A stretch of DNA of 64,000 nucleotides from a virus (taxonomy: Duplodnaviria > Heunggongvirae > Uroviricota > Caudoviricetes). The position numbers and the translations under genes were made by a program. Shown in pieces: positions 1 through 64,000 of the stretch. The stretch is taken from IMG/VR virus record IMGVR_UViG_3300022871_000010; one strand, given 5' to 3'. Each line of letters opens with the position of its first letter. Positions within the stretch are counted from its first letter, which is position 1. A model generated the notes under the pieces. That model saw only the letters and a program-made list of their open reading frames with translations, did not search any database and was not told where the DNA came from.

Positions 1-302
1 GTGTTCTTACAATTGATATTTCTTTTCGTAATATTCTTGATGTATATCCTTTTAATTGTTGAACTATCCAATGAACTGCTTGTGTTGGACTGGCACTAAT
101 AAACAAATGTATGTGGTCTTTATCAGTTTCCATTTTTTTAATTGTTATATTAATATTTTTTGCTTTTTCTTTTAATAATTGTTTTAATCTAATATCCACA
201 TAATCAACTAATAATTTTTTACGATATTTAACACACCAAATAATATGATAATTAATATTATAAACGGTTGTTTTTGATTTTTTCCATCTTTCTATTGCCA
301 TT
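1..302 (-). mobile_element. tnpA: IS200/IS605-family TnpA (Y1/HUH transposase). The gene runs off the window edge; the ATG is the reverse complement of CAT at 300-302.
   Basis: Minus-strand translation MAIERWKKSKTTVYNINYHIIWCVKYRKKLL...HIHLFISASPTQAVHWIVQQLKGYTSRILRKE matches the TnpA N-terminus and the HxH-hydrophobic HUH motif. Confidence 0.75.
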
Positions 303-349
303 ATGTATACACCATGTATCTAATATATAAATGTTGCGGTCTAAATTCT

Positions 350-393
350 TCCCACCACTAAAGATAGTGGGATTGCTTTAGACATTAATTTTC
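350..393. repeat. 44-46 bp element with the hairpin CCCACTAAAGATAGTGGG, in a candidate IS200/IS605 left-end subterminal position (copy 1). It overlaps the last codons of the 378..4604 gene.
   Basis: An exact copy sits in the same transcriptional orientation at about 33955-34010. An internal 6-7 bp stem-loop is visible. Confidence 0.55.
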
Positions 394-3300
394 ATGCTCA
401 TGATGTTTTTTAATTTATTTTTTAATGATAACGATTTAGTTTTAGATACTTTATTTGCTGTGGACTTTTTTAATCCTGTATTAACTACACTAGGGACTTT
501 GTTAGTCATTGGCATTTTAAACCCTTGATTAACTGCTTTAGGTGTTTGCATTGCCATAGCATTTTTCATTGTTCCCATAATGTTTGGTTTAGCTGTAGTT
601 ATTGGGTTTTTATAAGTATCTCTAAAACTATTTCCTGAAGCAATATTTTTTCCGAACAATCTATCGACTGCATTGTTTGCTTTATCATAACTTGATTGTT
701 GTGGTTTTTTTTCAAAAAAAGTTTTTGCATAATTTTGTATTTTGTTATCTACTAACCAACTATCCATATAATTTCCACCATTACCTCGACCATACTTTTT
801 AGGTAAAGATACTTTCCCATAAGGCAAAATCATCGCACTAGAAAATACTCCAGTCATTGTGTTTGTATTTGCAAGAACATTGGTATATGTGTTTGCCTGT
901 GCTTGTGTTTGTGCTTGTGCTTGTGCTTGTGCCTGAGCTTGTGCTTGAGCTTGTGCTTGTGTTTGTGCCTGAGCTTGTGTATTTGGGTTTGCTTGTGCCT
1001 GAGCTTGTGCTTGAGCTTGGGCTTTTGTTTGTTCCTGAGATTGTGTATTGAGTATTTCTTGAATTTTTGTGTCCATAGCAGTCTCTTGTGATTGTTGAGA
1101 TGCCCCTGTATTAAACATATTAATTAAATTTTTATTTGCCGCAAAAGTTTCTTTTGAAGATATATAAGAATTTGTTTTAGATTTAGCTTGTGTGCTGGTT
1201 TGAATTTGTTCTGCAATACTAGCTGTACGAACCTTTGCTGTTTCGGCTTTCATATAAGTTTTCATTTGTGTTAAAGATTTTACATTCGTTGGGCTTGCAT
1301 CAAACGTTTGTATTCCAGTAAAAGTATTTACTTTAATTTTGTTTCCTTCAATTGAAACATCTTTAACATCTGAAACTTCTATAGTATTTGAATCCGTAGA
1401 CCCACCGACAGTGTTCACAAAAGTAAATACTTTAGGTTTCATTCTCATTGTAACTTTAGAAGCTATCCCGGGAATATATTTTTCCATGGCATCACCAATC
1501 TTATCTCCACCTTTTTCAAACCAATCAGTCCAATACCCTGTTTTTTCCAAAATTTTATTTATCTTACCGCCTGCCCCAGATTTCGTCATAGCCCCACCTA
1601 TTAATCCTGATGTCACTGCACCCCATGTTGCGGCACTTACTAAACCACTAGGTGTAACTTCTTTATGAGCTCTATATCTATTAGTTGCATAAACAGCTAT
1701 ACCTTCTGGAACTCCTGCTTTTGCTATTGTGGTGGCACCAGTCCAAAAAGATTTTTCTGGGGCCCCTGCTAATACTGCTCTGGAATAAGTTCCTCTACCT
1801 ATAATTTCTGACGCTGCATTCGCAGAAAATAATGCTCCTACTTCAGCCAATCTTCCTGTCCATCTATCTTTTACAGTAGCACTTACTGCACTGTCTGCTT
1901 CTGCATCTGAATATCCTAAACTTAAATAATAATCTTTTGTACCTTTTGTAAAATCTTTACCTGATGCTGAAACTCCTGGAATCCATCCAGCTACTGGAAG
2001 GTCTCCTAGGAAACTTCTAGCAACTCCATCCCATCCGCCACCAGTTAATTTTCCTTTATCATCATATTTATCATTATAATCAAACCAACCTTTACTTTGT
2101 TCTAAATCTTCTAAAATATCTCCTGCTTGAAAACCCTTATCAAATTGTTCCGGGTTCATTCTAAAGTCTTTTTCTTTATCAGTACTTATACCATAACTTG
2201 TAACTCTTCCGCCTTCCATCCATAATGGTGCCCCGGTCGCATATTTGGCTGCGAAAGTTAATAATGCTGGTGGGGCTGTTGCTGCTACTAGTAATGCTCC
2301 TCCTGCTACAGTTGTAAATTCTGTGGCTTTACGTAAAGGTGTTTTTCCTAAACCATAAAATTCTGCAGTATCTGCGCGTTCACCATAATCTAATGTATAC
2401 GGGGTTTCTTCAACCACTGCTTGCTTTACAGTTTCTGTCCCAAGTTGTCCTATTCCTTGAACTCCTTTAGTTGCCATGCTACCAAATAATTTAACACCTC
2501 TATCTTTTATTAAATTTCCAACATTTAATAAAACCCTTGCAGCATCTCCTTTCTCACTTAAAACATTTTTTGGAACTTCTTTATCTGCAACAACAATTTT
2601 ATCTGACATTAACTGGTCCCATGCTGAAAATACTTTTTTTTCACTTTCCACAACCTTTGAGGCTGCTACAATATCTCCTTTATTTGTTATATCTGCTTCT
2701 CTAATAATTGGTAATGTATAATCAATAAAATCATCTCTAATTTTAGTTTTTTCTTTTTCTGCTTTATTATATTTATCACTTTCTTCTTTAGTAAAATCTA
2801 AATTTTCTACACTTGTACTAAAATCACTCCAAAACTTATTATCTGCTGCGTCTACTTCTTCACCTATTTTTTTATAATATTTTTCGGCCGCATCTACTCC
2901 TTCTTGAGTTCTATAGACAAATTTATTAGTTTTAGTTCCATCGTCACCTACATATGTTTGCATATAACCATCTGCGGTTTGTTGATATTCTGTTATTTTG
3001 TTTTCAACAATTTCTTTTCCTGTTTCATACCTAGACTCAGAACCCATATTTCCGATAAGCATTGCTCCTACTTTTGCAGGTGTAAGCTTTGAAATATCTA
3101 CATCCGAAGGTTTTATAATTGGAGTTGTTGTATCTGCGTTTGATTCTTCCGCTACAGCTTCTTGATATAATCTAGCCCCTTTATCATATGTTACTGGGTT
3201 ATCAATCATATCTCCAACACGTTCATCACCAATCATTGTATTTAATATTTTTTCTGAATTAATTTTTGTATCTTTATCCTGATTTTTTTTTAAATCAAGT

Positions 3301-4604
3301 TGTATATTTAGAGGGGCTTGTGCTAATTCTATACTTCTTTTATCTAATGCTTTTGCGAACCATGCATTTTCTTTATCATCCCCAAAAAATTTATTGTCTA
3401 TTGCTGCATCATGTTCTATTGCTAATGATTGTAAATCAAGTGAACTTGTTCCTGCATTAATTCTAGTTTGCCAATCTTGTTGGTGTGCATATTCTTTAGT
3501 ATCTTTAGCATCTGTTGGTTTTCCAAATATTTTATCTCTCCAGGACTCGGCTTTTTTATATGGTGATATAAGTGAATTAATAGTATTTGTTGCTTTATCT
3601 TGTCTCAACTCTGCGGCTCTTTGTTCAGAAGCTTTTATATCTATAAAGGTTCTATCATTTGGTATTCTTGGCCCAGGCATTATAGCCCCTGTTGGCGCGT
3701 CAGCTGTTGCTAAACGTTCAATAATTGTGTCAGGGATTGTTCCTGTAGGCGTTTCCACTATAAAAGACCCTGGCATAGAAGTTGTATCTTTAGGGGTTGT
3801 TGGATATAATGTTGTGTTTAAAAAATCTTTAGTTGCCACTTTAGTTTTAATTCCTGAATTTTTATTTGTTGGATAACGGTTACTTAAAAAACTTACTGGT
3901 TCTTTTTGAATATATGAACTAACAACTGAAGATGCTATAGCCTGTCTTTGTTTTTCATTAATTGCATTATTTCTATTAGCAACAATGTTCATTCTATCCT
4001 TAGCGCCTTTAGTGTCTATGATGGACATGCTGTTTATAAAGCTTTGTGAATTTTGTTGTATTCTAGGACCAACTTGTGAGGCCATTTTATTTTGCACTGC
4101 CATAGCTTGTTGTAGTTGTTTATTTGATATTATAGCTGCTTGTTGTTTAGCTTTTATTTGTGCTTCTTTAGCCCGTGCTTTATTTTGTAAAGCCACCAAC
4201 TGATTGTTTGTTACTGCATTATGAATTTCATTAGGTGTTGCAATAGTTCTTCCAGAAGAATCAACATAACCAAACTCTCTACTTGAAGTTCCTGCCACGC
4301 CCATATTTATACTATTACTCGATTGAAGATTATTAAAAAAATTCATTGCAGGGTCAAATGATTGTGGAACTGCATTATTAGAAGAAGTTTTTCCAGAAAT
4401 TTTTTTGGCTTTAGCCTGTGCAGCTGCAATCTTTCTCGCCCTAGTGGCATTGTTGTCTCCAGGGTTAATTGTAGTACTGCTACCACGATTACTTGAAGAA
4501 CCTGAACTACTAGATGAAGAACTTGAAGATGCTTTAGCCGTACTCTGTTGCTGATTACTAGTCATTAAACTTCTAAGATAATCAGCATTATTCATAGCTG
4601 TCAT
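378..4604 (-). CDS. Large (1408 aa) low-complexity, coiled-coil, Gly-rich protein. It is possibly tail tape-measure-like or structural; function uncertain.
   Basis: Long ORF with a Ser-rich N-terminus, a (QA)n/(QT)n repeat, and a Gly/Ala/Trp-rich C-terminal half (GGGWDGVARSFLGDLPVAGWIPG). No catalytic motifs were recognised. Confidence 0.35.
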   Translation of the reverse strand: MTAMNNADYLRSLMTSNQQQSTAKASSSSSSSSSGSSSNRGSSTTINPGDNNATRARKIAAAQAKAKKISGKTSSNNAVPQSFDPAMNFFNNLQSSNSINMGVAGTSSREFGYVDSSGRTIATPNEIHNAVTNNQLVALQNKARAKEAQIKAKQQAAIISNKQLQQAMAVQNKMASQVGPRIQQNSQSFINSMSIIDTKGAKDRMNIVANRNNAINEKQRQAIASSVVSSYIQKEPVSFLSNRYPTNKNSGIKTKVATKDFLNTTLYPTTPKDTTSMPGSFIVETPTGTIPDTIIERLATADAPTGAIMPGPRIPNDRTFIDIKASEQRAAELRQDKATNTINSLISPYKKAESWRDKIFGKPTDAKDTKEYAHQQDWQTRINAGTSSLDLQSLAIEHDAAIDNKFFGDDKENAWFAKALDKRSIELAQAPLNIQLDLKKNQDKDTKINSEKILNTMIGDERVGDMIDNPVTYDKGARLYQEAVAEESNADTTTPIIKPSDVDISKLTPAKVGAMLIGNMGSESRYETGKEIVENKITEYQQTADGYMQTYVGDDGTKTNKFVYRTQEGVDAAEKYYKKIGEEVDAADNKFWSDFSTSVENLDFTKEESDKYNKAEKEKTKIRDDFIDYTLPIIREADITNKGDIVAASKVVESEKKVFSAWDQLMSDKIVVADKEVPKNVLSEKGDAARVLLNVGNLIKDRGVKLFGSMATKGVQGIGQLGTETVKQAVVEETPYTLDYGERADTAEFYGLGKTPLRKATEFTTVAGGALLVAATAPPALLTFAAKYATGAPLWMEGGRVTSYGISTDKEKDFRMNPEQFDKGFQAGDILEDLEQSKGWFDYNDKYDDKGKLTGGGWDGVARSFLGDLPVAGWIPGVSASGKDFTKGTKDYYLSLGYSDAEADSAVSATVKDRWTGRLAEVGALFSANAASEIIGRGTYSRAVLAGAPEKSFWTGATTIAKAGVPEGIAVYATNRYRAHKEVTPSGLVSAATWGAVTSGLIGGAMTKSGAGGKINKILEKTGYWTDWFEKGGDKIGDAMEKYIPGIASKVTMRMKPKVFTFVNTVGGSTDSNTIEVSDVKDVSIEGNKIKVNTFTGIQTFDASPTNVKSLTQMKTYMKAETAKVRTASIAEQIQTSTQAKSKTNSYISSKETFAANKNLINMFNTGASQQSQETAMDTKIQEILNTQSQEQTKAQAQAQAQAQANPNTQAQAQTQAQAQAQAQAQAQAQAQTQAQANTYTNVLANTNTMTGVFSSAMILPYGKVSLPKKYGRGNGGNYMDSWLVDNKIQNYAKTFFEKKPQQSSYDKANNAVDRLFGKNIASGNSFRDTYKNPITTAKPNIMGTMKNAMAMQTPKAVNQGFKMPMTNKVPSVVNTGLKKSTANKVSKTKSLSLKNKLKNIMSMKINV
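893..1045. repeat. In-frame imperfect hexanucleotide tandem repeat (gcttgt/gcctga units) encoding (QA)n/(QT)n in the minus-strand ORF.
   Basis: Direct reading of the sequence. The spurious plus-strand ORFs 857..1051 and 903..1091 (LVLV / CLCL) are artefacts of this repeat. Confidence 0.9.
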
Positions 4605-4606
4605 AT

Positions 4607-6061
4607 TTACCAGAACCTCTCGGAAGTAGTTTTACCAGTATCTGGGTTTAAAAATGAATAACCTCTAACTCCATAGTTGTAACGATAATCATCTTTGTAT
4701 ATAGGTTTAGCATTTGGGTCTAACACCATTTCATAAGATGGTGAACTACCATAAGCATTAGTTGGATGGTCTTCACTCAATGTATTTTTAATGTAAGAAT
4801 CTCTATCAAAATTAACTTTTCTAAAAGTATTTCCTTTAGCTGCGCCATAATCTATTTGGCCAATGTTTTTATCACCGACAAAATATTGTTCTGATTTTAA
4901 CTGAGCCTTTTGGTTTATATCTCTAACAACAGTTCTTCCGCCATCACTATAATTACCTTGTTGGGTTCTTTTATAATTAGTTATGAAAGGTGAATAAGTC
5001 TTAACCACAGATGTTGCGTTGTTTGGAGAGTAAACACTTTCTTTTTTCAAATAAGCTTCTCTACGAGTATTCTCAAAATCACTACTGTTTCCTCTAGCAT
5101 AACGATTTTTTTCATAATTAGATTTTGCATAATCACCATACAAACTTTTTTTAAGTAACCCGCCAGTAGCAGCATATTCACTAACCTTATCTAAACGCAC
5201 AGCTCTTTTTTTATCTCTTTTAGTATCATCATCATCTGAATCTTCACGATAATAACTTTCAAAAGTTGTTCTTCCAAGAATTTTTTTTGTTATTCCAGTC
5301 TTGTAATAATCTTTTTCAGAAGATACATAAGGAGTATATTCTTTATCATATCTTTTATATCTATCATCTTTATCAGTATATTCATACAAGTTATTGTTTA
5401 TTCCTCTTTTAACTATTCTAGAAATTTTATTAGTTTCTGGGTTTATATAAACTTCTGCAGGAACATAAGTTTTATTAGTTATTTCTTTTTTAGTCTCTCC
5501 GCCATCTCTTTTATAATAATGCTTTTTAGCTAAATACTCCTGCGTTGGAGCTTTATACACATTACCTGTTTTAATAAAATTATCAGGAATATCTAACTTC
5601 CATCCCTTATTAATTAATTTAGTAGATGTGGGGGCTAAAGAAAAAGTTCCTTTTTGATAATCACTACGTACTGTCAAATTATCGCCTTTCTTTGAAAACC
5701 CAGAAATAAGTTCTGAACCTTTAAGTTTTGTTAAGAAAGTATTTTGTGCTACTGCTATTTGTTTTTTCCCTGCTATACCTGTTAAAGTATCTGGCATGAA
5801 AGACTTCAGACTAATATTTTTTCCTGAATATAGTGAATAATTTAAATTGTCAAACGGAGTTGCTTTGGATAACGTGTTTGCACTATGTTGCATTCTAGCC
5901 ATTTTTGAACTGAAAGAACCAGATTTTGTTGGAGTGTTAGTTTTATAACTTGGAAGCCTAGAAGACGATTTTGAAGCCGAACTACTCTTTCCTCGTTTAC
6001 CTTGATTTTGCATCATTTTGAATACCTCATTAAACATAGCTACTATTGGGCGGCTACTCAT
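4607..6061 (-). CDS. Hypothetical Y/K/D/N-rich protein (484 aa). Its stop abuts the start of the 1408-aa gene, so the two are probably co-transcribed.
   Basis: Long ORF with a 3-nt gap to the downstream gene. Confidence 0.6.
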   Translation of the reverse strand: MSSRPIVAMFNEVFKMMQNQGKRGKSSSASKSSSRLPSYKTNTPTKSGSFSSKMARMQHSANTLSKATPFDNLNYSLYSGKNISLKSFMPDTLTGIAGKKQIAVAQNTFLTKLKGSELISGFSKKGDNLTVRSDYQKGTFSLAPTSTKLINKGWKLDIPDNFIKTGNVYKAPTQEYLAKKHYYKRDGGETKKEITNKTYVPAEVYINPETNKISRIVKRGINNNLYEYTDKDDRYKRYDKEYTPYVSSEKDYYKTGITKKILGRTTFESYYREDSDDDDTKRDKKRAVRLDKVSEYAATGGLLKKSLYGDYAKSNYEKNRYARGNSSDFENTRREAYLKKESVYSPNNATSVVKTYSPFITNYKRTQQGNYSDGGRTVVRDINQKAQLKSEQYFVGDKNIGQIDYGAAKGNTFRKVNFDRDSYIKNTLSEDHPTNAYGSSPSYEMVLDPNAKPIYKDDYRYNYGVRGYSFLNPDTGKTTSERFW

Positions 6062-6384
6062 TTATATATATATTTTTTATAACGAGTGGTATATAAGAAA
6101 ATGCTTGGGGAGGAAAAAGAAAGAATTGGATAAAACTTAAAAACCTCCCCAAGGCTAAAAGACATTCCGAGGTCGAAACGATTATTGAATACCAGAGACA
6201 CAAATGTTTTCTTTGGAGGAAAATGATGCCCTCTGATAAAAATAATTATAAAGTGCCAGGGAATTAATTAGGGTTAACATCCCTGGCTAGGTTTGATTTT
6301 ATGAAAAGAGTATGATATCATTAATATGATTTCATAAGTTTCTAAAAAGTATTAGGGTATATAAACCTTTCGATTTACAACCAA

Positions 6385-6903
6385 TTAATACATCTTTGAA
6401 TAAGGCACTCGCTCATCAAAATCTTTTTTCCAATCAATATGTGTTAAAATTCCCATCTCTAAAAGTTTGTCTGAAATAGATTGTTCTTTAACAACACCAT
6501 AACCTTCCTTGTAACACTCATCAACTTTCTTCATTGACATTACTTTTGTTTTAAACTGTTTAGACAACCGCTCATCTTTAGGAAAATCCTTCTTGAAATG
6601 CGCAGACAGCTTGTCATACATTTTTAGACTATCTTTATATTCTTCTTCTTCCATCTCTTCAGTCCCACGAATAAATATAGTTTTCCATTCTAGATAAAAA
6701 TGCAAATCCTCACGTTCTCTGTCAGACTGTAAAACAAATTGTAACCGCCCATCAGCATTAGCTTTACGCTTTGCCTTGATAAAACTCTGGGTAATAATTT
6801 GCCAAATGTTTTCTTGAAATGTCATTAAGCCTTTAACCTTTACTGCAGTTCTTCTGAACCAACTTTGGGGAACTCTACGTCCCACTCTAACTACTACTGT
6901 CAT
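6385..6903 (-). CDS. Hypothetical protein (172 aa).
   Basis: ORF with an acidic stretch (EEMEEEEY). No recognisable motif. Confidence 0.5.
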   Translation of the reverse strand: MTVVVRVGRRVPQSWFRRTAVKVKGLMTFQENIWQIITQSFIKAKRKANADGRLQFVLQSDREREDLHFYLEWKTIFIRGTEEMEEEEYKDSLKMYDKLSAHFKKDFPKDERLSKQFKTKVMSMKKVDECYKEGYGVVKEQSISDKLLEMGILTHIDWKKDFDERVPYSKMY

Positions 6904-6918
6904 CTTATCTCCTCCTGG

Positions 6919-7335
6919 TCATTTAAAAAATATTGAAAAATCATCATCTTCTAAATGAAATTTTTTTAATACAAAATTAACTATCATCGGTAAACCGATT
7001 GCATACAATACTATCATCCACAAAGAAAATTGATAAACAATATAATGCGCCCATAAGCGTTTAGTCGAAATGAACACTGCAACAACTAAAGCAATTTTTA
7101 ATATTACTTTACTGGCTGAATTAATAGTTATCTTTTGTGGAATCTTTTTTGGATACTTTAAATCTAAAAACCTTTTCTGGTCCTCAATAGTTTTATGCTC
7201 TTGATTACGCAACATGTTCATTTCTTCACGTTTCACTTTATGTTCTTCACGACTCTTTTTAGAAAACAATCGTTTCACTACATTATACACATAGGACAAA
7301 GTAAAAATTATAAAAAGATTAGTTGCAAGGTTCAC
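6919..7335 (-). CDS. Hypothetical membrane protein (138 aa).
   Basis: Two to three hydrophobic helices (LATNLFIIFTLSYVY; ILKIALVVAVFI; MIVLYAIGLPMIVNFVL). Confidence 0.5.
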   Translation of the reverse strand: MNLATNLFIIFTLSYVYNVVKRLFSKKSREEHKVKREEMNMLRNQEHKTIEDQKRFLDLKYPKKIPQKITINSASKVILKIALVVAVFISTKRLWAHYIVYQFSLWMIVLYAIGLPMIVNFVLKKFHLEDDDFSIFFK

Positions 7336-7337
7336 AA

Positions 7338-7658
7338 TCAGTAAACCTCCATAAGATTATATTTGCTAATAAAATAATCTTTGCATGATGGTTTAATATC
7401 ATACCAAACTCTATATTTTCCAAACGTAAAAACTACTTCAAAAAAATCCTTTTGTTCAAACTCATTTCTTCCTGAAGAAATTTCTATATTATCATGGCAA
7501 GTACATTGTTCCACAACCCAATCAATCGACTTAGGAAAGTCTATTATTGGTTGGCATTTATGTCTATCAATACTATGTGTTTTTATATTATTATGAAAAT
7601 GTTTAATATCTTTCAATACTGCAGTTCCATCATATTTTGTTTTTTTCAGTTCCGTCAT
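7338..7658 (-). CDS. Hypothetical protein (106 aa).
   Basis: ORF in a tight operon-like arrangement with its neighbours. Confidence 0.45.
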   Translation of the reverse strand: MTELKKTKYDGTAVLKDIKHFHNNIKTHSIDRHKCQPIIDFPKSIDWVVEQCTCHDNIEISSGRNEFEQKDFFEVVFTFGKYRVWYDIKPSCKDYFISKYNLMEVY

Positions 7659-7956
7659 CTTTAATCGTCTCTATTAAATAATTTTTAATACTTTCAACAT
7701 CAACCTTAACCAAATCAAAATTTACTGGTTTGGTAAAGTTCGCAACAATTATATCAGGTTGTGCTTTTGGAAAATAATTTTTAACCAAAATACAATACCT
7801 ATTAAACCCGTTGTCTAAGGTGTCTGTAATTTTTTTTGTAACATGAGTTAACATTCTTTTTCTATAATAAATAACTTCCGCATTATACAATGCAATCATA
7901 CGAGCAACATGTGTTGCCCTAACTTCTATTTTTATTTTTATATCCTTCACTCCCAA
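7630..7956 (-). CDS. Hypothetical protein (108 aa).
   Basis: ORF with small overlaps to the flanking genes. Confidence 0.45.
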   Translation of the reverse strand: MGVKDIKIKIEVRATHVARMIALYNAEVIYYRKRMLTHVTKKITDTLDNGFNRYCILVKNYFPKAQPDIIVANFTKPVNFDLVKVDVESIKNYLIETIKDDGTEKNKI

Positions 7957-8228
7957 ATTCTAGCACCCGAATCTCTGATACTATAACTAGGAACTAAAAA
8001 TGGTTCATCACTAAAAACCCACCTAGACCAATTAGGCCCTTGGAGTTCCCAATAATTTTCTAACAAAATACTTCCTTCTTTATTTTTATATTCGTGAGTA
8101 TAAAAAATTCTTATTCCAGTAACATGCCTAATGACAATAATTTTGTAATCTCTATCTGGAGTACAAAACATTGACAACCCAAAACGAGTTCCAGGAATTT
8201 TTAGTTTCCAAATTTTATTTTCTTTCAA
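7947..8228 (-). CDS. Hypothetical protein (93 aa).
   Basis: ORF only. Confidence 0.4.
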   Translation of the reverse strand: MKENKIWKLKIPGTRFGLSMFCTPDRDYKIIVIRHVTGIRIFYTHEYKNKEGSILLENYWELQGPNWSRWVFSDEPFLVPSYSIRDSGARIWE

Positions 8229-8386
8229 AAGACGAGATACTCTTCTACGTAAAATAACTTGTAAAGTTCCCTCATCTTTTAAAAATTGTAAAATACTATT
8301 ATAAGTTTGTGGAGCATTTTTTATTACTGCAGCAATGTCTTCATCATTATGAACTGTCGCTCTTATTACTTCCTCTTTATTGTTAA

Positions 8387-10687
8387 TTATACATCACCCT
8401 GTTCTTCCCTGATTTTCATAATTAATTGTTTTGCATCAGTCATGATTTGTTGCACTTGTTTTTTTGATATAGGAATGTCATACTGGTTCTTTACGTGAAG
8501 AGTAATTCTATTCATAGTCAGTGTCGTGTCATTAACCATAATATCTTGTAATGCAAGTAACAACAAAGACTTGTAAATATCTGTTGAAGAAACTTCACTA
8601 CGAACGACATCTTCATCATACACATTTCTTTCCCTAACCTTCAAGTATTTTGTGTACAACCAATTTGGAACTTTAGGAAATTTTATTATTTTCCAAAAAT
8701 TTGGATGTTTTTTTAGTTTCTTTTCAATCTCAGTTAATGAAGTGAACTCAGTATATGAGCCAACGTTTTTAAAATCTTTAAGTCTCCATGGGTCGTTACT
8801 TGGATTTTTATCTTTAACATAAATTGCGCCAAGACCTCTACCAAATAAATCTATCCAGTAATTTACGAAAGAATTATGAACCAATAGATTATTTGCAACA
8901 TAATTTTTGTTTTTGTTTACATTTAATATATCATAAACATCCACATTTGGTTCTTTATTTATTTGTATTATTGATTCAAACTTATTTGATATTGTAAAAA
9001 TTTTATGATTATGTGTTAATTCATGTAATTGTTTCCATCCATCATTTGTAAAAAAACTATGATTTTTTGTGGCCTTAATTTTATTATTTGTTGTAATAAT
9101 TTCAAAGACTATATCATTTTTTGTTTTTACACAAGCTTCAGCAAATTGATATTCATACTTTTTATTTTTTATATCATAGCTTAATACTTCAATGTTTGAT
9201 TTATTTTCTAAATGTTTTATTTTTTGTAAACCCTGTCTAGTATGTATTAAAGTGTCCCCATGTAAACATTCTAAATAATTTTTTTCTATCTTAACAATTT
9301 TTAATGGAAAACATAAAATAAATAATAAATGTTTTGTTCTAACTTCCGCTAACCGTTTTTTTAATTCTTTAGACTCTTTTTTTGCCCAATCCGCAGAACT
9401 ATTATGTACAACAAAATTATTAGCAATATAATTATTATTATCTTCAACATTAATTATATCATAAACATCTATTTTTTCTTTTTTTGTTATGCTTTTAATT
9501 TTTATAAATTTATTATTAAAACATACTAACATATTTTTATTAATATGTTGCAATTCTTTCCATCCATTATTTGTTAAAAATTTATGTTCTTTAGTGGCTC
9601 TTATAATGTTTTCATTTTCGATTTCTAATTCATATACATAATCTGTTTTTGTTTTAATTATTGTTTTGGCTTTTTTAAATTCTGTTTGTTTATTTTTTAT
9701 ATTATATGATAATACTTTAATATTTTTTTTATTTACTAAAGTGCTTATTTTTTTAGGACCTTCTAAGGTTTGAATAATTGTGTTTCCACAAATACACGCA
9801 AACCTTACCGCTTCATCTGCGATTATTGGTTCGAACGCATTTAATTTATTAATTTTATCCATAACGTCTTTATTGTTATAGGCTAAATGTCTATTGGGGT
9901 CAAATCTTATTCCAATTAATTTACACCATTCTCTAGCTAACATTATTGAGGCAGACGATTTTCCAGTATTTGAAACAACAAACCCGTTAGCTATAAAATT
10001 ATGATTATCTCTAACATTAACTACATCATAAACATTTTGTTTTCCTAAATGTTTTATTGATTTTATTATATTATTTATTATTTTTTTATTATTATCAACT
10101 GTCACAATTTTTTTAGTTTTATCATTTATTTTCAAATCTTTTAATTCTTTATATGTTCCGTCCATTAATAAAAACGGATGGTCTGCAGTGGCCTTTATAA
10201 TTTGACCAGTTATTAATTCTAATTCATATACATCATCATACTTAGCAAACTCTACACCGTCAGAATCTTTTATTTCTAATTTTTTAGTATCCTTATTAAA
10301 TGAATAAACTTTTATTGGACCTTTATTTATTAGTTCTTTTAATGGAACTCCAACCGGATATTTTGTTAAATCTCTAGGCATCATCAATAAAGAATCATCT
10401 GTCAAACATCCTTTCTCAGAAGTCATTAGTACCATACTATCGTAGTTGGCTAAATTTCTATAAAGTAAATGTTTTGCAAACATTCTAAATATGTTGAAAC
10501 CTCTGTTGTTTGGTTTTTCTCCTTCAACATATTTTTTACCTTCTTCATTGTGCATTTCTTGAATTATAAATAGAATATCATTTAACCCAAGCTTGACACT
10601 ACTTGGATTGTCTGTCTTAAAAGATTCTTTAATTATGTTTTCTACTAATCTCCTAGTACCAAAACCTAACTCTTTTGCGTCAGCCAT
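8387..10687 (-). CDS. AAA+/P-loop ATPase interrupted by three mini-inteins. The extein is about 355 aa and is Orc1/Cdc6-like or packaging-ATPase-like.
   Basis: The spliced extein reads SEKG|TGKSSASIML (Walker A), then about 50 aa later EPIIADEAVRFA (Walker B). Three inserts each start with Cys and end in (H/S)N followed by Ser or Thr. Confidence 0.7.
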   Translation of the reverse strand: MADAKELGFGTRRLVENIIKESFKTDNPSSVKLGLNDILFIIQEMHNEEGKKYVEGEKPNNRGFNIFRMFAKHLLYRNLANYDSMVLMTSEKGCLTDDSLLMMPRDLTKYPVGVPLKELINKGPIKVYSFNKDTKKLEIKDSDGVEFAKYDDVYELELITGQIIKATADHPFLLMDGTYKELKDLKINDKTKKIVTVDNNKKIINNIIKSIKHLGKQNVYDVVNVRDNHNFIANGFVVSNTGKSSASIMLAREWCKLIGIRFDPNRHLAYNNKDVMDKINKLNAFEPIIADEAVRFACICGNTIIQTLEGPKKISTLVNKKNIKVLSYNIKNKQTEFKKAKTIIKTKTDYVYELEIENENIIRATKEHKFLTNNGWKELQHINKNMLVCFNNKFIKIKSITKKEKIDVYDIINVEDNNNYIANNFVVHNSSADWAKKESKELKKRLAEVRTKHLLFILCFPLKIVKIEKNYLECLHGDTLIHTRQGLQKIKHLENKSNIEVLSYDIKNKKYEYQFAEACVKTKNDIVFEIITTNNKIKATKNHSFFTNDGWKQLHELTHNHKIFTISNKFESIIQINKEPNVDVYDILNVNKNKNYVANNLLVHNSFVNYWIDLFGRGLGAIYVKDKNPSNDPWRLKDFKNVGSYTEFTSLTEIEKKLKKHPNFWKIIKFPKVPNWLYTKYLKVRERNVYDEDVVRSEVSSTDIYKSLLLLALQDIMVNDTTLTMNRITLHVKNQYDIPISKKQVQQIMTDAKQLIMKIREEQGDV
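8873..9268 (-). mobile_element. Mini-intein 3 (aa 474-605, 132 aa).
   Basis: Starts CLHGDTLIHT. Ends KNYVANNLLVHN|S. It is paralogous to intein 2: both have EVLSY / KATK(E/N)H / VYDI(I/L)NV. Confidence 0.8.
9401..9796 (-). mobile_element. Mini-intein 2 (aa 298-429, 132 aa), inserted just after Walker B.
   Basis: Starts CICGNTIIQT. Ends NNYIANNFVVHN|S. Confidence 0.8.
9968..10408 (-). mobile_element. Mini-intein 1 (aa 94-240, 147 aa), inserted inside the P-loop between G and TGKS.
   Basis: Starts CLTDDSLLMM. Contains the block-B-like TADHPFLL. Ends DNHNFIANGFVVSN|T. Confidence 0.8.
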
Positions 10688-10694
10688 TTAAGGA

Positions 10695-11090
10695 TTATTT
10701 ATTTCCTGGTTTTAATTTTAATAACGCTGTTATTTCATTACTATATTTTGATAGCTCTGCTTGTATTGCATCATTGATTACGTTGGCTTTTGTTTTATCT
10801 GTTATTGCCGCTAGTGCTGATATCTTTTCTTTCATTCCAAGTCTTAAATGAAACCCATAAAATGTTTTTTCTTTAACTTGAACTACTGGTTCTTCAACTG
10901 CAGCCATTATTTTTTCAGCTACTTGTATTTTAATTGGTGGCTCAACTACTTCAAAATCAAAATTTGTTTCTGTTTCGGTAAGAGGTTCTTCGTCTTTATT
11001 TACTTGTTCTACAATAGATTCTTGTTCTAGCTTTAGTTCTTGCATTGGTGTTTCTATTTCTTCAATTTGGTTGTTTTCTTGTTCTGTCAT
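10695..11090 (-). CDS. Acidic protein with a C-terminal ribbon-helix-helix (CopG/ParG/Arc-like) DNA-binding domain.
   Basis: C-terminus KEKTFYGFHLRLGMKEKISALAAITDKTKANVINDAIQAEL fits the RHH beta-alpha-alpha pattern. The N-terminus is E/Q-rich. Confidence 0.45.
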   Translation of the reverse strand: MTEQENNQIEEIETPMQELKLEQESIVEQVNKDEEPLTETETNFDFEVVEPPIKIQVAEKIMAAVEEPVVQVKEKTFYGFHLRLGMKEKISALAAITDKTKANVINDAIQAELSKYSNEITALLKLKPGNK

Positions 11091-11160
11091 TTTTGTACCC
11101 TCTTAGATTAAGATATTGATATATCTTCTTAATTTTTACTCCTTTATATATTTAACCATT

Positions 11161-12393
11161 CTATAAACATTTTAACTCTTTATACTCTTGTGCCATTAAT
11201 TGTAAAAACTTCTTTCTACTGTCTGCGTTTGCTGATTCAATAGTATCCTCACAGTATATTTGATATATACGGCTTACACTATCTTCTTTCTTTCTTAGCG
11301 TTCTTCCCATACGTTGAATGGTTTGTTTCTGTGAAGATTCTCCCGCCATTATTATTGCTAAATCTATTTTTGGTAAATTGTATCCTTCATCTAAAACTTT
11401 ACTAGCCAGCAATATGTTATACTTGTCATTTTTGTAATCCATCAAATTTTTTTCTCTAACTGCATCTGATATTCCACTATGTATGATTCTACAATTAATA
11501 CCCAAATCTAGTAGATGCCAGTATAGTTTTGATGTCTGTGAATTATATTGATTAAACACTATGATTTTTTTATGCTTATATTTATTTATTATCTTTTTTG
11601 CCACTATAAATTTTTTATAGAAATTGTTTACTAACTGTTTTCTTGCATTTAACATTGCTAAATATTTTGGTTTGGTTGGTGTCTTCAACATCATTATTTG
11701 TTTATGACCTCCATGTATTTTCATCAGCGATGATATTTGATGTGTTACTCTGTCATATTCTATTTTTGTTTTATCATCCAGGTTTACTGAAATGCTTGTG
11801 AATATAAATGGATTTAATATGTCATCATCTAATGCTTGCTTTAAATCATATTTAAACACGTTGTAATCAAATATTTTCATAAGGTCATAATGTTTATCAT
11901 CCAAACGCTTTAGAGTGGCTGTGAGTCCTAATTTGTATTTAAACTTATGTTCTAATACTTCCAATAATCTTTCAGATGCAAAATTATGGACCTCGTCCAC
12001 AATTAACATATCAAATATTTCTAAAGGTAACTTGGTTATTGATTGCATATTGGTTAATGTAATTTTTGTTATTTCTTTAATCTTCCCATAAAATACTCCT
12101 ACGTCTTGAATCTTTAATCCTTGGTCTATCAACTCTTTATACCATCCTGTTTCTAGAATAACATTTTTTGGTACCACCACTAAAATTTTAATATCTGGAT
12201 GTTTTTTAATTATTGATTTTATTATATCAACTGCTATCAAGGTTTTACCACTACCTGTGGCTACTTCAAAAATGGCGTTGTTATGTTTTAAAAAATATTT
12301 TTTTGATTCAGTTTGCCATTTATGCAGTTCTTTTTTATTCTTTTTGAGATTTTTTATTTTCTCTTCTAATTCGTCTATGTCTGTATCTTCCAT
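11161..12393 (-). CDS. Superfamily-2 DEAD/DEAH-type helicase (410 aa).
   Basis: Motif I ATGSGKT, motif II IVDEVHNF, motif III LGLTATL, and motifs V/VI LLASKVLDEGYNLP...QRMGRTLR. Confidence 0.8.
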   Translation of the reverse strand: MEDTDIDELEEKIKNLKKNKKELHKWQTESKKYFLKHNNAIFEVATGSGKTLIAVDIIKSIIKKHPDIKILVVVPKNVILETGWYKELIDQGLKIQDVGVFYGKIKEITKITLTNMQSITKLPLEIFDMLIVDEVHNFASERLLEVLEHKFKYKLGLTATLKRLDDKHYDLMKIFDYNVFKYDLKQALDDDILNPFIFTSISVNLDDKTKIEYDRVTHQISSLMKIHGGHKQIMMLKTPTKPKYLAMLNARKQLVNNFYKKFIVAKKIINKYKHKKIIVFNQYNSQTSKLYWHLLDLGINCRIIHSGISDAVREKNLMDYKNDKYNILLASKVLDEGYNLPKIDLAIIMAGESSQKQTIQRMGRTLRKKEDSVSRIYQIYCEDTIESANADSRKKFLQLMAQEYKELKCL

Positions 12394-12462
12394 TTTAGTT
12401 TTAAGAAAAAAGGTTATACCACACGAATGCAGTATAACCCGGTGATAGGTGATAAGTATTGT

Positions 12463-12586
12463 TTTAAATGAACTGTTTGTAGTTTGTTTAAACCTGAAGT
12501 TTAAATGAACTGTTTGTAGTTTGTTTAAACCTGAAGTTTAAATGAACTGTTTGTAGTTTGTTTAAACCTGAAGTTTAAATGAACTC
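12463..12586. repeat. Perfect tandem direct repeat: a 37-bp unit (tttaaatgaactgtttgtagtttgtttaaacctgaag) in about 3.3 copies, in the upstream region of the helicase gene.
   Basis: Units begin at 12463, 12500, 12537 and 12574 and are identical. Confidence 0.9.
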
Positions 12587-12677
12587 TTTAATTTTTATTC
12601 TTACATACCATAGTTTACTTAATTCATCAATGTGGTCTACAGCTTTACTATTAACTAATATATCTCTAATTCTTGCT

Positions 12678-13238
12678 TCAATTTCTCCTACTTGAACTTT
12701 TAGTATTTTTTTGTTTATTTCTATTTTTATTCACCCTCTTTAGTTTTTGTTGTTGTGGTTGTGGTCTTGATATACCTAAAGCTCTTTCTAGTCTATCGTT
12801 ATATACTCCGCCTCTAGATTGATTATTGTTGTTATTGTTTTGATTGTTGTTGTTATTGTTTTGATTGTTATTTGAATTATTGTTTGATACTCCTAACATT
12901 CTATTAATTTTATCTGAAATACTATTCCCGCCATTTTGACCACCATTAGACATTCCACCAAAACTAAAGGCTTTAGCTAACTTTTCTAGTTTGTCGGTTT
13001 TGTCTTGACCTGTCATCTTCTTAATTTCTTGTTCTTTAATATGTTTTACCATTTCAGGTCTTAATTCTAATAATGCTTGTTCTCTTGCTTCCGTCATTAT
13101 CTTATTTTTGAATTCTTTTTCTTTACGTTTTGTTTCTAACCTATTTTTTATTTTTGTTATAAGTTTTGATATTAATCCAGGCTTCTTAACTTCAACCTTT
13201 TCTTCAATTCCATATCTTTCTAATTCTTCCATATTCAT
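12678..13238 (-). CDS. Hypothetical Lys-rich coiled-coil protein with a poly-Asn/Gln low-complexity tract (186 aa).
   Basis: ORF with NNNSNNNQNNNNNNQNNNNNNQ, encoded by imperfect nucleotide repeats at about 12790-12880. Confidence 0.5.
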   Translation of the reverse strand: MNMEELERYGIEEKVEVKKPGLISKLITKIKNRLETKRKEKEFKNKIMTEAREQALLELRPEMVKHIKEQEIKKMTGQDKTDKLEKLAKAFSFGGMSNGGQNGGNSISDKINRMLGVSNNNSNNNQNNNNNNQNNNNNNQSRGGVYNDRLERALGISRPQPQQQKLKRVNKNRNKQKNTKSSSRRN

Positions 13239-13454
13239 TTTATTTCACCTATCATAATTGTTTATATTAATATAATTAATAATGATATATATAAATGTTT
13301 TGTTTTACCATTATCCCTTATCATATTCAAAGTCACCTGACACTGGTTACAGTGACACTCATAATATATTCTTAAAGTCTATATATATAAAATTGTTATA
13401 TATATACACTCTCTGAAGGCTTTTAGAAATGCACAATATTTATTAGAAAAAACA

Positions 13455-13997
13455 TTTGTCAGTGACTGTATATATTTATTACTTTAATATACAATTATAT
13501 TATTATATCATATATACAGTCACTGCGTCAGTATACACATGTGTATACTCGAACGCGTTTTAGGCTTTTTTGAACTGTAAATGGCTGTACTTTTTTATAC
13601 CTAAAAGCCATACTAAAACTTCTTATAATAACAACACAAGGTCTGTATGTATATATATGGTGTATATGGGTTATACTTCTATCTCTATATGTATTATATT
13701 AACTACTCAGAGAGTATATATATTTTTTAATTTTATATTTTCATTATTTATGATATTTTCTTTGGCTTTTTCTTGGCTTTTTTTGGCTAAAATGGCTTTT
13801 TTTGGCTTTCCTTTATAAAAGGATTGGCTATATTGTGGCTTTTTTATAATATTTTTTAGCCATTATGGCTAAAATTTTAGCCAAAATCACTGAAAACCTG
13901 AAAAATAATTAGTGACTGTATATACAGTCACTATTTGTAAATTCAATAAATCACAATAAATTATGTTAAAAGTTCAGTGACTATATATATAGTCACT
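13455..13997. promoter_or_regulatory. Palindrome cluster in the divergent strand-switch intergenic region. It is a candidate operator array and/or replication origin.
   Basis: Inverted repeat CAGTGACTGTATATA (13460-13474) with TATATACAGTCACTG (13511-13525). 20-bp perfect palindrome AGTATACACATGTGTATACT (13530-13549). 22-bp perfect palindromes AGTGACTGTATATACAGTCACT (13911-13932) and AGTGACTATATATATAGTCACT (13976-13997). Confidence 0.6.
13762..13886. repeat. Array of TTGGCT direct repeats ending in the palindromes TAGCCATTATGGCTA and GGCTAAAATTTTAGCC. This is a candidate protein-binding iteron field.
   Basis: At least six copies of TTGGCTTTTT-like units, then a perfect palindrome at 13857-13871 and a 16-bp one at 13867-13882. 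Confidence 0.55.
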
Positions 13998-14152
13998 ATC
14001 TTGTCACATTTTTTCAGTGACACTTTTCCAATATTATGATAGGGTTGTGCAAAATAAAAACATTTATATATATCAAAGAAAATAATAATATTCATATAGA
14101 AAAAAAGGAATTAATTTTTAACAATTCTTTTTTGTAAATAGGTGATATATTT

Positions 14153-14539
14153 ATGACATATGAAAAAAACAATAAACATTTATACTTAGGGATAACAAAA
14201 GACCTACTGGTCAAAATAAAAAAAATTAATCAATTCTTAGAAATACCCCAACATATCATTATTAATTCTGCATTAAAATCTCAATTAAACATTTTATCAA
14301 GTGCTGAAGATGTTATTAATCTTAAACCATATTTTGAACAACATATAAAATTTATAAGATATGATAATAACATTATGACACATATTAGTCAAATTAAAAG
14401 ATTAAGTCAAATGGCTTTTTTATTAGATACCACCAAAGCGCAATGCATATATATTTTAGTTAATAAAGGTTTAGATGAAAAATTAAAGCTAATGAATTTA
14501 AAACAACAATATGTGGTATCTAATAATAGGGGGTACTAA
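14153..14539 (+). CDS. Hypothetical protein (128 aa). First gene of the plus-strand block.
   Basis: ORF preceded by a TATA-like aaaacatttatatata and the SD aggtga. Confidence 0.5.
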   Translation: MTYEKNNKHLYLGITKDLLVKIKKINQFLEIPQHIIINSALKSQLNILSSAEDVINLKPYFEQHIKFIRYDNNIMTHISQIKRLSQMAFLLDTTKAQCIYILVNKGLDEKLKLMNLKQQYVVSNNRGY

Positions 14540-16738
14540 ATGACTCCGACTAATTTTCAGATATTAACTCCCAGTCAAATAAATATATTATCTTCACATG
14601 ATTTAATTAATAAACAAATAGATAAAGTTTTTAATAGAATCTTTAATGCTTCATCAAAAAAATTAGCCAGTATATTATTAACAGGTGATTATATTGATAT
14701 TAACATTTTATCATTCAAACCTAATTATGAAGCATTCATTAAACGAAATTCTGGATTATTTAATTCAATGGAATCAAATGGTACAACAATTTATTTATTA
14801 AATAATGATGTAGCTAAAAATTTACATACAGAATTATTAAAAACTTTACAAAAGATAGGTACAGCCATTGTAGATGCAGATGAAGATGATTCTGAAAAAT
14901 GGACTAAAAAACAAATTAATGGTCAAGAGTTTTATGAAGTTAATGAAGCAACAACTTTTCAAGATATAAGACAAATTCTTGGTAAGGAAGGAAAAAATAT
15001 AAATTTTCGTTATCCATTTAGAAAAGCTGATATGAAAGCAGCAGTGTTTGAGAATAAGAATACTCTACAAATGGTTAATGTACACATTAATAATGATGGT
15101 GAATATTTTGGTTACCCAGTAACTTATACATATATATGTCCTGAGTGTAGAGAAATCTTTACATGCCCGGAATATGAAACGAGTTCTAAGCAGGCTAATA
15201 AGATGGCTTGCACTGGAGAAGTAACTACTATAGATAGTCATAATGTAGAAAAATTAAAGAGATGTAATAATAGTTTAATTCCGGATAATAATAGGACTGA
15301 AACTAAAGACTCATTTATTTATGATGTATCATTCATTAATGAAGATGGTAATAATCAAAAGGCTGAAGCTATATCATTCATTCAATTACCCAAAGGAAAC
15401 ATCCGTGTAGTATTACAAAAGATACCTAGGGCTTTCGGAATACAATTAGTTCACATTGTAGATTATGAAGAAATAGAAAAGAAATCTTTAGAACTACCTC
15501 CAAGAAAATCTAAACATTATATGTTTGATTTAATAAAAGCTATAGATGATTATATTTTAAAAATAACCAATTATAAACATTATGGGTTTTTATCAATGAA
15601 GATGTCTATGCTATTACAATTTTTTGCTAGATATAATAGGGATATAAAAAATAATTATAACATGGCATTATCCGGGACTATGTCTTCAGGTAAATCTCAG
15701 TTCTCTAGATATTGGGGACTAACTTTATATTCACAAAGTTGTTGGAGCAGCAATGCAACAAGTATTAGTATACCAAAACTTCGTGGAACAATGGAATCAT
15801 TTCATTTGTTTGGTAAAGATTATCGTTATCAATATAAAGGTTTATTTGGAGAAAAAGATTTAATCATAATTGATGAAGTTAAAGAAGCCCCTGATGTAAA
15901 AAACAATTTGAAGCAGTATGCTTTAGAACCAACTTATGAATATTCCAAACAAGGAAGTAATAATCAAACTTATGAAAGAACCGCTCAATTAATAATTACG
16001 CAAAACATCGATACAAAACATTTGGATAGATATGCTAAGGCTGTACAGAAAATTTATATGTCCGACTCTTTAGTGGTTGATGATGAAAGCGTTGGGCCTA
16101 AACCAGCCTGGGGGTTTTCTGAAGATTTAACTCTGCCATTGTATGCTTATGCAAATCCTTATTTACAGTATGCAGTTCAAAAGGCCAGAGATGAATATGA
16201 AAGAAGTCAAATCAATTGGATTGATGGTTCTGAACTTGCACTGAAACAAAGGTTTTTCTTTTATTTTTATTTAAGTTCTGAAGAAAGCAATCATGAATTA
16301 AAAACAGTAATCCAGGAAAACAGTGTTAACAAAATTATATCAAACAACACAAACATTGTTAAATTAATGAATTGTGATAAGTTAGTTAAGTATGTTAAAG
16401 ACCAGGAACACTTGTTTGAAAATTATAATGATATAAAATATTTTAACAAAGTTGATGATATTTTAAAAACTTATAAGAAACGAAATGACGCAAGGACCAA
16501 AGAAATGGCTTACATGATAATTAAAATGTTAAGAATGATTGATGGGCGTAAAGAATGTAATGATACAGATTTAGAAATTTTTACTTACATTATAGAAAAC
16601 ATAGATAACAAAATAGAAATTATTAACACAAATAATTTTGTCATTAAAGGAGCGCACTCAGTGGTTTTAAAAGTAGATGAAAGAAACGCTGAAGATGACG
16701 AATGGGAAAACAATAACAATAAAGGAAACTTTTTTTAG
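14540..16738 (+). CDS. AAA+ replicative-helicase candidate (MCM-like or SF3/D5-like) with an N-terminal Cys-cluster zinc module (732 aa).
   Basis: Zn module ICPECREIFTCPEY...MACTGE...KRCNN. Walker A LSGTMSSGKSQF (MCM-type GKSQ). Walker B LFGEKDLIIIDEVKEA about 60 aa later. Sensor-1 / motif-C-like TAQLIITQN. Confidence 0.5.
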   Translation: MTPTNFQILTPSQINILSSHDLINKQIDKVFNRIFNASSKKLASILLTGDYIDINILSFKPNYEAFIKRNSGLFNSMESNGTTIYLLNNDVAKNLHTELLKTLQKIGTAIVDADEDDSEKWTKKQINGQEFYEVNEATTFQDIRQILGKEGKNINFRYPFRKADMKAAVFENKNTLQMVNVHINNDGEYFGYPVTYTYICPECREIFTCPEYETSSKQANKMACTGEVTTIDSHNVEKLKRCNNSLIPDNNRTETKDSFIYDVSFINEDGNNQKAEAISFIQLPKGNIRVVLQKIPRAFGIQLVHIVDYEEIEKKSLELPPRKSKHYMFDLIKAIDDYILKITNYKHYGFLSMKMSMLLQFFARYNRDIKNNYNMALSGTMSSGKSQFSRYWGLTLYSQSCWSSNATSISIPKLRGTMESFHLFGKDYRYQYKGLFGEKDLIIIDEVKEAPDVKNNLKQYALEPTYEYSKQGSNNQTYERTAQLIITQNIDTKHLDRYAKAVQKIYMSDSLVVDDESVGPKPAWGFSEDLTLPLYAYANPYLQYAVQKARDEYERSQINWIDGSELALKQRFFFYFYLSSEESNHELKTVIQENSVNKIISNNTNIVKLMNCDKLVKYVKDQEHLFENYNDIKYFNKVDDILKTYKKRNDARTKEMAYMIIKMLRMIDGRKECNDTDLEIFTYIIENIDNKIEIINTNNFVIKGAHSVVLKVDERNAEDDEWENNNNKGNFF

Positions 16739-16984
16739 GTGAAACAAATGGCATTAAGCGAAATAAAACAAAACATAAATAAATTAGAATCATTGGATAC
16801 AACAACTCTTATTAGATATATCAATGAATTATATTTACAAGAAAGAAAACAAACAAACAAAATTATTGGGTTACAAGGAAAAATTAAAAATTATAAAAGA
16901 AAAATATTAAAGGTTGTAACTTTATTAAACAAAGTGTTTGAAACAGAAGAACCAGTAAAGCTATGGAGAAAACAAAATGATTGA
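16739..16984 (+). CDS. Hypothetical small coiled-coil protein (81 aa).
   Basis: ORF abutting the upstream stop. Confidence 0.4.
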   Translation: MKQMALSEIKQNINKLESLDTTTLIRYINELYLQERKQTNKIIGLQGKIKNYKRKILKVVTLLNKVFETEEPVKLWRKQND

Positions 16985-17612
16985 AACCATTCCAGAACAG
17001 GACTTATCAAATATTAAAATTGTAACTATAGAGGATTTGTTGGTGTATTGTAAAAAAACCCTTACATTTTTTTCAAAAACTTTATTATTAAAACACGGGT
17101 TTACACCTGTAGAAATAAATATTCTTAATGGAATATATGACATGGAGATTAAAATGATTAACGAATTAGTTGAACAAAACTTAAAAAATAAGATTAAAAA
17201 CTTAACACTACAATTAAAAGACTGTAAGATTAAACTGCCACAAGTAGTTAAATCAAAAAATATTTTATCCTTTAATAAAACAAAGATGGGATATCAATGT
17301 ATTGCCTCTAGAGAAGGTAAAGATAAAACAACAAGAATACATAATAATTTTTGTTACATTGAGGACCTAGAATTAATGGAACAAATATTGAAAGAAGGAA
17401 CTACTAAAGAACATCCACAAATGGTATACAGAGACATTGTGGCAAAAATAATTAAGTCATATAACTTAAAATGTTCAGTGGATGCATTCAATGGTGGAAA
17501 AAATAGAAGTATGTATTATTTTGAAATATATTATTATCCACTAAAAGTATTAGAACATTTAAGAAAAGTTAAATTAAATAAGAGAGGAACAACCACGTTA
17601 ATTTACAGATGA
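16977..17612 (+). CDS. Hypothetical protein (211 aa).
   Basis: ORF only. Confidence 0.5.
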   Translation: MIETIPEQDLSNIKIVTIEDLLVYCKKTLTFFSKTLLLKHGFTPVEINILNGIYDMEIKMINELVEQNLKNKIKNLTLQLKDCKIKLPQVVKSKNILSFNKTKMGYQCIASREGKDKTTRIHNNFCYIEDLELMEQILKEGTTKEHPQMVYRDIVAKIIKSYNLKCSVDAFNGGKNRSMYYFEIYYYPLKVLEHLRKVKLNKRGTTTLIYR

Positions 17613-17899
17613 ATAAGACTAAGAGTGTAAAGTTCCAACGACTCGGGAAATATAACTGCAGAGTGCTTTCATTAAATGGGGCAATCTTTGGTTTAATAAA
17701 AAAGAGTAAAGTTGGCATATACTTTTATTGGGTATTCATTCCTGCAAATGTAAAGACCTTCGGGGACTTATGTTTTACAACAAGAAAAATTAGGGAAATC
17801 CACGACAAAGTTGTGGAGTGCCAAAAAAATAATAATGTAGTTATTGACGAACCAAACGAGTATGAATATTATCTTAAAGAAAAAAACGGTGAAATATAA
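17609..17899 (+). CDS. Hypothetical protein (96 aa).
   Basis: ORF with a 4-nt overlap to the upstream gene. Confidence 0.45.
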   Translation: MNKTKSVKFQRLGKYNCRVLSLNGAIFGLIKKSKVGIYFYWVFIPANVKTFGDLCFTTRKIREIHDKVVECQKNNNVVIDEPNEYEYYLKEKNGEI

Positions 17900-17900
17900 A

Positions 17901-19475
17901 ATGAAATGGTATGAATATAATAATATAGAAAGAAAAAAAGAAGTGTATGATAAACATACTACTGCGGACTTCTGGGACTGGTGGTCTGGTGGGGAACCTG
18001 CAGTTATGGAAGTTAGAATTATGAAGGATTATAAAGAAATTAAAAAATTTGCCCAATCAGTTAAATTACCTTTTTCGGCTAGTGGAGTTTATGTTAAGTC
18101 CGCTTATGAATTATCTTTTGTTATTAATAAATTTAAAGACACCCACACTATTTGGTTTGGTGCAAATCCTAAAAGACAAATTATAAGTCCTAGAGGATGG
18201 AAGACTTTTTCCGGGAAAGATATTGGTATAGATAAAATTAAATATTTGTTTATAGATATTGATAGAGTTACAAAAGAAGGTGCTGCATCGACTAAAGATT
18301 TGTTGAGTGCAGATTTTTTGGCTGAAAAGGTATTGGAAGAATTACACAAAAATAAGTTTGCCGAAAAATATTGTAAAATTTGTTCCGCTAACGGATTACA
18401 ATTATTAATAGAACTTGATGAACCAATAGTAATGCCCCCACTAGTATTAAATGATAAAGGAAAATATGAACCATCGCCTATTTTTGAACAGTACAAAAAG
18501 GTAATAAAAAATGGTATAGGTAAAGTGTTATGTAAATTTTCAAAAAAATTCAATGATGAATATAATGTAGAGATTGATTCAACAGGATTTAATATGGGAA
18601 GAGTTATGGCCTTACCTGGAAGCTTTAATTTTAAGCATGGTCTAAAAGTTCCTAGAGGACTTATTGAATTACGTGATGGAAAAAATAAAGGTTTTTCCGA
18701 TTACTTAATGGAGTTATTTAAATCAAAAAAAATTAAAACAAAAGTGCAGGACCAATACAACAATAAATCCGCTGAAGTAATGCTTAAAGAATATAACTTA
18801 GATATAACTAAAGCCAAACAAAACATTATAGTTAATTTAATGATGGATTATGAATTTCCAGACGGAGGAATAAATAATACTTTATGGTATGCACTAAAAA
18901 TATTATTGCACAACCAAGGAATTTGTAGAGACACAGAACACTATAATGAATTGCACAATATATTAAAAATAAAGCACGACAGAGCATTTCCGGATAATGG
19001 TTTAGAAACAGAATACTTAAATAATTATGATGGAACTTTCAAGAAGAACCATATTGATATGGTTCCAACCATAGTAAACAAATATCTTAGGTGCCACAAA
19101 ATAGTTAGGGATTCAGATAAAAAGGAACTATATTTAAAACCAATATTTCCAGTATCCCCTAATGGTAAAAGTAAAGCAAAAATACAAATACCTATAGACC
19201 CTAAATTGTTCAAGTATGATAAGACTGAAGCTTATGAATTAACAGAAGACACTAATGACTTTTTGTTTGATGTAAAAAAGTTAGGTAAAGAATTATTGTA
19301 TAGAGAATTATCAATACAACAAGCATCCACTATAGAAATGATTTTTTCTTCAAACACGGAGAGACAGATTGTTATAAACTTTTTACACAGTTTCAGAAGT
19401 AAGTGGGGGGACCACACAACAATTTATATGATGAAATATTATTTAGATGATTTTATCAATTACAAAAGATGGTGA
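17901..19475 (+). CDS. Archaeo-eukaryotic primase (AEP/PrimPol-like) domain protein. The start is revised to the internal ATG at 17901, which follows the SD ggtga.
   Basis: Motif I YLFIDIDRV (DxD). Motif II SANGLQLLIELDEP (sGnGlHh). Motif III NMGRVMALPGSFNFKHG (R..GS.N.K.G). Confidence 0.55.
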   Translation: MKWYEYNNIERKKEVYDKHTTADFWDWWSGGEPAVMEVRIMKDYKEIKKFAQSVKLPFSASGVYVKSAYELSFVINKFKDTHTIWFGANPKRQIISPRGWKTFSGKDIGIDKIKYLFIDIDRVTKEGAASTKDLLSADFLAEKVLEELHKNKFAEKYCKICSANGLQLLIELDEPIVMPPLVLNDKGKYEPSPIFEQYKKVIKNGIGKVLCKFSKKFNDEYNVEIDSTGFNMGRVMALPGSFNFKHGLKVPRGLIELRDGKNKGFSDYLMELFKSKKIKTKVQDQYNNKSAEVMLKEYNLDITKAKQNIIVNLMMDYEFPDGGINNTLWYALKILLHNQGICRDTEHYNELHNILKIKHDRAFPDNGLETEYLNNYDGTFKKNHIDMVPTIVNKYLRCHKIVRDSDKKELYLKPIFPVSPNGKSKAKIQIPIDPKLFKYDKTEAYELTEDTNDFLFDVKKLGKELLYRELSIQQASTIEMIFSSNTERQIVINFLHSFRSKWGDHTTIYMMKYYLDDFINYKRW

Positions 19476-19479
19476 ACGA

Positions 19480-19962
19480 ATGAGAACAGCAATATTTATT
19501 GATGGGCTAACATTATTTTATATGTTGGATGGTAAAAGAATTAACTTTGTTAATTTCAAGAAGTGGTTATTAGGTGAAGACACTGGAGTATATAATGCTT
19601 ACTTTAATAACATGAAAGAGGTTGATTCAAAAAACAAGTTTTTTTCTCACATAGAAAAATCTGGTTTTACCCTATACATTAATAAAATAGAGTTTGATTC
19701 TAGATTTAACAATAATGAACAAAAAAATATTGATATGAACATAACTATTGAAGCTCTTAAAAGAGTTAATGATTTTGACAAAATAATTATTGTTTCAGGA
19801 AAAAGCAATCTGTTACAATTATGTGAATCTTTAACGCTCCAGGGTAAACAAATACTTATTGTCGCCACACAAAAAAATATTAGTAAATCTTACAATAAAT
19901 ATGAAAAAAAGTATTTATCAGAATACTTTGAAACCCCAGAGGTGCTAATACATGAAATGTGA
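19480..19962 (+). CDS. NYN/LabA-like (PIN-fold) domain protein, a putative nuclease. The start is probably the internal ATG at 19480.
   Basis: N-terminus TAIFIDGLTLFYML. Core IIIVSGKSNLLQLCESLTLQGKQILIVAT (hhhVSGD.D..PL...L...G..V.V). Confidence 0.5.
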   Translation: MRTAIFIDGLTLFYMLDGKRINFVNFKKWLLGEDTGVYNAYFNNMKEVDSKNKFFSHIEKSGFTLYINKIEFDSRFNNNEQKNIDMNITIEALKRVNDFDKIIIVSGKSNLLQLCESLTLQGKQILIVATQKNISKSYNKYEKKYLSEYFETPEVLIHEM

Positions 19963-20431
19963 TACAGTAATACAAATAGTGATTGTACTAAATATAACAT
20001 TTCTTATAGCAGCGTCCGGCATGTATGTGGCTGACAACTATAGCAGTAAATATCCAACACACATAACAATAGTCAATAACGTGACATCAGAAAGAGCGAC
20101 ATTAAATGAGTATTTAGAATATTGTAGTGAAAACCTTAATAACTCTAATGACAAAATACGGTGTATGCAACCACTTATAGAAAAGCATTATAAATATATC
20201 AGTAGAAATGATAGTGATATTATAACACACGAAGAATTATTTGTTGAAGGTGGAGATTGTCAGTTTTGGTCTGAATTATGGGAAGAAATTTTTATTTATA
20301 TGGATATAGATTATGAACGACAATTAATACACGTTGAAGATAATAGATATCATCAGTTCGATATAGCATATTCAAGTTATGGATATTGTCGTGTAGACCA
20401 GATACAAGTTGAATGTTTCGCATATGGATAG
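19952..20431 (+). CDS. Hypothetical membrane-anchored Cys/His protein (159 aa). A transglutaminase-like Cys-His-Asp arrangement is possible but unproven.
   Basis: N-terminal transmembrane helix. Then GGDCQFWSELW...HVED...D. Confidence 0.3.
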   Translation: MKCDTVIQIVIVLNITFLIAASGMYVADNYSSKYPTHITIVNNVTSERATLNEYLEYCSENLNNSNDKIRCMQPLIEKHYKYISRNDSDIITHEELFVEGGDCQFWSELWEEIFIYMDIDYERQLIHVEDNRYHQFDIAYSSYGYCRVDQIQVECFAYG

Positions 20432-20501
20432 GTCTATAAAAAATATATATATAAAGCATTAATGGTTTAGTTTAGGTATTAACATACTACTAGGCCAAAT
20501 A

Positions 20502-23500
20502 ATGTTAGATATAAAAAAATTAATCAAAAATAAAACCAACAGGGTAAACTTTGGTGGTCCTCTTTCTAAAAATTTAAACAAATTTAATCTAAAGGCTTTC
20601 GGTGGAAAGAAAGATTTAGATTTTGATGGAATACTTAACAAGTTTGATTGTAAACCAAAAAACACTATGAGACAAGATTATATTCCTTTCAAGCTGGCTA
20701 GTGCTTCTAAACTACCCCAAGTGCCTAGACATAAACAACATTTTCAAACAAGGTTTGAAAAGAACAAGGCACCTAAAAGAAAAATTTCTAAAACAAAATA
20801 TACACCCCCTGTTTCATTAATTAAAGAATTTTCTATGAATCCAACAGTTAAACGTGGGTCTTTAAATATTGGGCGTTGTGGGGATGCAGCTTCATGCATT
20901 GTTACAGACGCAGTAAATAGTGGAGTTCCAATGTCGGACATTGAAGTGTTTGGTGTAAGAGCACCTAATCTTAATAAAGGCGAAGATATTTATTCTAATC
21001 ATATGATAACTAAAGTTCAAGATAAATATTATGACCCAACCAAAACACAGTTCGGATATAAAGATAATGAACTAATAACTGATTCTATAGATTCAAGATA
21101 TAATACTCCAGTAATACAACCGACAAGTGCATATGTTAAAAAAGGGGCTTCATTAAAAAAACAAGATGAATGGGCTTATATGACAGGAGCACAAAAAGAT
21201 ATAGAACGGGCTGTATATATAGATACTGATGGGGATAGAGTCCCGGATGATTATGATTGTCAAATTAATAATACCATGCGCCAAGATTTCACACCATTCA
21301 AATGGGATGTAAATAAAGCTTCAAAACTTTCTGCAGCTAAAAGATTTGGTGGAAAGAACTTGGCAAAATTACAAAAGATAGGTTCCGGTAGAGATAGAAA
21401 TGTTTATGCTATAGATAAAGATAAAGTATTAAAGGTTGCTAAAAATCCTGGTGGGCTAACTCAAAATACTTCTGAATCAGATTTAGATTGGTTAACAGGC
21501 CAAATCAAACATTATGAAACTGGATTGGATTATGTAGTTATGGAACGAGCACAACCTCCAGGTAAAGCTACGGCTAAAATGATGAGACATTTGAAGAAAG
21601 CAAGAAGCGATACTAATATGATGCAGTCAGTTCATTCACAAAGAGCAGACTTTTTTAATTCTCCACACTTCGAAAAATCAGGTTTAGACGCTTCAGATTT
21701 TTCAAGCCATGATGTAAACCCAATGGAATTTACGGCAAGAAAACAGTGGGGAGAAAAAGATGGTCAGCCAGTACTTGTTGATGGAGGAGCATTAATGGGT
21801 GGTGATGATTTATCAAATCATAGAATTAAAGATTTTAAACAAAACGCTTGGCAACTTAATGAATGGCAAGATACTCAAAATCAACGTAAAGAATTTAAAC
21901 ATAAAGGTAATGTAAAAACCCACTATCCTAAAAGTAATCCAGTAGAAAACTTATCAAACTTCCCATTAAACAATGGTGCTTCTTTAGCTAAACAAAATGA
22001 ATGGAAAGAAATGTCTGGGGAACAAAGAGATGCTCAAAGACAAACCAGCCATGACACAGATGGAGATAGAGTCCCGGATGAATATGATTGTCAACCAGAA
22101 AATACAATGCATCAAGATACTAATATATATTTAAGTAAACGTAAAGATAAGACTAAACATTCTATGTATACATATAGTCCTACAAAAAATCAGATAAAAA
22201 AAAATACTAAAAACATATTTATTGGGTCAGAATATAAGAATGTTGATTTTAACAAACAACAAAATATAAATCAGTTGTCAGCAATATTAGGGCATGAAGA
22301 ACAACACAGTATTTTGGATGTAGAACATAATAGTGATACTTCCGCAAAGTTAGATAATATAGCCATTAAAACACTTTTTGTTGATTATGACGATGAAACA
22401 TTATTGTTAAACACATCTGTGCAACCAAAAGAAATTGTTGGTTATGCAAATAAAAATAAACATTGCGATGATTCAAAAAATGCTTTTAAATTTATCTTTA
22501 ATAAAGGTGCGTCATTACAAAAACAAAACGAGTGGAAAGAAATGTCTGGAGAACAACGAAACATTGTTAGACAATTCAAAGAAGACATAGACGGGGATAG
22601 AGTCCCGGATGATTATGATTGTCAACCAGAAAATACAATGCATCAAGATTTCAGTATATCCCCAGACCAGTATGATTTTGATAAAAAAGAATTTAAGTTT
22701 GATAATAAACGAAAAGTAGTTATGATGCCGGTTGAAGAATTATATCATAAACGTGGTAAATATAATTTAGGTGGAACAACCACGATGCAGGATGATTATA
22801 CCAAACGTAAAACGGTGGGCAAGAATATCACAAAAGCCGCCGGGAGACCTGCAACATATGATGAAGTAACAAAACATATGATTAAAAATCGTAATGAAGA
22901 TTTAAAACAACAAGGATATAAACCTTCACCACACAAATTAAATAAAGATGATAGTGTAACAATTAAGTATCGAAGGTCTCCACAAAAATATAAGTATGAC
23001 ATGGGAATAATAATGAGCCCAACAAATACTGATTCTGAACGGAGTGGAAGTCTTGGGGATTTAAAAATAGCCCAAGGAGCAAGTCGTAAAGAAGCAGGAC
23101 AGGCAGAAGTAATGTTTCACGCTAACAGTATGAGAGATGCAGTGATGAAAGATTCTGCAGAAGTCCCAATGATAACAGTTCATGGTTCAGATTTTAACCC
23201 AGGAGCAACTATAGGGGAAGGGAGACATAGAATCATTGCCGCTAAAGCCGCAGGATTAACAGAGGTCCCAGTGTTTATTGAACCAAATAATAGATTACCT
23301 GAAGGGGCTTTAGATAAGTATAGAGAATTATCTACTGATGAAATACAACAATTTTCTTCAGACCATAGAGTTCCAGGAAAAACCGTTAACACTAATAAAC
23401 CTAAAAACATAGAATATAAAGAATATGATAAGAGTTCTAAATTTAAACCAACTAAAGATTTTGATGTAGGCTATGATGAGTATGTAGATAAACGAACCCC

Positions 23501-23570
23501 TGAAGAAAAAGAAGAAGAAGACGAACTTAGATTAGCAAATTTAACCTATGAAATTTTAGGACACTATTAA
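20502..23570 (+). CDS. Giant multidomain protein (1022 aa). It carries at least four thrombospondin-type-3-like Ca-binding repeats, a eukaryotic-like protein-kinase-like domain, and a C-terminal ParB/Srx-like nuclease domain.
   Basis: Four copies of DTDGDRVPDDYDCQPENTM(H/R)QD. Kinase-like G-loop IGSGRDRNVYAI, VLKVAK lysine, YVVMER hinge, catalytic loop SSHDVNPMEF, VDGGALMG in place of DFG. ParB-like HGSDFNPGATIGEGRHRIIAAKAAGLTEVPVFIEP. Confidence 0.55.
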   Translation: MLDIKKLIKNKTNRVNFGGPLSKNLNKFNLKAFGGKKDLDFDGILNKFDCKPKNTMRQDYIPFKLASASKLPQVPRHKQHFQTRFEKNKAPKRKISKTKYTPPVSLIKEFSMNPTVKRGSLNIGRCGDAASCIVTDAVNSGVPMSDIEVFGVRAPNLNKGEDIYSNHMITKVQDKYYDPTKTQFGYKDNELITDSIDSRYNTPVIQPTSAYVKKGASLKKQDEWAYMTGAQKDIERAVYIDTDGDRVPDDYDCQINNTMRQDFTPFKWDVNKASKLSAAKRFGGKNLAKLQKIGSGRDRNVYAIDKDKVLKVAKNPGGLTQNTSESDLDWLTGQIKHYETGLDYVVMERAQPPGKATAKMMRHLKKARSDTNMMQSVHSQRADFFNSPHFEKSGLDASDFSSHDVNPMEFTARKQWGEKDGQPVLVDGGALMGGDDLSNHRIKDFKQNAWQLNEWQDTQNQRKEFKHKGNVKTHYPKSNPVENLSNFPLNNGASLAKQNEWKEMSGEQRDAQRQTSHDTDGDRVPDEYDCQPENTMHQDTNIYLSKRKDKTKHSMYTYSPTKNQIKKNTKNIFIGSEYKNVDFNKQQNINQLSAILGHEEQHSILDVEHNSDTSAKLDNIAIKTLFVDYDDETLLLNTSVQPKEIVGYANKNKHCDDSKNAFKFIFNKGASLQKQNEWKEMSGEQRNIVRQFKEDIDGDRVPDDYDCQPENTMHQDFSISPDQYDFDKKEFKFDNKRKVVMMPVEELYHKRGKYNLGGTTTMQDDYTKRKTVGKNITKAAGRPATYDEVTKHMIKNRNEDLKQQGYKPSPHKLNKDDSVTIKYRRSPQKYKYDMGIIMSPTNTDSERSGSLGDLKIAQGASRKEAGQAEVMFHANSMRDAVMKDSAEVPMITVHGSDFNPGATIGEGRHRIIAAKAAGLTEVPVFIEPNNRLPEGALDKYRELSTDEIQQFSSDHRVPGKTVNTNKPKNIEYKEYDKSSKFKPTKDFDVGYDEYVDKRTPEEKEEEDELRLANLTYEILGHY

Positions 23571-23586
23571 TTAATGAGGAATAAAA

Positions 23587-24456
23587 ATGTTTGATATAAA
23601 TAAAATGTTAGGAAAAAAGAAAAATAAGATGCCATCTTTTGGTAGTATGAATATGTCTAATACTTTTGGAAAGAATCCTTTATCAAAAATGATTGGCGGA
23701 ATAACTAAGAATCCATTAAAAACTTTTGGGGCTTCACCTAAACTACAGAATCAATGGAAAAATTTCTCGGTTAAAACCAAAAATAATTTGCGAAAACAAT
23801 TCAAAGATACTGATGGTGATAGAATTCCAAACAAATGGGATTGCCAACCTAAAAACCCTATGAGACAAGATACTGTATATCATGGCACCACTCCTTTAGC
23901 CGCTATGAGAATTAAAAAAACTGGTATATTAACCAGTAACGAATTAAAAAATAAAGGTAATCCTGAATTTGTTCAGAGTGATAAAACTCGTCCTGATAAA
24001 ACTTATTTTTTTAAAGATAAAGCAAGAGCTGAAAGTTGGGCGAATGTGGTTACGGCAGGGTCTATGTTTCCAGACGCAAATCCTACAGTGGTGGTTGCAG
24101 ATGTTCCAGGGGATGAATTATTTCCAGATGGAGAAATGGAAACCGGTGGAGCGTTTTATAAAGAAGGTTCTGTTCCAGCTTCACAAATAAAAAAATCTTA
24201 TGAAATTAAACCAAAATATTCAGCAAAAGATATTGCGGCAGCGGATGCGATAATGAATCCTAAACAAACCCAAACATTAGCAGTTTCTTCTGATGGAAGA
24301 AAACAAAAAACTATGAATGGAAGTTTAATGAAAAAAGTTATAAAAGACTCTAATGGGAATATGATAATAAATGAAAAAACTGGAAGCCCATTAACTACTC
24401 CAATATTTGAAGGAGACCCTTACACTGTTAATAAATATGGAAGAAAAATATATTAG
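23587..24456 (+). CDS. Protein with one TSP3-like repeat plus a possible H-Y-E ADP-ribosyltransferase-like (PARP/Tpt1-like) core (289 aa).
   Basis: KDTDGDRIPNKWDCQPKNPMRQD. Then VYHGTTPLAAMRIKKTGIL, TYFFKDKARAESWA and GEMETG / AFYKEG, which resemble the HG(S/T)...Y(F)...E triad. Confidence 0.3.
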   Translation: MFDINKMLGKKKNKMPSFGSMNMSNTFGKNPLSKMIGGITKNPLKTFGASPKLQNQWKNFSVKTKNNLRKQFKDTDGDRIPNKWDCQPKNPMRQDTVYHGTTPLAAMRIKKTGILTSNELKNKGNPEFVQSDKTRPDKTYFFKDKARAESWANVVTAGSMFPDANPTVVVADVPGDELFPDGEMETGGAFYKEGSVPASQIKKSYEIKPKYSAKDIAAADAIMNPKQTQTLAVSSDGRKQKTMNGSLMKKVIKDSNGNMIINEKTGSPLTTPIFEGDPYTVNKYGRKIY

Positions 24457-24465
24457 AGGATAACA

Positions 24466-24921
24466 ATGAGTGATTGGCGTGGACATTTAAAGTTTGGATA
24501 TTCTATTCAGTTACCAGTATTTATTATTTTATTTCTAACAGCATATTTTGTCGATAATCCTTATTTAGTTTTTTCTTTAGCAGAAGTTGTTGCAGGAATA
24601 ACACTATTTATTATAGCGCCATTGATTCCTGACTTGGACCATCGTAGTTCTAAAATAACTAATACCAGTACAGTACTATTATTATTAACTGTATGGGTTT
24701 CTATATATTTTGAGAGTGTAATGTTTATGTATTCTTTAGTAGCTTTAACTCTTGTGGTTCTTATTTCTACATTTACTAAACATCGAGGAATAACTCATCG
24801 TGTTTGGTTATATTTTCTTTTAGGGTTAATATTGTTTTTAACTACAGGATTAGTTGTGGCTGCAGTAATATTAATTGTGGGTGCCTGGTCCCACATTTGG
24901 TTAGACAATAGACATCATTAA
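24466..24921 (+). CDS. Integral membrane protein with His-rich motifs (151 aa). A DUF457/YdjM-like membrane hydrolase is possible.
   Basis: Four hydrophobic helices. Motifs PDLDHRSSK, KHRGITHR and SHIWLDNRHH. Confidence 0.35.
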   Translation: MSDWRGHLKFGYSIQLPVFIILFLTAYFVDNPYLVFSLAEVVAGITLFIIAPLIPDLDHRSSKITNTSTVLLLLTVWVSIYFESVMFMYSLVALTLVVLISTFTKHRGITHRVWLYFLLGLILFLTTGLVVAAVILIVGAWSHIWLDNRHH

Positions 24922-25541
24922 AAATAAACAAATTTTAATATTGTCACAACAGTTGTTAGTATTAGTAATATTATTGCAATCATCCAAAGCCAAGTATATG
25001 AATTATTTGTGTCTACTATTATTGGAGTAACCACTTTATCTACAGGAGCAGGCGTGGGGATGTTATCATTAATGCCTTCGTGTTCACTTTCATTTAATAC
25101 AACTGGAACGGTTTCTAGTTCAGGAATTATTACAAGCATTGGTTCAGTAGCGTTTATAGAATTATTAAAGTTAACTACTGGTTGTTGATAATAAGACCTA
25201 CTTCGGCTTCCACTGCTTCCACCACTGCTTGTTGCAGTTATTGTTTCACCTTTGTAAAAAGAAGTCATTACCATAGTGTAATTATTTTGTGTTAATAAAT
25301 CAGTTTTTAGTGTCAGATTGTAATTATTGTAACAGTCACAAAACCAAGAATTATTAAATATTTCTGTGCATCCTTCAAAAGAATATTCTCCAGCATCAAT
25401 AGTGTAAAGCCCAGTTACTGTAACTTTTAAAGTTTCACACTTATCAAAAGTATGTATTGTTTCAGTGCTTCCAGCAGTTACGGCTCCAACAATATTTATT
25501 GTTAGTAGAATCATTAGTATCATTAAAATAGTTTTTTTCAT
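24918..25541 (-). CDS. Secreted, C-terminally anchored Cys-motif protein (207 aa). Paralog of 46388..46894.
   Basis: Signal peptide, C-x7-W-x-C-x-C motif (GCTEIFNNSWFCDC), Ser/Gly linker, and a C-terminal transmembrane helix. Confidence 0.55.
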   Translation of the reverse strand: MKKTILMILMILLTINIVGAVTAGSTETIHTFDKCETLKVTVTGLYTIDAGEYSFEGCTEIFNNSWFCDCYNNYNLTLKTDLLTQNNYTMVMTSFYKGETITATSSGGSSGSRSRSYYQQPVVNFNNSINATEPMLVIIPELETVPVVLNESEHEGINDNIPTPAPVDKVVTPIIVDTNNSYTWLWMIAIILLILTTVVTILKFVYF

Positions 25542-25606
25542 TTCGTATACCTCATATTATAGTTTAATCAAAAAAAAATAAAAAAAAATAATAATTAAGT
25601 GTTAAC

Positions 25607-26254
25607 TTAATTATTTAAAACTGCGCTAACTACATAAGTAGATGGTGCTACATTACCAAAGGACATAGTTACTGGATATTTATTAACATCTCCAGGAGCT
25701 AAAGAATTGATTGGTACTGCAAAATCTATTGTGCCATCAACATTTTCTGTACATAACCCTATACCAGTTAGTTCTTGAACTACATGATAATATGCTGAAG
25801 TTGAAGAAACACCTACATCAATAAAAGTTAGGCTAGTTAAATCTGCACAAGTTACATCATTAAGGTCGTTGGATAGACTCACTAATAATATTTTATTAGT
25901 AATGTCTTCATCAATAGTATCAGATACTTCTACACTTAGTCCTAAGTCTAAAGTACTTAATCCAGTTATTGCACCAGCAGTTAATGTTGGGCTCCAAGTT
26001 ACGGAACCATCTCTGGTATTTACAATTGCTGAAGTTACTGTTTCTCCATGGTCTACTTCTGCGAAACCTATAACAATAGGACTTTCTACATCAACAGACA
26101 TGGTTGCTGTGTTTGATAAGTAACCAACTATAACGGCACTTACCCCTCCAATAATCATTAAACCCATTAATAAGGCAACTATTGGTATTCCAAAAATTTT
26201 TTTAGTATTCATATTAAAGATATATTTATTTAGGTGACTTATAAATGTTTTCAT
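25607..26254 (-). CDS. Secreted or membrane-anchored Thr/Val/Ser-rich protein (215 aa).
   Basis: N-terminal transmembrane/signal segment FGIPIVALLMGLMIIGGVSAVIVG followed by beta-rich low-charge sequence. Confidence 0.5.
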   Translation of the reverse strand: MKTFISHLNKYIFNMNTKKIFGIPIVALLMGLMIIGGVSAVIVGYLSNTATMSVDVESPIVIGFAEVDHGETVTSAIVNTRDGSVTWSPTLTAGAITGLSTLDLGLSVEVSDTIDEDITNKILLVSLSNDLNDVTCADLTSLTFIDVGVSSTSAYYHVVQELTGIGLCTENVDGTIDFAVPINSLAPGDVNKYPVTMSFGNVAPSTYVVSAVLNN

Positions 26255-26327
26255 TTTATATACATTATATATTTTTTAACGTTATAATTCGGAACATTTA
26301 AATACTAGTTAAGGTTTTTACTTTACT

Positions 26328-26969
26328 ATGCTTAATAAAGTATTGAGCACTAAACGAAAAGGTATATACACCATGACAGAAAACGAATTTGATAAATTAT
26401 ACAAACAGGATGACTCCGCGGAGACATCAAACAACACAGCTAATTCTGAAGTAAAAGAAGAAATTGTAGTAAGTGGAGACGCTGGTTTAGAGTACGATTT
26501 TAACAAAGCTTCAAAAACTACTAAAGGTCCAGAACGAGAAAACTTGGATGGTAAAACTGTAACTATTACAGATATGAAAATAATTTTACCAAAACCTGAA
26601 AAACCTTGGGACTTATCTAGAGATAAAAAAACTAAATACAAAAGTTGTGTGTTTATATTATTTTATGATAATGAAGGACAGAGAGAATATTATTCTGGAG
26701 TAAAAGTTTTTGAAAGAGAAGTTAATGGAGTATTCTCATATTCAGACCCTAACATTCAAAATAGTGGAAAAACACAAATCACTGGTTTGAAAACACTTTA
26801 TGCTGCATACAAAAATAAAAAGCCTGAAGAAGTTAGCATGTTCGAATTTTTATCGTTCCTTAAAAGTCAACCAAAAGTTGAACTTAAATGGACACCTATA
26901 GAATGGAACAACTCTGAAACTGGTAAAGACGAAATTTCACATAAGAATTTTGTTGCTAAGTTTATTTAA
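26328..26969 (+). CDS. Hypothetical protein (213 aa). The start may be the internal ATG at 26373.
   Basis: ORF only. Confidence 0.5.
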   Translation: MLNKVLSTKRKGIYTMTENEFDKLYKQDDSAETSNNTANSEVKEEIVVSGDAGLEYDFNKASKTTKGPERENLDGKTVTITDMKIILPKPEKPWDLSRDKKTKYKSCVFILFYDNEGQREYYSGVKVFEREVNGVFSYSDPNIQNSGKTQITGLKTLYAAYKNKKPEEVSMFEFLSFLKSQPKVELKWTPIEWNNSETGKDEISHKNFVAKFI

Positions 26970-27149
26970 ATATTTTTTTTATTTTTTTAATAATTATTAT
27001 CAAGCATTATTACACAGGGCTATTTGATATATTCAATTGATTTTTTCGTTGTGTAATAATATTAATATTTACGTGCGGTTGGTTGGAGTTATTCAGCAGA
27101 ACTATGGTTTTTGTATATGAATAAAAAGACCCATACATCCGCATTACTA

Positions 27150-27222
27150 GGGCTCGTAGCATAACGGCTAATGCAGTCGCCTTGCAAGCGAAAGACTTTG
27201 GGTTCAAATCCCAACGGGTCCA
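27150..27222 (+). tRNA. tRNA-Ala (anticodon TGC).
   Basis: Cloverleaf read by hand: acceptor GGGCTCG/CGGGTCC with the G3:U70 Ala identity pair, D-arm GCAT/ATGC, anticodon loop CTTGCAA, T-arm TTGGG-TTCAAAT-CCCAA. No encoded CCA. Confidence 0.8.
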
Positions 27223-27509
27223 TTCATACCAGAAACAAAGACAGAACAATATAGCTAACATACGATGTTGTAAGGAAAACCAGGTACTCTGGCAACCTAT
27301 ATCTGTAGTCGCAACAGACTATCCTGCCAGGGGTAAATGAAATACAAGTAACGATGAGATTAGTAAATAATGAAAACTTTAAATGAACCTTTTTGGAATG
27401 TTTAATGTTGAGTAATTGTTTAAAATTGTTTGAGTCACTCAACTGGTTTCAAGGTTTATTGCTCTTTGCTGGATAAAGGTAGTTTCCGCCTAAAAGGGAA
27501 CATTCAATT

Positions 27510-27598
27510 TGGGGCATAGCTCAGTATGGTAGAGCAGGTTAATGGGATAATTTAATTATTCAATCTATCAGTCGGGGGTTCGAATCCCTCTGCCCTTA
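27510..27598 (+). tRNA. tRNA-like gene with about 14-20 extra nucleotides in the anticodon arm (possible archaeal intron) and a mismatched 1:72 pair. The anticodon could not be assigned.
   Basis: Acceptor and D-arm (T)GGGGCA-TA-GCTC-AGTATGGTA-GAGC. T-arm GGGGG-TTCGAAT-CCCTC. 3' acceptor TGCCCTT-A. The middle region AGGTT...AATCT can pair around a 21-nt insert. Confidence 0.5.
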
Positions 27599-27599
27599 T

Positions 27600-27870
27600 T
27601 CAATAATCACACTTAACCATACTCCGTAGCTGATGAAAAGGTTATCTAGGTTTGGACGAACGAAAGCGGAGATAATTGTCGTCTCTCAATTGTGCACGAG
27701 TAGAGTGGAAAGGGTGTTAGACAACATAAATTCAAGCAGCACATAAAGCATGAACATGTCAAGAAGGTGTGAATCCTTCAAATATTTCCATAATCGGGCT
27801 TCGCTCGAGAAGATATATACCGGGAAGATGTTCTTTAAAAAGGGGCACGCCCGCCGGTATTTAATTATTG
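27600..27870 (+). ncRNA. Candidate structured noncoding RNA: a GC-enriched island next to the tRNAs.
   Basis: Local GC is far above the 30% background. Codon content (CGA, ACG, GCG) is atypical for this genome. GC-rich helices are possible (GGGCTTCGCTCGAG..., GGGGCACGCCCGCCGG). No confident family assignment. Confidence 0.3.
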
Positions 27871-27894
27871 CACATAAATATTTAGGTAAAAAAA

Positions 27895-28008
27895 ATGAAA
27901 ATAGATATAATTTGTAATGATTGTTTAAAGATAATCAGGACTGAAGAAAAAGACACATTTGATTATCATCATAAAGATTATTGCAAAGAGTGTGAGGAAA
28001 ACAAATGA
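27895..28008 (+). CDS. Zinc-ribbon mini-protein (37 aa). Not in the ORF track.
   Basis: MKIDIICNDCLKIIRTEEKDTFDYHHKDYCKECEENK with two CxxC pairs, preceded by an A-rich RBS. Confidence 0.45.
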   Translation: MKIDIICNDCLKIIRTEEKDTFDYHHKDYCKECEENK

Positions 28009-28028
28009 ATTAATAGAAGGGATAAATA

Positions 28029-28559
28029 ATGACAATACTAAATTATACAACAAAAATTTCTGTTGATAAAACAATTATGGAAATAGAAAAAATGTTAGCA
28101 CAAAGTGGCGCATCAAAGATATTAAAAGATTATGATATTAATGGCGATGTAGAAACAATATCTTTTAAGATAGTAACCGAAAAAGGAGAGTTACCTTTTA
28201 GATTACCAATGAATGGCAAAGCCGTACTGCAATCTTTAAAAAATCAATCAGAACAATTTAATAAAACAAAATATGGTTCAAAGCGTTTAGTTCCTAAAAG
28301 TATGGTTAATAAAGAACAGGCCGATAGGGTTGGGTGGAGAATAATAAAGGATTGGTTAGAAGCTCAATTAGCATTATTCTTTTTACAAATGGTTAAGATG
28401 GAAGAAATATTTTTACCTTACATGTATAATGAAGTAACTGGGCAAAACGTATTCAGTATGTTAGAATCAGAGAATTTTAATTTTCAGTTAGAAAATGAAT
28501 CTAAACCTAAAGTAGCGTATAGAAAAATATTGCAAAACCAACAGGAGTTTGAACAATGA
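28029..28559 (+). CDS. Hypothetical protein (176 aa).
   Basis: ORF preceded by GAAGGGA. Confidence 0.5.
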   Translation: MTILNYTTKISVDKTIMEIEKMLAQSGASKILKDYDINGDVETISFKIVTEKGELPFRLPMNGKAVLQSLKNQSEQFNKTKYGSKRLVPKSMVNKEQADRVGWRIIKDWLEAQLALFFLQMVKMEEIFLPYMYNEVTGQNVFSMLESENFNFQLENESKPKVAYRKILQNQQEFEQ

Positions 28560-28771
28560 AAAAAAATTATAAATACATGCACATATTAAATGGCAGACCT
28601 GCGCATTACGTAAATAATAGACAAATAGTTTTTTCTTGTGGGGTTGTAGAAAATCTTTGTGATACACTAAAACAACTCAAAAAACAACAATTATTAAGTG
28701 AAGCCTGGAGATTAAGCAAAGGGTGGATAGAAACAAAAGATTACGGGCATCTTAGAGTTGTGGTGGATTAA
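28556..28771 (+). CDS. Hypothetical protein (71 aa).
   Basis: ORF with a 4-nt overlap, so translationally coupled. Confidence 0.45.
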   Translation: MKKNYKYMHILNGRPAHYVNNRQIVFSCGVVENLCDTLKQLKKQQLLSEAWRLSKGWIETKDYGHLRVVVD

Positions 28772-28774
28772 ATA

Positions 28775-30943
28775 ATGGTTAGACAAATATCTTTTTCTCA
28801 AATGAATTTATTCTGGACTTGTCCTAAAACTTGGTACTTAAAATATATACAGAAAGTTCCAACCAAAGATAATTTAGTTTATGCTTTTAGAGGCAGTGTG
28901 GTTCATCATTGTTTAGAAACTTATTTTCCAAAAAAAACAATGACGATGGAAGAACTTAGACAGTTCTTTGATGATGAATGGAAAAAATATAAATTGTATG
29001 ATAGTAAATTACGTAATGCTAAAGAAGAAACTTGGCAGATGGTAATGAGAGGAGTAGATATTGGTTTAAATATTACAGATGTAGAATTAGCGGTTAGCTT
29101 TGATGATATCCGGGGCTTTATTGATGTTGTGGATAAAGAGAATTTAGAGATATGGGATTGGAAAACTAGCACTAGAAGTCAACATAATGAATTAGAATAT
29201 ATGGCCCAAGTAAAATTGTATGCATACTTGTATCACAGAAAGTTCGGAGTACTACCAAAATATACTGGAGTTAAGTATCTAAAGTATTCAGGTAAAGATG
29301 CATCGTTAGGTTGCGTTCCAACAATGGAAGATATAAAAATAGTTGGTCAATGGTTACAAAAAACCCAGGACAAAATGGAGTTCTATAAAAACAATGTTCA
29401 TAAGCTTCCAAGGTTTAATAAAGATTATTTCTTTTGTCCATACAAGCATCTGTGGGTTTTAAGTGATGAAGACACAATGGATTTTACTATAGAAGTTTAC
29501 GGTAATTTTATTAATGTTTCAGGAACTGACGAGTATCTTAATAATTATTTATATGATAAATATACTTATGAATTAGATGATGCAGTCGTTAAAGAAAAAA
29601 TGATTAAACGAAAGGCGGCAAGAAACAATAAAACCGTTAATATTAATTTAAGTAATACTAAAGTGCATTTGTGGGATAAATATAAAAAGCAAACATACAT
29701 AGGATTTTTGAATGCTGTAAAACAAACCTTAAATGATTATGCAGTAATAAAGAAAAAGAGCCCAATGATTCAAATTAAAGATATGAGAATATTTGATGAG
29801 ACTGTAGCGAAGATGCCAGAGAAACTTTTAACTGGAAAAATATTAATGGAACATCAAGATGCAGGAATTACATCATTCGTTAAAGAAGAACGAGGGTGTG
29901 TTGAAGCGGCAACTGGCGGCGGAAAGAGTTTAATTATTGCAGATTTTATTAGACGAAAACCTTTCAAGACATTAATAGTTATTCACACTAAAGAATTATT
30001 GTATCAGTTAAAGGACACTATAGAAGAAGAGCTTGGAGTAAAGTGCGGAGTAGTTGGTGATGGGGTTATAGATATACAACATATTACTGTGGCAACTATT
30101 CAAACACTTAATAGAAACTTAGGAGAATTTGCTGATTGGTTACAGTCAATAAGAAACATAATAATTGATGAAGCACATCATGCCGCCAGCGATAGTTATT
30201 TTAATTTGTTTACTAAACTAAAAAATGTTCAGTATCGTTTAGGAACCACAGCCACGTTTGATAGAGATGATGGCCACGAAATGAAACTTAAAGCCATTAT
30301 AGGAACTGAGGTATATTCTATAAAGAGTCAAGCATTAATTAAAAAAGATTTATTGATGAACCCAGATATTATGTTTATTAAGTATGAAGTACCTAAAGAA
30401 CAAAAAGAACTAATGGAACAAAAAGCTTTAGGGCAAAATATTAATCCAATACCAGAATACTTACCTTTCTATAAAACTAAAGTTATAGAGAATAATTTCC
30501 GTAACGCCCAGATACAAAAGATTGTAAATAAGCACGAGGACCAGTCAGTATTAATTTTAATAAAAAATATAGCCCACGGAGAACTATTAAATGAATTGAT
30601 TGAGGGGAGCGAATATATTAATGGAACTTCACCAAAAAAGTTCAGGGAAACAACCCTGGATAATTTTAAGAGTAAAAAACTTAGGGTTCTAGTATCTTCA
30701 GTAGGAATACTTAGTGAAGGGTTTAACATGCCGTCACTATCTATAATAGTTAATGCATCCGCCAACGTGGGGGATATTAAAACAGTTCAGATAATTGGGC
30801 GTATTTTGCGAAAACACAAGGATAAAACTATGGCAATATACTATGACTTTATGGACGAGGGGACATTCTTAGCTAGAGCTTCACTGGATAGAATGAAAAA
30901 ATTCAAGTCTGAAGGATATAAAATTAACTTAAACACATTGTAA
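28775..30943 (+). CDS. Nuclease-helicase fusion: an N-terminal PD-(D/E)xK (Cas4/RecB-like) nuclease joined to a C-terminal SF2 DEAH helicase (722 aa).
   Basis: Nuclease part has GFIDVVDKE...LEIWDWKTS (D...ExK-like) plus Cys residues (WTCPKT, FFCPYKH). Helicase motif I AATGGGKSL, motif II IIIDEAHHAAS, motif III LGTTATF, motifs V/VI VSSVGILSEGFNMP...QIIGRILR. Confidence 0.7.
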   Translation: MVRQISFSQMNLFWTCPKTWYLKYIQKVPTKDNLVYAFRGSVVHHCLETYFPKKTMTMEELRQFFDDEWKKYKLYDSKLRNAKEETWQMVMRGVDIGLNITDVELAVSFDDIRGFIDVVDKENLEIWDWKTSTRSQHNELEYMAQVKLYAYLYHRKFGVLPKYTGVKYLKYSGKDASLGCVPTMEDIKIVGQWLQKTQDKMEFYKNNVHKLPRFNKDYFFCPYKHLWVLSDEDTMDFTIEVYGNFINVSGTDEYLNNYLYDKYTYELDDAVVKEKMIKRKAARNNKTVNINLSNTKVHLWDKYKKQTYIGFLNAVKQTLNDYAVIKKKSPMIQIKDMRIFDETVAKMPEKLLTGKILMEHQDAGITSFVKEERGCVEAATGGGKSLIIADFIRRKPFKTLIVIHTKELLYQLKDTIEEELGVKCGVVGDGVIDIQHITVATIQTLNRNLGEFADWLQSIRNIIIDEAHHAASDSYFNLFTKLKNVQYRLGTTATFDRDDGHEMKLKAIIGTEVYSIKSQALIKKDLLMNPDIMFIKYEVPKEQKELMEQKALGQNINPIPEYLPFYKTKVIENNFRNAQIQKIVNKHEDQSVLILIKNIAHGELLNELIEGSEYINGTSPKKFRETTLDNFKSKKLRVLVSSVGILSEGFNMPSLSIIVNASANVGDIKTVQIIGRILRKHKDKTMAIYYDFMDEGTFLARASLDRMKKFKSEGYKINLNTL

Positions 30944-30947
30944 AATA

Positions 30948-30986
30948 CAAACATTTATATAGTTAAAGAATATATAGATATATACA
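30948..30986 (+). promoter_or_regulatory. Archaeal BRE/TATA promoter element, 39 bp, identical to 34203..34241.
   Basis: aaacatttatatagttaaagaatatatagatatatacaa occurs upstream of both 31008 and 34255. Confidence 0.55.
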
Positions 30987-31007
30987 ATTAACATTTCGAG
31001 GCAAAAA

Positions 31008-31250
31008 ATGGTAAAAAAATCTAAATTATTAAAGAAACAAATTAGGTCTGAAGTATTTAACACATTAAGACAAATATTATTAACTGTAATATTTTTAATT
31101 GCTTATGTGGTTGTAATGGCATTAATTCTTAAAAAAATTGTTTCCGGGACTATAACAACATACGATGAAGCAATAGGAATAGTGGCCTCAATATTAGCAA
31201 GTATATTTATTTTAGTTGGGCTTTTAGCATGGGCCTGGACAGAGGTATAA
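31008..31250 (+). CDS. Small membrane protein (80 aa).
   Basis: Two transmembrane helices (ILLTVIFLIAYVVVMALIL; IVASILASIFILVGLLAWAW). Confidence 0.5.
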   Translation: MVKKSKLLKKQIRSEVFNTLRQILLTVIFLIAYVVVMALILKKIVSGTITTYDEAIGIVASILASIFILVGLLAWAWTEV

Positions 31251-31255
31251 AAAGA

Positions 31256-31543
31256 ATGACAAAAAAGAAAAATAAACAATTTATAACAACCGAACAGATG
31301 GTTGGGGTGCTATTGGCAGTAGCTTTTTTAACTTTAGCACTACCCACAATAACAAGTGCTTTATGTGAGGACAACACAAGAACCTTATTAAAAGATACAA
31401 CACTTTCAATAAAGTTTAATGACTGCATTGAAAATTACCATAACATTGTAGCTGAAAGTCCATATAATTATGAATTAAGTAAAAGTGTTTACGAACCATT
31501 ATGCGTGGATATCATTACAATAAATAAATTAAAATTAGAATAA
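31256..31543 (+). CDS. Hypothetical secreted or membrane protein. The start is revised to the internal ATG at 31256.
   Basis: MTKKKNKQFITTEQMVGVLLAVAFLTLALPTITSALCED. Signal-peptide-like. Confidence 0.45.
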   Translation: MTKKKNKQFITTEQMVGVLLAVAFLTLALPTITSALCEDNTRTLLKDTTLSIKFNDCIENYHNIVAESPYNYELSKSVYEPLCVDIITINKLKLE

Positions 31544-31565
31544 ACATATAGGAGAATATAGAAAA

Positions 31566-32465
31566 ATGAAATACAAAAAAGGAAGCGGAGAAATCGCAGC
31601 AATATTTGGAGTAGTAATATTCATAATTATTGCAGTAGCAGCAACAGTAGGATTTGACTCAGTTGACGCAAGTCATAAAGGAGTCAAAGTTAGACTAGGA
31701 AAAATTACAGGAACAATGGAACCAGGAATGCAATGGACTGGATTATTAACAGATGTATATCAATACGATTTAAGAGTTAGAAAAATGACTGTAGATATGA
31801 CTGGGATTCAAGGGGCAGTTGATAAAGATGGACAAAGTGTTTATGCCACTATAGAAATCAATTATAAACTAAACCCATTGAATGTAGATAGAGCATATGC
31901 AGAAATTGGTACAGACGCATATTTAGCAGATACTTTAAGACTTGAAGGAATAGTTAAGGAAGGATTTAAAACTGTAACAAGTAAGTACAGCAGTATTGAA
32001 ATATTCCAAAAACGTCAAGAAGTTAAAGAAGCCGCTATTGAACAAATTCAAAGTAAATTTCCTCAAGAGTTTTTTAATATAGAAAACGTAATCTTATCAA
32101 ACATAGATTTCAACCCAGCATTTAAAGCAGCTATCGAGCAAAAAAAAGTAGCTGAAGAAATGGCTAAAGCGGCAGAACAAGAAGTACAAGTTAATAAGTT
32201 CGAGGCCAATAAACAGATTGAAACAGCTAGAGGATTAGCAGAAAGTAAAAAACTACAAGCAGAAGCAGACGCATATTTAATTGAAGTAATGGCATCAGCA
32301 GAAGCTAGAGCATTAGAATTAAAAGCTAAAGAATTAACTCCAATGATGATTCAAAACAACTGGATTGATGCATGGGGTAACGGCGCTAAAGTTCCAATGT
32401 ATGTAGCTGGAAGTGGTGGAGATAACTTTTTAATGGAAATGCCAGCAATGGTAGGGGCCCAATAA
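31566..32465 (+). CDS. SPFH/band-7 (stomatin/prohibitin-like) membrane protein (299 aa).
   Basis: N-terminal transmembrane helix, PHB-like core, and the characteristic A/E/K-rich coiled coil AIEQKKVAEEMAKAAEQEVQV...AEADAYLIEVMASAEARALELKA. Confidence 0.7.
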   Translation: MKYKKGSGEIAAIFGVVIFIIIAVAATVGFDSVDASHKGVKVRLGKITGTMEPGMQWTGLLTDVYQYDLRVRKMTVDMTGIQGAVDKDGQSVYATIEINYKLNPLNVDRAYAEIGTDAYLADTLRLEGIVKEGFKTVTSKYSSIEIFQKRQEVKEAAIEQIQSKFPQEFFNIENVILSNIDFNPAFKAAIEQKKVAEEMAKAAEQEVQVNKFEANKQIETARGLAESKKLQAEADAYLIEVMASAEARALELKAKELTPMMIQNNWIDAWGNGAKVPMYVAGSGGDNFLMEMPAMVGAQ

Positions 32466-32466
32466 A

Positions 32467-32742
32467 ATGGTTAGAATGCTTTTGTTTATTATATTATTTT
32501 CAATACCATTAGCATTTTTTGTTAAATGGCTTGTGGCTTTTTTAAAGCCCGCCTATGACAAAGAAGAAAAAGCGTTTGAAAAGAATATAATGAACGCATC
32601 ATTTGAAAAAAAACGATGCACCACAAATATAAACACCCATGAATTTATTGTAAAAAATAAAGTTAAAACATGCAAGTGGTGTGGAAAAACAGTTAACGAT
32701 ATAGCTGAAGAAGCTAAAAAAGAAATCATTGCTAAATCATAA
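32467..32742 (+). CDS. Small membrane protein with a C-terminal CxxC (91 aa).
   Basis: N-terminal transmembrane helix. KTCKWCGK. Confidence 0.45.
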   Translation: MVRMLLFIILFSIPLAFFVKWLVAFLKPAYDKEEKAFEKNIMNASFEKKRCTTNINTHEFIVKNKVKTCKWCGKTVNDIAEEAKKEIIAKS

Positions 32743-32744
32743 CA

Positions 32745-33218
32745 ATGGAATTTAATGTATTAATTGGTATGGGTAGTGCTGGGATAGCGCTAAGTATATT
32801 ATTTTTTTATTTATATAAAAACTATAAGAATGCAACAAAACAAAACGCAGGATTAGCAAAAGATAGAATAACCACAGAAATAACTATATTTAAGAGCGCC
32901 TGGAAAAAATTAAAACACGATGGTGGAATAACTTTAACTAAACCAGAAGAAACTAGAGTATGGATAGGAGCAATAACCATAGTGTTGGCAAGTATCGGTT
33001 TATTAATTATATTTATTATGGGTGCGTATTCACTTGCAGAAACCGCGTTTTCAGATACAGGTGATTCAGGAACAATTAACGCAACCGGAATGACAGACGA
33101 TGATATAGTGGATTCTATTGCATCTCTTGTTACGTGGGGAGTATTTTTAACTGTGGGCGCATCAGTGGTTGGCACCATTATACAATTTGCTAAAATTATG
33201 AAAAAAGATGAGGACTAA
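32745..33218 (+). CDS. Membrane protein (157 aa).
   Basis: Three hydrophobic helices. Confidence 0.5.
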   Translation: MEFNVLIGMGSAGIALSILFFYLYKNYKNATKQNAGLAKDRITTEITIFKSAWKKLKHDGGITLTKPEETRVWIGAITIVLASIGLLIIFIMGAYSLAETAFSDTGDSGTINATGMTDDDIVDSIASLVTWGVFLTVGASVVGTIIQFAKIMKKDED

Positions 33219-33221
33219 AAA

Positions 33222-33653
33222 ATGAAATTAAATATATTAGTGAGCATGATAAGTGGTTTAGTAATACTTTTAATTTTAGGTTTTTATTTATTTAAAAACC
33301 ATAAATCAACAATAACAAATAAAATTAAGGGTATAACTGGCGGATATAGTCAATCAATAATATCACGGGTGCTTATAATAATTATTATTATGGTTGCAAC
33401 TATAACAATTATTATTAATATAGTAACCCCAAATGAAATTGTAGACGGGTCTATAGAAGATATAATAACACCAGAAACAGTATCAACAAATGAAACTAAT
33501 ATCAATAATGTAACAACCATACAAGATTTTTTAGAAGGAGATGATATTATAGCAAATATAGCATACGGGCTATCAAATAATACATTTTTGATAATAATGT
33601 TATTAACCCCAGTATTTTGGTTGAGTAGAAGATTTATTCGTGATTTAATGTGA
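33222..33653 (+). CDS. Membrane protein (143 aa).
   Basis: Three hydrophobic helices. N-terminus resembles the preceding gene (MKLNILVSMISGLVILLILGFYLFKN versus MEFNVLIGMGSAGIALSILFFYLYKN), so probably a tandem paralog. Confidence 0.5.
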   Translation: MKLNILVSMISGLVILLILGFYLFKNHKSTITNKIKGITGGYSQSIISRVLIIIIIMVATITIIINIVTPNEIVDGSIEDIITPETVSTNETNINNVTTIQDFLEGDDIIANIAYGLSNNTFLIIMLLTPVFWLSRRFIRDLM

Positions 33654-33663
33654 GGACTAAAAA

Positions 33664-33834
33664 ATGAGCACAAAACGTTCAATAAAATATGTAGATACAA
33701 AAAAGTTCGAGTTGCATTTATATGATGATTGTTGTGGGCCTTCAGCAATAACAATAAGAATAAACGACAATGAAACAACACTAGAATTGACACAAGCAGA
33801 AGTCAAAGATATAAAAAAACAATTAGAGGCCTAA
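33664..33834 (+). CDS. Small protein with a CC pair (56 aa). Not in the ORF track.
   Basis: aggactaaaaaATG start, the same RBS context as the two upstream genes. Confidence 0.4.
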   Translation: MSTKRSIKYVDTKKFELHLYDDCCGPSAITIRINDNETTLELTQAEVKDIKKQLEA

Positions 33835-33954
33835 AAAAATGGTTAAAAAAATTATTAAAACAAAAAAAGATATAGAATTAGAAAAGATTACAGAGTTTTT
33901 ATTAGACATGTCATAAGTGGTGATAAACAATGATAAAAAAACAAAGCTATAAAA

Positions 33955-34010
33955 AAGCAGCATATGATGAAAATTAATGTCTAAAGCAATCCCACTATCT
34001 TTAGTGGTGG
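33955..34010. repeat. Copy 2 of the 46-bp IS-end-like element (atgaaaattaatgtctaaagcaatcccactatctttagtggtggga).
   Basis: Exact match to the reverse complement of about 350-398, including the codons MKINV*. Confidence 0.6.
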
Positions 34011-34106
34011 GAGTATCAAATATCTAAGAAGAAATTAGAATTAATAGAAGACAAATATAAAGAGCTTTACACTTCAGGATTTTTTAGACGAATTACAAGG
34101 GTTATA

Positions 34107-34193
34107 ATGAAAAATGGATGGTACAAATACAAAAAGCGTGTACCCTTTAAGTTATATTCTAATAACTTATCAATGGTTAATACCACAGAATAA
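34107..34193 (+). pseudogene. Possible decayed tnpA-like remnant downstream of element copy 2.
   Basis: MKNGWYKYKKRVPFKLYSNN... is only weakly like the TnpA N-terminus (W.K.K...Y). It is short, and the inference rests on position. Confidence 0.2.
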
Positions 34194-34202
34194 CTACAAA
34201 AA

Positions 34203-34241
34203 CAAAACATTTATATAGTTAAAGAATATATAGATATATAC
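34203..34241 (+). promoter_or_regulatory. Second copy of the 39-bp BRE/TATA promoter element.
   Basis: Identical to 30948..30986. Confidence 0.55.
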
Positions 34242-34254
34242 AAGGGTGTCTTAA

Positions 34255-34956
34255 ATGAAAATTAAACAAAACTTACTAAACAATTTTTTAAATATAATGC
34301 AACTAGATACAGTGTACTCTACCAAATTAACATTTGGGTCTGAAGGATTGTATTCTAGAACTATGTGTGAAGCAGAAACACACTTCGCCGAAGGACTATT
34401 AAAAAAAGAATCCTTTGAAGATTATGAAGAAATAGGAGTTATAGCCATAGATGATTTACCGCAATTAGTTAAAGCGCTGAAACGCCTAGGAAATAAAACT
34501 GAAGTAACCATAAAAACTCTGAAGAATGAATTAATCTTTGAAACTTCAAAAAAGCATTTAAATGTTAAATTGACTGAAGAAAAATTTATTAAAGATATAA
34601 GAGAGTTCCCGGACATTAAATATGAAGAAAGTTTTATTATAGATTGTAAAGATATTAAAGAGTTTATTACAGATGTTAAAATAAACAAAGACTTCACAAT
34701 AATAATAAAAACTGACAAGAATAAAGCAGAACTTACCAATACTGGGGACTACAAGTTTTCACACATAATTATAGATGAAAACATTAAAGGCGGGCAACTA
34801 ATAAAGTTTGGGTCCCCACTAATTGCAGCACTGCAGAATTTTAAAGACGGTAGTATTACAGTTACAGTAGAAACAGATGAACCATTAACGGCAAATCATA
34901 CTACAGAACATTATAGTATATCTCTGTTAGTAGCCCCTTACGTATCAAACTCCTGA
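34255..34956 (+). CDS. PCNA-like sliding clamp (233 aa).
   Basis: Size and pattern F..Y......GVIAIDDLPQLVKALKRL resemble PCNA domain 1. The C-terminal LLVAPYVSNS resembles the PCNA YYLAPK tail. It lies directly upstream of the clamp loader. Confidence 0.55.
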   Translation: MKIKQNLLNNFLNIMQLDTVYSTKLTFGSEGLYSRTMCEAETHFAEGLLKKESFEDYEEIGVIAIDDLPQLVKALKRLGNKTEVTIKTLKNELIFETSKKHLNVKLTEEKFIKDIREFPDIKYEESFIIDCKDIKEFITDVKINKDFTIIIKTDKNKAELTNTGDYKFSHIIIDENIKGGQLIKFGSPLIAALQNFKDGSITVTVETDEPLTANHTTEHYSISLLVAPYVSNS

Positions 34957-35210
34957 ATAAGGAATAGCTGTAGAAGTTTTAAGACACCTCTTTTCTCTTC
35001 TACAGCAACTTTAAATATAAAATAAAAAGGTGAAACTTATGAAACTAAAAATTATAGAAACCAAAAATAGTATTAAAAAACATGAAACTAAAATTAACGA
35101 GTATTTAGATAAACTAGATAGCGATATGGAATTAACATCTAATAAAATATTACACTTTGAAGATGATATATATTATACTACATTTTTATATCACCAATAG
35201 GTAAAATAAG

Positions 35211-36107
35211 ATGAATGACATAAATAAAGTATGGACGGAAAAGTATAGACCAAAACAAATGAGCGATATAGTTGGTGGGTTTAAAGATGAAATAAACAAC
35301 ATGCTTAAAGAACCACAATTAATGCAGCACTTACTATTTCATTCAAGAAGCCCTGGAGTGGGTAAAACAACTTTAGCTAGAATAATATCAAAACAGTTAG
35401 AAGCAGATGTCCTGGAAATAAATTCTTCAGATGACAGAAGCATAGAGACTGTTAGAACTAAAATAATAGCTTTTGCGAGGACTAAATCATCAAACCCTAA
35501 TACGAGAAGGATAGTTATCTTAGATGAAGCAGATGGCCTTACAGGGATATCACAGAAAGCATTGATTAATCCAATGGAATCATATGTTCACAATGTATTA
35601 TTCATATTAACTTGCAATGATATAACAAAAATTATAGATACATTACAATCAAGATGCAATATCATAAATTTTGATAATCCCGATAGAGGAGACATATATG
35701 AATATTTAGTTAAAGTATGTAAACAAGAGAAAATAACATTTACAGAAAAAGGGTTATTTAGTATAATAAAATATAATTATCCAAGTATAAGAAATTGTAT
35801 TATAGCAATACAAAAGACAGTTATGAAAAAAGGAGTTGTCACAGAAGACTCTTATGAAATATTCAATGAACAACATGAACACATATGGAATTTAGTAACT
35901 AAAGAAAAAAATTATGAAGTTGTTAAAGATTTCATATTATCAATAGATATTAATATTAAACAATTAAACAATTATTTATGGGATAAAGCCGTAAAGACTT
36001 CAAACCCTAAATTAATAAAAATAACTTGTATGAACGAGATACTAATGTCCCGGGGAGCGGATGATAAAATAGTTTTTATTACATCGTTGTTGGAGATGGT
36101 TAAGTGA
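35211..36107 (+). CDS. rfc: Replication factor C small-subunit-like clamp loader (AAA+) (298 aa).
   Basis: RFC box II WTEKYRP. Walker A SPGVGKTTLA. Walker B ILDEADGLT. SRC motif LQSRCNIINF. Confidence 0.85.
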   Translation: MNDINKVWTEKYRPKQMSDIVGGFKDEINNMLKEPQLMQHLLFHSRSPGVGKTTLARIISKQLEADVLEINSSDDRSIETVRTKIIAFARTKSSNPNTRRIVILDEADGLTGISQKALINPMESYVHNVLFILTCNDITKIIDTLQSRCNIINFDNPDRGDIYEYLVKVCKQEKITFTEKGLFSIIKYNYPSIRNCIIAIQKTVMKKGVVTEDSYEIFNEQHEHIWNLVTKEKNYEVVKDFILSIDINIKQLNNYLWDKAVKTSNPKLIKITCMNEILMSRGADDKIVFITSLLEMVK

Positions 36108-36487
36108 TTTTGTTTAAACAAATAGGAAAATTGTTTTCTAGTGAATCCAGTGAATGGATATCAAAGCTAGAAAATAAACAAATTAGTCCTGTTGTTATTC
36201 AGAAGTATCTAAGCCAGTATCAAAAGTCAGAACATGTAGCTAGAGCTTTAAACGAGCATGTATATACATTACAGCCAAAACAGTATTTAAGTTTAGCCTG
36301 GAGCATGCTTTTTTGGAATGGAAAAAAATTAGCTAAAGCACCATTCATCAAATATAAAAAAGTAGAAACTCCACACACAGTTTCGCCAATGCAGAAACAA
36401 TTACATATGGCAACAAACGATTATTGTTTGCTGGACGGGCTATTAGATTATCAAGCACCACAAATTTTAGAGGTTAAAACAAAATGA
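36104..36487 (+). CDS. Hypothetical protein (127 aa).
   Basis: ORF with a 4-nt overlap to rfc. Confidence 0.45.
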   Translation: MILFKQIGKLFSSESSEWISKLENKQISPVVIQKYLSQYQKSEHVARALNEHVYTLQPKQYLSLAWSMLFWNGKKLAKAPFIKYKKVETPHTVSPMQKQLHMATNDYCLLDGLLDYQAPQILEVKTK

Positions 36488-36795
36488 CAGAAAGATGGTG
36501 GAATAGATACATTTTTGAGAATTTTATTTTTTACATAATTGCGGCAATTACAGTAGGGTTTGTTTTTTTAATGTCATGGGTTGCAGCAACATCAACATAC
36601 ACTGAATTTTTATGTAAAGATGCAGACAATATAGAAAATTTAAATGTAGTAAGCTTTAATGACGATGGAGAATTAGTATGTTTAAACACAACATATAGCA
36701 ATACGACTAAATCAAACATTATAGCAGGAGTAGGAATTTTACTATTTTTTACTATTATATTTACAGGGAGTGGGTATATACCAATATGGTGCTGA
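36484..36795 (+). CDS. Small membrane protein (103 aa).
   Basis: Two transmembrane helices. Confidence 0.45.
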   Translation: MTERWWNRYIFENFIFYIIAAITVGFVFLMSWVAATSTYTEFLCKDADNIENLNVVSFNDDGELVCLNTTYSNTTKSNIIAGVGILLFFTIIFTGSGYIPIWC

Positions 36796-36807
36796 GGAGA
36801 AAACAAA

Positions 36808-37410
36808 ATGAAAGTCATATCAACTAAAGAGGAATTTTTAAGACACACATATATAGGAAAGAAAGTTTTCATTATAGAAGTAGGGAAGACAGGATACACT
36901 GCTAAGTTTGAAGAACTAAAGCAAACAGCATTATTGTATGACACATTAATGATTAAAGGAAACGATGTATTCGAGCAAGGAAAAGATATTAGCGATTTCC
37001 TTAAAGAAATAAAACAAGACAATCCTTTAATACAAATATTAATTCAAACAAAACCGCTATCAACACCAGTATATATGGGAGCTATAACGGATGTTACATA
37101 TATAGTTATGATAGAATCATGCAGAGTTGAAGGAAACAAAAATAAAATATATTCAGAAAAAGCTTTAGATTGGCACATTAATACTGGGGCAAGATTCATA
37201 TTTAATGTAAAAGACGAAGATGATTATGACAACATGGTTGTTCTCGCAGGAAAAAATAATATGAAAAAATACAATATGTATATTCATGTTATCAGCGAAG
37301 ATTTTTATCAATATAGTAACTGGGCTAATGCTCACGATTATAACTTGTTTATAGAATTTACAGGTTCATGGCTTGGAGAAAACGATGGCGAAGAAGAAAC
37401 AACTGAGTGA
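36808..37410 (+). CDS. Hypothetical protein (200 aa).
   Basis: ORF with the SD gaggag. Confidence 0.5.
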   Translation: MKVISTKEEFLRHTYIGKKVFIIEVGKTGYTAKFEELKQTALLYDTLMIKGNDVFEQGKDISDFLKEIKQDNPLIQILIQTKPLSTPVYMGAITDVTYIVMIESCRVEGNKNKIYSEKALDWHINTGARFIFNVKDEDDYDNMVVLAGKNNMKKYNMYIHVISEDFYQYSNWANAHDYNLFIEFTGSWLGENDGEEETTE

Positions 37411-37900
37411 ACTAGACGAATTAGTCTACCATAGACAGGAGTTATATAAAACTTTAGATAATGAGAAAGATGATTATGACAAAAAGCGTAAAATTATTGA
37501 TGAAATAAATAGAGATATAATAAAATTATCAAGACTTAAAGCTGCAGAAATGGCTGAAGAAGTTGATGAAAAAACTAAGAAAATAATAAAAAAGCGTGAA
37601 GCCATAACCCAAGAGCTTAAAGATATTAAAGCAAAAAACATAGTGGTTAAAGAAACAATCACAGACTCACAAACTGAAAAACTTATAGTTATATTATTAT
37701 CACATAGAAAATATGACACTATAGAAAAAGTAGTTAAAGTATTAAAAAATCACACTGACGAACAACCAGAAGCATTACAAATAACGGTTGAACGATTTAT
37801 TAAAAAAGTTATAGCACAAAAAGCAATAAAGTATAATAAGTATGAATGGAACGATGTGAAATATTTATTAACAATGGAGGTAACAAAAAATGAAAAATAA
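37385..37900 (+). CDS. Coiled-coil K/E-rich protein. The start is probably the ATG at 37385.
   Basis: ORF only. Confidence 0.45.
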   Translation: MAKKKQLSELDELVYHRQELYKTLDNEKDDYDKKRKIIDEINRDIIKLSRLKAAEMAEEVDEKTKKIIKKREAITQELKDIKAKNIVVKETITDSQTEKLIVILLSHRKYDTIEKVVKVLKNHTDEQPEALQITVERFIKKVIAQKAIKYNKYEWNDVKYLLTMEVTKNEK

Positions 37901-38037
37901 ATTAAATAAAGAAACAGTTATATATATGACAATAGGAATAGCACTAGGAATCATAATTGCGAACATAATTACTTGGGTAATAAAACACTTATTAAATACA
38001 TTAATATAAAATGAATTAACTATGGCGGTGAAACAAA

Positions 38038-38295
38038 ATGAAAAATAATTTAACAAATAATGCATTGGTGTTTGCAAGCGTGATATTCGGGGTTTTAACA
38101 ATACTTATATTATGTATAGGAGTACTAAAACTTGGAAATTTTATTGTTGACACTTCAATATCACAACGCGCAGAAGTTGAGTGCAAAAATATATGTGATG
38201 TTCACGGGTTATATTTTACAGGGGATATACAACAAAATGTTTGTGTATGCAGTATAAATAACCCAGATTTAAAACCAATAATAATAGAGGAATAA
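38038..38295 (+). CDS. Small membrane protein with four Cys (85 aa).
   Basis: N-terminal transmembrane helix. CKNICDVHG...CVCS. Confidence 0.45.
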   Translation: MKNNLTNNALVFASVIFGVLTILILCIGVLKLGNFIVDTSISQRAEVECKNICDVHGLYFTGDIQQNVCVCSINNPDLKPIIIEE

Positions 38296-38298
38296 AAA

Positions 38299-38505
38299 AT
38301 GAATGAAGAAATGTTAAGTGAAGGTGGGTATTCAAACTTGAACCCAATACTAATTATTGGTATAGTATTAATGGTTATACCAACAATAACAACGATAGCG
38401 CATTACACTATGCCAGGATGGGCGAGTGGAGCGTGTAGAATAATAGGATTAATAGGAATATTAGTTGGCGCAGTTATGTCAATAATGAGTGCATCACAAA
38501 ACTAA
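38299..38505 (+). CDS. Small membrane protein (68 aa).
   Basis: Two transmembrane helices. Confidence 0.45.
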   Translation: MNEEMLSEGGYSNLNPILIIGIVLMVIPTITTIAHYTMPGWASGACRIIGLIGILVGAVMSIMSASQN

Positions 38506-38514
38506 GAGGACAAA

Positions 38515-38757
38515 ATGGCTAAAGAAAGAATACAAATAATTAAAGTAGTAACAAAACATTTTTTAGCAGACTTTTGGTCTGGATTACAAAACATTGTTGG
38601 CGCAAATTTAAGTCAGTACGAACAAATGGTCCAACAAGGGATAGACCAGATAGAATTAGAACTTAAAGAAAAAAAGATTAAGCTAAAATGGTATCGTTAC
38701 GAAATGACACAATTAACTAACGGCGCTTTAGCAATAATGCTTTACGGGGAGAAATAA
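38515..38757 (+). CDS. Hypothetical protein (80 aa).
   Basis: ORF with the SD gaggac. Confidence 0.45.
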   Translation: MAKERIQIIKVVTKHFLADFWSGLQNIVGANLSQYEQMVQQGIDQIELELKEKKIKLKWYRYEMTQLTNGALAIMLYGEK

Positions 38758-38759
38758 GT

Positions 38760-39212
38760 ATGAGCCCTTTAAGATTATTGTTTTTTATGGTGTGCACGAG
38801 TTTATTCATGCTTGGTGGAATAGCAGGCACAGGAATAAATATACAAAACCAAGCATGCTTAGATGCTGGTGAAACCGTAGAAACTTGCGGAATGCAAGAA
38901 GTAGAAACACTATATACTTTAAGCGGTCTCGCAGAATATATGACTTTAGAAAAATATGGATATAGTGACCCAACAACTTTTGTGGAATTGATTGTGATTA
39001 TAGCATTGGTTGGAATTATTTTAACATTAAAGATTGTAGTATATGTCACGCTTTATGGGATACATTTTTCTATAGCCCAAGGGTATACAAGTATGTTAGC
39101 ATGGACTATATTAGCATACACAACAATTGGTTTAATGATAGCAATAGTTTTTAGAGACTTAATAATATTAGCAGGATATACAATATATAAAAAAATAAAA
39201 AAATTGGTGTAA
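38760..39212 (+). CDS. Membrane protein (150 aa).
   Basis: Four hydrophobic helices. Confidence 0.5.
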   Translation: MSPLRLLFFMVCTSLFMLGGIAGTGINIQNQACLDAGETVETCGMQEVETLYTLSGLAEYMTLEKYGYSDPTTFVELIVIIALVGIILTLKIVVYVTLYGIHFSIAQGYTSMLAWTILAYTTIGLMIAIVFRDLIILAGYTIYKKIKKLV

Positions 39213-39220
39213 TATAAAAA

Positions 39221-42200
39221 ATGATTAGAGAAAAAGAATATGTTTGTCCTCCAAATTTTGAGGATGTATTAATATACGATATAGAGACAGCGGCATTCGG
39301 GGATTCGCCTAATGCACAAAAAAATGATTTAAGAGTATTTGGGTATTATTCATTTAATACAGATACTCTAGGAACATTACCGTATTATGATAAAGAAGGT
39401 ATTCAGAAACTTATTGATGAACATAAATTCTTAGTAGGTTATAATAATATAGAATATGATAATCCAATATTAGAGAGAGAAGGAATTTCTTTAGAGTATA
39501 AACGAATGGTTGATTTGATGAAAATATTATTAAATAGGGCCGGCGGAATGAAAACAAATAAAGGAATGGTTGGGCAAGAACTATTAAGATATTCGTTAGA
39601 CGCAGTGACAAGATTCTTTGACTTAGTAAATGATGAAACAGCAAAAGGAGATTTAGATTATTCAATATTGAAAAAAACTAAATGGACTAAAGAAGAAAAA
39701 GATGATATAATAAAATATACTAAAAGAGATATTGAAATAACTAAAAAGCTTTATTTATTTATGGAAAAATATTTTGAAGGATTTAAAGACTTCGTTCCAG
39801 AAAAAGATATTAAAGGAAAATATTATTTAACTGACAGTATGGCAAAAGTTGTATACAAAGCAATATGTCACGCCCTTAAATGGGAACCAGAATATGATAA
39901 AGACTTCACTCCAGAACTTGCGAAAGATAGAATTGACGGCGGATATGTATCATACCCGGCTGGAGAAAAGTTTGTAGGAAATATTTATTGCCTGGATTAT
40001 AACAGCCTTTATCCATCAATTATGATGATGTGTAACCTTTACGGAAGAAACAAGACTACATTCAAAGGATGGAATGGTGATAACTATTTTGATGTAAAAG
40101 GGTTTTATGATAGTGAAAACCAAAGTGAAACTTCAGTACTATTACAAAACTTATATTTATTAAGAATGATGTATAAACGAAAACTATTATTAGAAGACGG
40201 ACACATCATTAAAATGATAGACAAAAAGAATGGGAAAAGTGTTTATGATTATATAGGACAAAAATATCATCACGTAAGTAAACACGCAGGTGGGCAGATT
40301 TGTTCCTCTTTAGAATTATTAACCAAAGCGCAAGCAGACCATTTCTATAAAATAACTTTAGAAGGAATGGACCCAAGAGAGTACACTATTAAAATAATTA
40401 TTAATTGCTTTGATGAGACAGGACAAGTAATGACCCCCGAAGGAATTAAGTATATCAAAGATTGCAAAGTCGGTGATATGGTTTATTCTATTAATCCAAA
40501 AAATTCATTATTAGAAGTAAAACCAATAATCGATGTAACTAAAAGAGAATACACTGGGAGTTTTCACAATTACAGAAGCAACGGATATAATTTTAGAATA
40601 ACCCCGAATCATAAGTTATTATTAAATAACAAACATCAAAAACAAGGCGACAGTGTATTTTTAAAATCTGTAAGTTTAAGAGACCAAAGAATTATTCCAT
40701 CCGCCAAACCTAATTTTCCGGAACAACCAGAATTTATTTATTTAGACGATGTATACCATGAAAATTTTATGGTAGCTATAAGACCTAAAGACAATGAACA
40801 ATTGTTTTTCACAGATAATAATTTAGATATTAATGATTTCAGGTACAGTACAGTATTGAAGGCATACATAATTAAATACAGTGAAATAAAAAAAACTTTA
40901 AGAACATTAGAAAATTGTGATATAAAATGTTATCACGAAGACACAATCATTAGAGATTGCAATGCAATGGATTATAAAATGGATAGAAAAACTTTTATGG
41001 AATTGATTGGATGGTTAATATTCAGAGGAAATATTCATAAAGTTAAAACATACACTACAATAAATCCTAGAACACTAAAAGTAAAAAAAGTTGCGGAAAG
41101 ACAGTTCATGACAATTAAAGGAACACATAGTTGGTCTGAAACAATAACAGTTAAAGCAATATTTGATTTGTGTAAATCTCTGGGGTTGCATCCAGTAAAA
41201 CAAGGAAAAATAATATTATGTCATAATCAGATTTTAGTAAATATGATGTTACCATATAAAGTTGACGACACCCTAATGAATTTAGAAGGGTTCCTAAAAT
41301 ATTTAGATGCTGAAACCGCGCACTTAATAATTAAAACGATGATAAAATTTTCTCAAGAAAATTCATCAACAGACATATGTGTTTGGGATGAAGGAGCAAA
41401 AATAGCAGTATGCAAACTTATAACTTTAGCTGGAGGAACTTTTGTTTTAACACCAAAAAAGAATTTTACTAGAATAAGAACATCTTTTGTTCCAACGCTA
41501 ATAGGACCAAAAAATAAAAAATCATATCAACACAGTGGACCAATATATAACATTCATGTAAAAGATAACCATACTATACTTGCGGGGAGCTATGGGAAAT
41601 TTAATTGGATAGGGCAAACATCCTACGGGATTTTAGATAAGAAGTACTACAAATTAGTATATGATAAAGTTGCCGCAGGAGATTGTACCAGATTAGCCAG
41701 ACAATGGGTTAAGTTAGCAAGAAAAAGGTTTAAGGCCGAAGGATACAAAATCATATATACAGATAGTGTAACTAAAGATATGAAAGTAACTTTACAGAAT
41801 GACGAACAAATAACGGTTGAAGAATACTGGAATAAGTATGCGGCAAATAAAGAGTTAGTTGCAGAAACAAAATTTAGACATGAAGACAAAGAATATGGTG
41901 ATTGTATCAAACCAATACTAACATGCAACGATTTATACAAGAACGAGTTTCAAACACCAGTACAAATAATAAGGCACAAGAAAGCTGATAGAATTTATGA
42001 ATTTCATACAGAATCAGGTAAAGTATTAAAATGTACAGCAGACCATTCAATAATAACATTAGACTTAGACACCATGCAATATAAGACAATAACACCAGAA
42101 GAAGCAAAAGAAGTAGGGTTTTTATTAATTGACGTTAGAACGCACGGAATGGCTCCTGATGATATGACTTTAGAGGAAGCAGATTTCACAATGGATGCAA

Positions 42201-43021
42201 TAGTTAAAACAGAAGAATATTTCGAGAATGATTATGTTTATGACTTTTCAATAGATGATTACGAAAAGTTCTATGCCAACGATGTATTAGTACATAATAC
42301 TGATTCATGGTATTTTGAAGATGTGTACGACGACCCACAAAGATTCCTGGAATTAAAGGACAAATTAATTGAGGAAATAAAAACACACACACCATTCCCA
42401 TCGGCAACATTTGATGCAGGAGTAGATGATGAAATTAAAGCAATGTTCTTTTTTCAAGCAAGAAAAGGTAAAGCTGCTAAAGAAGAAGATGAAAGCGAAT
42501 TAGATGATGATGACCGAATGTATAAACCTTTAGGCCTAATGAAAAAGAATTACATTTATGTAACCCAGAAAGACAAATTAGTATTAAAGAATTTAGGGAT
42601 AAAGAAAAAAAGTATCAGTGCATTATCTAAAAAGATATTTTGGGAATACATGGTTCCAATAATAAAGAAAGACTTTGTAGTAAAGTTTTCTAAAGTAAAG
42701 ATAGATAACTTAATGATTGAATATTTATCTGAAAATATAGAGTTAGCCTATATGAGAAAGAAAGTTAAATCATATGGGGCGTATAAGAAATCAAACACAA
42801 TAATTCAAGCACAGATAGCTAAGAAGTATGGCCCAGGAATACATTTTTTAATACCAAACAAAAGACATATTGGTGTTGGAAAAGGAGTAACTTATTGTTC
42901 AGACAAAGAATTCAAAGAGACAGGAATGAGCATAGCAGATATAGATTTAGAATATTATCGTAAAGAATTAGCTTATTTTGCAGTAGATAACAGACAACAA
43001 AAGTTGTTTGATATGTTTTAG
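39221..43021 (+). CDS. polB: Family-B DNA polymerase with a 3'-5' exonuclease domain, interrupted by two inteins. The extein is about 694 aa, or about 740 aa if intein 2 takes the shorter Cys-start boundary.
   Basis: Exo I IYDIETAA, Exo II YNNIEYDNPIL, Exo III YTKRDIEIT. Motif A LDYNSLYPSI. Motif B KIIIN-[intein]-SYGKF. Motif C GYKIIYTD-[intein]-TDSWYFE. KxY motif KKNYIYV. Confidence 0.85.
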   Translation: MIREKEYVCPPNFEDVLIYDIETAAFGDSPNAQKNDLRVFGYYSFNTDTLGTLPYYDKEGIQKLIDEHKFLVGYNNIEYDNPILEREGISLEYKRMVDLMKILLNRAGGMKTNKGMVGQELLRYSLDAVTRFFDLVNDETAKGDLDYSILKKTKWTKEEKDDIIKYTKRDIEITKKLYLFMEKYFEGFKDFVPEKDIKGKYYLTDSMAKVVYKAICHALKWEPEYDKDFTPELAKDRIDGGYVSYPAGEKFVGNIYCLDYNSLYPSIMMMCNLYGRNKTTFKGWNGDNYFDVKGFYDSENQSETSVLLQNLYLLRMMYKRKLLLEDGHIIKMIDKKNGKSVYDYIGQKYHHVSKHAGGQICSSLELLTKAQADHFYKITLEGMDPREYTIKIIINCFDETGQVMTPEGIKYIKDCKVGDMVYSINPKNSLLEVKPIIDVTKREYTGSFHNYRSNGYNFRITPNHKLLLNNKHQKQGDSVFLKSVSLRDQRIIPSAKPNFPEQPEFIYLDDVYHENFMVAIRPKDNEQLFFTDNNLDINDFRYSTVLKAYIIKYSEIKKTLRTLENCDIKCYHEDTIIRDCNAMDYKMDRKTFMELIGWLIFRGNIHKVKTYTTINPRTLKVKKVAERQFMTIKGTHSWSETITVKAIFDLCKSLGLHPVKQGKIILCHNQILVNMMLPYKVDDTLMNLEGFLKYLDAETAHLIIKTMIKFSQENSSTDICVWDEGAKIAVCKLITLAGGTFVLTPKKNFTRIRTSFVPTLIGPKNKKSYQHSGPIYNIHVKDNHTILAGSYGKFNWIGQTSYGILDKKYYKLVYDKVAAGDCTRLARQWVKLARKRFKAEGYKIIYTDSVTKDMKVTLQNDEQITVEEYWNKYAANKELVAETKFRHEDKEYGDCIKPILTCNDLYKNEFQTPVQIIRHKKADRIYEFHTESGKVLKCTADHSIITLDLDTMQYKTITPEEAKEVGFLLIDVRTHGMAPDDMTLEEADFTMDAIVKTEEYFENDYVYDFSIDDYEKFYANDVLVHNTDSWYFEDVYDDPQRFLELKDKLIEEIKTHTPFPSATFDAGVDDEIKAMFFFQARKGKAAKEEDESELDDDDRMYKPLGLMKKNYIYVTQKDKLVLKNLGIKKKSISALSKKIFWEYMVPIIKKDFVVKFSKVKIDNLMIEYLSENIELAYMRKKVKSYGAYKKSNTIIQAQIAKKYGPGIHFLIPNKRHIGVGKGVTYCSDKEFKETGMSIADIDLEYYRKELAYFAVDNRQQKLFDMF
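40406..41587 (+). mobile_element. PolB intein 1 (about aa 396-789), carrying a LAGLIDADG-type endonuclease, at the motif-B (pol-b) site. The C-terminal junction is non-canonical.
   Basis: Starts CFDETGQVMTPEGIKYIKDCKVGDMVYSI. LAGLIDADG-like LIGWLIFRGN and LITLAGGTF. Block F-like IYNIHVKDNHTILAG. No His-Asn immediately before the SYGKF that restores motif B. Confidence 0.6.
41765..42298 (+). mobile_element. PolB mini-intein 2 at the motif-C (pol-c) site. The preferred boundary is a Ser-1 start (aa 849-1026), giving the spliced motif YTDTDS. The alternative is a Cys start at 41903 after EYGD.
   Basis: Block A SVTKDMKVTLQNDEQITVEEY. Block B VLKCTADHSIITLD. C-terminus ANDVLVHN|TDS. Confidence 0.65.
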
Positions 43022-43032
43022 GTGATAAAAAA

Positions 43033-43323
43033 ATGGAGATAAAAAAAATGAATTTTAAATATATGAGTTTTGTAATAGTTTTAATAATAATAGCAATGTT
43101 TGGCACGAATTTAATTATGGGTTCAGCGGACGATTACACATATTGTGAAGTTGGAAACATGATAAATGGCACAAACGGAGAACCTTCATATTGTGACATT
43201 GGAGAATATGGAACAACAGAGGTTTCTTATCATGATGATAACATTAAAATACTTATGTTATTACCAATGTTTATGATTATATTGGCGGCATTTTTAATGG
43301 CTAATGTAGTTGTTGGAGAGTGA
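43033..43323 (+). CDS. Small membrane or secreted Cys protein (96 aa).
   Basis: Hydrophobic helices at both the N- and C-termini. CEVG...YCDIGEY. Confidence 0.45.
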   Translation: MEIKKMNFKYMSFVIVLIIIAMFGTNLIMGSADDYTYCEVGNMINGTNGEPSYCDIGEYGTTEVSYHDDNIKILMLLPMFMIILAAFLMANVVVGE

Positions 43324-43826
43324 AAAATACAATGGTAAACACAATAGGAATAGATGGTGGAGTTAATGGTGGGATTGTAGTATTAGATGAAAACAAACAA
43401 ATAATATTTAAAACAATAATGCCTGCGATTGGAAAAACAAGAAAAGAATTTGATATTAAAGCACTATATATAATATTAAGAGGATTCTTTGATGCAGACT
43501 TAATTATAGAAAAAGCACAACCAAGATATAGAGATGGAAGTAAATCAGCATTCAAAACAGGATTCGGTTATGCAGTACTTCAGTCTTTAGCCATAGCATT
43601 ACATATGCCTTACAGAATAGTACCTGCTAAAGAATGGCAGCAACATATTTTTAAAAGTAAAAAAGTAGAAAATACAAAAACATCAAGTATAGTATTTTGT
43701 AAAAAAAAGTGGAAAGACGAAAAATGGCTTAGAACACCAAGATGCCAAAATGAACACGATGGAATGACAGATGCAGCATGCATAGCATATTATGGGATGA
43801 TAACTAAAGAGGTAGACAAAAAATGA
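43320..43826 (+). CDS. RuvC-like Holliday-junction resolvase (RNase H fold) (168 aa).
   Basis: N-terminus TIGIDGGVNGGIVVLDEN and C-terminus HDGMTDAACIAYYG match the RuvC/A22 catalytic D...E...D(A) pattern. Confidence 0.55.
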   Translation: MKNTMVNTIGIDGGVNGGIVVLDENKQIIFKTIMPAIGKTRKEFDIKALYIILRGFFDADLIIEKAQPRYRDGSKSAFKTGFGYAVLQSLAIALHMPYRIVPAKEWQQHIFKSKKVENTKTSSIVFCKKKWKDEKWLRTPRCQNEHDGMTDAACIAYYGMITKEVDKK

Positions 43827-44110
43827 TTAATGATAAAGTTATAAGTACGTTATATGTAATAGTAGTTTTTGCAATAGTCTGGGGGGTAATATATTCTTTA
43901 AAATATTTTAAACTATTAGATAATACACAACATAAAGAGCCAGTGATAAAACTTGAACCCATAAATAGGTTTGAAGTAATAAACTATACGGGAAGAATTA
44001 TGGTAATGAATGGTACGATGCATTATGATATTCAAGATAACAGAAACACTTTAAAAGTTTTTTTAGGAGATAAAAAACTTACATTAGTAGAGGATGAACA
44101 AAATGTATGA
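43823..44110 (+). CDS. Small membrane protein (95 aa).
   Basis: N-terminal transmembrane helix. Confidence 0.45.
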   Translation: MINDKVISTLYVIVVFAIVWGVIYSLKYFKLLDNTQHKEPVIKLEPINRFEVINYTGRIMVMNGTMHYDIQDNRNTLKVFLGDKKLTLVEDEQNV

Positions 44111-44414
44111 TGATGAAGGCATTGGGACAATTGGGAAGTCGATAATAGGAGTAGTAGTAACAATAGCAGTTTTTGGGCTACTAGTGTTTTTAATGTCACT
44201 AGTATTAAAAGGAACCGTTGAAGCGAGAAAAACATGGTTTACAGAAAAAGAATGGATTACTTTAGAACAAGCATATTGCGCAGACTTTGGAATGACTACA
44301 GAACACTATATTGATGACAGTTATAAAGGAATACCATTAACAAAAACAAAATGTGTAGGGTCACAAGGCGAAAGAACAATAGATTATAACCACGAACTAT
44401 TTTATAAAAGGTGA
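44094..44414 (+). CDS. Small membrane protein (106 aa).
   Basis: Transmembrane helix IIGVVVTIAVFGLLVFLMSLVL. Confidence 0.45.
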   Translation: MNKMYDDEGIGTIGKSIIGVVVTIAVFGLLVFLMSLVLKGTVEARKTWFTEKEWITLEQAYCADFGMTTEHYIDDSYKGIPLTKTKCVGSQGERTIDYNHELFYKR

Positions 44415-44420
44415 TTAACC

Positions 44421-44588
44421 ATGGGTTTTAAACAATTAATCAGAAATTTGAGAAACAATAGTTGCGCAGTGTGTGGTAAATTTATGCCCAATTATTGTGT
44501 TGAACATAAAACCATTGGAAACGTTACAGTCCCGTGTCATAAGGAATGTGAGTTAAGAAATGAACATTTGAAAAAAGGTGATGAATGA
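44421..44588 (+). CDS. Zinc-ribbon mini-protein (55 aa). Not in the ORF track.
   Basis: MGFKQLIRNLRNNSCAVCGKF...VPCHKEC. The stop overlaps the next start. Confidence 0.5.
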   Translation: MGFKQLIRNLRNNSCAVCGKFMPNYCVEHKTIGNVTVPCHKECELRNEHLKKGDE

Positions 44589-44591
44589 ATG

Positions 44592-44747
44592 ATGGAAACA
44601 ATAGAAACTAAATGTCAACAATGTGGGAAAACAGTTACAATAGAAGCCAATGGAGTATATTTCGGAATATTATGTTCTGAATGTATAAAAGGAACAAAGT
44701 TTATTAAAACAAGAAATGATTTTTTATGCAAGGAGACAAAAAAATGA
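44592..44747 (+). CDS. Zinc-ribbon mini-protein (51 aa).
   Basis: CQQCGK...CSEC. Confidence 0.5.
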   Translation: METIETKCQQCGKTVTIEANGVYFGILCSECIKGTKFIKTRNDFLCKETKK

Positions 44748-44800
44748 AATATCTTATATTTATTGCAGAAATTATTGATAAAAAATGTTAATATAAAATT

Positions 44801-44968
44801 ATGAACAACGAGCGAGAACATTTAGGAAGAATAGAAAAATTAAGAGTCGGGCAATGGATGTCATGGTGTTTGTTTTTAAATATGGATTGTTACATGTCTG
44901 CATCATGTATTGATGAAGTAAGAGAAAAAATAAGGAAATTGAACTCTAATAAGGTGATGTATAAATGA
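44801..44968 (+). CDS. Small Cys-containing protein (55 aa).
   Basis: ORF whose stop overlaps the next ATG (TAAATGA). Confidence 0.4.
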   Translation: MNNEREHLGRIEKLRVGQWMSWCLFLNMDCYMSASCIDEVREKIRKLNSNKVMYK

Positions 44969-45129
44969 ATAAACTTATTTGCGGTATCTGCAAAAAAGAA
45001 GTAAAAGGTTTAGCAGTGCTTAGTCCAACACTTAATGAATCTGAAAGATGTATGTGCCCAAGTTGTTTTAAAAAGAAATATCCCGTTAATAAAAAAGAAT
45101 TAGCCAAAATGATAGGTGATGACGAATGA
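44965..45129 (+). CDS. Zinc-ribbon mini-protein (54 aa).
   Basis: CGICKK...CMCPSC. ATGA overlap with the upstream stop. Confidence 0.5.
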   Translation: MNKLICGICKKEVKGLAVLSPTLNESERCMCPSCFKKKYPVNKKELAKMIGDDE

Positions 45130-45302
45130 ATGAGTTTTTTGAAAAAAGAATGTTAATAGAAACAAAGAAAGAAATAACAATAGAACTAGAAAATGAAATT
45201 ACTGCGGCCTTAAAGAAAGTATTTAAAAAACACAAAAATGAGTTTAGATACATTGTAGATTTTGAGTACGGAATATGGGTTACAGACGGGGGCATAGAAT
45301 GA
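45126..45302 (+). CDS. Small protein (58 aa).
   Basis: ORF with ATGA coupling at both ends. Confidence 0.4.
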   Translation: MNEFFEKRMLIETKKEITIELENEITAALKKVFKKHKNEFRYIVDFEYGIWVTDGGIE

Positions 45303-45421
45303 AAATAAAGTGTAAATGCTGTGGTTTAGATATTGACGATAAATGGATTTATTACGAATATGGTAATTTGATAATATGTCATTTTTGTTATAAAATGTTA
45401 GAAAGAAAAGGTGAGGAATAA
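45299..45421 (+). CDS. Zinc-ribbon mini-protein (40 aa).
   Basis: CKCCGL...CHFC. Its stop at 45419-45421 abuts the ATG of the next gene at 45422 (TAAATG). Confidence 0.5.
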   Translation: MKIKCKCCGLDIDDKWIYYEYGNLIICHFCYKMLERKGEE

Positions 45422-45628
45422 ATGAAAACAACAAAAGAAATATTATATGACAATTACGATATAAATATTACTAATGAACCAATAGCAGATTGCCCTAATA
45501 CTAAATGGTATTCTGAAGAAGAAATAATGAAAGCCATAAAAAATACTAAATATAGTCAAACACAATTACCTTACAAAATAGATTTATTTGAAGATTTTTT
45601 AAACAGATTATTAGGTGATAAGAAATGA
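45422..45628 (+). CDS. Hypothetical protein (68 aa).
   Basis: ORF only. Confidence 0.45.
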   Translation: MKTTKEILYDNYDINITNEPIADCPNTKWYSEEEIMKAIKNTKYSQTQLPYKIDLFEDFLNRLLGDKK

Positions 45629-46029
45629 ATAAAAAATATTTAAAATATATGAGATGTGAATTATGTAAGGGTAATAATTTTAAATGTTTTGAATTTGAAG
45701 ATATTGTTACAATTTTTTGTTGTAAAGATTGTGGTGGGCATGAATTTAGTAGAAAAACCAATAAATTAATAATGCCTTATACTTCTCCTGGAAAAGCTGT
45801 TTGTTTTCGTGATTATTATTCAGACTATCCTAGATTTGAAGGAACCAAAACAGGAGACATAATTCAAATAAATGGGACAAGCTTTTGGACAAAAAATAAA
45901 ATGGCAAAGAAAAAAGTTTATGATATGCCAAAAGGGGTAGTTATAAAACAATATAAGTTCATGATTAAAAACCTTAAAAAAGACCTTGAAGTTACTGAAA
46001 AAAGATTAAACAAACTAAAGCTGAAATAA
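45625..46029 (+). CDS. Zinc-ribbon domain protein (134 aa).
   Basis: CELCKGNNFKC...CCKDCGGHEF. Confidence 0.5.
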   Translation: MNKKYLKYMRCELCKGNNFKCFEFEDIVTIFCCKDCGGHEFSRKTNKLIMPYTSPGKAVCFRDYYSDYPRFEGTKTGDIIQINGTSFWTKNKMAKKKVYDMPKGVVIKQYKFMIKNLKKDLEVTEKRLNKLKLK

Positions 46030-46061
46030 ATGAAATTTGTAGTTATAGGGAGAAATAAACA

Positions 46062-46385
46062 ATGACTGAAAAAAAACAATTAGAAGAAATAATAATATAC
46101 ACAACGCCTTCGTGCCATAAGTGTTTAGACGTAAAGAATCAAATGAACGCAAAGAACATGGTTTATACTACAGTAATGATTGGAATAAACATTAAAATTC
46201 AAGAGTTTGCTAATAAATTTCATGTTCAGTATGTGCCAGTATTAGAAGTAGACGGAGTAGTATATAAATATTATGCAGACATAAAAAAGTTTGTAAACGA
46301 TTTCAATGTTGAGTCTGGAGATAATAATCAAAAGTATTCACAGCGTGAAGAAGCTAATAGAATAATGCAAAAGCGTGGGGAATAA
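46062..46385 (+). CDS. Glutaredoxin/NrdH-like thioredoxin-fold redoxin (107 aa).
   Basis: IIIYTTPSCHKCLDVK has the CxxC motif after beta-1. VPVLEVDGVVY is the cis-Pro/GG-like motif. Confidence 0.55.
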   Translation: MTEKKQLEEIIIYTTPSCHKCLDVKNQMNAKNMVYTTVMIGINIKIQEFANKFHVQYVPVLEVDGVVYKYYADIKKFVNDFNVESGDNNQKYSQREEANRIMQKRGE

Positions 46386-46387
46386 TA

Positions 46388-46894
46388 ATGAATAAATATA
46401 TCCTGTTGATAGTTGTATTATTATTGTGTATTAACATAGCTTCAGCAATGGATATAGTTTCTGGAGAAATAAACACAATAACTTCCATCAATCAATGCCA
46501 AGGCCCATTAATTATAAAATTAACGTCAGAAAGTGGAATAACCCCAGGGGAAGTAATGATTGATAAGTGTAGTACGGCTGACGATAGATTATGGCGCTGC
46601 AAATGCCGTAATGGGTTTGAAGTAAAAATGAAACCAATAGAGAAGGCTTTAAACATATATGATATGACAATACAGTATTATATCAATTATGATAGTTCGT
46701 ATGACGCGATTAACATAACTGAAGATGCAGCACTATTAAAAGAGCAAAACCAGAGGACAAAAAAAGTTATTGACATATTCACACAAGAGCCTAAAACAAT
46801 AAAATCATACTTTCGTATAGATATGCAAATGAAAAATGTTATAATGTCAATTATAGGGTTAGTATTATTATTAACAATAGTAGTGTTTAAGTAG
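46388..46894 (+). CDS. Secreted, C-terminally anchored Cys-motif protein. Paralog of 24918..25541.
   Basis: Signal peptide, then KCSTADDRLWRCKC (C-x7-W-x-C-x-C), then a C-terminal transmembrane helix. Confidence 0.55.
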   Translation: MNKYILLIVVLLLCINIASAMDIVSGEINTITSINQCQGPLIIKLTSESGITPGEVMIDKCSTADDRLWRCKCRNGFEVKMKPIEKALNIYDMTIQYYINYDSSYDAINITEDAALLKEQNQRTKKVIDIFTQEPKTIKSYFRIDMQMKNVIMSIIGLVLLLTIVVFK

Positions 46895-47042
46895 ACAAAA
46901 AATAAATTATTAGATGGAGAATACGCAGAAAAAGATTCACTCAATTATGCAGTTACAGAAGAAGAATTCAATAAACTATTTAATAAATAATTAAAAAATA
47001 AAAACATTTATAAACATTAAGAATAAATATAATAGTGATATA

Positions 47043-47396
47043 ATGGGTAAGAAGATAAACGTCTTAATTGACGGGTTGGATATGAACAGTTTTGAATCAA
47101 TGGCCAGAACATTTGTGGAGCTAAGGGATATTAGTAAAGAAATGGCAACACAGATGGAAGCCATTGAGGACCGTATAAAATATATGCTTAAAGAAAAAAA
47201 ATGGGAAGACTATAAGACCCCATCAAACATTCATTTAAAGCGTTTTACAGTAAAGAAAGAAAGAATTAATAAAAACTTATTATCAATGTTACTTCCACAG
47301 GAAAAATTGCAAAAAGTATTAACGACTACACATGTAGAAACATTGAGTATACTATCTCCAAAGGATAGAGTGAGGCTAAAAAAATATGTCAATTAA
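47043..47396 (+). CDS. Hypothetical protein (117 aa).
   Basis: ORF preceded by the TATA-like aaacatttataaa. Confidence 0.5.
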   Translation: MGKKINVLIDGLDMNSFESMARTFVELRDISKEMATQMEAIEDRIKYMLKEKKWEDYKTPSNIHLKRFTVKKERINKNLLSMLLPQEKLQKVLTTTHVETLSILSPKDRVRLKKYVN

Positions 47397-48417
47397 AAAT
47401 ATATTTTCAAAAATGCTTGGACCAGAAGCTACATTGAAAAAGGAACTAAAAAAGTATAAAAAACTTAAAGCAACGCATGATAAATTAGATAAGGAATTAT
47501 CTACAGGAAAGATAAGCAACAAAGCTCTAAAAAAATTAACATTATTACAAGAGGAACTAGAGAAAATGGGAAAAAAATTTAAATTAGAAAAAGGCAATTT
47601 AGTATTAAATACGCCTTCCAATGCTACTACTGCAGCAACTCCGCAGGAAACCATACAAAACAAAGATGACTTTTTAAAATCTTACAAAAATAAGATGCAA
47701 GATAAAGATGATGCGTTTAATGATAAACAAAAGACTGAAGAAATAGAATACATGGAAAGAATGAATCAGCAGTATGAAGAAGAAGTTTATAAACAGGCAC
47801 AATTAAAAGACGCACAAATAAGTCAACAACGAAATTTAGAATTAAAAGCACGCCAAGAACAACAATATCAGGCGCAACAAATACAGGCAGAACAAATGCA
47901 AGCACAACAACAATCACAACAACATCAAGCACTTCAACAACAAGCACAGCAAGATGCTTATAGAGCAGAGTTAGCACAACGACAACACGCACTTCAACAA
48001 CAAGCATATGAAACAGAAGTTGCTAGACAAGTTCAGGAGCAAGCTATTGATGAACAAACAATGCAGCAAGTAGCTGCAGAACAACAATTATACGCAATTC
48101 GGCAAGAACAAAAACACGCAGTACAACAAGGTCAAGCACCATATAGAGATGAACGAGCTGAAGAATTAGAACAACAAATTAGGCAACAACAGGCCCAGGT
48201 AGAACAACCACAACAGCAACGTGCATTGTCTAAAGTTACGGCATTATTACCAGATGGTATTGAATTACCTATAATGATGTCACCTCAAGACATAGCAGAG
48301 TTTATGGTAGAAATCCATAAAAGTATGAAAACAAATGAGTTCTTTAATATTAACGGATTGTTAGTTAATCCAAATCAAATACTGACAATACACATTGAAG
48401 AGCCTCAAAATATATAA
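47386..48417 (+). CDS. Gln-rich coiled-coil protein (343 aa). Scaffold-like; function unknown.
   Basis: Long Q/A/E low-complexity core with LQQQAQQD repeats. Confidence 0.5.
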   Translation: MSIKNIFSKMLGPEATLKKELKKYKKLKATHDKLDKELSTGKISNKALKKLTLLQEELEKMGKKFKLEKGNLVLNTPSNATTAATPQETIQNKDDFLKSYKNKMQDKDDAFNDKQKTEEIEYMERMNQQYEEEVYKQAQLKDAQISQQRNLELKARQEQQYQAQQIQAEQMQAQQQSQQHQALQQQAQQDAYRAELAQRQHALQQQAYETEVARQVQEQAIDEQTMQQVAAEQQLYAIRQEQKHAVQQGQAPYRDERAEELEQQIRQQQAQVEQPQQQRALSKVTALLPDGIELPIMMSPQDIAEFMVEIHKSMKTNEFFNINGLLVNPNQILTIHIEEPQNI

Positions 48418-48428
48418 AGGTGAAAAAT

Positions 48429-48563
48429 ATGGTAAACTTTAAAGAATATATGACAGACAAAAATTTAGTATCAAGAAGTAAAGTATTAGTTATTGGTTTA
48501 ACTGGTGCATTATTTGGTGCAATATTAATGTATATATTTATGCTAGCTGGTCTAGTAATGTAA
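48429..48563 (+). CDS. Tiny single-TM membrane protein (44 aa). Not in the ORF track.
   Basis: VLVIGLTGALFGAILMYIFMLAGLVM after the SD aaggtga. Confidence 0.4.
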   Translation: MVNFKEYMTDKNLVSRSKVLVIGLTGALFGAILMYIFMLAGLVM

Positions 48564-48565
48564 AT

Positions 48566-48700
48566 ATGAACAACACAACTAGATTGGTAGTAGAAGCCGG
48601 CATGAACAACATAGGGTCTGCTATCAATTATGTTTTTTTATTTTTAATCATAGGAGTAATATTGGGTGGAATAATAATAGCATATTATTCTGATAACTAA
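48566..48700 (+). CDS. Tiny single-TM membrane protein (44 aa).
   Basis: IGSAINYVFLFLIIGVILGGIIIAYY. Immediately follows the previous one. Confidence 0.4.
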   Translation: MNNTTRLVVEAGMNNIGSAINYVFLFLIIGVILGGIIIAYYSDN

Positions 48701-48704
48701 TACC

Positions 48705-49124
48705 ATGGTCACTATTTCTTTTTTTTTAATTTTTCAAATTTTAATGATGCTAGCCATAGTAATACTTGGAGGGTATGTTTTAATTAAAGCAGCAAAGTAT
48801 GCAGACGAACAACAAAAGCTTAAACCTGCTAGAGTAAAGAAACCGATAACAATTACACAAAAAGTGCTTATTATAGGGTTTTTATTGATGGTATTATGTA
48901 TAGCTGCATACATGTATCATAAAATAAGCTTTTATCAAATAGACTATACAATATCAGGAACATTAATATGTTCAGAAAATTATTCATTTTTTAATTTAGT
49001 ATCAACACCTTGTCCAGTTAAGGCAATACAGGAGAGTCCAAGATTATGTTACATGATACATCAAGCAAAACAAGACGGAATGGAAATAAGCGAGAAGATA
49101 TTAGGAAACATCTCTCTATGCTGA
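48705..49124 (+). CDS. Membrane protein (139 aa).
   Basis: Two transmembrane helices. C-terminal Cys residues. Confidence 0.5.
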   Translation: MVTISFFLIFQILMMLAIVILGGYVLIKAAKYADEQQKLKPARVKKPITITQKVLIIGFLLMVLCIAAYMYHKISFYQIDYTISGTLICSENYSFFNLVSTPCPVKAIQESPRLCYMIHQAKQDGMEISEKILGNISLC

Positions 49125-49309
49125 ATATACCTCCAGATTCTGACGTGGGTCAAATGCTCATTAAGTTAGATGAAGCTTATTCTTTAGTGGTAACTAAAAA
49201 GAATATGTTACGGAAGTCTAAACTTGAAATTTCAAACCTAGAAGAACAAATAGAATTAATGGAACTAGCAATAATGCACAGGGTCAATAAGAATGCAAGG
49301 GGTGTATAA
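49118..49309 (+). CDS. Small protein (63 aa). The start is revised to the ATG at 49118, which is ATGCTGA-coupled to the upstream stop.
   Basis: ORF only. Confidence 0.4.
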   Translation: MLNIPPDSDVGQMLIKLDEAYSLVVTKKNMLRKSKLEISNLEEQIELMELAIMHRVNKNARGV

Positions 49310-49483
49310 ATGTCAATAAGAGTTATTGCGGGAGTATTAATGATTCTAATGACCATGCTCATGACGTGGCGTGAAGGTATGATTAAATTTATAGCAATAG
49401 GTATAGGCATTGTAATATGTCTATATATTATCAGAAAGATTGCGGACCTATATTGGTATGGCAAAGACAAGAACGAGTGGTAA
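49310..49483 (+). CDS. Small membrane protein (57 aa). Not in the ORF track.
   Basis: MSIRVIAGVLMILMTMLMTW...IAIGIGIVICLYII. Confidence 0.4.
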   Translation: MSIRVIAGVLMILMTMLMTWREGMIKFIAIGIGIVICLYIIRKIADLYWYGKDKNEW

Positions 49484-49494
49484 TATTTCTAAAT

Positions 49495-50320
49495 TAATTA
49501 AATTATAGCACTGACTTAATTGTCGCACTCTTTTATAAAGTAGTCAGGGCTATATATAAATGAACTGACTTAATTGTTTCACATCTATATTCTCTAAACT
49601 ATATGTTGTAAACTATATGTTGTAAACTATATGTTCTAACCTATATGTTGTAACCTATATGTTCTAAACTATATGTTCTAAACTATATGTTGTAACCTAT
49701 ATGTTGTAAACTATATGTTCTAAACTATATGTTCTAAACTATATGTTCTAAACTATACTTCATTCTTGTTATTTACTTGACTGACAAAAATGTCTCACTC
49801 CTTTTATAAAGAAACACAGTTCATATATAAAGGACTGACTTAATTGTCTCACATCTATATTCTCTAACCTATATGTTGTAACCTATATGTTGTAACCTAT
49901 ATGTTGTAACCTATATGTTGTAAACTATATGTTGTAACCTATATGTTGTAGACTATATGTTTCCAACAAGTTACTTTTATCGGGACTGACAAAAATGTCT
50001 CACTCCTTTATAAAAGAAGTTACTATATATATAAATGGACTGACTTTTTTGTCTCACATCTATATTCTCTAACCTATAGGTTGTAACCTATATGTTGTAA
50101 CCTATATGTTGTAACCTATATGTTGTAACCTATATGTTGTAACCTATATGTTGTAACCTATATGTTGTAGACTATATGTTTCCAACAAGTTACTTTTATC
50201 GGGACTGACAAAAATGTCTCACTCCTTTATAAAAGAAGTTACTATATATATAAATGGACTGACTTTTTTGTCTCACATCTATATTCTCTAACCTATAGGT
50301 TGCAGACTATACCTTTTATA
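49495..50320. repeat. Higher-order repeat locus. Four roughly 110-bp leaders, each with two TATA-like boxes and duplicated GACTGAC...GTCTCAC elements, are each followed by an array of 14-bp direct repeats (CTATATGTTGTAAC or CTATATGTTCTAAA).
   Basis: Arrays span about 49597-49757 (11 or more units), 49867-49958 (about 6.5), 50071-50178 (about 7.5) and 50291-50312 (truncated). The leaders at 49981-50070 and 50181-50290 are identical. There are no spacers, so this is not a CRISPR. Confidence 0.9.
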
Positions 50321-51975
50321 AAGGATACTATAAAATGTTGTATAAAATTGATAAAATATCAAAAAATGAGATTTTTGGATTTACAATTTTGAAAGGCTAA
50401 AAAATTTTTTAGCTTCGTGAAAAAACCAATTCGTTTCTCGGTAAAACTCATATGAAACTTTTTTCTCTATATACAAATACGCATAATATTTTATTTGCTT
50501 AAAGTAACATTATGTTTAATTGTTTAACTAATCTAACACGCAGACACCCCCAATTAGGGTAGTGTTTTTGGAAGAATCGGACCATCTAGAATACTTAGCA
50601 TCTTAAACATACTATCCCTTTATAAAGGAAATATATATTTCTGAAAAAAAATTATATATTTATTCTGAGAATTATATATTTCTTTTATATACTTTATAAA
50701 CAAATCTAAATTAATTAACAACAGGTATATACATTTCAGTAATTCATATACATCTATATGTTTTTTATTAATTCATATACATTTGGGGTTAACAGAACAT
50801 GCCAGATGATACAGGTATTCTCTGATGGTATCTTTTAGATACTAAGTATACAAAAGATACTATGGTTTTATTTTTATAATTATATATTTCTTTTATATCC
50901 CAAAAAGTATGCAGTGCATTACATACATTGTATACATTGTATGCATTGTATACATGTAACACTTAGGAACTTAAACGCGGGTAATAAATGATACAGACCG
51001 GCACAATATATAACAGATGTGTTGCGTGTAACACATGGGGTCTAAAAGATACTAGGGATATTTCTGGTAACACACTGGACTTCAATTTTGAATTTTGAAA
51101 TTTGAATATATAAAAGAATAAAAATTAAACAGGTAATAAAAATATAGGTCATGCCACATTGCGCACAGTTCAACCACCCGATGTGTTACCACCCAAATTT
51201 CAAATCAGGTAACACGGAACAGCATATTTGAAATTTTATATATGATATTTGGATAATTTCAATTTTTAAGAATTTAAAGCGTAATATTTGAAATTTTTAA
51301 ACTAGTTGAAAATCCCTATATTTCAAAATTCAAATATAGCTTTAAATTCAAATTTCAAAATTCAAATATAGCTTTAAATTAAATATTTCAAATATTGTTT
51401 ATATATAGGCGTAAATTTCAAATATTCAATTTTTAAACAGGATAATTTTAAATATTCAATTAGAACATATTTAAATTTTAAAATTAACGTGGTTTATTTG
51501 AATTTTAAGAACTTATTTGAATTAGTATATAGATATATTTGAAATTATTTTAAAGTTCTTTAAAACGCTTAATATTTGAAATTCTTTTATAAAGGACTTT
51601 TGGTTTTTAAAAAATTGAATTTTCTTTATATACTAATTGAATACAACCTGTTTATTAGTAGAATTTAAGGGGGTAATATTTAGGGGGTATATAGGTTTTA
51701 AAAAAAATACATTATTTCATTTAAAAGGAAATAGGGTACAGCCTCTCTACTATCCGAATTAAAGCATATTAACTTTTTTACTATTTATAAAGGTTTCTAT
51801 CTGTTTAAAAGGTTATTTTTTTACTTTATAAATAAAATTTTTAGTCTTTATAAAGGGTTTCGGTTTATATGTTTAATAGAGGTTTCAGGGTATTTACTAC
51901 TAAAAAATTACAAAGAAAGTTTATATACATTTTTTACTTTCTTACATCATAAGGTAAATAAAAACCTTAAAAAAA
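50321..51975. promoter_or_regulatory. 1.65-kb AT-rich noncoding region dense in ATTTGAAAT/ATTTCAAAT motifs and short direct repeats. Candidate replication origin or unwinding region.
   Basis: No ORF of 60 aa or more. More than 15 copies of the 9-mer in both orientations at 51060-51620. A roughly 31-bp tandem duplication at 51330-51390. CATTGTATAC x3 at 50920-50955. GTGTTAC/GTAACAC operator half-sites at about 51020-51216. Confidence 0.5.
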
Positions 51976-52206
51976 ATGGAGTTAAAAAAAATGGAAAACC
52001 AAGAAAATTTAAAAATAATTTATAAAACAATTACAGACAATTTTGAAGGCGATATAAAAAACTTTATTACTGAAAAAATTATTAAACCACAGGATTTAAG
52101 CGAGTGGATAAAAAATTTAAATAATAATAGTGACGGCGAAATGGCTCACGAAATTTTATATATTGTTGATAGTAAAACAGGCGAAATATTACCAATCATT
52201 TTTTAA
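51976..52206 (+). CDS. Hypothetical small acidic protein (76 aa). An alternative start is at 51991.
   Basis: First ORF after the noncoding region. Followed by a T-run. Confidence 0.45.
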   Translation: MELKKMENQENLKIIYKTITDNFEGDIKNFITEKIIKPQDLSEWIKNLNNNSDGEMAHEILYIVDSKTGEILPIIF

Positions 52207-52221
52207 ATTTTAAATTTTAAT

Positions 52222-52368
52222 TTTTTTTTATTGTTTAGGTGTGTTACTTTAATAGATACTACAAAGTAACACGCAAGAGCCATTTTACAAAACCGAAAGG
52301 TTTATATATAAGCTATGCTTTTAGTAATTATAAGGAATTAAACCTTAAAAAAATTAATAGAGGAAAAA
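52222..52368 (+). promoter_or_regulatory. Promoter cassette copy 1: oligo-T terminator, 10-bp perfect inverted repeat GTGTTACTTT-N12-AAAGTAACAC (52241-52272), BRE/TATA AAAGGTTTATATATA (about 52296-52312), conserved leader TTATAAGGAATTAAACCTTAA, then SD GAGG.
   Basis: Almost identical cassettes at 53606, 55798 and 58705. Confidence 0.75.
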
Positions 52369-52806
52369 ATGAAAGAACTAAAATCTGGAACTTATTTAAT
52401 AAAAAATAATAAAGCAGAATTAACAACATTAGAACCTAAAGGGTGCGTTAGATTTGTAACAAAAGATGAAACTAAAATTAATCTTAATAAATTTGATAAT
52501 TGTATAATGTATATATCTAATACTCCATTGAATCAAGATATTTCTATTTATCAACTCGAAGACAAAGGGGGTATAAAAATTAATATAAATACAATAAAAG
52601 AAATAAAAAAAGATTTAAAAATAAAAAATAGATGGGTATATGAAACATATTTTTTTAATGGCGAAATTTACGAAACTAAAAGGTATAACAATTGGTTTCA
52701 GATTTTCAGAAATGCAAAAACTAAAATTAATATTCCTTTTGCACATTTTGAAACCCAAAAAGCAGTAATAAACAATTTATTACAATATGCAAAAGAGGGG
52801 TTTTAA
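52369..52806 (+). CDS. Hypothetical protein (145 aa).
   Basis: ORF driven by cassette 1. Confidence 0.55.
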   Translation: MKELKSGTYLIKNNKAELTTLEPKGCVRFVTKDETKINLNKFDNCIMYISNTPLNQDISIYQLEDKGGIKININTIKEIKKDLKIKNRWVYETYFFNGEIYETKRYNNWFQIFRNAKTKINIPFAHFETQKAVINNLLQYAKEGF

Positions 52807-52807
52807 A

Positions 52808-53041
52808 ATGATATCAAAACAATATATAAAAGATTTAGAATTTAGCACTATTGAAGATATTTATACTTATATTGTAGATAGTGAAATAAACGGGGCGATT
52901 AATCAATTTAAGGAACTGATAAATAAATTATCGGGGCAACAATTTTTAAACTTTTTAAAGTTTTTAAATAACCAAGATTATGGGAATGCAGAAGAAACAG
53001 AACTTTTTAAAATTAAAGTTTTAAATGCAAGGGGGGTATAA
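52808..53041 (+). CDS. Hypothetical protein. The start is revised to the ATG at 52808 after the SD agagggg.
   Basis: ORF only. Confidence 0.45.
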   Translation: MISKQYIKDLEFSTIEDIYTYIVDSEINGAINQFKELINKLSGQQFLNFLKFLNNQDYGNAEETELFKIKVLNARGV

Positions 53042-53043
53042 AA

Positions 53044-53280
53044 ATGGTTATACCACAAAGTAAAACTAAAAAAGTTGTAGTTATGTTTAATAAAAAATTT
53101 GAAAGAATAACCATAAAAAACAATGAATCAATTTTTAAATTATTACGACAAGCCGAACAATTAAGAAAACAAGCAAACAAATATCAAAATAAAAAATTTT
53201 GGGTTTTGCACGAAGTTAGAAAACAACAAAAACAAATTGCAATAGAACAATTAAAAAAATTAGAGAAAAAAAATGGATAA
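53044..53280 (+). CDS. Hypothetical basic protein (78 aa).
   Basis: SD aggggggta. Confidence 0.45.
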   Translation: MVIPQSKTKKVVVMFNKKFERITIKNNESIFKLLRQAEQLRKQANKYQNKKFWVLHEVRKQQKQIAIEQLKKLEKKNG

Positions 53281-53408
53281 TAAAACAGGATTAAAAAAAG
53301 GGGATTATATAGAAAATTATAAAGAAACCAAAGAAAACGAAGTATTTATATTTATGTATATTAACGGAGTTGAATATAAAGGATTATTAAACGCAGAGGA
53401 ATATTAAA
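53274..53408 (+). CDS. Mini-protein (44 aa). Not in the ORF track.
   Basis: ATG overlaps the upstream stop. Confidence 0.3.
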
Positions 53409-53409
53409 A

Positions 53410-53601
53410 ATGAATTTTAAAATAGATATTAACGAAATTAAAACACAGGGCGAAGCTAGAAGTTTAGGAATGGAGTTTCAAGAGTGGAGTAGCAAACAAA
53501 GTTTAAGTTATGGAGAATTAATAAATTATCAAAATGATTTAATGACAATAGCAGAAAAATTTGATTTAATCGAAGAATTTAAAGAGAATGGAATAATTTA
53601 A
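53410..53601 (+). CDS. Hypothetical acidic protein (63 aa).
   Basis: ORF followed by a T-run. Confidence 0.45.
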   Translation: MNFKIDINEIKTQGEARSLGMEFQEWSSKQSLSYGELINYQNDLMTIAEKFDLIEEFKENGII

Positions 53602-53605
53602 TTAT

Positions 53606-53752
53606 TTTTTTTTATTCTTTACGTGTTACTTTAATAGATACTACAAAGTAACACATAAGAACTATTTTACAAAAACGAAAGGTTTATATATAAGCTATAC
53701 TTTTAGTAATTATAAGGAATTAAATCTTAAATAAATAAATACAGGTGGAAAA
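53606..53752 (+). promoter_or_regulatory. Promoter cassette copy 2. Inverted repeat at 53623-53654; TATA at about 53678-53692.
   Basis: Same architecture as copy 1. Confidence 0.75.
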
Positions 53753-54652
53753 ATGGAATTTAAAACACAAATATATAAGGAAGCACAGCAGACACAAACA
53801 AAAGTTTATGATTTGCAGAAAGTAGAAAGCAAAAGACACAGCGAAAAGAAAAACGAAATTTATTTTAAATATTCTAATTTAGAAAGAGAATTAAACAGCA
53901 AAAAATACGCAGAAGAAAGAGAAGCAGAAGCACAGCACGACAAAGAAAAAGAAGCTTTAAAAAATCAAAGAGCAGACGCAGACACACAACAAAAAACATT
54001 TAAAAAAATTATTGCTTATATGGATATCCTTAAAGCAGAAGCAGACTTTAAAAAAGATGATTTTGGGGCGTATATTTATGATTACCCAAAGGACAAACAA
54101 GGCGAAATTTTAAGAGTTATGAAAGATAATTGTTCTTGTTATCCTGAAAAAGAAAAAGTTTTCTTAAAACCTATTGATACATTACACGAAGATAAAAATT
54201 TAATTCTAAAAGTTTATATTGGCGACAATACCAAACCAAAAAACAAAAAAAGTTTATTTGTTCTTGGAAAAAGTGTTTTAAATTTAAATCATTATGAAAG
54301 CAAAGTTTTAACATTGCCCCACGATTACGGCATAAATTCCAATGAAGAAAACGCAAGTATTAGAAGCATATTAAAGGACTTTCCGACTGAAAAAGAAGCA
54401 AAGGCGTATTATGAGAAGAATAAAACAAAAGTGCTTAAAAGCTTCTTAATAGAGCATAAAAACGCAGTTGCAGAACTGGAAGAAGTGCGAAAAAATACAA
54501 CTTCTTACGATTGGAAACTTTTATATTTAGAATCTAAAAGAGATTATTACATAAATTCTTATAGTGGATACGAAGAAAACGAAGACTATAACAAAGTTTT
54601 AAAAGAACTTGAAGAATTAAAAAAAAGAGGTTTAATAAATGATAGAAAATAA
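53753..54652 (+). CDS. Hypothetical K/E-rich protein (299 aa).
   Basis: SD aggtgg. Confidence 0.55.
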   Translation: MEFKTQIYKEAQQTQTKVYDLQKVESKRHSEKKNEIYFKYSNLERELNSKKYAEEREAEAQHDKEKEALKNQRADADTQQKTFKKIIAYMDILKAEADFKKDDFGAYIYDYPKDKQGEILRVMKDNCSCYPEKEKVFLKPIDTLHEDKNLILKVYIGDNTKPKNKKSLFVLGKSVLNLNHYESKVLTLPHDYGINSNEENASIRSILKDFPTEKEAKAYYEKNKTKVLKSFLIEHKNAVAELEEVRKNTTSYDWKLLYLESKRDYYINSYSGYEENEDYNKVLKELEELKKRGLINDRK

Positions 54653-54995
54653 AGAGCCAATAACAAGAATACAATTAGGAAATATTTTAAGAAAATTAAG
54701 TAAACAATATAACTATAAATATTATAGTAGTTTTGAATGTTGTAATAATTGTTTTACGAGTGGATTACCGGACGGCGAAGACTATGTTTATTTAAAATAT
54801 TGCAATAAAGGAATGAATCGCGAACCATTAGAAAGTTTTAAATATTCTAAAAGGTGGTGGTTAGTTTATGGTTTAAAATTTGAAACAAATGAGTTTTTTA
54901 AAATTTTAAAAACAGAAATTCAAAAAATTTCAAGTTCAATAATGGAAATACCAAAAGATAAAACAAAATGTATTATTATAATAAGGGAGATTTAA
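54639..54995 (+). CDS. Hypothetical Cys-containing protein (118 aa).
   Basis: ECCNNCF...YLKYCNKG. Confidence 0.45.
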   Translation: MIENKEPITRIQLGNILRKLSKQYNYKYYSSFECCNNCFTSGLPDGEDYVYLKYCNKGMNREPLESFKYSKRWWLVYGLKFETNEFFKILKTEIQKISSSIMEIPKDKTKCIIIIREI

Positions 54996-54998
54996 AAA

Positions 54999-55217
54999 AT
55001 GGGTGCTAATACATTCAGAAAAATAATAGAACAGACCGATTTGATTTATGATGATGTAGATTTGAATATTTTTTTAACAAACCACTATCTGAATATTTTA
55101 AGTTATGTAGAAAACAAGAAAAACTTTTTAAATTATATAGAAGATAACGAAAATATAGAAGAATTATGCACAGATAAAGACGGATTTGACAACCCGTTTA
55201 TAATTGGGGAAAAATAA
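54999..55217 (+). CDS. Hypothetical acidic protein (72 aa).
   Basis: ORF only. Confidence 0.45.
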   Translation: MGANTFRKIIEQTDLIYDDVDLNIFLTNHYLNILSYVENKKNFLNYIEDNENIEELCTDKDGFDNPFIIGEK

Positions 55218-55218
55218 A

Positions 55219-55404
55219 ATGGAATTAAACGAAAAACAACAGGAAAAATTACAAAAATTATTAATGGAATTTATGACAGAAAAAAATATTAAAATTCCAG
55301 ATGAAACTGATTTTGTTTTAGATACTATTTATTATGAAATGGTTAGTAGTATAGAGGAATATTTAAAAAGAATAAACAATATAGAGGTGCAACAAAATGA
55401 ATAA
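55219..55404 (+). CDS. Hypothetical protein. The start is revised to the ATG at 55219 after the SD gggga.
   Basis: ORF only. Confidence 0.4.
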   Translation: MELNEKQQEKLQKLLMEFMTEKNIKIPDETDFVLDTIYYEMVSSIEEYLKRINNIEVQQNE

Positions 55405-55792
55405 GAAAGATTTAATAACTAAAAATTTAAATAAGGTGTTTTCATATAAAACAGAATCAGAAGCAATAGGAGAAATTAAAGAAGAAAATTTAAAAGGATT
55501 TATGGACGAAAGCAACGCTTTTATGATTATTCCAAAATATGAAACACTTAAAACATATATTGTAAATACTTTTAATGTGCAAGAAACAAAAATTCCCGAA
55601 TTGAGTTATAACCACGACCACCCGACAAAATCAAGTTTTTCAAGAGAATATTTAAACGTGTTGTTTAGTATAGCAAAAAATACTAAAGGAGAAAAATTTA
55701 AAATTTCAGTTGGAAACACTTATCCTTTGAAAATTGAAACCAAAGAGTTTATATTTATTTTAGCCCCAGTTGTTGATAACGAACTAAATTAA
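55397..55792 (+). CDS. Hypothetical protein (131 aa).
   Basis: ORF followed by a T-run. Confidence 0.5.
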   Translation: MNKKDLITKNLNKVFSYKTESEAIGEIKEENLKGFMDESNAFMIIPKYETLKTYIVNTFNVQETKIPELSYNHDHPTKSSFSREYLNVLFSIAKNTKGEKFKISVGNTYPLKIETKEFIFILAPVVDNELN

Positions 55793-55797
55793 TTTTT

Positions 55798-55941
55798 TTT
55801 TATTCTTTATGTGTTACTTTAATAGATACTACAAAGTAACACACAAGAACTATTTTACAAAAACGAAAGGTTTATATATAAGCTATGCTTTACTATATTT
55901 ATAAGGAATTAAACCTTAACAAAAATTTAATGAGGAAAAAA
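55798..55941 (+). promoter_or_regulatory. Promoter cassette copy 3. Inverted repeat at 55811-55842; TATA at about 55866-55880.
   Basis: Same architecture as copy 1. Confidence 0.75.
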
Positions 55942-56784
55942 ATGACTACTAAAAAAATACAACCAAAACAACAAGAACAGATTAATAAAAAACTTAACGA
56001 ATTTATAGAAAAAGAATATAAAACATATTTTAAAGAAGTTTCTTCTGATTATGTAGAGCTATTTAAAAATGTTGATTTTAAAGAGTTTTCTGAAAGAGTT
56101 TCTGAATTGATTTTAGAGGGTTTTGAGTTTGAGCAACCTTTTATATCACGAAACGATTATTATAGTTGTAGTGGATTTTATGACGATTTAACAAGGTTTG
56201 ATGAAGAATTAAGTGATAAAGATACAACTGATTTAATAGATTATAGTTTAGAAAAAATAGAACTAAAAAGTTATGAATATAGCGAGGATTTTTTATCTGA
56301 ACAAATTAAGGAATGTTTTTCAACACTTTTTAATGGCGTAGATATTTTTAAAATAATTAAAATAAGCAGAGATGACGCTTATATTGTTATTAGTGATGAA
56401 GATGTAAAGATAAACATTCCCGAAGAAATTAATAATTATGATAAGTTTGAAGACTTTTTAGACGAGTTAGAAGACAGATTAGAGGATATAAATAAAGACA
56501 ATTTAATAATGGGATATTTTGCAAATTTCCACAGAGAAGTATTTAAATGGTTTTGTGATACAACAGAATTAGATAAAAATATTAAAGATTTAGATTTACA
56601 AATTCAAATAAATATAAAAGAAGAATTAAAAAATAGAAAACTTAATTTAATGATAACAAAACACAACGAACACGAAATTTTAAAAATTTTAAAACAGGAA
56701 TTTAAAAATGCTTTAAAATATAAAGAAGATTATATTAAAATAATTGATGAAGAAATTAAATCAATTAAAAACGAGGGAAAATAA
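55942..56784 (+). CDS. Hypothetical acidic protein. The start is revised to the ATG at 55942; the track's start at 55885 lies inside the promoter cassette.
   Basis: GAGGAAAAAAATG context identical to the other cassette-driven genes. Confidence 0.55.
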   Translation: MTTKKIQPKQQEQINKKLNEFIEKEYKTYFKEVSSDYVELFKNVDFKEFSERVSELILEGFEFEQPFISRNDYYSCSGFYDDLTRFDEELSDKDTTDLIDYSLEKIELKSYEYSEDFLSEQIKECFSTLFNGVDIFKIIKISRDDAYIVISDEDVKINIPEEINNYDKFEDFLDELEDRLEDINKDNLIMGYFANFHREVFKWFCDTTELDKNIKDLDLQIQINIKEELKNRKLNLMITKHNEHEILKILKQEFKNALKYKEDYIKIIDEEIKSIKNEGK

Positions 56785-56785
56785 A

Positions 56786-56944
56786 ATGATAGTAAAAATA
56801 GTAGAAGATACAAGAAATAATTTATATGAAGTATTTGTTTCAGAAATAAATCATAATTATAACGCTTATAATAATTATTTAGGAATATTTGATATAACAG
56901 AATTAAAGCGAGAAATTAAAAATAATAATTGGGTGGTGGATTAA
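56786..56944 (+). CDS. Small protein. The start is revised to 56786 after the SD gaggga.
   Basis: ORF only. Confidence 0.4.
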   Translation: MIVKIVEDTRNNLYEVFVSEINHNYNAYNNYLGIFDITELKREIKNNNWVVD

Positions 56945-56945
56945 A

Positions 56946-57155
56946 ATGGAAAACGAAGAATTAAGAGATTTTGTATTAAATTATAGAGATGAATTTAGTA
57001 TAACACTAAAAGCAAAAAATAAAAATGAAGCTATAAGTTTAGCGAATAAAAATAAAGGTCATATAGAATGTATTGGGGATTTATGGGAAGAATTTTTTAC
57101 TATTGAAGAAGAAGGAATCGATTTTGAAATTGAAAAAGGTGTCAATAATGCATAG
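56946..57155 (+). CDS. Hypothetical protein (69 aa).
   Basis: ORF only. Confidence 0.4.
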   Translation: MENEELRDFVLNYRDEFSITLKAKNKNEAISLANKNKGHIECIGDLWEEFFTIEEEGIDFEIEKGVNNA

Positions 57156-57285
57156 AATTATAATAGAAGTTGAAGACGATATTACTTTACAGGCAGGTAT
57201 CGAAAAAGAAAAATTAAAAGAATTAATATCATCTTTTAATTATAGTGTTAAAAATATAATTTATTCAACAGAAGAAGTAGTTTGA
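57148..57285 (+). CDS. Small protein. The start is revised to 57148 after the SD aaggtg.
   Basis: ORF only. Confidence 0.35.
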   Translation: MHRIIIEVEDDITLQAGIEKEKLKELISSFNYSVKNIIYSTEEVV

Positions 57286-57308
57286 AACAATAAACGAGGA
57301 AAAATAAA

Positions 57309-57497
57309 ATGATAAAAATGATTAAAGGAACAAATGTTAAAGGATTAATCGCAGAACTAGAAAAATTACCAAAACTATTACCTGTTTTGATAGCTAGTGA
57401 TGAAGAACAAAATCAAGTTTTCAAAGGGTTTTTTTTAGAAACGTATAATGACGGGGTAATAATCGCAGGGTTAAGTGGTTGCGAATTAGAGGACTAA
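57309..57497 (+). CDS. Hypothetical protein (62 aa).
   Basis: SD gagg. Confidence 0.4.
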   Translation: MIKMIKGTNVKGLIAELEKLPKLLPVLIASDEEQNQVFKGFFLETYNDGVIIAGLSGCELED

Positions 57498-57501
57498 TAA
57501 A

Positions 57502-57627
57502 ATGGTTCAATTAGAAAATGTTAGTGATGAATTTATGGAGTGGTTAGATACTTGTCCTGTTAAATGGTTTTTAGTAGGTCAAGATAGCGAAAGTGTAGAT
57601 TACAGCTTTACCAAACAGGTGGAATAA
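57502..57627 (+). CDS. Mini-protein (41 aa). Not in the ORF track.
   Basis: Its stop abuts the next ATG (TAAATG). Confidence 0.3.
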   Translation: MVQLENVSDEFMEWLDTCPVKWFLVGQDSESVDYSFTKQVE

Positions 57628-57879
57628 ATGACAGAAAAAATACAGGAAACTTTATTTGAAAATTTTTTAATGTATTGTGCAGAAGATAACGAACCATTAA
57701 AAATAGAAATACAAACGTGGTTAGCAGATTATTTTGATTTATCAAATAGAACCATTAAAATAGAAGAATATGAAAAAAAATGGATTACAGAAAATTTAAC
57801 TCCAAAAACTCAAATATTACTTTTTGGTTATACATTAGAGCAATGGGAAAAAGAATATAATAATAGGGTAGATAAATAA
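57628..57879 (+). CDS. Hypothetical protein (83 aa).
   Basis: ORF only. Confidence 0.45.
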   Translation: MTEKIQETLFENFLMYCAEDNEPLKIEIQTWLADYFDLSNRTIKIEEYEKKWITENLTPKTQILLFGYTLEQWEKEYNNRVDK

Positions 57880-57880
57880 A

Positions 57881-58018
57881 ATGGAATCTGGAACAGAACA
57901 TAAAACAGCAAGATGTGAAGATAAAAATTGTCAAAGATACGGGGAAAAACTACAATACTCAAAAAAATATAAGAGTTTTGTTTGCCCCGATAGTTTAGTT
58001 GCAAATGGAGAAATGTAA
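57881..58018 (+). CDS. Cys-cluster mini-protein (45 aa). Not in the ORF track.
   Basis: ARCEDKNCQRY...FVCPDS. Confidence 0.35.
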   Translation: MESGTEHKTARCEDKNCQRYGEKLQYSKKYKSFVCPDSLVANGEM

Positions 58019-58020
58019 AA

Positions 58021-58305
58021 ATGGCTAAAGGAACATTAAAACATAATAAATTTTTTGGAACAATGGAACAAAAAAGATTTAAGGATTTGGAAGATATTAA
58101 AGCATTTTTGCAAAAAGAATTTATAGGTGCGACAATTAGTGCAGAATTTAAATCTTACGAAGACACCGATTATTTTTGTAGTGATTATGAAATAATTTGC
58201 ACAATACAGAAAGGTTTTGATTATTTAATAGATTTAGATTTATATTTTTTATATGATAGAAGAAATATGCTATTAATTACAGAATTTGGATTTGAGGAAG
58301 AATAA
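58021..58305 (+). CDS. Hypothetical protein (94 aa).
   Basis: ORF only. Confidence 0.45.
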   Translation: MAKGTLKHNKFFGTMEQKRFKDLEDIKAFLQKEFIGATISAEFKSYEDTDYFCSDYEIICTIQKGFDYLIDLDLYFLYDRRNMLLITEFGFEEE

Positions 58306-58306
58306 A

Positions 58307-58705
58307 ATGGGAATGAACCAAGATGAATTAAACGCTTTATCAGACGAAGAAATAGAAAGGCAGGGATTTAATCGTTGCGATAAATGTAATGCCGTAGAAC
58401 GCACCAATACGCTTATATGGATAACATCAGAAGACTTTGAACCAAAAGAAAACGAGATTATTCCCGAAGACTTATATTCAAAGTATGATTGCTTATGTGA
58501 AAGTTGTTATTTGGAAGAAATTACAATAAAAACTAAGGGGTTTAATTCAAATAAATTAGCAAATGCTTTTTATGATGAAGATTATACTTATATAGAATTT
58601 ATCACAAAAGAAAGACCTACTAATCAAGTAGAAGCAGAAAAAATCATTAATAATTATATAGATAATTATTATGAAAATAAAAAAGAAGACCAAAAAAGCG
58701 AATAA
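58307..58705 (+). CDS. Hypothetical Cys-containing acidic protein. The start is revised to 58307 after the SD gaggaag.
   Basis: CDKCNAVER...CLCESC. Confidence 0.45.
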   Translation: MGMNQDELNALSDEEIERQGFNRCDKCNAVERTNTLIWITSEDFEPKENEIIPEDLYSKYDCLCESCYLEEITIKTKGFNSNKLANAFYDEDYTYIEFITKERPTNQVEAEKIINNYIDNYYENKKEDQKSE

Positions 58706-58786
58706 AAACGATACATTTATATATAAGCTATACTTTACTATATTTATAAGGAATTTAAACCTTAATAAAAATTTAATGAGGAAAAA
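58705..58786 (+). promoter_or_regulatory. Promoter cassette copy 4: TATA plus conserved leader only, without the inverted-repeat operator.
   Basis: atacatttatatataagctata...ttataaggaatttaaaccttaa...gaggaaaaaATG. Confidence 0.65.
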
Positions 58787-59248
58787 ATGGAATTAACCAA
58801 AGCAAAAAAATTAGCAGAAGAACTACTAGAAAAACATAATCCCGATTATACATTACGTTTTGATAATGCAAAAATAAGACTGGGGTGTTGTAATGTTTCT
58901 AAAAAATATATTTCTTTATCAAGACCTTTTATTTTGTTGAATAATGAAGAAGCCATAAAAGACACTATATTACACGAAATTGCACATTCTTTAACACCAC
59001 AACATAATCATAATAATATTTGGAGAGCAAAAGCCATCAAAATAGGGTGTAATGGAAATAGAATTTGTAATGATGAAAATGTTATTATCCCAAAAGGAAA
59101 ATATGTTTTTCAATGCCCAAAATGTAAAAAAAAAGTTTTTGCACATAGAAAACAACGTATAGAAAAGTCTTGTGGAAAATGTTGCAAAGCATATAATAAT
59201 AATAAATTTTCAAAAGATTACGTATTAGAATTAATAGAGGTGCAATAA
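58787..59248 (+). CDS. SprT-like zinc metallopeptidase with a C-terminal zinc ribbon (153 aa).
   Basis: HExxH: ILHEIAHSLTPQH. Ribbon FQCPKCKK...CGKCC. Confidence 0.5.
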   Translation: MELTKAKKLAEELLEKHNPDYTLRFDNAKIRLGCCNVSKKYISLSRPFILLNNEEAIKDTILHEIAHSLTPQHNHNNIWRAKAIKIGCNGNRICNDENVIIPKGKYVFQCPKCKKKVFAHRKQRIEKSCGKCCKAYNNNKFSKDYVLELIEVQ

Positions 59249-59440
59249 ATGATGAAAGATACAAAAATGGTTTATGGTTATGGATTATTTTATAATGGCG
59301 AACAAATAGACCAAACAGAAATAGACGAATTAAACGAAAATTTGGCGTGGGATATTATGATTGAAGACCACGAAAACAAAGATAAAAATTTAATGACAAT
59401 ACAATTAAATTACGAAAAAGAAGACCTAGAGGAAAAATAA
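59249..59440 (+). CDS. Hypothetical acidic protein (63 aa).
   Basis: ORF only. Confidence 0.4.
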   Translation: MMKDTKMVYGYGLFYNGEQIDQTEIDELNENLAWDIMIEDHENKDKNLMTIQLNYEKEDLEEK

Positions 59441-59441
59441 A

Positions 59442-60563
59442 ATGAATACAGATAAAAAAACAAGTGTAAAATTTAAAGATAAAAATAATAATTTATGTTC
59501 AGTAGATATTGAAATAACCCACAGAAACGGATATCCCGAATTTTCAATGACAGGAGAAATGGGTAGTAGTGGAGGGCAATGTTATGATAGTATAGTTACG
59601 GCAGATAGCAAACAAAAAAAATTAATTGAATTTTGGAAAACTTACCATTTAAACGGAACAAACACAGGGAACAAAAAACAAACAGCCCAAATTAAATTAA
59701 TGGAAGAAAAAACAACCTATGATTATGATAAAGCAAAAAGCTATTTAAATAGTTTAGATACAGACGGAAAACCATTAAGCACATTTGAAGTTGAAGAAAT
59801 AGATGCAGAGAGAAAAAATATTAAAGCAAAAATTACTGAAATGCAGAAAGAAATACAAATTTTAGCAGACACAAAAGCAAAAAATAATGTTTTATTTAAT
59901 AGTAATGCATATAGAATTAATATTAAAGAATTAAACATTATTAATAAAATTTTTAATACAGACAAACAAATGAAAAACTTTTTTACACAAGAAACTACCA
60001 ATAGAACAACCAAACTTGATGATTTAAAAAAAATTTTAGAAATAGCAAACGAAAAAACAATGCTTTTCGGTAGAGATAACGAGGGAGTGTTATATAGTTA
60101 TGGGGCAACGTGGTTTAGAGAAGATTTACCTAGTGATTTATGGGAACAGGTAGAAACATTAGTTAAAGATATTAATGCAATAGAAGACCTTAAAAAAGCT
60201 AATGGTGGAGATTGGGAAGACATTGATGATTACAAAATTAGAGCGTTAGGCAAATTTTTAAAAATTGAACCAAACGAAGCAAAAGAAGATATTACAGAAC
60301 AAGAAAGTGATATGTTTTCTTATTGTGGAACAGACTATTTAGTAATGACTTGTTCAGAAGCAGATGACAGAATGGACAACTATTTTGAAGAAACAGGTAA
60401 AGACTACTGGAAAGCACAGGTTGAAAACAACCAAACAGAAGAAAGTTTTAAAGAATGGAAAAAAGCACAAATTTATCACGCAAAATATGGAGAATGCTTA
60501 AATGGTTATGACGGAACAGAATATCACGACAGCGAAGCAAATTTATACATAATGAGAGGATAG
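59442..60563 (+). CDS. Hypothetical protein (373 aa).
   Basis: Long ORF with no recognised motif. Confidence 0.55.
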   Translation: MNTDKKTSVKFKDKNNNLCSVDIEITHRNGYPEFSMTGEMGSSGGQCYDSIVTADSKQKKLIEFWKTYHLNGTNTGNKKQTAQIKLMEEKTTYDYDKAKSYLNSLDTDGKPLSTFEVEEIDAERKNIKAKITEMQKEIQILADTKAKNNVLFNSNAYRINIKELNIINKIFNTDKQMKNFFTQETTNRTTKLDDLKKILEIANEKTMLFGRDNEGVLYSYGATWFREDLPSDLWEQVETLVKDINAIEDLKKANGGDWEDIDDYKIRALGKFLKIEPNEAKEDITEQESDMFSYCGTDYLVMTCSEADDRMDNYFEETGKDYWKAQVENNQTEESFKEWKKAQIYHAKYGECLNGYDGTEYHDSEANLYIMRG

Positions 60564-60566
60564 AAA

Positions 60567-60863
60567 ATGAAAGACCACAGAAAAAGACCACTAAAACCTT
60601 TATTAGAAATTACTGCAAAACATCAAGTAAATAAAAAAACGGCAGTAGTGTTTTTTAAAAGTATAGCACAAGCAGAATTTTATAATCCCGAACTTACAGA
60701 TTTTAGAATTGTAGGGGTTGCTGACGAAAAAATACAACCACATAACATAATAAATTGTTGTGTAGAATGCTATGAAGACTGCAAATTTGAAGTTAAAATT
60801 GGCGATACTATAAATATTGTTGATGTAGAACAATGCGAAATGTCTAACAAGGGGAAAAAATGA
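60567..60863 (+). CDS. Hypothetical Cys-containing protein (98 aa).
   Basis: NCCVECYEDC. Confidence 0.45.
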   Translation: MKDHRKRPLKPLLEITAKHQVNKKTAVVFFKSIAQAEFYNPELTDFRIVGVADEKIQPHNIINCCVECYEDCKFEVKIGDTINIVDVEQCEMSNKGKK

Positions 60864-61039
60864 CTGAAAAACAATTTACATTTAGTGTTAAAAAATTAAT
60901 TGAGGAACTGCAAAAAATAGAAGACAAAACAAAAAGCATTTATATTTATGTTCCAAATATAGAAGAAATAAACTGCGAAATTATGCCCATTGTATTAGTA
61001 GATGATAGCATAACAGACAGAGTAGATATAAATATTTAG
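60860..61039 (+). CDS. Small protein with N-terminus MTEKQ (59 aa). Not in the ORF track.
   Basis: Shares its first 15 nt (atgactgaaaaacaa) with the next gene. Confidence 0.35.
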   Translation: MTEKQFTFSVKKLIEELQKIEDKTKSIYIYVPNIEEINCEIMPIVLVDDSITDRVDINI

Positions 61040-61047
61040 AGGAAAAA

Positions 61048-61206
61048 ATGACTGAAAAACAAGCAGGAGAATGCAAAATTTGTGGAAAAAAATTTACACA
61101 AAAAGATTATGACAATGCTTCAAAGGGAGTGTGTGGAGATGAATGTTTAGTTGGAGATTATGACGATATTTGTTATCCTTGTCAATTTAAACAAATGGAA
61201 AAATAA
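61048..61206 (+). CDS. Zinc-ribbon mini-protein with N-terminus MTEKQ (52 aa).
   Basis: ECKICGKK...CGDEC...CYPC. Confidence 0.4.
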   Translation: MTEKQAGECKICGKKFTQKDYDNASKGVCGDECLVGDYDDICYPCQFKQMEK

Positions 61207-61207
61207 A

Positions 61208-61486
61208 ATGAATAAAGAAATGATAACAATCAGTAAAGACAAATTAGTATTATTAAGTCAATTACTTAAAGAAGTAAAAAATCAATGTAGCGAAATACAA
61301 GGTAAAGAATTAACAACTTATGCTTACAAATCACAACGAGCAATTGTTGAAACAATTTTAAATGATGCAGTAGATAAAACTATTGATACACTAAAAAGAT
61401 TTCAAGCAAAAGAACAATTAAAAGCATTAGCAAAAGAAGATATACGAGGGAAAAAAGCCGAAGAGGAGAGAGAAAATGGAGAATAA
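61208..61486 (+). CDS. Hypothetical coiled-coil protein. The start is revised to 61208.
   Basis: ORF only. Confidence 0.4.
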   Translation: MNKEMITISKDKLVLLSQLLKEVKNQCSEIQGKELTTYAYKSQRAIVETILNDAVDKTIDTLKRFQAKEQLKALAKEDIRGKKAEEERENGE

Positions 61487-61622
61487 AAAAGTTGAAGTAA
61501 ATTTTGAAAAAGAAGCAGAAAAATACAAAAAAGGATTTGATATATTGATGGACTATTTTGATAGTATTCCAGATGAAGAACAGATTATTGTTGATGAACA
61601 ATTAGAAGAACTGGGGCTATAA
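61476..61622 (+). CDS. Mini-protein (48 aa). Not in the ORF track.
   Basis: ORF only. Confidence 0.3.
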   Translation: MENKKVEVNFEKEAEKYKKGFDILMDYFDSIPDEEQIIVDEQLEELGL

Positions 61623-61624
61623 CA

Positions 61625-61918
61625 ATGAAATCAATTAAAGAAATTAAAAAAATGAAGTTTCAAGAAGCCTATGCTTATTTACAAGAAGAAGATAAGGGCG
61701 ACTGGGATAATGTAAATTCAGAAGGAATTGTAAAACAATATTGCAAAGAAATGATAGATGCAGATATTAATATAAGCCACATTTTAGAAGCTTTAGAACA
61801 AAACCAATCTAGTGAGGGGTTATATTGTATATGGCTAGGAAATAGTATGGAAACGCCAACACCAATAAACAATGTTGAAGAATTATTACAAGCTTTAGGC
61901 TTAGAAGACGAGGAATAA
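61625..61918 (+). CDS. Hypothetical acidic protein (97 aa).
   Basis: ORF only. Confidence 0.45.
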   Translation: MKSIKEIKKMKFQEAYAYLQEEDKGDWDNVNSEGIVKQYCKEMIDADINISHILEALEQNQSSEGLYCIWLGNSMETPTPINNVEELLQALGLEDEE

Positions 61919-61920
61919 AA

Positions 61921-62100
61921 ATGACAAAATATGTAGTTAATTTTGAAAAAGTATTTACTTTAAGTATATCTATTGAAGCAAAAGATAAAGATGAAGCTTT
62001 AGAAAAAGCCCACGCTAAAATGGAAACACAAACAAAGAGAGATTTAGTAAACAAATGTCAAGAAGGATATTTTGAATACACATACACAGACGAGGAATAA
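61921..62100 (+). CDS. Mini-protein (59 aa). Not in the ORF track.
   Basis: ORF only. Confidence 0.35.
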   Translation: MTKYVVNFEKVFTLSISIEAKDKDEALEKAHAKMETQTKRDLVNKCQEGYFEYTYTDEE

Positions 62101-62106
62101 AATAAG

Positions 62107-62256
62107 ATGAATGAAGAAGACTTTATGGAAGAACACGGAGTAAAACCAACAATAAACATTTATTATTATGCAGATGATGACGGAAATGTTGTAATAGACG
62201 AAGAAAGAATATTAGAAGAATTAGAACAACTAAAATTAAATTGTGAAATGGCATAA
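62107..62256 (+). CDS. Acidic mini-protein (49 aa).
   Basis: ORF only. Confidence 0.3.
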   Translation: MNEEDFMEEHGVKPTINIYYYADDDGNVVIDEERILEELEQLKLNCEMA

Positions 62257-62277
62257 AAAAAATGGAGATAAAAGAAA

Positions 62278-62550
62278 ATGATTGACGAAATACAAACACC
62301 AAAAACATTCAGAACAACAAAAACTGATAACACTAAAAAAGATTTTGAAGCAAGAAAAGAATACGCAATACAACAAATTAAAAATAAAACTTTTACAGCA
62401 ACAAAAAATACGCAATATTATTTTACAGAAAAACAATTAAGAGAAGAATTTGAGTATGACGATTTACACCAGTTATACGATAAATTTGACAATGTATTTA
62501 CAGACGCAAACTTTATTTTATATCCACAAAGTAAAGTTATAGAGGTATAA
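62278..62550 (+). CDS. Hypothetical protein (90 aa).
   Basis: ORF only. Confidence 0.45.
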   Translation: MIDEIQTPKTFRTTKTDNTKKDFEARKEYAIQQIKNKTFTATKNTQYYFTEKQLREEFEYDDLHQLYDKFDNVFTDANFILYPQSKVIEV

Positions 62551-62552
62551 AA

Positions 62553-62876
62553 ATGGGTTGGTCAGTTATAGCATTCGGAGAAATAGAAGTAGAAAAACAA
62601 TACAACGCAGTAGTAATGGTAAAACTTAAAGAATTGGTAAAACAATCTGATAGCGTTTTTACAAAAGTCAGTTATGAAGATTTAAACTTTGAAATGCAAG
62701 GAAATAAAGGCGTGGATTATACACAATTAAAAAAATTAAGTGATTGGTCAATAAAAATGGATATACCAATGACAATATCAACATCAGAATATTCTGAAAG
62801 TGATGGTGGATTTTATTTTGATACAGAGGAAAACAAAGCCGAATTAGAACAAGACGAAAAAAGAATGAGTGATTAA
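62553..62876 (+). CDS. Hypothetical protein (107 aa).
   Basis: ORF only. Confidence 0.45.
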   Translation: MGWSVIAFGEIEVEKQYNAVVMVKLKELVKQSDSVFTKVSYEDLNFEMQGNKGVDYTQLKKLSDWSIKMDIPMTISTSEYSESDGGFYFDTEENKAELEQDEKRMSD

Positions 62877-62877
62877 A

Positions 62878-63009
62878 ATGATTAATGAAATTAGTGTGGC
62901 AATAATTTTTATAACTTTTGCGTGGGTTTTAAAGAAAACCCCAAGTGCAGAGGAGAAAAAAAATGCAAATCAAATATCAATAAATACAATAAGACAGGTG
63001 CAAAAATGA
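62878..63009 (+). CDS. Mini membrane protein (43 aa). Not in the ORF track.
   Basis: VAIIFITFAWVL. Confidence 0.3.
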   Translation: MINEISVAIIFITFAWVLKKTPSAEEKKNANQISINTIRQVQK

Positions 63010-63365
63010 ATATAGAAAAGTGTGATAGAATAGCAAACACCATAATGGATAACGGATTTAATGATTTAAGTGTTGAGGATTTAAATTTAGTTATTAATCA
63101 TTGTAAAGAAATATTAAATAATCGAGAAGCAGGATATACAATACCATCAATGATTATAACAAAAGACGACCTTAAAACAAGATTTGAGGGTAAAGTTGAT
63201 GAAAAAGAAACTAGCACAGACATTGATTTAATACCATCAGAAGATATGAAATGGATGGCTTATAGAATGTCAGACAAAATGATGGAAACCTACTGGGACG
63301 CTTTAGAAGAAGCATACGAAGACCTTAAAGAACATAAAATACACGAGGAACAAAAAAATGGTTAA
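63006..63365 (+). CDS. Hypothetical acidic protein. The start is revised to 63006 after the SD aggtg.
   Basis: ORF only. Confidence 0.45.
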   Translation: MNIEKCDRIANTIMDNGFNDLSVEDLNLVINHCKEILNNREAGYTIPSMIITKDDLKTRFEGKVDEKETSTDIDLIPSEDMKWMAYRMSDKMMETYWDALEEAYEDLKEHKIHEEQKNG

Positions 63366-63786
63366 AAAAGAATTATTGGAAAAACTTAAAACGCCAAAAT
63401 CTAAAAACTTTGAACTTACAATTTTACCAAAAAAATTTACAAAGTTTAAGCCACTTTTAAGATTTGGGAAAGATATATTTAATGATGAAAAATTAATAGA
63501 ACTTAAATTTTCAAACAAAATATATTTAGGAAAGTGTTTTATAGACACAACTAAACGTGGTATGGATTGGAATCCGATGCACCAATGTTATGTATTTATA
63601 TCAGAACTGGATAGTGCATTTTCATATGATTTATTACGTCAAAAAAAAATTAAATTAGTAGCCACAGACATTGAACTTAAAAAAGTTGTTGATAAAAGAA
63701 TTAATATGCTGATTAAAAAAGGACAATATCATTTTAAAGAAATTGTAGAAACACACAATAAACTTAAAGAGATGCAAAATGGTTAA
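63358..63786 (+). CDS. Hypothetical protein with N-terminus MVKKELLEKLKT (142 aa).
   Basis: ORF only. Confidence 0.5.
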   Translation: MVKKELLEKLKTPKSKNFELTILPKKFTKFKPLLRFGKDIFNDEKLIELKFSNKIYLGKCFIDTTKRGMDWNPMHQCYVFISELDSAFSYDLLRQKKIKLVATDIELKKVVDKRINMLIKKGQYHFKEIVETHNKLKEMQNG

Positions 63787-64000
63787 AAAAGAATTATTGG
63801 AAAAACTTAAAACATCAAAAGTATCAAAAGACAGAAAATGGATATATACGCTTATAACTTGGGCGTTAGAAAATCAAACAAAAGATGTTGCAACATTTCA
63901 ACGAAGAATACAATCATCAGTTCATTATGCTAAAGGAAAATATCAAGAATATTGGGATAACCCACGAACACAAGCACAACATAAAAAAGCACACGCAAAA
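63780..64000 (+). CDS. Hypothetical protein. Partial: it runs off the window. Its N-terminus is identical to the previous gene's.
   Basis: atggttaaaaaagaattattggaaaaacttaaaac is repeated at 63358 and 63780. Confidence 0.45.

What the first reader, a model, noticed from the sequence alone, without database searches (positions are those of the whole stretch)
1..400. IS200/IS605 TnpA at the window edge; its 46-bp hairpin end is duplicated 33.6 kb away next to a decayed tnpA-like stub and supplies the last codons of the 1408-aa gene
The minus-strand ORF from 302 down to 1 encodes a typical Y1/HUH transposase N-terminus (MAIERWKKSKTTVYNINYHIIWCVKYRKK...HIHLFIS).

The sequence atgaaaattaatgtctaaagcaatcccactatctttagtggtggga lies just upstream of it. 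It contains the hairpin CCCACT-AAAGA-TAGTGGG. An identical copy in the same orientation occurs at 33955-34010. That copy is followed about 100 bp later by a short ORF (MKNGWYKYKKRVPF...) only faintly like TnpA.

In locus 1 the element encodes the C-terminal ...MKINV-stop of the large gene. So either the IS inserted into the gene's 3' end and now provides its terminus, or the gene end plus terminator hairpin was copied.

The companion gene (tnpB / OMEGA nuclease) would lie outside the window.
Basis: partly seen in the sequence, partly recalled or inferred. Interest (0 to 1): 0.6.

Follow-up and report, generated by a model that had tools for sequence, protein, structure and literature searches.

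The report
IS608-like insertion sequence plus 48-bp remnant
The window edge holds the left end of an active, 1738-bp IS200/IS605 insertion sequence that landed in the last codons of a large gene, and the second "copy" 33.6 kb away is a 48-bp fused-ends remnant of the same element; both are ordinary, already described kinds of mobile DNA.

Summary
The 46-mer is exact at 350-395 (-) and 33967-34012 (+), on opposite strands. The edge ORF is a Y1/HUH TnpA.

Extending the contig (L001) shows a complete 1738-bp element: tnpA (133 aa), tnpB (400 aa) and a right end carrying the same hairpin. Comparison of 24 independent insertion sites and one empty site (L064) fixes the ends. The element follows TGAA and ends in TCAA, with no target duplication. 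Its geometry and DNA guide tetranucleotides match IS608. Five full copies differ by at most 3 nt.

At site 1 the IS cut off the last 16 codons of the large gene. An uninterrupted homologue ends ...MSMKSPVKSKSVRIPAYGGK. The IS left end supplies only I-N-V-stop.

Site 2 (33972-34019) is a 48-bp "terminal-only" element made of the left-end 5' part, one hairpin and the right-end tail. It replaces 154 bp of a 110-aa gene.

The "tnpA-like stub" is the 3' remnant of that gene, not TnpA. The shared-terminator alternative is refuted.

This is a new member of a known kind. Equivalent 52-bp remnants were described in Haloquadratum in 2011. Interest is low to moderate.

The parts
1..390 (-). Left 390 bp of a 1738-bp IS200/IS605 (IS608-like) insertion sequence. 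The remaining 1348 bp (rest of tnpA, tnpB, right end) lie beyond the window's left edge.
   Evidence: The window's 390 bp are identical to the first 390 bp of the full copy in L001. The full element holds tnpA at L001 14304-14705, tnpB at 14707-15909 and the RE hairpin at 15923-15945, and ends at 15952.
391..394 (-). TGAA: target / left cleavage site (C_L), predicted TnpB TAM. It is not part of the element.
   Evidence: TGAA lies 17-18 nt 5' of TCCCAC at 24 of 24 distinct sites. The preceding base is A in 16, T in 7 and C in 1. It is retained once in the empty site L064.
2..301 (-). tnpA, codons 1-100 of 133 (Y1/HUH transposase). The HUH motif (HIH in DKDHIHLF) is inside the window. The catalytic Tyr (Y126, aligned to IS608 Y127) is outside it.
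   Evidence: Pfam Y1_Tnp 1.4e-26. Full protein: NCBIfam transpos_IS200 4.6e-38. Best solved relative is IS608 TnpA 2a6m, 2.3e-33.
324..335 (-). AACATTTATATA, a BRE/TATA-like promoter motif inside the IS, 23-34 nt upstream of the tnpA ATG.
   Evidence: There are 5 exact copies in the window against 0.14 expected. The other four precede gene clusters of the host element in the right orientation. The motif is also present in the related IS subfamilies.
350..372 (-). LE subterminal palindrome core TCCCACTATCTTTAGTGGTGGGA (IS positions +19 to +41).
   Evidence: It is invariant in all copies, because the collection scans searched for exactly this sequence.
372..375 (-). Putative left DNA guide G_L = CAAT (IS +16 to +19). 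By the IS608 pairing rule it specifies TGAA.
   Evidence: Read directly from the sequence, using the rule and numbering in PMC5934647 and PMC3201880. The RE carries GAAT with TCAA, as IS608 does.
339..383 (-). Outer LE stem GTCTAAA (383-377) / TTTAGAC (345-339). It encloses the guide and the palindrome. Its 5' half holds the GTC-TAA that ends the 1408-aa ORF.
   Evidence: 3 of 7 pairs show compensatory changes among 10 subfamily left ends. 98.6% of cells are paired, and 0 of 500 shuffles reach the observed covariation score. DNA fold z = -3.3.
378..4604 (-). 1408-aa gene truncated by the IS. Codons I-N-V-stop (389-378) are IS-derived. The native last 16 codons (SPGKSKSVRIPAYGGK) now lie beyond the IS right end, outside the window.
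   Evidence: Homologue P0002 ends ...MMSMKSPVKSKSVRIPAYGGK. Empty site L064.
33968..33971 (+). TGAA target flanking the 48-bp element.
33972..34019 (+). 48-bp terminal-only element (PATE-like). It consists of the LE 5' part (AATTAATGTCTAAAGCAA), one hairpin with the LE-type loop base T, and the RE tail GTATCAA.
   Evidence: Three-way alignment with LE and RE. The same architecture occurs at 9 distinct sites.
34020..34193 (+). 3' remnant (57 codons plus stop) of a 110-aa gene. 154 bp of the gene's 5' part are missing.
   Evidence: P0001 is 100% identical over this part. The intact gene is seen in L062 and L063. Alignment.

Best explanation
What is shown:
- Window 1-390 (-) is the left end of a complete, recently active 1738-bp IS200/IS605 element of the IS608 type. 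It has the order LE-tnpA-tnpB-RE.
- The element sits in an AT-rich, virus- or plasmid-like genome from lake metagenomes.
- It inserts 3' of TGAA and ends in TCAA, with no terminal inverted repeats and no target duplication.
- At site 1 it inserted at ATGAA, 16 codons before the end of a large gene. The left end then supplies I-N-V-stop.
- Site 2 is a 48-bp terminal-only derivative of the same element, made of the LE 5' part, one hairpin and the RE tail. It replaces the 154 bp between two TGATGAA sites of a 110-aa gene.

What is inferred:
- TnpA probably moves the element as single-stranded DNA ("peel and paste").
- The 4 nt 5' of each hairpin foot probably act as DNA guides. CAAT would pair with the left site TGAA and GAAT with the right site TCAA, at the same 19-nt and 10-nt spacings as in IS608.
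- The 48-bp element most likely arose from a full copy by deletion between the two 25-bp direct-repeat hairpins.
- The 154-bp deletion could have arisen through the 8-bp microhomology TGATGAAA, or through recombination between two nearby copies.
- TnpB with a right-end-derived omega RNA would cut empty TGAA + ATCACCAGG... sites and so promote retention or homing of the IS.
For: - TnpA: Pfam 1.4e-26, NCBIfam 4.6e-38, and IS608 TnpA 2.3e-33 with the HUH motif and Y127 aligned.
- TnpB: NCBIfam guided_TnpB 1.4e-42.
- A full element with both ends is present in L001.
- Five full copies of 1738 bp at different sites differ by at most 3 nt.
- 24 of 24 distinct sites are flanked by TGAA, and the right ends all finish in TCAA with unrelated flanks.
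- The empty site L064 reads ...CAATGAA|ATCACCAGTAAAAAG..., and its downstream gene is 99% identical.
- Homologue P0002 ends with the predicted native tail.
- Site 2 is an LE/RE fusion.
- The intact 110-aa gene is seen in L062 and L063, and the alignment shows 154 bp replaced by 48 bp.
- The IS608 rule and spacings come from PMC3201880 and PMC5934647.
- Conserved stems with compensatory changes lie in the tnpB 3' end, consistent with an omega RNA scaffold.
- Repeat-mediated core deletion to 52-bp terminal-only elements has been described before (PMC3119063).
- Both loop variants (T and A) occur among the 48-bp elements, as expected for crossovers on either side of the loop base.
Against: - No experiment or read-level data were available.
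- The hairpin is invariant in all retrieved copies, because they were retrieved by that sequence. Its pairing register and the guide assignment therefore rest on analogy with IS608.
- Rfam has no match for the putative omega RNA.
- The canonical RuvC-II glutamate of TnpB is glycine in this clade. That is a described "rearranged" type, but its activity is unproven here.
- The origin of the 48-bp element (deletion in situ or insertion as such) and the mechanism of the 154-bp deletion cannot be decided from the data.
- No site was found in both the full and the 48-bp state.
Confidence: 0.9

Rival explanations
1. The 46-mer is a shared intrinsic terminator, or a duplicated gene end plus terminator, and is not a transposon end.
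For: The repeat contains a stop codon followed by a hairpin. It closes an ORF at both window sites and in L006 and L022.
Against: - The hairpin is not followed by a T-run (AGAATTTAGACC and GTATCAAATATC).
- The same sequence occurs at 24 sites with unrelated flanks, always after TGAA.
- It is physically linked to tnpA-tnpB and to a matching right end.
- An empty site exists.
Confidence: 0.02
2. Site 2 is a second, decayed IS copy whose tnpA survives as the short ORF MKNGWYKYKK...
For: A left-end sequence is followed about 95 bp later by a small ORF in the same orientation.
Against: - The ORF is 100% identical to the C-terminus of an intact 110-aa non-transposase protein.
- The sequence right after the hairpin is the RE tail GTATCAA, followed directly by that gene.
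- No tnpA or tnpB sequence remains.
Confidence: 0.02
3. The 48-bp single-hairpin element is itself a mobile mini-PATE. It arrived at site 2 by TnpA action in trans, rather than forming there by deletion of a full copy.
For: - There are 9 distinct 48-bp (or near) insertions against 15 left ends of full-type copies.
- Two subfamilies are seen only as short elements.
- The same idea was raised for the 52-bp ISHwa23 remnants in Haloquadratum (PMC3119063).
Against: - The element keeps only the left-type guide CAAT. By the IS608 rule this mismatches the right cleavage site TCAA (C opposite C), so right-end cleavage should be poor (inference).
- Both loop variants occur, which fits independent deletions.
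- Site 2 is not a clean insertion, because it comes with a 154-bp deletion.
Confidence: 0.25
4. The 154-bp deletion at site 2 was made by TnpA itself. The left-end guide would capture the second TGAA as a target while the right end is cleaved, joining TCAA to the DNA after TGAA#2. Under this rival, replication slippage or recombination played no part.
For: Both deletion end points lie exactly 3' of TGATGAA. The chemistry equals the normal integration step (PMC3201880). In two other pairs of contigs the IS keeps the same right flank but has a different left flank.
Against: An 8-bp direct repeat (TGATGAAA) at the end points is enough for slippage. Recombination between two neighbouring copies gives the same product. 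There is no direct evidence either way.
Confidence: 0.15

Closest known systems
IS608 (ISHp608) of Helicobacter pylori, IS200/IS605 family
   Same: - Gene order is tnpA (Y1/HUH) then tnpB.
- TnpA aligns over its full length at E = 2.3e-33, with the HUH motif and catalytic Tyr aligned.
- Both have subterminal hairpins, no inverted repeats and no target duplication.
- The right end finishes in TCAA with guide GAAT, identical to IS608.
- The left cleavage site lies 19 nt 5' of the hairpin foot and the right cleavage lies 10 nt 3' of it, as in IS608 (and the sequence).
   Different: - The target is TGAA (guide CAAT) instead of TTAC (guide AAAG).
- The LE and RE hairpins are nearly identical 25-bp direct repeats.
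- The LE has an additional covarying outer stem.
- TnpB is only about 25% identical to solved TnpBs and has Gly at the RuvC-II Glu position.
- tnpA is preceded by a BRE/TATA-like motif.
Terminal-only PATEs of Haloquadratum walsbyi (52-bp remnants of ISHwa23 and HqIRS46; Dyall-Smith et al. 2011, PMC3119063)
   Same: A roughly 1.5-1.7-kb IS605-type element is reduced to about 50 bp by deletion between the two near-terminal palindromes, which are direct repeats. The product keeps fused termini and one palindrome, and is found at several sites.
   Different: - The parent here carries both tnpA and tnpB, whereas ISHwa23 is tnpB-only.
- The length is 48 bp.
- The host replicon is an AT-rich virus- or plasmid-like element.
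- The copy in the window is combined with a 154-bp deletion of the target gene.
IS200/IS605 elements annotated in viral genomes (Sulfolobus monocaudavirus SMV1, Hyperthermophilic Archaeal Virus 2 ISDka2, ATV2, Campylobacter and Staphylococcus phages)
   Same: tnpA-tnpB or tnpB-only IS copies reside in virus genomes. The TnpB here matches those of SMV1 (3e-26) and HAV2 (1e-24).
   Different: Identity is at most 28%. The host element here has no detectable DNA or PolB similarity to any deposited phage or archaeal virus.
ISDra2 / Geobacillus IS605 TnpB-omega RNA homing systems (Karvelis 2021, PMC8612924; Meers 2023, PMC10055086)
   Same: The tnpB 3' end and the RE contain conserved, covarying stems. 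The TAM would equal the TnpA target, and the guide would equal the DNA flanking the RE.
   Different: No RNA data are available. There is no Rfam match. The RuvC-II site is of the rearranged type.

Membership tests
IS200/IS605 family (IS608-like, tnpA+tnpB) | Y1 HUH transposase (TnpA) with the HUH motif and catalytic tyrosine | tested here: met
   Pfam PF01797 1.4e-26 for the 100 codons in the window. NCBIfam NF033573 (equivalog) scores 130 bits against a cut-off of 55 for the full 133 aa. The alignment to IS608 TnpA shows DKDHIH and Y126 opposite Y127.
IS200/IS605 family (IS608-like, tnpA+tnpB) | Subterminal hairpins at both ends, with no terminal inverted repeats | tested here: met
   LE and RE carry the same 23-25-nt palindrome in direct orientation, 1690 bp apart.
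IS200/IS605 family (IS608-like, tnpA+tnpB) | Insertion 3' of a specific tetra- or pentanucleotide, without target-site duplication | tested here: met
   TGAA is found at 24 of 24 sites. The empty site L064 holds a single TGAA followed directly by the right flank.
IS200/IS605 family (IS608-like, tnpA+tnpB) | Cleavage sites specified by guide tetranucleotides 5' of each hairpin foot | tested here: inconclusive
   CAAT with TGAA and GAAT with TCAA fit the IS608 pairing rule and its 19-nt and 10-nt spacings (and the sequence). However, neither guides nor sites vary among the retrieved copies, so there is no covariation test, and no biochemistry was done.
IS200/IS605 family (IS608-like, tnpA+tnpB) | Accessory RNA-guided nuclease TnpB, with an omega RNA overlapping its 3' end and the RE | tested here: inconclusive
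   For the protein the feature is met: NF040570 scores 146 bits against a cut-off of 100, and the zinc-finger CxxC pairs and the RuvC-I and RuvC-III Asp residues are present. The RuvC-II Glu is Gly, a described rearranged type (PMC10691335). The RNA rests only on conserved stems with 8 compensatory pairs. There is no Rfam hit and no expression data.
IS200/IS605 family (IS608-like, tnpA+tnpB) | Demonstrated single-strand transposition | not testable with these tools
   The only evidence is indirect: at least 5 near-identical copies at different sites.
PATE (palindrome-associated transposable element), terminal-only type | Non-coding element with IS605-type termini, a near-terminal palindrome and no target duplication, present at several sites | tested here: met
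   The 48 bp are the LE 5' part, the hairpin and the RE tail. The architecture occurs at 9 distinct sites, all after TGAA and ending in TCAA.
PATE (palindrome-associated transposable element), terminal-only type | Mobilisation in trans by TnpA | not testable with these tools
   The guide of the 48-bp element is of the left type only, so right-end cleavage is doubtful by the IS608 rule. This is an inference.
Intrinsic (hairpin plus T-run) transcription terminator | G+C-rich stem immediately followed by a run of T | tested here: not met
   The sequences after the hairpin are AGAATTTAGACC (site 1) and GTATCAAATATC (site 2).

The most novel reading that the evidence does not exclude
Two readings remain open, and the probability given is for at least one being true.

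First, the 48-bp single-hairpin elements could themselves be mobilised by TnpA in trans. That would make them among the smallest transposable units known.

Second, the IS could spread through this population of uncultivated, probably archaeal, virus-like genomes as a TnpB/omega RNA gene drive. It would cut IS-free TGAA + ATCACCAGG... genomes during co-infection. TnpA or IS recombination would also generate the adjacent deletions and mosaic junctions seen at site 2 and between L001 and L022.
Probability: 0.2. Interest if true: 0.55.

Novelty: new member of a known kind. Interest (0 to 1): 0.3.

Why it matters
Mostly it matters for annotation:
- The 1408-aa ORF is a truncated allele whose last three codons and stop come from an IS.
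- The small ORF at 34107-34193 is a gene fragment.
- Several metagenome contigs of this element break at the site-1 IS copy.

It also gives a clean natural example that the IS608 DNA-guide rule predicts a new target (CAAT predicts TGAA).

It shows an apparently active tnpA-tnpB element, with a RuvC-II-rearranged TnpB, living in a poorly known AT-rich virus-like genome. At least one related contig comes from an Antarctic lake.

The predicted TAM (TGAA) and guide boundary could be used to test this TnpB clade experimentally.

Tried and rejected
- megablast of window 1-6000 against deposited phages found nothing. tblastn of the PolB N-terminus against phages also found nothing. The host element stays unclassified.
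- PHROGs gave almost no hits for 10 proteins.
- Rfam had no family for the IS region.
- The search for homologous proteins with the last 147 residues plus the predicted tail returned nothing, not even the window's own protein. The question was answered instead by the exhaustive representative search.
- The exact-sequence look-up of the reconstructed intact 1421-aa allele was negative. The same look-up also denied the window's own 1408-aa protein, which look-up of encoding contigs had found on 12 contigs. The result is therefore uninformative.
- All contigs shown for the gene next to site 2 have the same spacing as the window, that is, the 48-bp allele. The intact allele was reached only through the protein search.
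- The genome scan placed the IS in a MAG labelled "uncultured Rhodobacter sp.". These contigs have 25-32% G+C and carry the same flanks as the virus-like contigs. I treat this as mis-binning, not host evidence.
- I considered an NCLDV origin, because of PolB inteins, a clamp loader and low G+C. I rejected it because many genes overlap by 4 bp, Shine-Dalgarno-like GGTG/GAGG motifs precede the starts, and a prokaryotic Y1 TnpA is present.
Full report
OBSERVATION

The 46-mer occurs exactly twice, at 350-395 on the minus strand and 33967-34012 on the plus strand. None is expected in shuffles. The two copies therefore form an inverted repeat in window coordinates. Each has the same orientation as the genes around it.

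The edge ORF starts at 301, not 302. Its 100 codons hit Pfam Y1_Tnp at 1.4e-26. The 1408-aa ORF (378-4604, minus strand) ends ...NIMSMKINV-stop inside the repeat.

THE ELEMENT BEYOND THE WINDOW

An exact-protein look-up of the 1408-aa product returned a contig that continues past the window edge (L001, JGI Ga0222694_1000018). Directly after the large gene it carries, in order:
- the 46-mer;
- tnpA (133 aa), which scores 4.6e-38 against NCBIfam IS200/IS605 transposase, with IS608 TnpA as the closest solved structure (2.3e-33, HUH and Tyr127 aligned);
- tnpB (400 aa), which scores 1.4e-42 against NCBIfam guided_TnpB;
- a right end with almost the same hairpin (AATCCCACTAaCTTTAGTGGTGGGA), followed by GTATCAA.

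Four other contigs with the same gene stop within 12-123 bp after it. This is what a repeated element does to assemblies.

DEFINING THE ENDS

I scanned the viral, genome and metagenome collections for the hairpin and collated the flanks.
- There are 24 distinct left-side sites, and all have TGAA 17-18 nt 5' of TCCCAC.
- The base before TGAA is A in 16 sites, T in 7 and C in 1.
- All right ends finish in TCAA (GT[A/G]TCAA), followed by unrelated DNA.
- The main element is 1738 bp. Five full copies at different sites differ by at most 3 nt. This argues for recent transposition.

A true empty site was found in L064. It reads ...GATGTCAATGAA|ATCACCAGTAAAAAGTAAATCCGTCAGAATACCAGCATATGGCGGAAAATAA. 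Its downstream gene is 99% identical to the one right of the IS in L001. TGAA is present once, so there is no target duplication.

MECHANISM BY ANALOGY WITH IS608

In IS608 the left site TTAC lies 19 nt 5' of the hairpin foot, and the right site TCAA lies 10 nt 3' of it. Each site is read by a guide tetranucleotide 5' of the foot (G_L AAAG, G_R GAAT), with A16:T-3 and A17:T-4 pairs (PMC3201880, PMC5934647).

Here, fold the hairpin as CCACTA/TAGTGG with an extrahelical T and a C-G foot pair. The result is then:
- The left guide is CAAT at +16 to +19, with TGAA 19 nt 5' of the foot.
- The right guide is GAAT, with TCAA cleaved 10 nt 3' of the foot.
- The rule gives C16:G-3, A17:T-4 and T19:A-1, which specifies TGAA.
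- The right end uses the very same GAAT/TCAA pair as IS608.

This is a reading of the sequence, not a test, because the guides do not vary among the retrieved copies.

The left end also has an outer stem (GTCTAAA/TTTAGAC) that covaries among subfamilies. Three of 7 pairs show compensatory changes, and 0 of 500 shuffles reach the observed score.

Between this stem and tnpA lies AACATTTATATA. The same 12-mer precedes four gene clusters of the host element, giving 5 copies against 0.14 expected. It looks like an archaeal BRE/TATA box.

The last 110 nt of tnpB contain two conserved stems with compensatory changes. This fits an omega RNA scaffold, although Rfam has no match.

SITE 1: WHO SUPPLIES THE GENE END

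Joining the flanks predicts an ancestral end ...NIMSMK|SPGKSKSVRIPAYGGK-stop. An exhaustive search with the last 500 residues found a 1365-aa homologue (P0002, 54% identity) that ends ...KKMMSMKSPVKSKSVRIPAYGGK. Its contig is the empty site above.

So the IS inserted 16 codons before the stop. The element contributes the third base of the Lys codon, then I-N-V and TAA. The truncated allele sits on 12 contigs from several samples, so it is tolerated.

SITE 2

A three-way alignment shows that 33972-34019 is the left-end 5' part, one hairpin with the left-type loop base, and the right-end tail GTATCAA. It contains no IS interior.

Removing the element restores an ORF across the junction. A protein search with that restored sequence found a 110-aa protein that is 100% identical over its last 57 residues. 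Its contigs (L062, L063) show the intact gene...ATGATGAA|AGCAAT...(154 bp)...AGTGATGAA|ATATCTAAG....

In the window the 154 bp between the two TGATGAA sites are replaced by the 48-bp element.

Possible routes to this state are:
- a full or short copy inserted at the second TGAA, followed by a deletion between the 8-bp repeats TGATGAAA;
- recombination between two neighbouring copies;
- an aberrant TnpA reaction.

These cannot be separated with the data.

The 48-bp form itself is best explained by deletion between the two 25-bp hairpin repeats of a full copy. Both loop variants (T and A) occur among the nine such elements found. Exactly this process, giving 52-bp terminal-only PATEs, was described in Haloquadratum walsbyi (PMC3119063).

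COMPARISON AND NOVELTY

IS200/IS605 elements are already annotated in archaeal viruses (SMV1, HAV2, ATV2) and in many phages. TnpB-guided homing is established (PMC8612924, PMC10055086). RuvC-II Glu-to-Gly TnpB clades are described (PMC10691335).

The host replicon is unusual. It has about 29% G+C, PolB with inteins, a clamp loader and helicases, and almost no Pfam or PHROG hits. It shows no similarity to deposited phages. One related contig comes from Ace Lake, Antarctica. That is context, not part of the finding.

VERDICT

This is a new member of a known kind, and the interest score is 0.3.

Noticed in passing
window 49559-50318: Three arrays of 14-bp tandem repeats (consensus AACCTATATGTTGT, about 10, 7 and 8 copies). 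Each array is preceded by a conserved ACTGACTTAATTGTCTCACATCTATATTCTCT leader, inside a gene-poor, very AT-rich stretch. They look like iterons or an origin.
   Followed up: no
window 12463-12589 and 13200-14150: Three near-perfect 37-bp tandem repeats lie in the divergent intergenic region where gene orientation and GC skew change sign. If this is a replication origin, both IS-derived elements have their active (top) strand on the G-rich strand of their arm. That is the bias known for IS608-type elements.
   Followed up: partly
L001 14707-15909 (tnpB, outside the window): The canonical RuvC-II glutamate is glycine (IGDVKNIR aligned to MEDLTNIR of 8j12). The substitution is conserved in 9 relatives at 55-100% identity. 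This matches the "RuvC-II rearranged" TnpB clades of Altae-Tran et al. 2023.
   Followed up: partly
L001 vs L022; L011 vs L027: The same IS with the same right flank has a completely different left flank in another contig. In L022 a 109-aa ORF ends ...QTKNEN-stop in the left end, read in another frame. The IS marks rearrangement or mosaic breakpoints between related genomes.
   Followed up: partly
window 8387-10687 and 39221-43021: Inteins are present in a helicase-like 766-aa protein and in a family-B DNA polymerase (Hint plus Intein_splicing hits).
   Followed up: no
window 52213-58789: Four copies of an 86-151-nt upstream region contain AAAAACGAAAGGTTTATATATAAGCTATGCTTT. They lie in front of paralogous genes, including two 299-aa ORFs at 53753 and 55885.
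   Followed up: no
window 20610-23871: Five 69-nt repeats encode a D-x-D-G-D-R-V-P-D-x-Y-D-C-Q-type motif within the 1022-aa and 289-aa ORFs. No Pfam family was hit.
   Followed up: no
window 27150-27222 and 27509-27599: There is a tRNA-Ala(TGC) gene, plus a 91-nt tRNA-like call with an undetermined anticodon that may contain an intron.
   Followed up: no
L007-L010 (CAYXXQ01..., MAG labelled uncultured Rhodobacter sp.): Contigs of 25-32% G+C carry this IS and the same flanks as the virus-like contigs. L007 is the IS alone, at about twice the coverage of the others. They are very probably mis-binned.
   Followed up: partly
L050 2678-3699: Two 48-bp elements lie in direct orientation 999 bp apart, one with loop base T and one with loop base A. 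The segment between them was not examined.
   Followed up: no
whole window: The tools disagree about the 1408-aa protein. The look-up of encoding contigs finds it on 12 contigs. The exact cluster look-up says it is not in the collection. The word-indexed homology search with its C-terminus returned nothing.
   Followed up: no

Follow-up and report, generated by a model that had tools for sequence, protein, structure and literature searches.

A 766-aa open reading frame at 8387..10687 on the minus strand (ATG start, stop codon included) of a 64,000-nt stretch of DNA, hereafter the window, from a low-GC large dsDNA phage is predicted, with a probability of about 0.88, to encode the precursor of an approximately 355-aa P-loop ATPase of the ASCE type. 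Judging from sequence comparison, class-1 mini-inteins, which are predicted to splice, appear to have entered this ATPase at three conserved positions close to the active site. The reading frame is uninterrupted across its entire length, and an assembly artefact is highly unlikely given that 12 contigs encode exactly this 766-aa protein (e.g., ENA ERZ27316076, 81.6 kb; JGI 3300022868, 49.8 kb; and Logan SRR7527650). This ORF should best be annotated as a 355-aa ATPase with three inteins.

Organization of the precursor gene

All segments of the precursor are encoded on the minus strand (a slash denotes an insertion point). Extein segment 1 (aa 1-93, 10409..10687) ends with the sequence MTSEKG, the first half of the Walker A motif. 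It is followed by intein 1 (aa 94-240, 147 aa, 9968..10408), which is inserted inside the P-loop (G/TGKS) at the position designated site 93 in the ATPase family. Extein segment 2 (aa 241-297, 9797..9967) starts with TGKS, the second half of Walker A (9956-9967), encompasses the Walker B motif, PIIADE (9812-9829), and ends with AVRFA. Next come intein 2 (aa 298-429, 132 aa, 9401..9796; family site 150, RFA/SS), extein segment 3 (aa 430-473, 9269..9400, from SSADW to KNYLE) and intein 3 (aa 474-605, 132 aa, 8873..9268; family site 194, YLE/SF). Extein segment 4 (aa 606-766 and the stop codon, 8387..8872) completes the ATPase core and includes a C-terminal domain that is helical. These boundaries exactly match those of the original prediction, and the spliced length is 355 aa. 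The proposed split of Walker A by intein 1 (SEKG/TGKS) and the location of intein 2 immediately after Walker B (DEAVRFA/SS, 5 residues past the Walker B Glu) are both borne out; intein 3, thought to lie about 45 aa further on, does so, the measured distance being 44 residues past intein 2.

Intein signatures and seamless junctions

Each of the inserts, when scanned alone, exceeds the gathering score of the Pfam profile PF14890, Intein_splicing (35.8 bits), with 51.4, 57.6 and 46.9 bits for inteins 1, 2 and 3, respectively. A phmmer search identifies similarity of all three to inteins with solved structures, with E-values from 1e-9 to 1e-11; the matches include Npu DnaE (2keq/4kl5), DnaB mini-inteins (4o1r/1mi8), Spl DnaX (7cfv) and gp41-1 (6qaz). 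Blocks A, B, F and G are all found on alignment. Block A starts with CLTDDS in intein 1, CICGNT in intein 2 and CLHGDT in intein 3, so that Cys1 is present in all, and the TxxH motif of block B (TADH, TKEH and TKNH, respectively) aligns with the TxxH of related inteins. The terminal residue is Asn in all three cases, and the penultimate residue is His in inteins 2 and 3 but Ser in intein 1. The resulting junctions are G/C...SN/T, A/C...HN/S and E/C...HN/S, and the +1 residues (Thr241, Ser430 and Ser606) are invariant at each site across the family. In a set of 106 family inteins, chosen by Cys or Ser as the first residue and Asn or Gln as the last one, with no criterion applied to the +1 residue, Cys is the first residue in all 106, and the flanking +1 position is occupied without exception by Thr, Ser or Cys.

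The host sequence is equally informative. Uninterrupted homologues of about 350 aa align end to end with the spliced 355-aa product (97-100% coverage, 60-69% identity), not with the 766-aa sequence, and in all 88 aligned sequences the 8 residues before and after each of the three junctions are free of gaps. In homologues that do carry inserts, these were placed by global pairwise alignment with a near-zero gap-extension penalty. Thus, the three mini-inteins proposed from the sequence are genuine: they pass the PF14890 threshold, match solved inteins and have seamless junctions. A search for endonuclease domains (LAGLIDADG or HNH) yields no match in the inteins of 147, 132 and 132 aa, so that the absence of a homing endonuclease claimed for inteins 2 and 3 extends to intein 1. 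Taken as a class, the inserts are putative class-1, cis-splicing mini-inteins of the DnaB/DnaE type, for which splicing is predicted.

By analogy with the established intein chemistry, each intein would fold after translation into a HINT domain and then excise itself. An N-S acyl shift at Cys1 would generate a thioester, which the +1 Thr or Ser would attack in a trans-esterification reaction, and the terminal Asn would cyclise to release the intein, with a subsequent O-N shift producing a normal peptide bond. Only splicing would reunite the halves of Walker A (SEKG-TGKS) and close the sequence just past Walker B; the precursor is therefore predicted to lack catalytic activity, which the spliced product would have. 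All three inteins are devoid of an endonuclease. Homologous recombination or co-conversion is the probable means of their maintenance and movement, perhaps with the aid of inteins at adjacent sites of other alleles that do bear an HNH or LAGLIDADG domain.

Intein lineages and turnover in the ATPase family

Each of the three inteins belongs, by sequence similarity, to its own site-specific lineage (93, 150 and 194, respectively) circulating among related phages. Intein 1 is 99% identical to the site-93 intein of the P0121 allele (P0121_s93), and the site-93 clade is recovered in 198 of 200 bootstrap replicates. The Ser-Asn end of intein 1, which had been correctly noticed in the original prediction, is a trait of this lineage, being present in 52 of the 56 site-93 inteins. 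Inteins without the penultimate His are known to splice, this residue being usual but not obligatory. The retention of the trait in 52/56 of the lineage speaks for a functional intein rather than a decayed one. Among the site-93 inteins, 25 of 56 exceed 260 aa in length, and an HNH domain (PF13392) is present in the ones inspected; intein 1 keeps a short linker at the position of the HNH endonuclease of its relatives. The site-96 inteins of relatives carry LAGLIDADG_3 (PF14528). The nearest relative of intein 2 is P0123_s150 (62% identity; other site-150 phage inteins are 53-55% identical), and those of intein 3 are P0121_s194 (98%) and P0122_s194 (54%).

Across the family, at least 7 insertion sites (93, 96, 142, 150, 151, 194 and 200) fall within approximately 107 codons. 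The alleles carry one to four inteins (four, at sites 93, 96, 142 and 194, in P0121), the majority of which are mini-inteins of 128-155 aa. The sister locus L006, the flanks of which are 96.6-96.8% identical to the window, contains inteins at sites 93, 96, 142 and 194, compared with 93, 150 and 194 here, so that intein 2 is absent from L006. Identity between the exteins of the window and L006 drops from 95% in the outer part to 79% between the polymorphic sites (Fisher p = 4e-14), and the inteins common to the two are 98.6% identical. Turnover of inteins appears to be ongoing between these near-identical phages.

A joint reading of these observations, to which we assign slightly less than even odds, is that a mostly family-specific clade of inteins has spread over at least 7 sites in about 107 codons, that endonuclease-less mini-inteins are exchanged between 97%-identical strains by co-conversion of an extein tract of about 300 bp, and that the same sites in relatives gave rise to naturally split inteins. 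In these putative split inteins, of which the loci L007 and L009 are examples, the N-intein continues in frame into an HNH nuclease, and the C-intein of 35-38 aa starts from an overlapping ORF.

The mutual closeness of the family's non-P-loop inteins suggests old site-switching within the ATPase gene family, whereby a single lineage would have taken sites 142, 150, 194 and 200 in turn, so that inteins 2 and 3 would be ancient paralogues rather than independent immigrants. These inteins are 46-62% identical to each other, inteins 2 and 3 included, vs no more than 40% to inteins elsewhere among the best 150 matches listed. The latter were obtained by scanning exhaustively, with HMMER, a set of 1.84 billion representatives of clusters at 50% whole-protein identity, in which the best non-family hosts are terminase, RNR, Pol III alpha and an SF2 helicase; this clustering, together with the focus on the best 150 matches, could hide closer inteins in other hosts. 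No homologous protein was retrieved with a profile built from the two sequences of inteins 2 and 3. The neighbor-joining tree contains a mixed clade of site-150 and site-194 inteins, as expected under site-switching, but this clade is recovered in 54 of 200 bootstraps from an alignment of about 139 columns. Moreover, site 150 is also occupied by a second type of intein that bears an HNH domain or an HNH-sized insert and, in our reading of the sequences, seems to resemble site-93 inteins at the N-terminus; two intein types at one site imply several independent invasions. On balance, site-switching is a tentative scenario for which the odds fall a little short of even.

Alternative explanations

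Could the inserts instead be decayed Hint remnants that do not splice, with the 766-aa protein either inactive, as in a pseudogene-like allele, or tolerant of the extra domains? The absence of an endonuclease, the absence of the penultimate His in intein 1 and the very AT-rich intein DNA (GC of 0.18-0.24, vs 0.31 in the extein, a difference that could reflect relaxed constraint) are compatible with decay, but all catalytic positions are intact in the three inteins. ATP binding would be lost if the inserts within the P-loop and beside Walker B stayed in place, but the extein is under strong conservation: its identity to the sister allele is 92%, and 41 of the 41 invariant family residues are retained. 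The 12 contigs with the same allele come from at least three sources, and inteins common to different strains are 98-99% conserved. Decay is therefore very unlikely, and we retain the interpretation of the inserts as mini-inteins predicted to splice.

The original prediction further included duplication or transposition of a mini-intein within the gene as the origin of inteins 2 and 3. If one of these were a recent copy of the other, made within this gene and genome, the equal length of 132 aa, the shared 6-residue deletion after block A, the common N(N/K)NY variant of block F, the 50-51% identity of the proteins and the DNA repeats that run in register at a 528-bp spacing would all be readily explained. 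However, the DNA identity of the two inteins is just 66%, each has closer relatives at the same site elsewhere (see above), they come out as sisters in 5 of 200 bootstraps, and P0121 possesses a site-194 intein but no site-150 intein. The component of the prediction that postulates a recent intragenic event is thus very improbable, whereas a weaker kinship of inteins 2 and 3, at the level of the family, may hold. An assembly or gene-calling artefact, that is, a chimeric contig or Hint domains of the toxin or BIL type, is negligibly probable because, the weak PT-HINT match of intein 3 (18.5 bits, below threshold) notwithstanding, the ORF is identical on 12 contigs, in a single frame, with seamless junctions and a +1 nucleophile, and BIL or toxin Hint domains are not nested in frame in a conserved host with precise restoration of the extein.

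Relation to known inteins

Both P-loop inteins and multi-intein genes are already known, and the three-intein phage ATPase adds another case that does not change the current understanding of inteins. The RFC gene of M. jannaschii contains three inteins and RIR1 of Trichodesmium contains four. Three inteins are also present in PolB of Haloquadratum walsbyi, and haloarchaeal MCM has four neighbouring intein sites (PMC10643990). As in the archaeal multi-intein genes, there are at least three inteins per ORF at nearby sites, and the same question of co-homing arises for endonuclease-less inteins. Unlike most of those genes, in which the endonuclease is kept, the three phage inteins lack it and the host is viral; in addition, near-identical strains of this family differ in the sites occupied, with up to four inteins per allele (P0121).

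Inteins located in the P-loop or adjacent to Walker B have been described in several replication ATPases, namely, at site b of DnaB, site a of MCM, site a of RFC-S and site a of Pol III gamma (Novikova et al. 2016, PMC4760082), and P-loop and post-Walker-B sites, as well as multi-intein genes, are common (PMC4760082, PMC10643990). Similarly to MCM (sites a-e) and RFC-S (sites a-d), the sites described here cluster in the ATPase core, with Walker A split and the second intein positioned just past Walker B. Unlike in those replication ATPases, the host belongs to a different, uncurated family of phage ATPases, with at least 7 sites in about 107 codons occupied mostly by mini-inteins of 128-155 aa. 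The phage inteins share Cys1, TxxH, a block F/G of the form ...VVHN, a size of about 130-150 aa and whole-domain matches with the solved mini-inteins (4o1r, 1mi8, 2keq/4kl5, 7cfv and 6qaz) but are only distant kin of these; furthermore, the intein 1 lineage has a penultimate Ser, and the +1 residue is Thr or Ser here vs Cys or Ser there. The mycobacteriophage inteins are likewise reported to be phage-borne and inserted in nucleotide-binding proteins (Kelley et al. 2016, PMC5050341), whereas the host protein is a different one and the phage described here comes from another, uncultured lineage.

The ATPase family is an exceptionally frequent target of inteins, with many sites close together, and the near-identical phages that differ in their inteins and in a diverged extein tract provide data for testing the hitch-hiking of mini-inteins on the endonucleases of their neighbours. 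If the joint reading of the family is correct, the three-intein allele represents one snapshot of rapid intein turnover, and the family would supply very small inteins, compatible with one another, that splice in cis or in trans. Candidates for protein engineering include the inteins of 128-133 aa with Ser or Thr at the +1 position and the 35-38-aa split C-inteins of the relatives.

The host ATPase and its genomic context

The extein contains a Walker A motif (SEKGTGKS, assessed against the pattern GxxGxGK[ST]) and a Walker B motif (PIIADE, against hhhhDE) on an ASCE core, and is a predicted ASCE/AAA+-like P-loop ATPase that belongs to no curated family. Pfam and NCBIfam scans of the extein produce only matches below threshold; the Pfam AAA profile is matched by 3 of 66 family members, with the best E-value of 0.0057. 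A weak match over the ATPase core is observed with PHROG 5484, “DnaA-like replication initiation protein” (E = 4.8e-5), and other weak profile matches include nSTAND3 (PF20720), the SF3-helicase profile RNA_helicase (PF00910) and VapE (PF05272). A profile search against PDB sequences gives a single, non-significant, VapE-like match (E = 0.12). At the level of the fold, RecA, FtsK/HerA and VirB4 score as well as AAA+, and SF3 is likewise not separated.

The original prediction of an AAA+-like initiator or packaging ATPase agrees with these data as far as the Walker motifs on an ASCE core are concerned, but neither of the two specific roles finds a significant profile match. The initiator profiles of DnaA and Orc1-Cdc6 (Bac_DnaA, Cdc6/Orc1) are not matched in Pfam or NCBIfam, the sole signal being the PHROG 5484 match, and the Orc2 and Cdc6 structures match no better than other ASCE folds. 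There is no match to terminase or A32 profiles, and STIV2 B204/A32-like proteins appear only among the generic P-loop matches; the genes around the ATPase belong to replication rather than to morphogenesis. Given the weak matches to the DnaA-like PHROG and to SF3 helicases, VapE and nSTAND3, the helical C-terminal domain, and the SF2 helicase gene located near those for PolB and the clamp loader, a DNA-replication-associated or DNA-binding role can be proposed for this ATPase, although at appreciably less than even odds.

A gene encoding a 131-aa protein with an acidic N-terminus (10695..11090, minus strand) ends 8 nt upstream of the ATPase start. Its C-terminus is, in our own judgement, ribbon-helix-helix-like; in the related locus L007, the same position is occupied by a gene for a 59-aa protein with a weak match to RHH_3. 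A partition pair consisting of an ATPase with the ParA-type deviant Walker A and an RHH protein was considered and rejected: the P-loop reads xxKGxGKS, not KGGxxGK[ST]. Further upstream, in the same orientation as the ATPase, is the gene for the SF2 helicase (ResIII/Helicase_C, XPB-like; 11161..12393, minus strand). The helicase-ATPase arrangement is syntenic in relatives, in one of which the helicase carries an intein, and the region that contains these two genes also holds those for PolB and the clamp loader. Predicted promoters and terminators around the ATPase gene are at the background level (47 sites vs 37.8 +/- 6.3 expected).

A tblastn search with the extein and a megablast search with 25 kb of the window find no match among 50,697 GenBank phage records, and the PolB N-extein has no match among GenBank phage records either. 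The clamp loader is only 30-34% identical to those of cultured phages, namely, Caulobacter phage Cr30, Agrobacterium phage Atu_ph04 and Vibrio phages. The PolB of the same genome carries two inteins.

Three inteins in a phage P-loop ATPase gene

A single uninterrupted frame on the minus strand of the window (8387..10687, ATG start) encodes a 766-aa ATPase precursor with three inserts of 147 aa (intein 1, 9968-10408, minus), 132 aa (intein 2, 9401-9796, minus) and 132 aa (intein 3, 8873-9268, minus). The original prediction, namely three mini-inteins in one P-loop ATPase gene, is confirmed as an observation and partly supported in its interpretation, and splicing is predicted. Scanned singly, inserts 1, 2 and 3 score 51.4, 57.6 and 46.9 bits with PF14890 (Intein_splicing), above the curated Pfam cut-off of 35.8 bits, and a phmmer search with each identifies solved inteins (Npu DnaE, Npu and Ssp DnaB, Spl DnaX, gp41-1; E down to 1e-11). 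All three contain Cys1; block B (TxxH) reads TADH, TKEH and TKNH, and the block F/G ends (...VVSN, ...VVHN and ...LLVHN) are followed by Thr, Ser and Ser, respectively. As a separate observation, within this gene the intein DNA is markedly richer in AT than the extein DNA (GC 0.24, 0.18 and 0.22 vs 0.31; window 8873-10408).

As far as sequence goes, the strongest test of the intein boundaries is the host-protein alignment. Cut at the predicted positions, the extein consists, from N to C, of 93, 57, 44 and 161 aa; the spliced 355-aa sequence identifies 403 homologues, most of them 350-357 aa long, without an intein and aligned at 97-100% query coverage and 60-69% identity. An alignment of the spliced product and 87 intein-free homologues is free of gaps in the 8 residues on either side of each junction, and the joined junctions SEKG|TGKS, VRFA|SSADW and NYLE|SFVNYW read the same in the uninterrupted proteins. 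The predicted positions are correct. Lack of intein motifs and a match of the contiguous precursor to an uninterrupted protein were both looked for; the motifs are present, and it is the spliced sequence that matches uninterrupted homologues. Gene calls on 12 contigs give exactly this 766-aa product, which rules out an assembly artefact as the source of the three-intein allele; three examples, one each from ENA, JGI and Logan, reach up to 81.6 kb, and the longest contig in the cluster listing is 87.6 kb.

The ATPase family as an intein hotspot

A whole-precursor search, with the inserts then mapped onto the extein, shows the family to be an intein hotspot. The sites (extein numbering) are 93 in the P-loop (G|[TS]GKS), 96 (GK|S, with LAGLIDADG inteins), 142 in Walker B (hhhh|CDE), 150 (RFA|SS), 151, 194 (YLE|S) and 200 (NYW|CD). 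One homologue, P0121, carries four inteins (sites 93, 96, 142 and 194); P0122 carries three (93, 142 and 194), as do P0124 and P0125 (93, 142 and 200 in each). The Ser-Asn end of intein 1, previously noted in place of His-Asn, is borne out and is common to 52 of the 56 site-93 inteins; the missing penultimate His is thus a stable lineage trait. Of the site-93 inteins, 25/56 exceed 260 aa, with an HNH nuclease in those examined; intein 1 is a deletion derivative that has kept a short linker.

The gene is of a kind already known because inteins are documented in P-loops (DnaB-b, MCM-a, RFC-S-a; PMC4760082), directly past Walker B (Pol III gamma; PMC4760082), in clusters of sites within a single ATPase (MCM a-e, RFC-S a-d; PMC4760082) and in numbers of two or more per gene (three in Haloquadratum PolB; PMC10643990). 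Haloarchaeal MCM has four neighbouring sites, and co-homing of mini-inteins with their neighbours has been posed as a question (PMC10643990). The distinguishing features here are the uncurated phage host family, the density of sites and strain-level polymorphism.

This polymorphism, which points to current intein turnover, is represented by L006 (ENA ERZ27315837), the locus of a sister phage of the same lineage, with the same gene order and flanks 96.6-96.8% identical to the window. Its ATPase gene (613-4206) has inteins at 93, 96, 142 and 194, vs 93, 150 and 194 in the window; the site-96 intein (425 aa, LAGLIDADG) lies three residues past the site-93 intein, the site-142 intein has 138 aa, and the site-150 intein is absent. 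Nucleotide identity is 93.5% in extein 1-93, 99.1% in the intein at 93, 79.0% in extein 97-142, 75% in 143-150, 80.3% in 151-194, 98.0% in the intein at 194 and 96.3% in the C-extein. The central extein is 79% identical vs 95% for the outer extein (p = 4e-14), and the shared inteins, at 98.6%, exceed the outer extein in conservation (p = 1e-4). Recombination or homing-associated co-conversion from different donors would leave such a mosaic. Site-142 inteins require a +1 Cys at extein position 143, which is Ala in the window allele.

Origin of inteins 2 and 3

An exhaustive HMMER scan with a profile of inteins 2 and 3 (1.84 billion representatives, 3,913 matches) finds, among the best 150 matches, inteins of other hosts (terminases, RNR, Pol III alpha, SF2 helicases) at no more than 40% identity, vs 46-62% within the ATPase family. 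Such a pattern would fit old site-switching within the family, which we consider only slightly less probable than its opposite. In neighbour-joining (NJ) trees, the site-93 clade is recovered in 198/200 bootstraps and a joint clade of site-150 and site-194 inteins in 54/200. Intragenic duplication, as originally proposed, is rejected as a recent event in this gene because inteins 2 and 3 (50-51% identical in protein, 66% in DNA) have closer same-site relatives in other phages (for intein 2, P0123_s150 at 62%, other site-150 inteins at 53-55%; for intein 3, P0121_s194 at 98%, P0122_s194 at 54%) and are sisters in only 5/200 bootstraps.

Other inteins in the window and its relatives

The family-B DNA polymerase gene (39221-43021, plus, 1266 aa) contains two more inteins, and the window therefore holds five in two genes. 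The first, in motif B (KIIIN|C...GQ|TSYG; 40406-41617, plus, 404 aa), has Gln in place of the terminal Asn and shows no recognisable endonuclease domain; the second, in motif C (YTD|S...VHN|TDS; 41765-42298, plus, 178 aa), starts with Ser. Once both are removed, 684 aa remain, in which DYNSLYPS, KIIINTSYG and YTDTDS are unbroken. The SF2/XPB-like helicase next to the ATPase has an intein in the related locus L004 (5980-8292; NCBI SDBV01001144.1, a Loki's Castle sediment assembly; PMC6401483), in P0199 and in P0235; the window's helicase (11161-12393) has none. This phage group appears generally intein-rich.

In two relatives, L007 (3001-5176, JGI 3300007635) and L009 (175-2446, ENA ERZ18628513), a naturally split intein at site 200 or 142 divides the ATPase gene into two ORFs. 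ORF1 encodes the N-extein, an IntN of ~100 aa, a Zn-ribbon and, at the C-terminus, an HNH motif (WHxDH...NLQPLW). ORF2, which begins 11-20 nt ahead of the ORF1 stop, consists of a 35-38-aa IntC (...VYDI.GV.DNHNF.AN..VVHN) and then the C-extein (CDLFGR... or CDESV...). At least 12 proteins terminate with the HNH motif, and of 27 proteins examined, more than 20 have a partial intein at their end. These genes resemble the "fractured genes" that Dassa et al. described in 2009 (PMC2677866) but differ in that the nuclease forms one protein with IntN instead of standing alone.

The host ATPase and its gene neighborhood

The Walker A (G93, G95, K96, S97) and Walker B (D144, E145) residues do not vary among 66 homologues, and an AlphaFold model from their alignment is confident (mean pLDDT 86.9). 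None of the curated profiles compared (Pfam, PHROG, NCBIfam) reaches threshold, and NCBIfam gives no match of use; below threshold, nSTAND3 matches 57/66 family members, SF3-type RNA_helicase 12/66 and VapE 6/66, and PHROG 5484, "DnaA-like", matches with E = 4.8e-5. The ATPase lies downstream of a small gene with a putatively ribbon-helix-helix (RHH)-like C-terminus and of the SF2 XPB-like helicase, an order that recurs in relatives. The former (10695-11090, minus, 131 aa), directly upstream with an 8-nt gap, has an acidic N-terminal half and a C-terminus that can be read as RHH-like (FHLRLGMKEKISALAAITDKTKANVINDAIQAEL); in L007, this position is taken by a gene of 59 aa that matches RHH_3 weakly. 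Elsewhere, the window encodes a PD-(D/E)XK-helicase fusion, a clamp loader and the family-B polymerase. Given the Walker motifs, the model, the sub-threshold profiles and this neighborhood, the ATPase is considered ASCE/AAA+-like, with action on DNA in replication as its tentatively predicted role (rough probability 0.4). Membership in the DnaA, Orc1/Cdc6, RFC and packaging-ATPase families was tested and not found.

No relatives of the window phage were found in the GenBank phage collection. Five large window ORFs have no above-threshold Pfam match and no PHROG match: 378-4604 (minus, 1408 aa), 4607-6061 (minus, 484 aa), 14540-16738 (plus, 732 aa), 17844-19475 (plus, 543 aa) and 20502-23570 (plus, 1022 aa). 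Distant relatives (L004 and the P0193 locus) have a 1340-1505-aa ORF downstream of the ATPase in a matching relative position. A tRNA-Ala gene (27150-27222) adjoins a second, tRNA-like gene of ~90 nt (27509-27599, plus; Rfam tRNA, 39.7 bits), for which ARAGORN names no amino acid and gives an unusual anticodon of two bases, and which may be a tRNA with a long variable arm or an intron.

Follow-up and report, generated by a model that had tools for sequence, protein, structure and literature searches.

How archaeal viruses and plasmids initiate replication, and from which origins, is, to our knowledge, largely unknown, and MCM is often the sole replication protein of these elements. In the SV40 control region, an origin of ∼64 bp lies between divergent gene blocks and combines inverted pentanucleotides and palindromes with an AT tract that overlaps a TATA element; large T antigen, the SF3 helicase of this eukaryotic virus, reads the pentanucleotides and assembles itself into a double hexamer. 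RHH regulators such as Omega bind arrays of short repeats in direct or inverted orientation. Among helicase-linked origins, SaPI iterons have been reported to turn over in sequence from element to element (PMC9371898), and a linkage-specific turnover of repeats has been reported for ORB/initiator pairs at archaeal oriC (PMC3528665).

The locus described here is a gene-free strand-switch gap of 914 bp within a 64-kb stretch of DNA (the window), most of whose other intergenic spaces are shorter than 300 bp. Most probably it serves as the control hub of a virus or plasmid of archaeal type that is uncultivated. Every large ORF to the left of 13238 lies on the minus strand and nearly all ORFs to the right of 14153 lie on the plus strand, the exceptions being 24918–25541, 25607–26254, 27010–27261, and a few tiny ORFs; the ORF list thus bears out the layout of one strand per side around a ∼900-bp gap that had been described in the original prediction. 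The features of the gap and its flanks are as follows.

12678–13238, minus strand: first gene of the leftward block, 186 aa, from the ORF list.
13284–13306, minus strand: putative leftward archaeal-type BRE/TATA promoter AAAACAAAACATTTATATATA, an exact AACATTTATATA match 49 nt before the ATG at 13238.
13331–13359, no strand: promoter-proximal inverted pair AGTCAC-N14-AGTGACACT, direct-repeat partner of 14012–14042.
13460–13475 and 13510–13525, no strand: perfect 16-nt inverted repeat CAGTGACTGTATATAT / ATATATACAGTCACTG around a 34-nt spacer of ∼90% AT.
13530–13549, no strand: 20-bp perfect palindrome AGTATACACATGTGTATACT, its sequence kept in several diverged relatives.
13562–13610, mixed strands: left mini-cluster of the iteron word (AGGCT plus, TGGCT plus, AGCCA minus).
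13611–13761, no strand: AT-rich core and candidate duplex-unwinding element from the AT profile, most AT-rich at 13715–13760.
13762–13841, plus strand: phased array of seven direct TGGCT iterons with T-tracts between them, consensus TTTTGGCTTTTT.
13809–13823, no strand: near-palindromic TATA-like element TCCTTTATAAAAGGA embedded in the iteron array.
13854–13883, no strand: inverted TGGCT copies forming two overlapping palindromes (TTTTAGCCATTATGGCTAAAATTTTAGCCA).
13888–13910, no strand: unconstrained spacer holding 10 of the gap's 18 strain differences.
13910–13933, no strand: 24-bp perfect palindrome TAGTGACTGTATATACAGTCACTA.
13976–13997, no strand: 22-bp perfect palindrome AGTGACTATATATATAGTCACT, invariant between strains.
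14002–14024, no strand: promoter-proximal inverted pair TGTCAC-N7-CAGTGACACT.
14052–14074, plus strand: putative rightward archaeal-type promoter AAATAAAAACATTTATATATA, 82 nt before the ATG at 14153.
14153–14539, plus strand: small first gene of the rightward operon, 128 aa, placed by synteny and alignment with the relatives' ribbon-helix-helix proteins.
14540–16738, plus strand: predicted divergent full-length MCM-type replicative helicase, 732 aa, with a Cys4 zinc motif, Walker A K385, Walker B D445/E446, and R571.

The gap is real and highly non-random. With arms of at least 9 nt, a loop of at most 2 nt, and at least two G/C per arm, five of the seven perfect palindromes of the window sit within these 914 bp, whereas dinucleotide-shuffled versions of the gap contain 0.017 on average and never more than one (300 shuffles). 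The word GTCAC is found 10 times where 0.3 are expected (P = 1e-12) and AGCCA 12 times against 1.0 expected (P = 7e-10), while the gap holds 8 of the window's 16 AGTGAC sites and the majority of its GTGAC and TGGCT words. The predicted 20-bp palindrome at 13530–13549 is exact, and the palindromes TAGCCATTATGGCTA and GGCTAAAATTTTAGCC said to terminate the TTGGCT field are real, at 13854–13883. Other predicted elements needed adjustment: of two 22-bp palindromes, that at 13976–13997 is exact and the one placed at 13911–13932 is really 24 bp long (13910–13933), and an inverted repeat described as 15 bp with a 36-bp spacer is present with arms of 16 nt and 34 nt between them. An NF-I site is TTGGC-N5-GCCAA, and the NF-I-like symmetry that had been suggested fails on spacing, the arrangements found being GCCA-N3-TGGC (13859–13869) and TGGC-N10-GCCA (13866–13883).

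An 82-aa ORF inside the gap (13570–13818) was rejected as a gene, with no homologues in 25 related loci; its product is rich in Phe, Ile, and Leu because T-tracts encode such residues. Rfam gave only a sub-threshold miRNA-like hairpin match, which is the palindromes themselves. A sigma-70 promoter scan did not rise above shuffles, and the sole ‘terminators’ that it returned were one palindrome and one in-gene hairpin. Geometry rules out that the palindromes serve as terminators alone, since transcription of the genes on either side runs outward. Elsewhere in the window, a larger repeat-rich non-coding region is present at 49.4–52.0 kb.

The core word TGGCT/AGGCT is found 14 times in the gap (11 direct and 3 inverted copies). 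The predicted TTGGCT repeat field exists, with five direct copies and one inverted copy of the exact hexamer in place of the claimed six or more direct repeats. Successive iterons of the seven-copy array are spaced by 11, 10, 9, 10, 22, and 11, and the array is identical in the sister strains L010 and L011. Copies to the left of the AT core run plus, plus, minus, and those to its right comprise seven plus copies followed by minus, plus, minus, such that the innermost copies across the core have opposite orientations and face away from each other. The left set is small (three copies) and of mixed orientation, which counts against an origin.

Both the core (13611–13761) and the inverted-repeat spacer (13476–13509) belong to the least stable stretches of duplex in the window, as befits an AT-rich unwinding element. 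Highly unstable segments of 40, 80, and 120 bp begin at 13715, 13671, and 13643, respectively, in the 99.8th–100th percentile of the window. Four of the seven least-stable 40-bp segments of the 64 kb fall in the gap, and the least stable of all starts at 13469, inside the spacer of the 16-nt inverted repeat. Other copies of the TATA-like motif at 13809–13823 occur almost only in the 49.5–51.9 kb non-coding region.

The leftward block begins with a 186-aa protein for which neither Pfam nor PHROG gave a match. The rightward operon encodes an RHH-like protein, the MCM, further conserved genes, and later an RFC-like clamp loader and a family B polymerase. Its 128-aa first product is probably a ribbon-helix-helix protein, as judged from a family profile that matches only RHH proteins in PDB and Pfam (E = 0.0025–0.1), with Omega and ParG/ParD-type proteins among the best matches. 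The window protein is the most divergent copy among the syntenic RHH proteins of the relatives and is assigned by synteny only, its own single-sequence structure model having a pLDDT of 37. An RHH-family gene stands first in the rightward operon in nearly all relatives.

Structural modeling indicates that the 732-aa product is a full-length, sequence-divergent MCM helicase. Full-length Foldseek matches to MCM2–7 and archaeal MCM were obtained (E ∼1e-19), the protein has the N-terminal zinc-binding/OB domain and AAA+ core of the MCM clade, and the model shows helical and winged-helix-like terminal regions. It carries four invariant Cys residues as well as Walker A and B motifs, and remote relatives pass the Pfam MCM gathering score. 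By sequence, the window protein had no match to Pfam MCM or to PDB, and the family profile had none among PDB sequences. A D5/SF3 primase-helicase, suggested by a faint DUF5906 match, was replaced by MCM after structure comparison. No Orc1/Cdc6 or other recognized initiator was found in the flanking genes and ∼50 scanned ORFs of the window, nor any Orc1/Cdc6 in the relatives' precomputed Pfam annotations; ParA- and ParM-type NTPases were likewise absent from the window's flanking genes and from the annotations of the relatives.

Two mirrored archaeal-type BRE/TATA motifs (AAACATTTATATA) lie at the gap edges and, to judge from their recurrence and orientation, would act as outward promoters. 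The archaeal core promoter consists of TTTAWATA with a purine-rich BRE (PMC11065993). Upstream of all gene starts, the generic TTTAWATA is only weakly enriched (9 of 60, vs 6 for the antisense control), which leaves the longer 12-mer as the basis of the promoter claim. The motif AACATTTATATA has 10 matches against 4.6 expected, a number reached by none of 100 shuffles; nine of these lie in a gap upstream of, and oriented with, a gene, and the tenth (46261, minus strand) is inside a plus-strand ORF. The distance from the motif to the downstream ATG is 22–113 nt. The rightward motif is also found upstream of the equivalent gene in L001, L004, L005, L006, and L008.

The same layout, a gene-free strand-switch gap of 0.6–1.0 kb, is shared by ∼15 metagenomic relatives with 40–57% MCM identity. 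Their gaps are enriched in a word of 5–7 nt (6–16 copies per relative; Poisson P from 1e-10 to 1e-24, with only weak repeats in L001), spaced by 10–11 bp around a core of >90% AT and commonly in opposite orientation on its two sides. The gap of L003, for example, has five word copies, an AT core, and four inverted copies, and that of L006 has four copies, the core, and then three. The word itself varies by lineage (TGGCT, TGGCAA, TGTCACA, GGACAA, TGGGAAT, and others). Retention of the layout while the word is swapped matches the turnover reported for ORB/initiator pairs and SaPI iterons. In L009, the iteron field remains at the strand switch, with the RHH and MCM genes moved ∼2 kb away. The 20-bp palindrome at 13530–13549 is kept in the form GTATACA-N2-7-TGTATAC, which occurs six times in the gap zones of four lineages vs zero in 217 kb elsewhere (P = 5e-12).

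Borgs, which are associated with Methanoperedens, are linear, very large, and bear long terminal inverted repeats. The Borg likeness raised in the original prediction is unsupported: the relatives, contigs of ≤110 kb, come from metagenomes of saline and soda lakes, and one is binned with a DPANN archaeon (Ca. Iainarchaeum). No relative was found among INPHARED phage records by DNA or by protein, and IMG/VR scans with the MCM and the SF2 helicase gave no match. The contig ends ∼13.8 kb left of the gap were rejected as a genome end, an IS200-like transposase lying at the shared left boundary.

Outside two short spacers, 4 of ∼890 gap positions differ from the sister strain L011 (0.45%), compared with 3.8% of third-codon positions in the MCM gene, making the gap ∼8-fold more conserved than synonymous sites. 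No iteron is changed, and the palindromes are changed only at 13466 and at the outermost base 13910 (T>C in L010/L011), the core 13911–13933 being invariant. Across the relatives, a low-power test of co-variation between the iteron word and 12 MCM segments gave nothing significant (N-terminus, p = 0.09; C-terminal region, p = 0.89), nor did the word co-vary significantly with any conserved protein family of the neighborhood. The RHH β-strand KG[YF]I[VF]R[LM]P showed no association with the word among relatives: it is near-identical in L025, L017, L007, L021, and L015, whose words are TGGCAAA, TGGGAAT, TGTCACA, GGGACCA, and ATGACAA, respectively. Its association with the GTATACA palindrome is weak, with L007 having no such palindrome.

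The cumulative GC-skew minimum falls at 13–15 kb, at the gap, where the proposed check of skew and strand bias had called for an inflection. At third codon positions, the plus-strand GC skew amounts to −0.218 for left-block genes, +0.112 for right-block plus-strand genes, and +0.107 for the three minus-strand genes of the right block (57 G vs 46 C at 103 G+C third positions, p = 0.006). The last value rejects a model based on coding strand only and fits a replichore model, and shows that part of the gap-centered skew is independent of gene direction. Gene direction and skew are otherwise confounded, and the skew argument comes from just three oppositely oriented genes. The sign of the skew is unchanged at 49.4–52.0 kb, a region that could be another or the main origin. 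By the usual convention, a cumulative GC-skew minimum marks an origin (PMC2194725), and this minimum together with genes that diverge from the gap gives the polarity of an origin rather than a terminus.

We consider it reasonably probable that the gap is a bidirectional iteron/DUE origin fused to divergent promoters. A control region and a replichore boundary had been offered as alternatives; both are supported at once, the former by the edge promoters and the latter by the iteron/AT-core layout, the MCM neighbor, and the skew, with the terminus version of the boundary falling away. Two outward BRE/TATA promoters would drive transcription of the leftward block and of the replication operon to the right. 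The putative origin core between them has an evident anatomy, comprising the TGGCT cluster (13562–13610), the ∼150-bp AT core (13611–13761), and the iteron array ending in inverted copies (13762–13883). A sequence-specific initiator encoded by the element may coat the helically phased iterons, bend the T-tract DNA, and melt the AT core, upon which two MCM hexamers would be loaded for bidirectional replication. The initiator could be MCM itself, as in the self-loading helicases SaPI Rep and SV40 T antigen, or a separate partner. Palindromes of the GTGAC type, together with the conserved AGTATACA...TGTATACT palindrome, situated between the origin core and each promoter, are probable sites for dimeric regulators, and the adjacent RHH-like protein is the obvious candidate to read these auxiliary palindromes and so couple early transcription to initiation.

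A stronger proposal, which we regard as unlikely, is that the divergent full-length MCM is its own origin-recognition protein, reading lineage-specific 5–7-nt iterons and self-loading as a double hexamer at the AT core without Orc1/Cdc6. Were it true, such an MCM would play in an archaeal virus the part that Rep plays in SaPIs and T antigen in SV40, and nature would offer a case of a sequence-specific MCM that works independently of Orc.

Alternatively, the gap may serve transcription control only, as operator arrays for element-encoded regulators that time the divergent operons, with replication starting elsewhere, for example in the 49–52 kb repeat region or at the genome ends. This account draws on the putative promoter at each gap edge, on the RHH-family gene that heads the rightward operon in nearly all relatives, with Omega among the best profile matches of its family, and on two GTCAC...GTGAC pairs absent from the original prediction (13331–13359 and 14002–14024), each ∼35 bp upstream of a promoter; archaeal viruses place inverted repeats at early promoters (PMC11065993). 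We nonetheless find it doubtful, given that operators need neither an iteron/AT core/iteron layout nor extreme duplex instability, and that the gap spans 914 bp where other intergenic spaces are mostly <300 bp. Further, the RHH β-strands of the five relatives above are near-identical despite their differing words, the skew is partly independent of gene direction, and the repeat words are mostly confined to the gap within the 64 kb, which argues against a global regulon.

A centromere-like partition site, or another protein-coated array for packaging or genome organization, bound by the RHH-like protein in the manner of the parC/ParR (R1), Omega, and ParG sites, would account for arrays spaced by ∼10–11 bp, in two sets around a central region and beside an RHH gene whose best matches include Omega and ParG/ParD-type proteins; the parC architecture of plasmid R1 offers a likeness. 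It is nevertheless quite improbable, as no ParA-/ParM-type NTPase was found among the flanking genes of either the window or the relatives, the RHH β-strand does not track the repeat word, the RHH gene lies 2 kb from the array in L009, and the skew minimum is left unexplained. A replication terminus or fork-convergence zone is highly improbable: termini, too, show strand switches and changes in the sign of the skew, but the polarity is wrong, with a cumulative GC-skew minimum and diverging genes marking an origin, the helicase gene adjoins the gap, and iterons flank an AT-rich core.

The locus gives a concrete comparative prediction: a 0.9-kb region with specific iterons and an AT core, plus an MCM and a small DNA-binding protein that can be purified. 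Its ∼15 natural variants, with a fixed layout and a swapped word, make two questions testable: how MCM is targeted without Orc1/Cdc6, and what determines iteron specificity. Should the region be a promoter/operator region only, it would still lay out the grammar by which early promoters and operators are built in an undescribed group of AT-rich elements of saline and soda lakes.

Among described systems, RHH operator and centromere arrays (Omega of pSM19035, ParR/parC of R1, and ParG) resemble the gap in having short direct and inverted repeats upstream of an operon that begins with an RHH gene, a probable one in the window. They differ in that the window has no partition NTPase and the RHH β-strand does not co-vary with the word, and an AT-rich core and a skew minimum are foreign to them. 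SV40 is unrelated to the window, and the analogy is one of logic only.

Archaeal oriC regions (PMC5333045, PMC3528665) have an AT-rich unwinding element flanked by recognition boxes, often inverted. As in the window, they are intergenic and beside a replication gene, their repeat sequences are linkage-specific and diverge between lineages, and two repeat types may share one intergenic region. Unlike in these regions, no orc1/cdc6 gene was found in the window, the linked gene being MCM, and its repeats form helically phased arrays with cores of 5–7 nt (∼10–11 nt with T-tracts), whereas ORBs are longer and were searched with motifs of 20–40 nt (PMC3528665).

SaPI Rep origins (PMC9371898) have 6–12 short iterons (5–6 nt) beside the helicase gene, split by an AT-rich centre into sides that run in opposite directions, with an element-specific iteron sequence; one Rep class has an MCM-type (SF6) ATPase, and no separate loader or Orc-type initiator is encoded. 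The 14 TGGCT/AGGCT copies of the window are in keeping with the SaPI pattern of 6–12 penta- or hexanucleotides, and an AT centre with at least two opposed iterons per side is present, most clearly in L003, L006, L005, and L012. In contrast, SaPIs are bacterial and the window element has archaeal-type promoters; the SaPI ori is directly downstream of rep, whereas the window field is upstream of MCM, past a promoter and a small gene (∼2 kb in L009). The MCM of the window is full length and has a zinc-finger N-terminal domain, the gap has additional large palindromes, and iteron reading by the winged-helix-like C-terminus of MCM found no support in the low-power co-variation test. By analogy, a window origin would be closest in logic to the SaPI Rep origins and the archaeal ORB/DUE origins.

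The change in gene strand falls exactly at the 914-bp gene-free gap (13239-14152): the large ORFs to its left are all on the minus strand and those to its right almost all on the plus strand. The window has 10 matches to a 12-nt motif, AACATTTATATA, against 4.6 expected, and 0 of 100 shuffles attained 10. Nine of the ten matches are intergenic and share the orientation of a gene whose ATG they precede by 22-113 nt; the remaining one (46261, minus strand) is inside a plus-strand ORF. The sequence of the motif is consistent with the archaeal core promoter, in which a purine-rich BRE stands before a TATA box, TTTAWATA (PMC11065993). Two copies mark the edges of the gap.

Edge promoter motifs of the gap
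13284-13306, minus strand: leftward AACATTTATATA copy, mirror image of the rightward one
14052-14074, plus strand: rightward AACATTTATATA copy, mirror image of the leftward one

Because these mirrored copies stand at both edges, the gap is, as judged from its sequence, certainly a divergent promoter region. The cases with 22-23 nt between AACATTTATATA and the ATG are in line with leaderless archaeal mRNAs.

The original prediction placed several repeats in this interval. The 20-bp palindrome (13530-13549) and the field of TGGCT words, with two overlapping palindromes at its end, are present, as is the inverted repeat at 13460-13525, although its dimensions are perfect 16-nt arms and a 34-nt spacer; of two supposedly 22-bp palindromes with AGTGACT...AGTCACT arms, one has that length (13976-13997) and the other is 24 bp (13910-13933). 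Overlooked were GTCAC...GTGAC pairs near the gap edges (13331-13359 and 14002-14024). Chance does not come close to explaining this content: of the seven long perfect palindromes of the 64-kb window, five lie inside the gap, where gap shuffles expect 0.017, and GTCAC and AGCCA occur 10 and 12 times versus 0.3 and 1.0 expected. The palindromes are ruled out as terminators by geometry, because both flanking genes run away from the gap, and the proposed NF-I analogy fails on spacing. The TGGCT array is helically phased (spacings of 11, 10, 9, 10, 22 and 11 bp), with T-tracts separating the copies, and the innermost copies (13606, minus; 13764, plus) point apart across AT-rich 13611-13761. By nearest-neighbour calculation, four of the seven least-stable 40-bp segments of the window are in the gap.

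Least-stable 40-bp segments in the gap
13469
13254
13715
13366

Comparative anatomy provides the strongest evidence for our reading of the gap. The locus was retrieved from ~15 distinct lineages with 40-57% MCM identity, and all share a minus-strand block, a gene-free gap of 0.6-1.0 kb and a plus-strand block. Every gap is very strongly enriched in one short word (Poisson P 1e-10 to 1e-24 relative to the rest of the locus; weak in L001).

Enriched gap words in the window and related metagenomic loci
TGGCT plus GTGAC: window
TGGCAA(A): L005, L006, L009, L012, L025
TGTCACA: L003, L007, L008
GGACAA: L004
TGTTAC: L013
ATGACAA: L015
TGGGAAT: L017/18
GGGACCA: L021

Copies are spaced by 10-11 bp, typically as opposite-orientation sets on either side of a >90% AT core, such as five copies, ~120 bp of AT and four inverted copies in L003, or four copies, AT core and three copies in L006. 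In L009, seven small genes lie between RHH-MCM (the small first gene of the rightward operon and the MCM gene) and the strand switch, where the iteron field remains. The 20-bp palindrome behaves differently from the lineage-specific words in that its sequence is conserved: counterparts (GTATACA-N2-7-TGTATAC) are found in L013, L017/18 and L021. The six occurrences are confined to gap zones, with 0 in 217 kb of other sequence (P = 5e-12). The relatives' promoters are surrounded by another recurrent word, TACTAAYTAGTATA, which in L004 builds 20-28-bp palindromes, TAGTTAGTATATACTAACTA, analogous in form to the TATATA-core palindromes of the window and different in sequence.

Sites of the TACTAAYTAGTATA word
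L004: 190-400
L005: ~6885-6905
L009: 5520-5545 and 5990-6140
L015

Comparison with the sister strain L011, about 97% identical to the window, shows that the gap is under purifying selection. Of its 18 differences, 14 are confined to the two short spacers at 13888-13910 and 14027-14030; divergence over the other ~890 bp is 0.45%, versus 3.8% at third-codon positions of the MCM gene. All iterons are unchanged, as are the palindromes save at 13466 (an arm position) and 13910 (an outermost base). In keeping with the predicted replichore boundary, the cumulative GC skew has its minimum at the gap. Gene direction flips there too, so the two effects were separated through third-codon positions. On the plus strand, the three minus-strand genes of the right block have a skew of +0.107 (103 G+C sites, a small sample), their plus-strand neighbours +0.112 and the left block -0.218. 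The value for the minus-strand genes rejects a model of coding-strand skew only (p = 0.006), and a replichore model fits.

A second gene-free region (49411-51975; 2.5 kb, 25% G+C) contains 3-4 modules of ~205-270 bp, each with a conserved leader (TATATAAATGGACTGACTT..TGTCTCACATCTATATTCTC) ahead of the 14-bp unit TAACCTATATGTTG repeated in tandem (12.4, 6.9 and 7.9 copies), along with further tandem repeats (9 bp x3.7; 32 bp x2.3). Its GC skew is near 0 without change of sign; the region may serve as a second origin or for packaging, or be an array of ncRNAs. A TATA-like palindromic motif, CCTTTATAAA(A)GG, links the two non-coding regions, occurring once in the TGGCT array (13809-13823) and at ~9 more exact sites, all at 49.5-51.9 kb (49530-51856); with ≤1 mismatch there are 25 matches versus 10.5 expected. 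Just left of the strand-switch gap, between an SF2 helicase gene and a 186-aa gene, is a near-perfect 37-bp tandem repeat, TTTAAATGAACTGTTTGTAGTTTGTTTAAACCTGAAG (12463-12589; 3.4 copies, 98% matches).

By sequence, the 732-aa protein encoded at 14540-16738 gives faint AAA/DUF5906 matches alone; it has no match among PDB sequences or PDB sequence profiles and is not detected by the Pfam MCM model. An alignment of 31 homologues contains four invariant cysteines, Walker A, Walker B and arginine motifs. Its AlphaFold2 model (pLDDT 81) aligns in Foldseek to MCM2-7 and archaeal MCM over 600-780 columns (E ~1e-19 to 1e-20), and all of the best 50 matches are MCM. In an exhaustive profile search of 1.84 billion proteins, the family of this protein had only 152 cluster representatives, and some of the remotest exceed the Pfam MCM threshold, forming a sequence bridge to MCM. 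The structural matches and this bridge identify the product as a predicted full-length, very divergent MCM helicase, recognisable in the window by structure only and belonging to a small, sequence-isolated clade.

The small gene between promoter and MCM (14153-14539) is poorly conserved, with a beta-strand/helix/helix signature, e.g. AYVIRMPGKMHNDLKLIAAILHTNMQDIVLTAIEDRL, in nearly all relatives. Its family profile matches ribbon-helix-helix (RHH) DNA-binding proteins only (SSV E73, Omega, Mnt, ParD, ParG; in Pfam, RH3, RHH_10 and Omega_Repress); the window copy is the most divergent and is assigned by synteny only. This 128-aa gene differs from the sister strains L010/L011 by 13.4% in DNA, compared with ~2% for adjoining genes and the gap; the ends of the protein (~30 residues each) are almost unchanged, changes cluster mid-protein, and just two homologues occur among 5.8 billion clusters.

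Also encoded in the window (about 29% G+C) are an intein-bearing family B DNA polymerase, an RFC-like clamp loader, an NYN nuclease and further helicases, two of them SF2 (one fused to a PD-(D/E)XK nuclease) and one intein-containing. Another ~50 ORFs match no family, and among the ORFs scanned no virion genes were recognisable. Inteins interrupt the helicase-like gene at 8387-10687 (minus) and the polymerase gene at 39221-43021 (plus), the latter with two separate Hint/intein regions, and the relatives' SF2 helicase carries inteins with LAGLIDADG homing endonucleases. A comparatively G+C-rich gap (38%) contains tRNA-Ala(TGC) (27150-27222) and a 91-nt tRNA-like call to which no anticodon was assigned (27509-27599), and a 1408-aa minus-strand ORF contains ~23 in-frame copies of (TGCTTG)n at 894-1049. 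An IS200/IS605-type TnpA gene (Y1_Tnp, E = 1.4e-26; 2-301, minus) extends past the left end, with its own promoter motif 22 nt upstream (324-335, minus). Independent assemblies of the element, 81.6 and 49.8 kb long, start exactly at this point, so the shared boundary is an assembly break at a repeat rather than a genome terminus. The suggested comparison with Borgs is without support. Relatives are from metagenomes only: one is labelled 'archaeon', another lies on a contig of 44 kb that was binned as Candidatus Iainarchaeum (DPANN archaea), and a 2.9-kb fragment is binned with a Bacilli MAG, binning being weak host evidence. The element is best read as belonging to an undescribed archaeal-type family with a highly divergent MCM.

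Edge promoters and flanking palindromes thus enclose an interior of iterons, AT core and iterons, and the original alternatives, divergent control region or replichore boundary, were essentially right in both halves, given the promoters, iterons, core and skew minimum. From these sequence features, the region is probably a replication origin embedded in the divergent promoter region. An element-encoded, sequence-specific initiator would coat the phased iterons, bend the T-tract DNA and melt the AT core, whereupon the loading of MCM double hexamers would allow replication in both directions. Dimeric regulators would bind the palindromes that lie between core and promoters, tying early transcription to initiation. 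Co-variation with the iteron word is not significant for MCM segments (N-terminus p = 0.09; C-terminus p = 0.89) or neighbouring protein families, and the RHH beta-strand is near-identical in five loci whose words all differ, evidence against the iterons being read by RHH. A control region for transcription only is possible, because promoters are certainly in the gap and an RHH-like gene adjoins it, but we consider it unlikely, as the gap size, the DUE-like core and the orientation-independent skew would go unexplained. A centromere-like or other protein-array site is considerably less plausible, no partner NTPase having been found in the flanking genes of the window or its relatives, and a replication terminus, for which the polarity of the gap is wrong, is highly improbable.

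An origin of this kind has a known architecture, iterons plus a DUE (duplex-unwinding element) beside a replication gene, and the gap belongs in full to neither the Orc1/ORB nor the SaPI class; Orc1/Cdc6 was not found among the ~50 ORFs scanned. Archaeal ORB/initiator pairs are described with a fixed architecture and a lineage-specific recognition word (PMC5333045, PMC3528665), as in the gap family. SaPI origins match the gap architecture more closely: 6-12 penta- or hexanucleotide iterons, which run in opposite directions on the two sides of a central AT-rich region, lie beside the gene for a self-loading helicase (PMC9371898).
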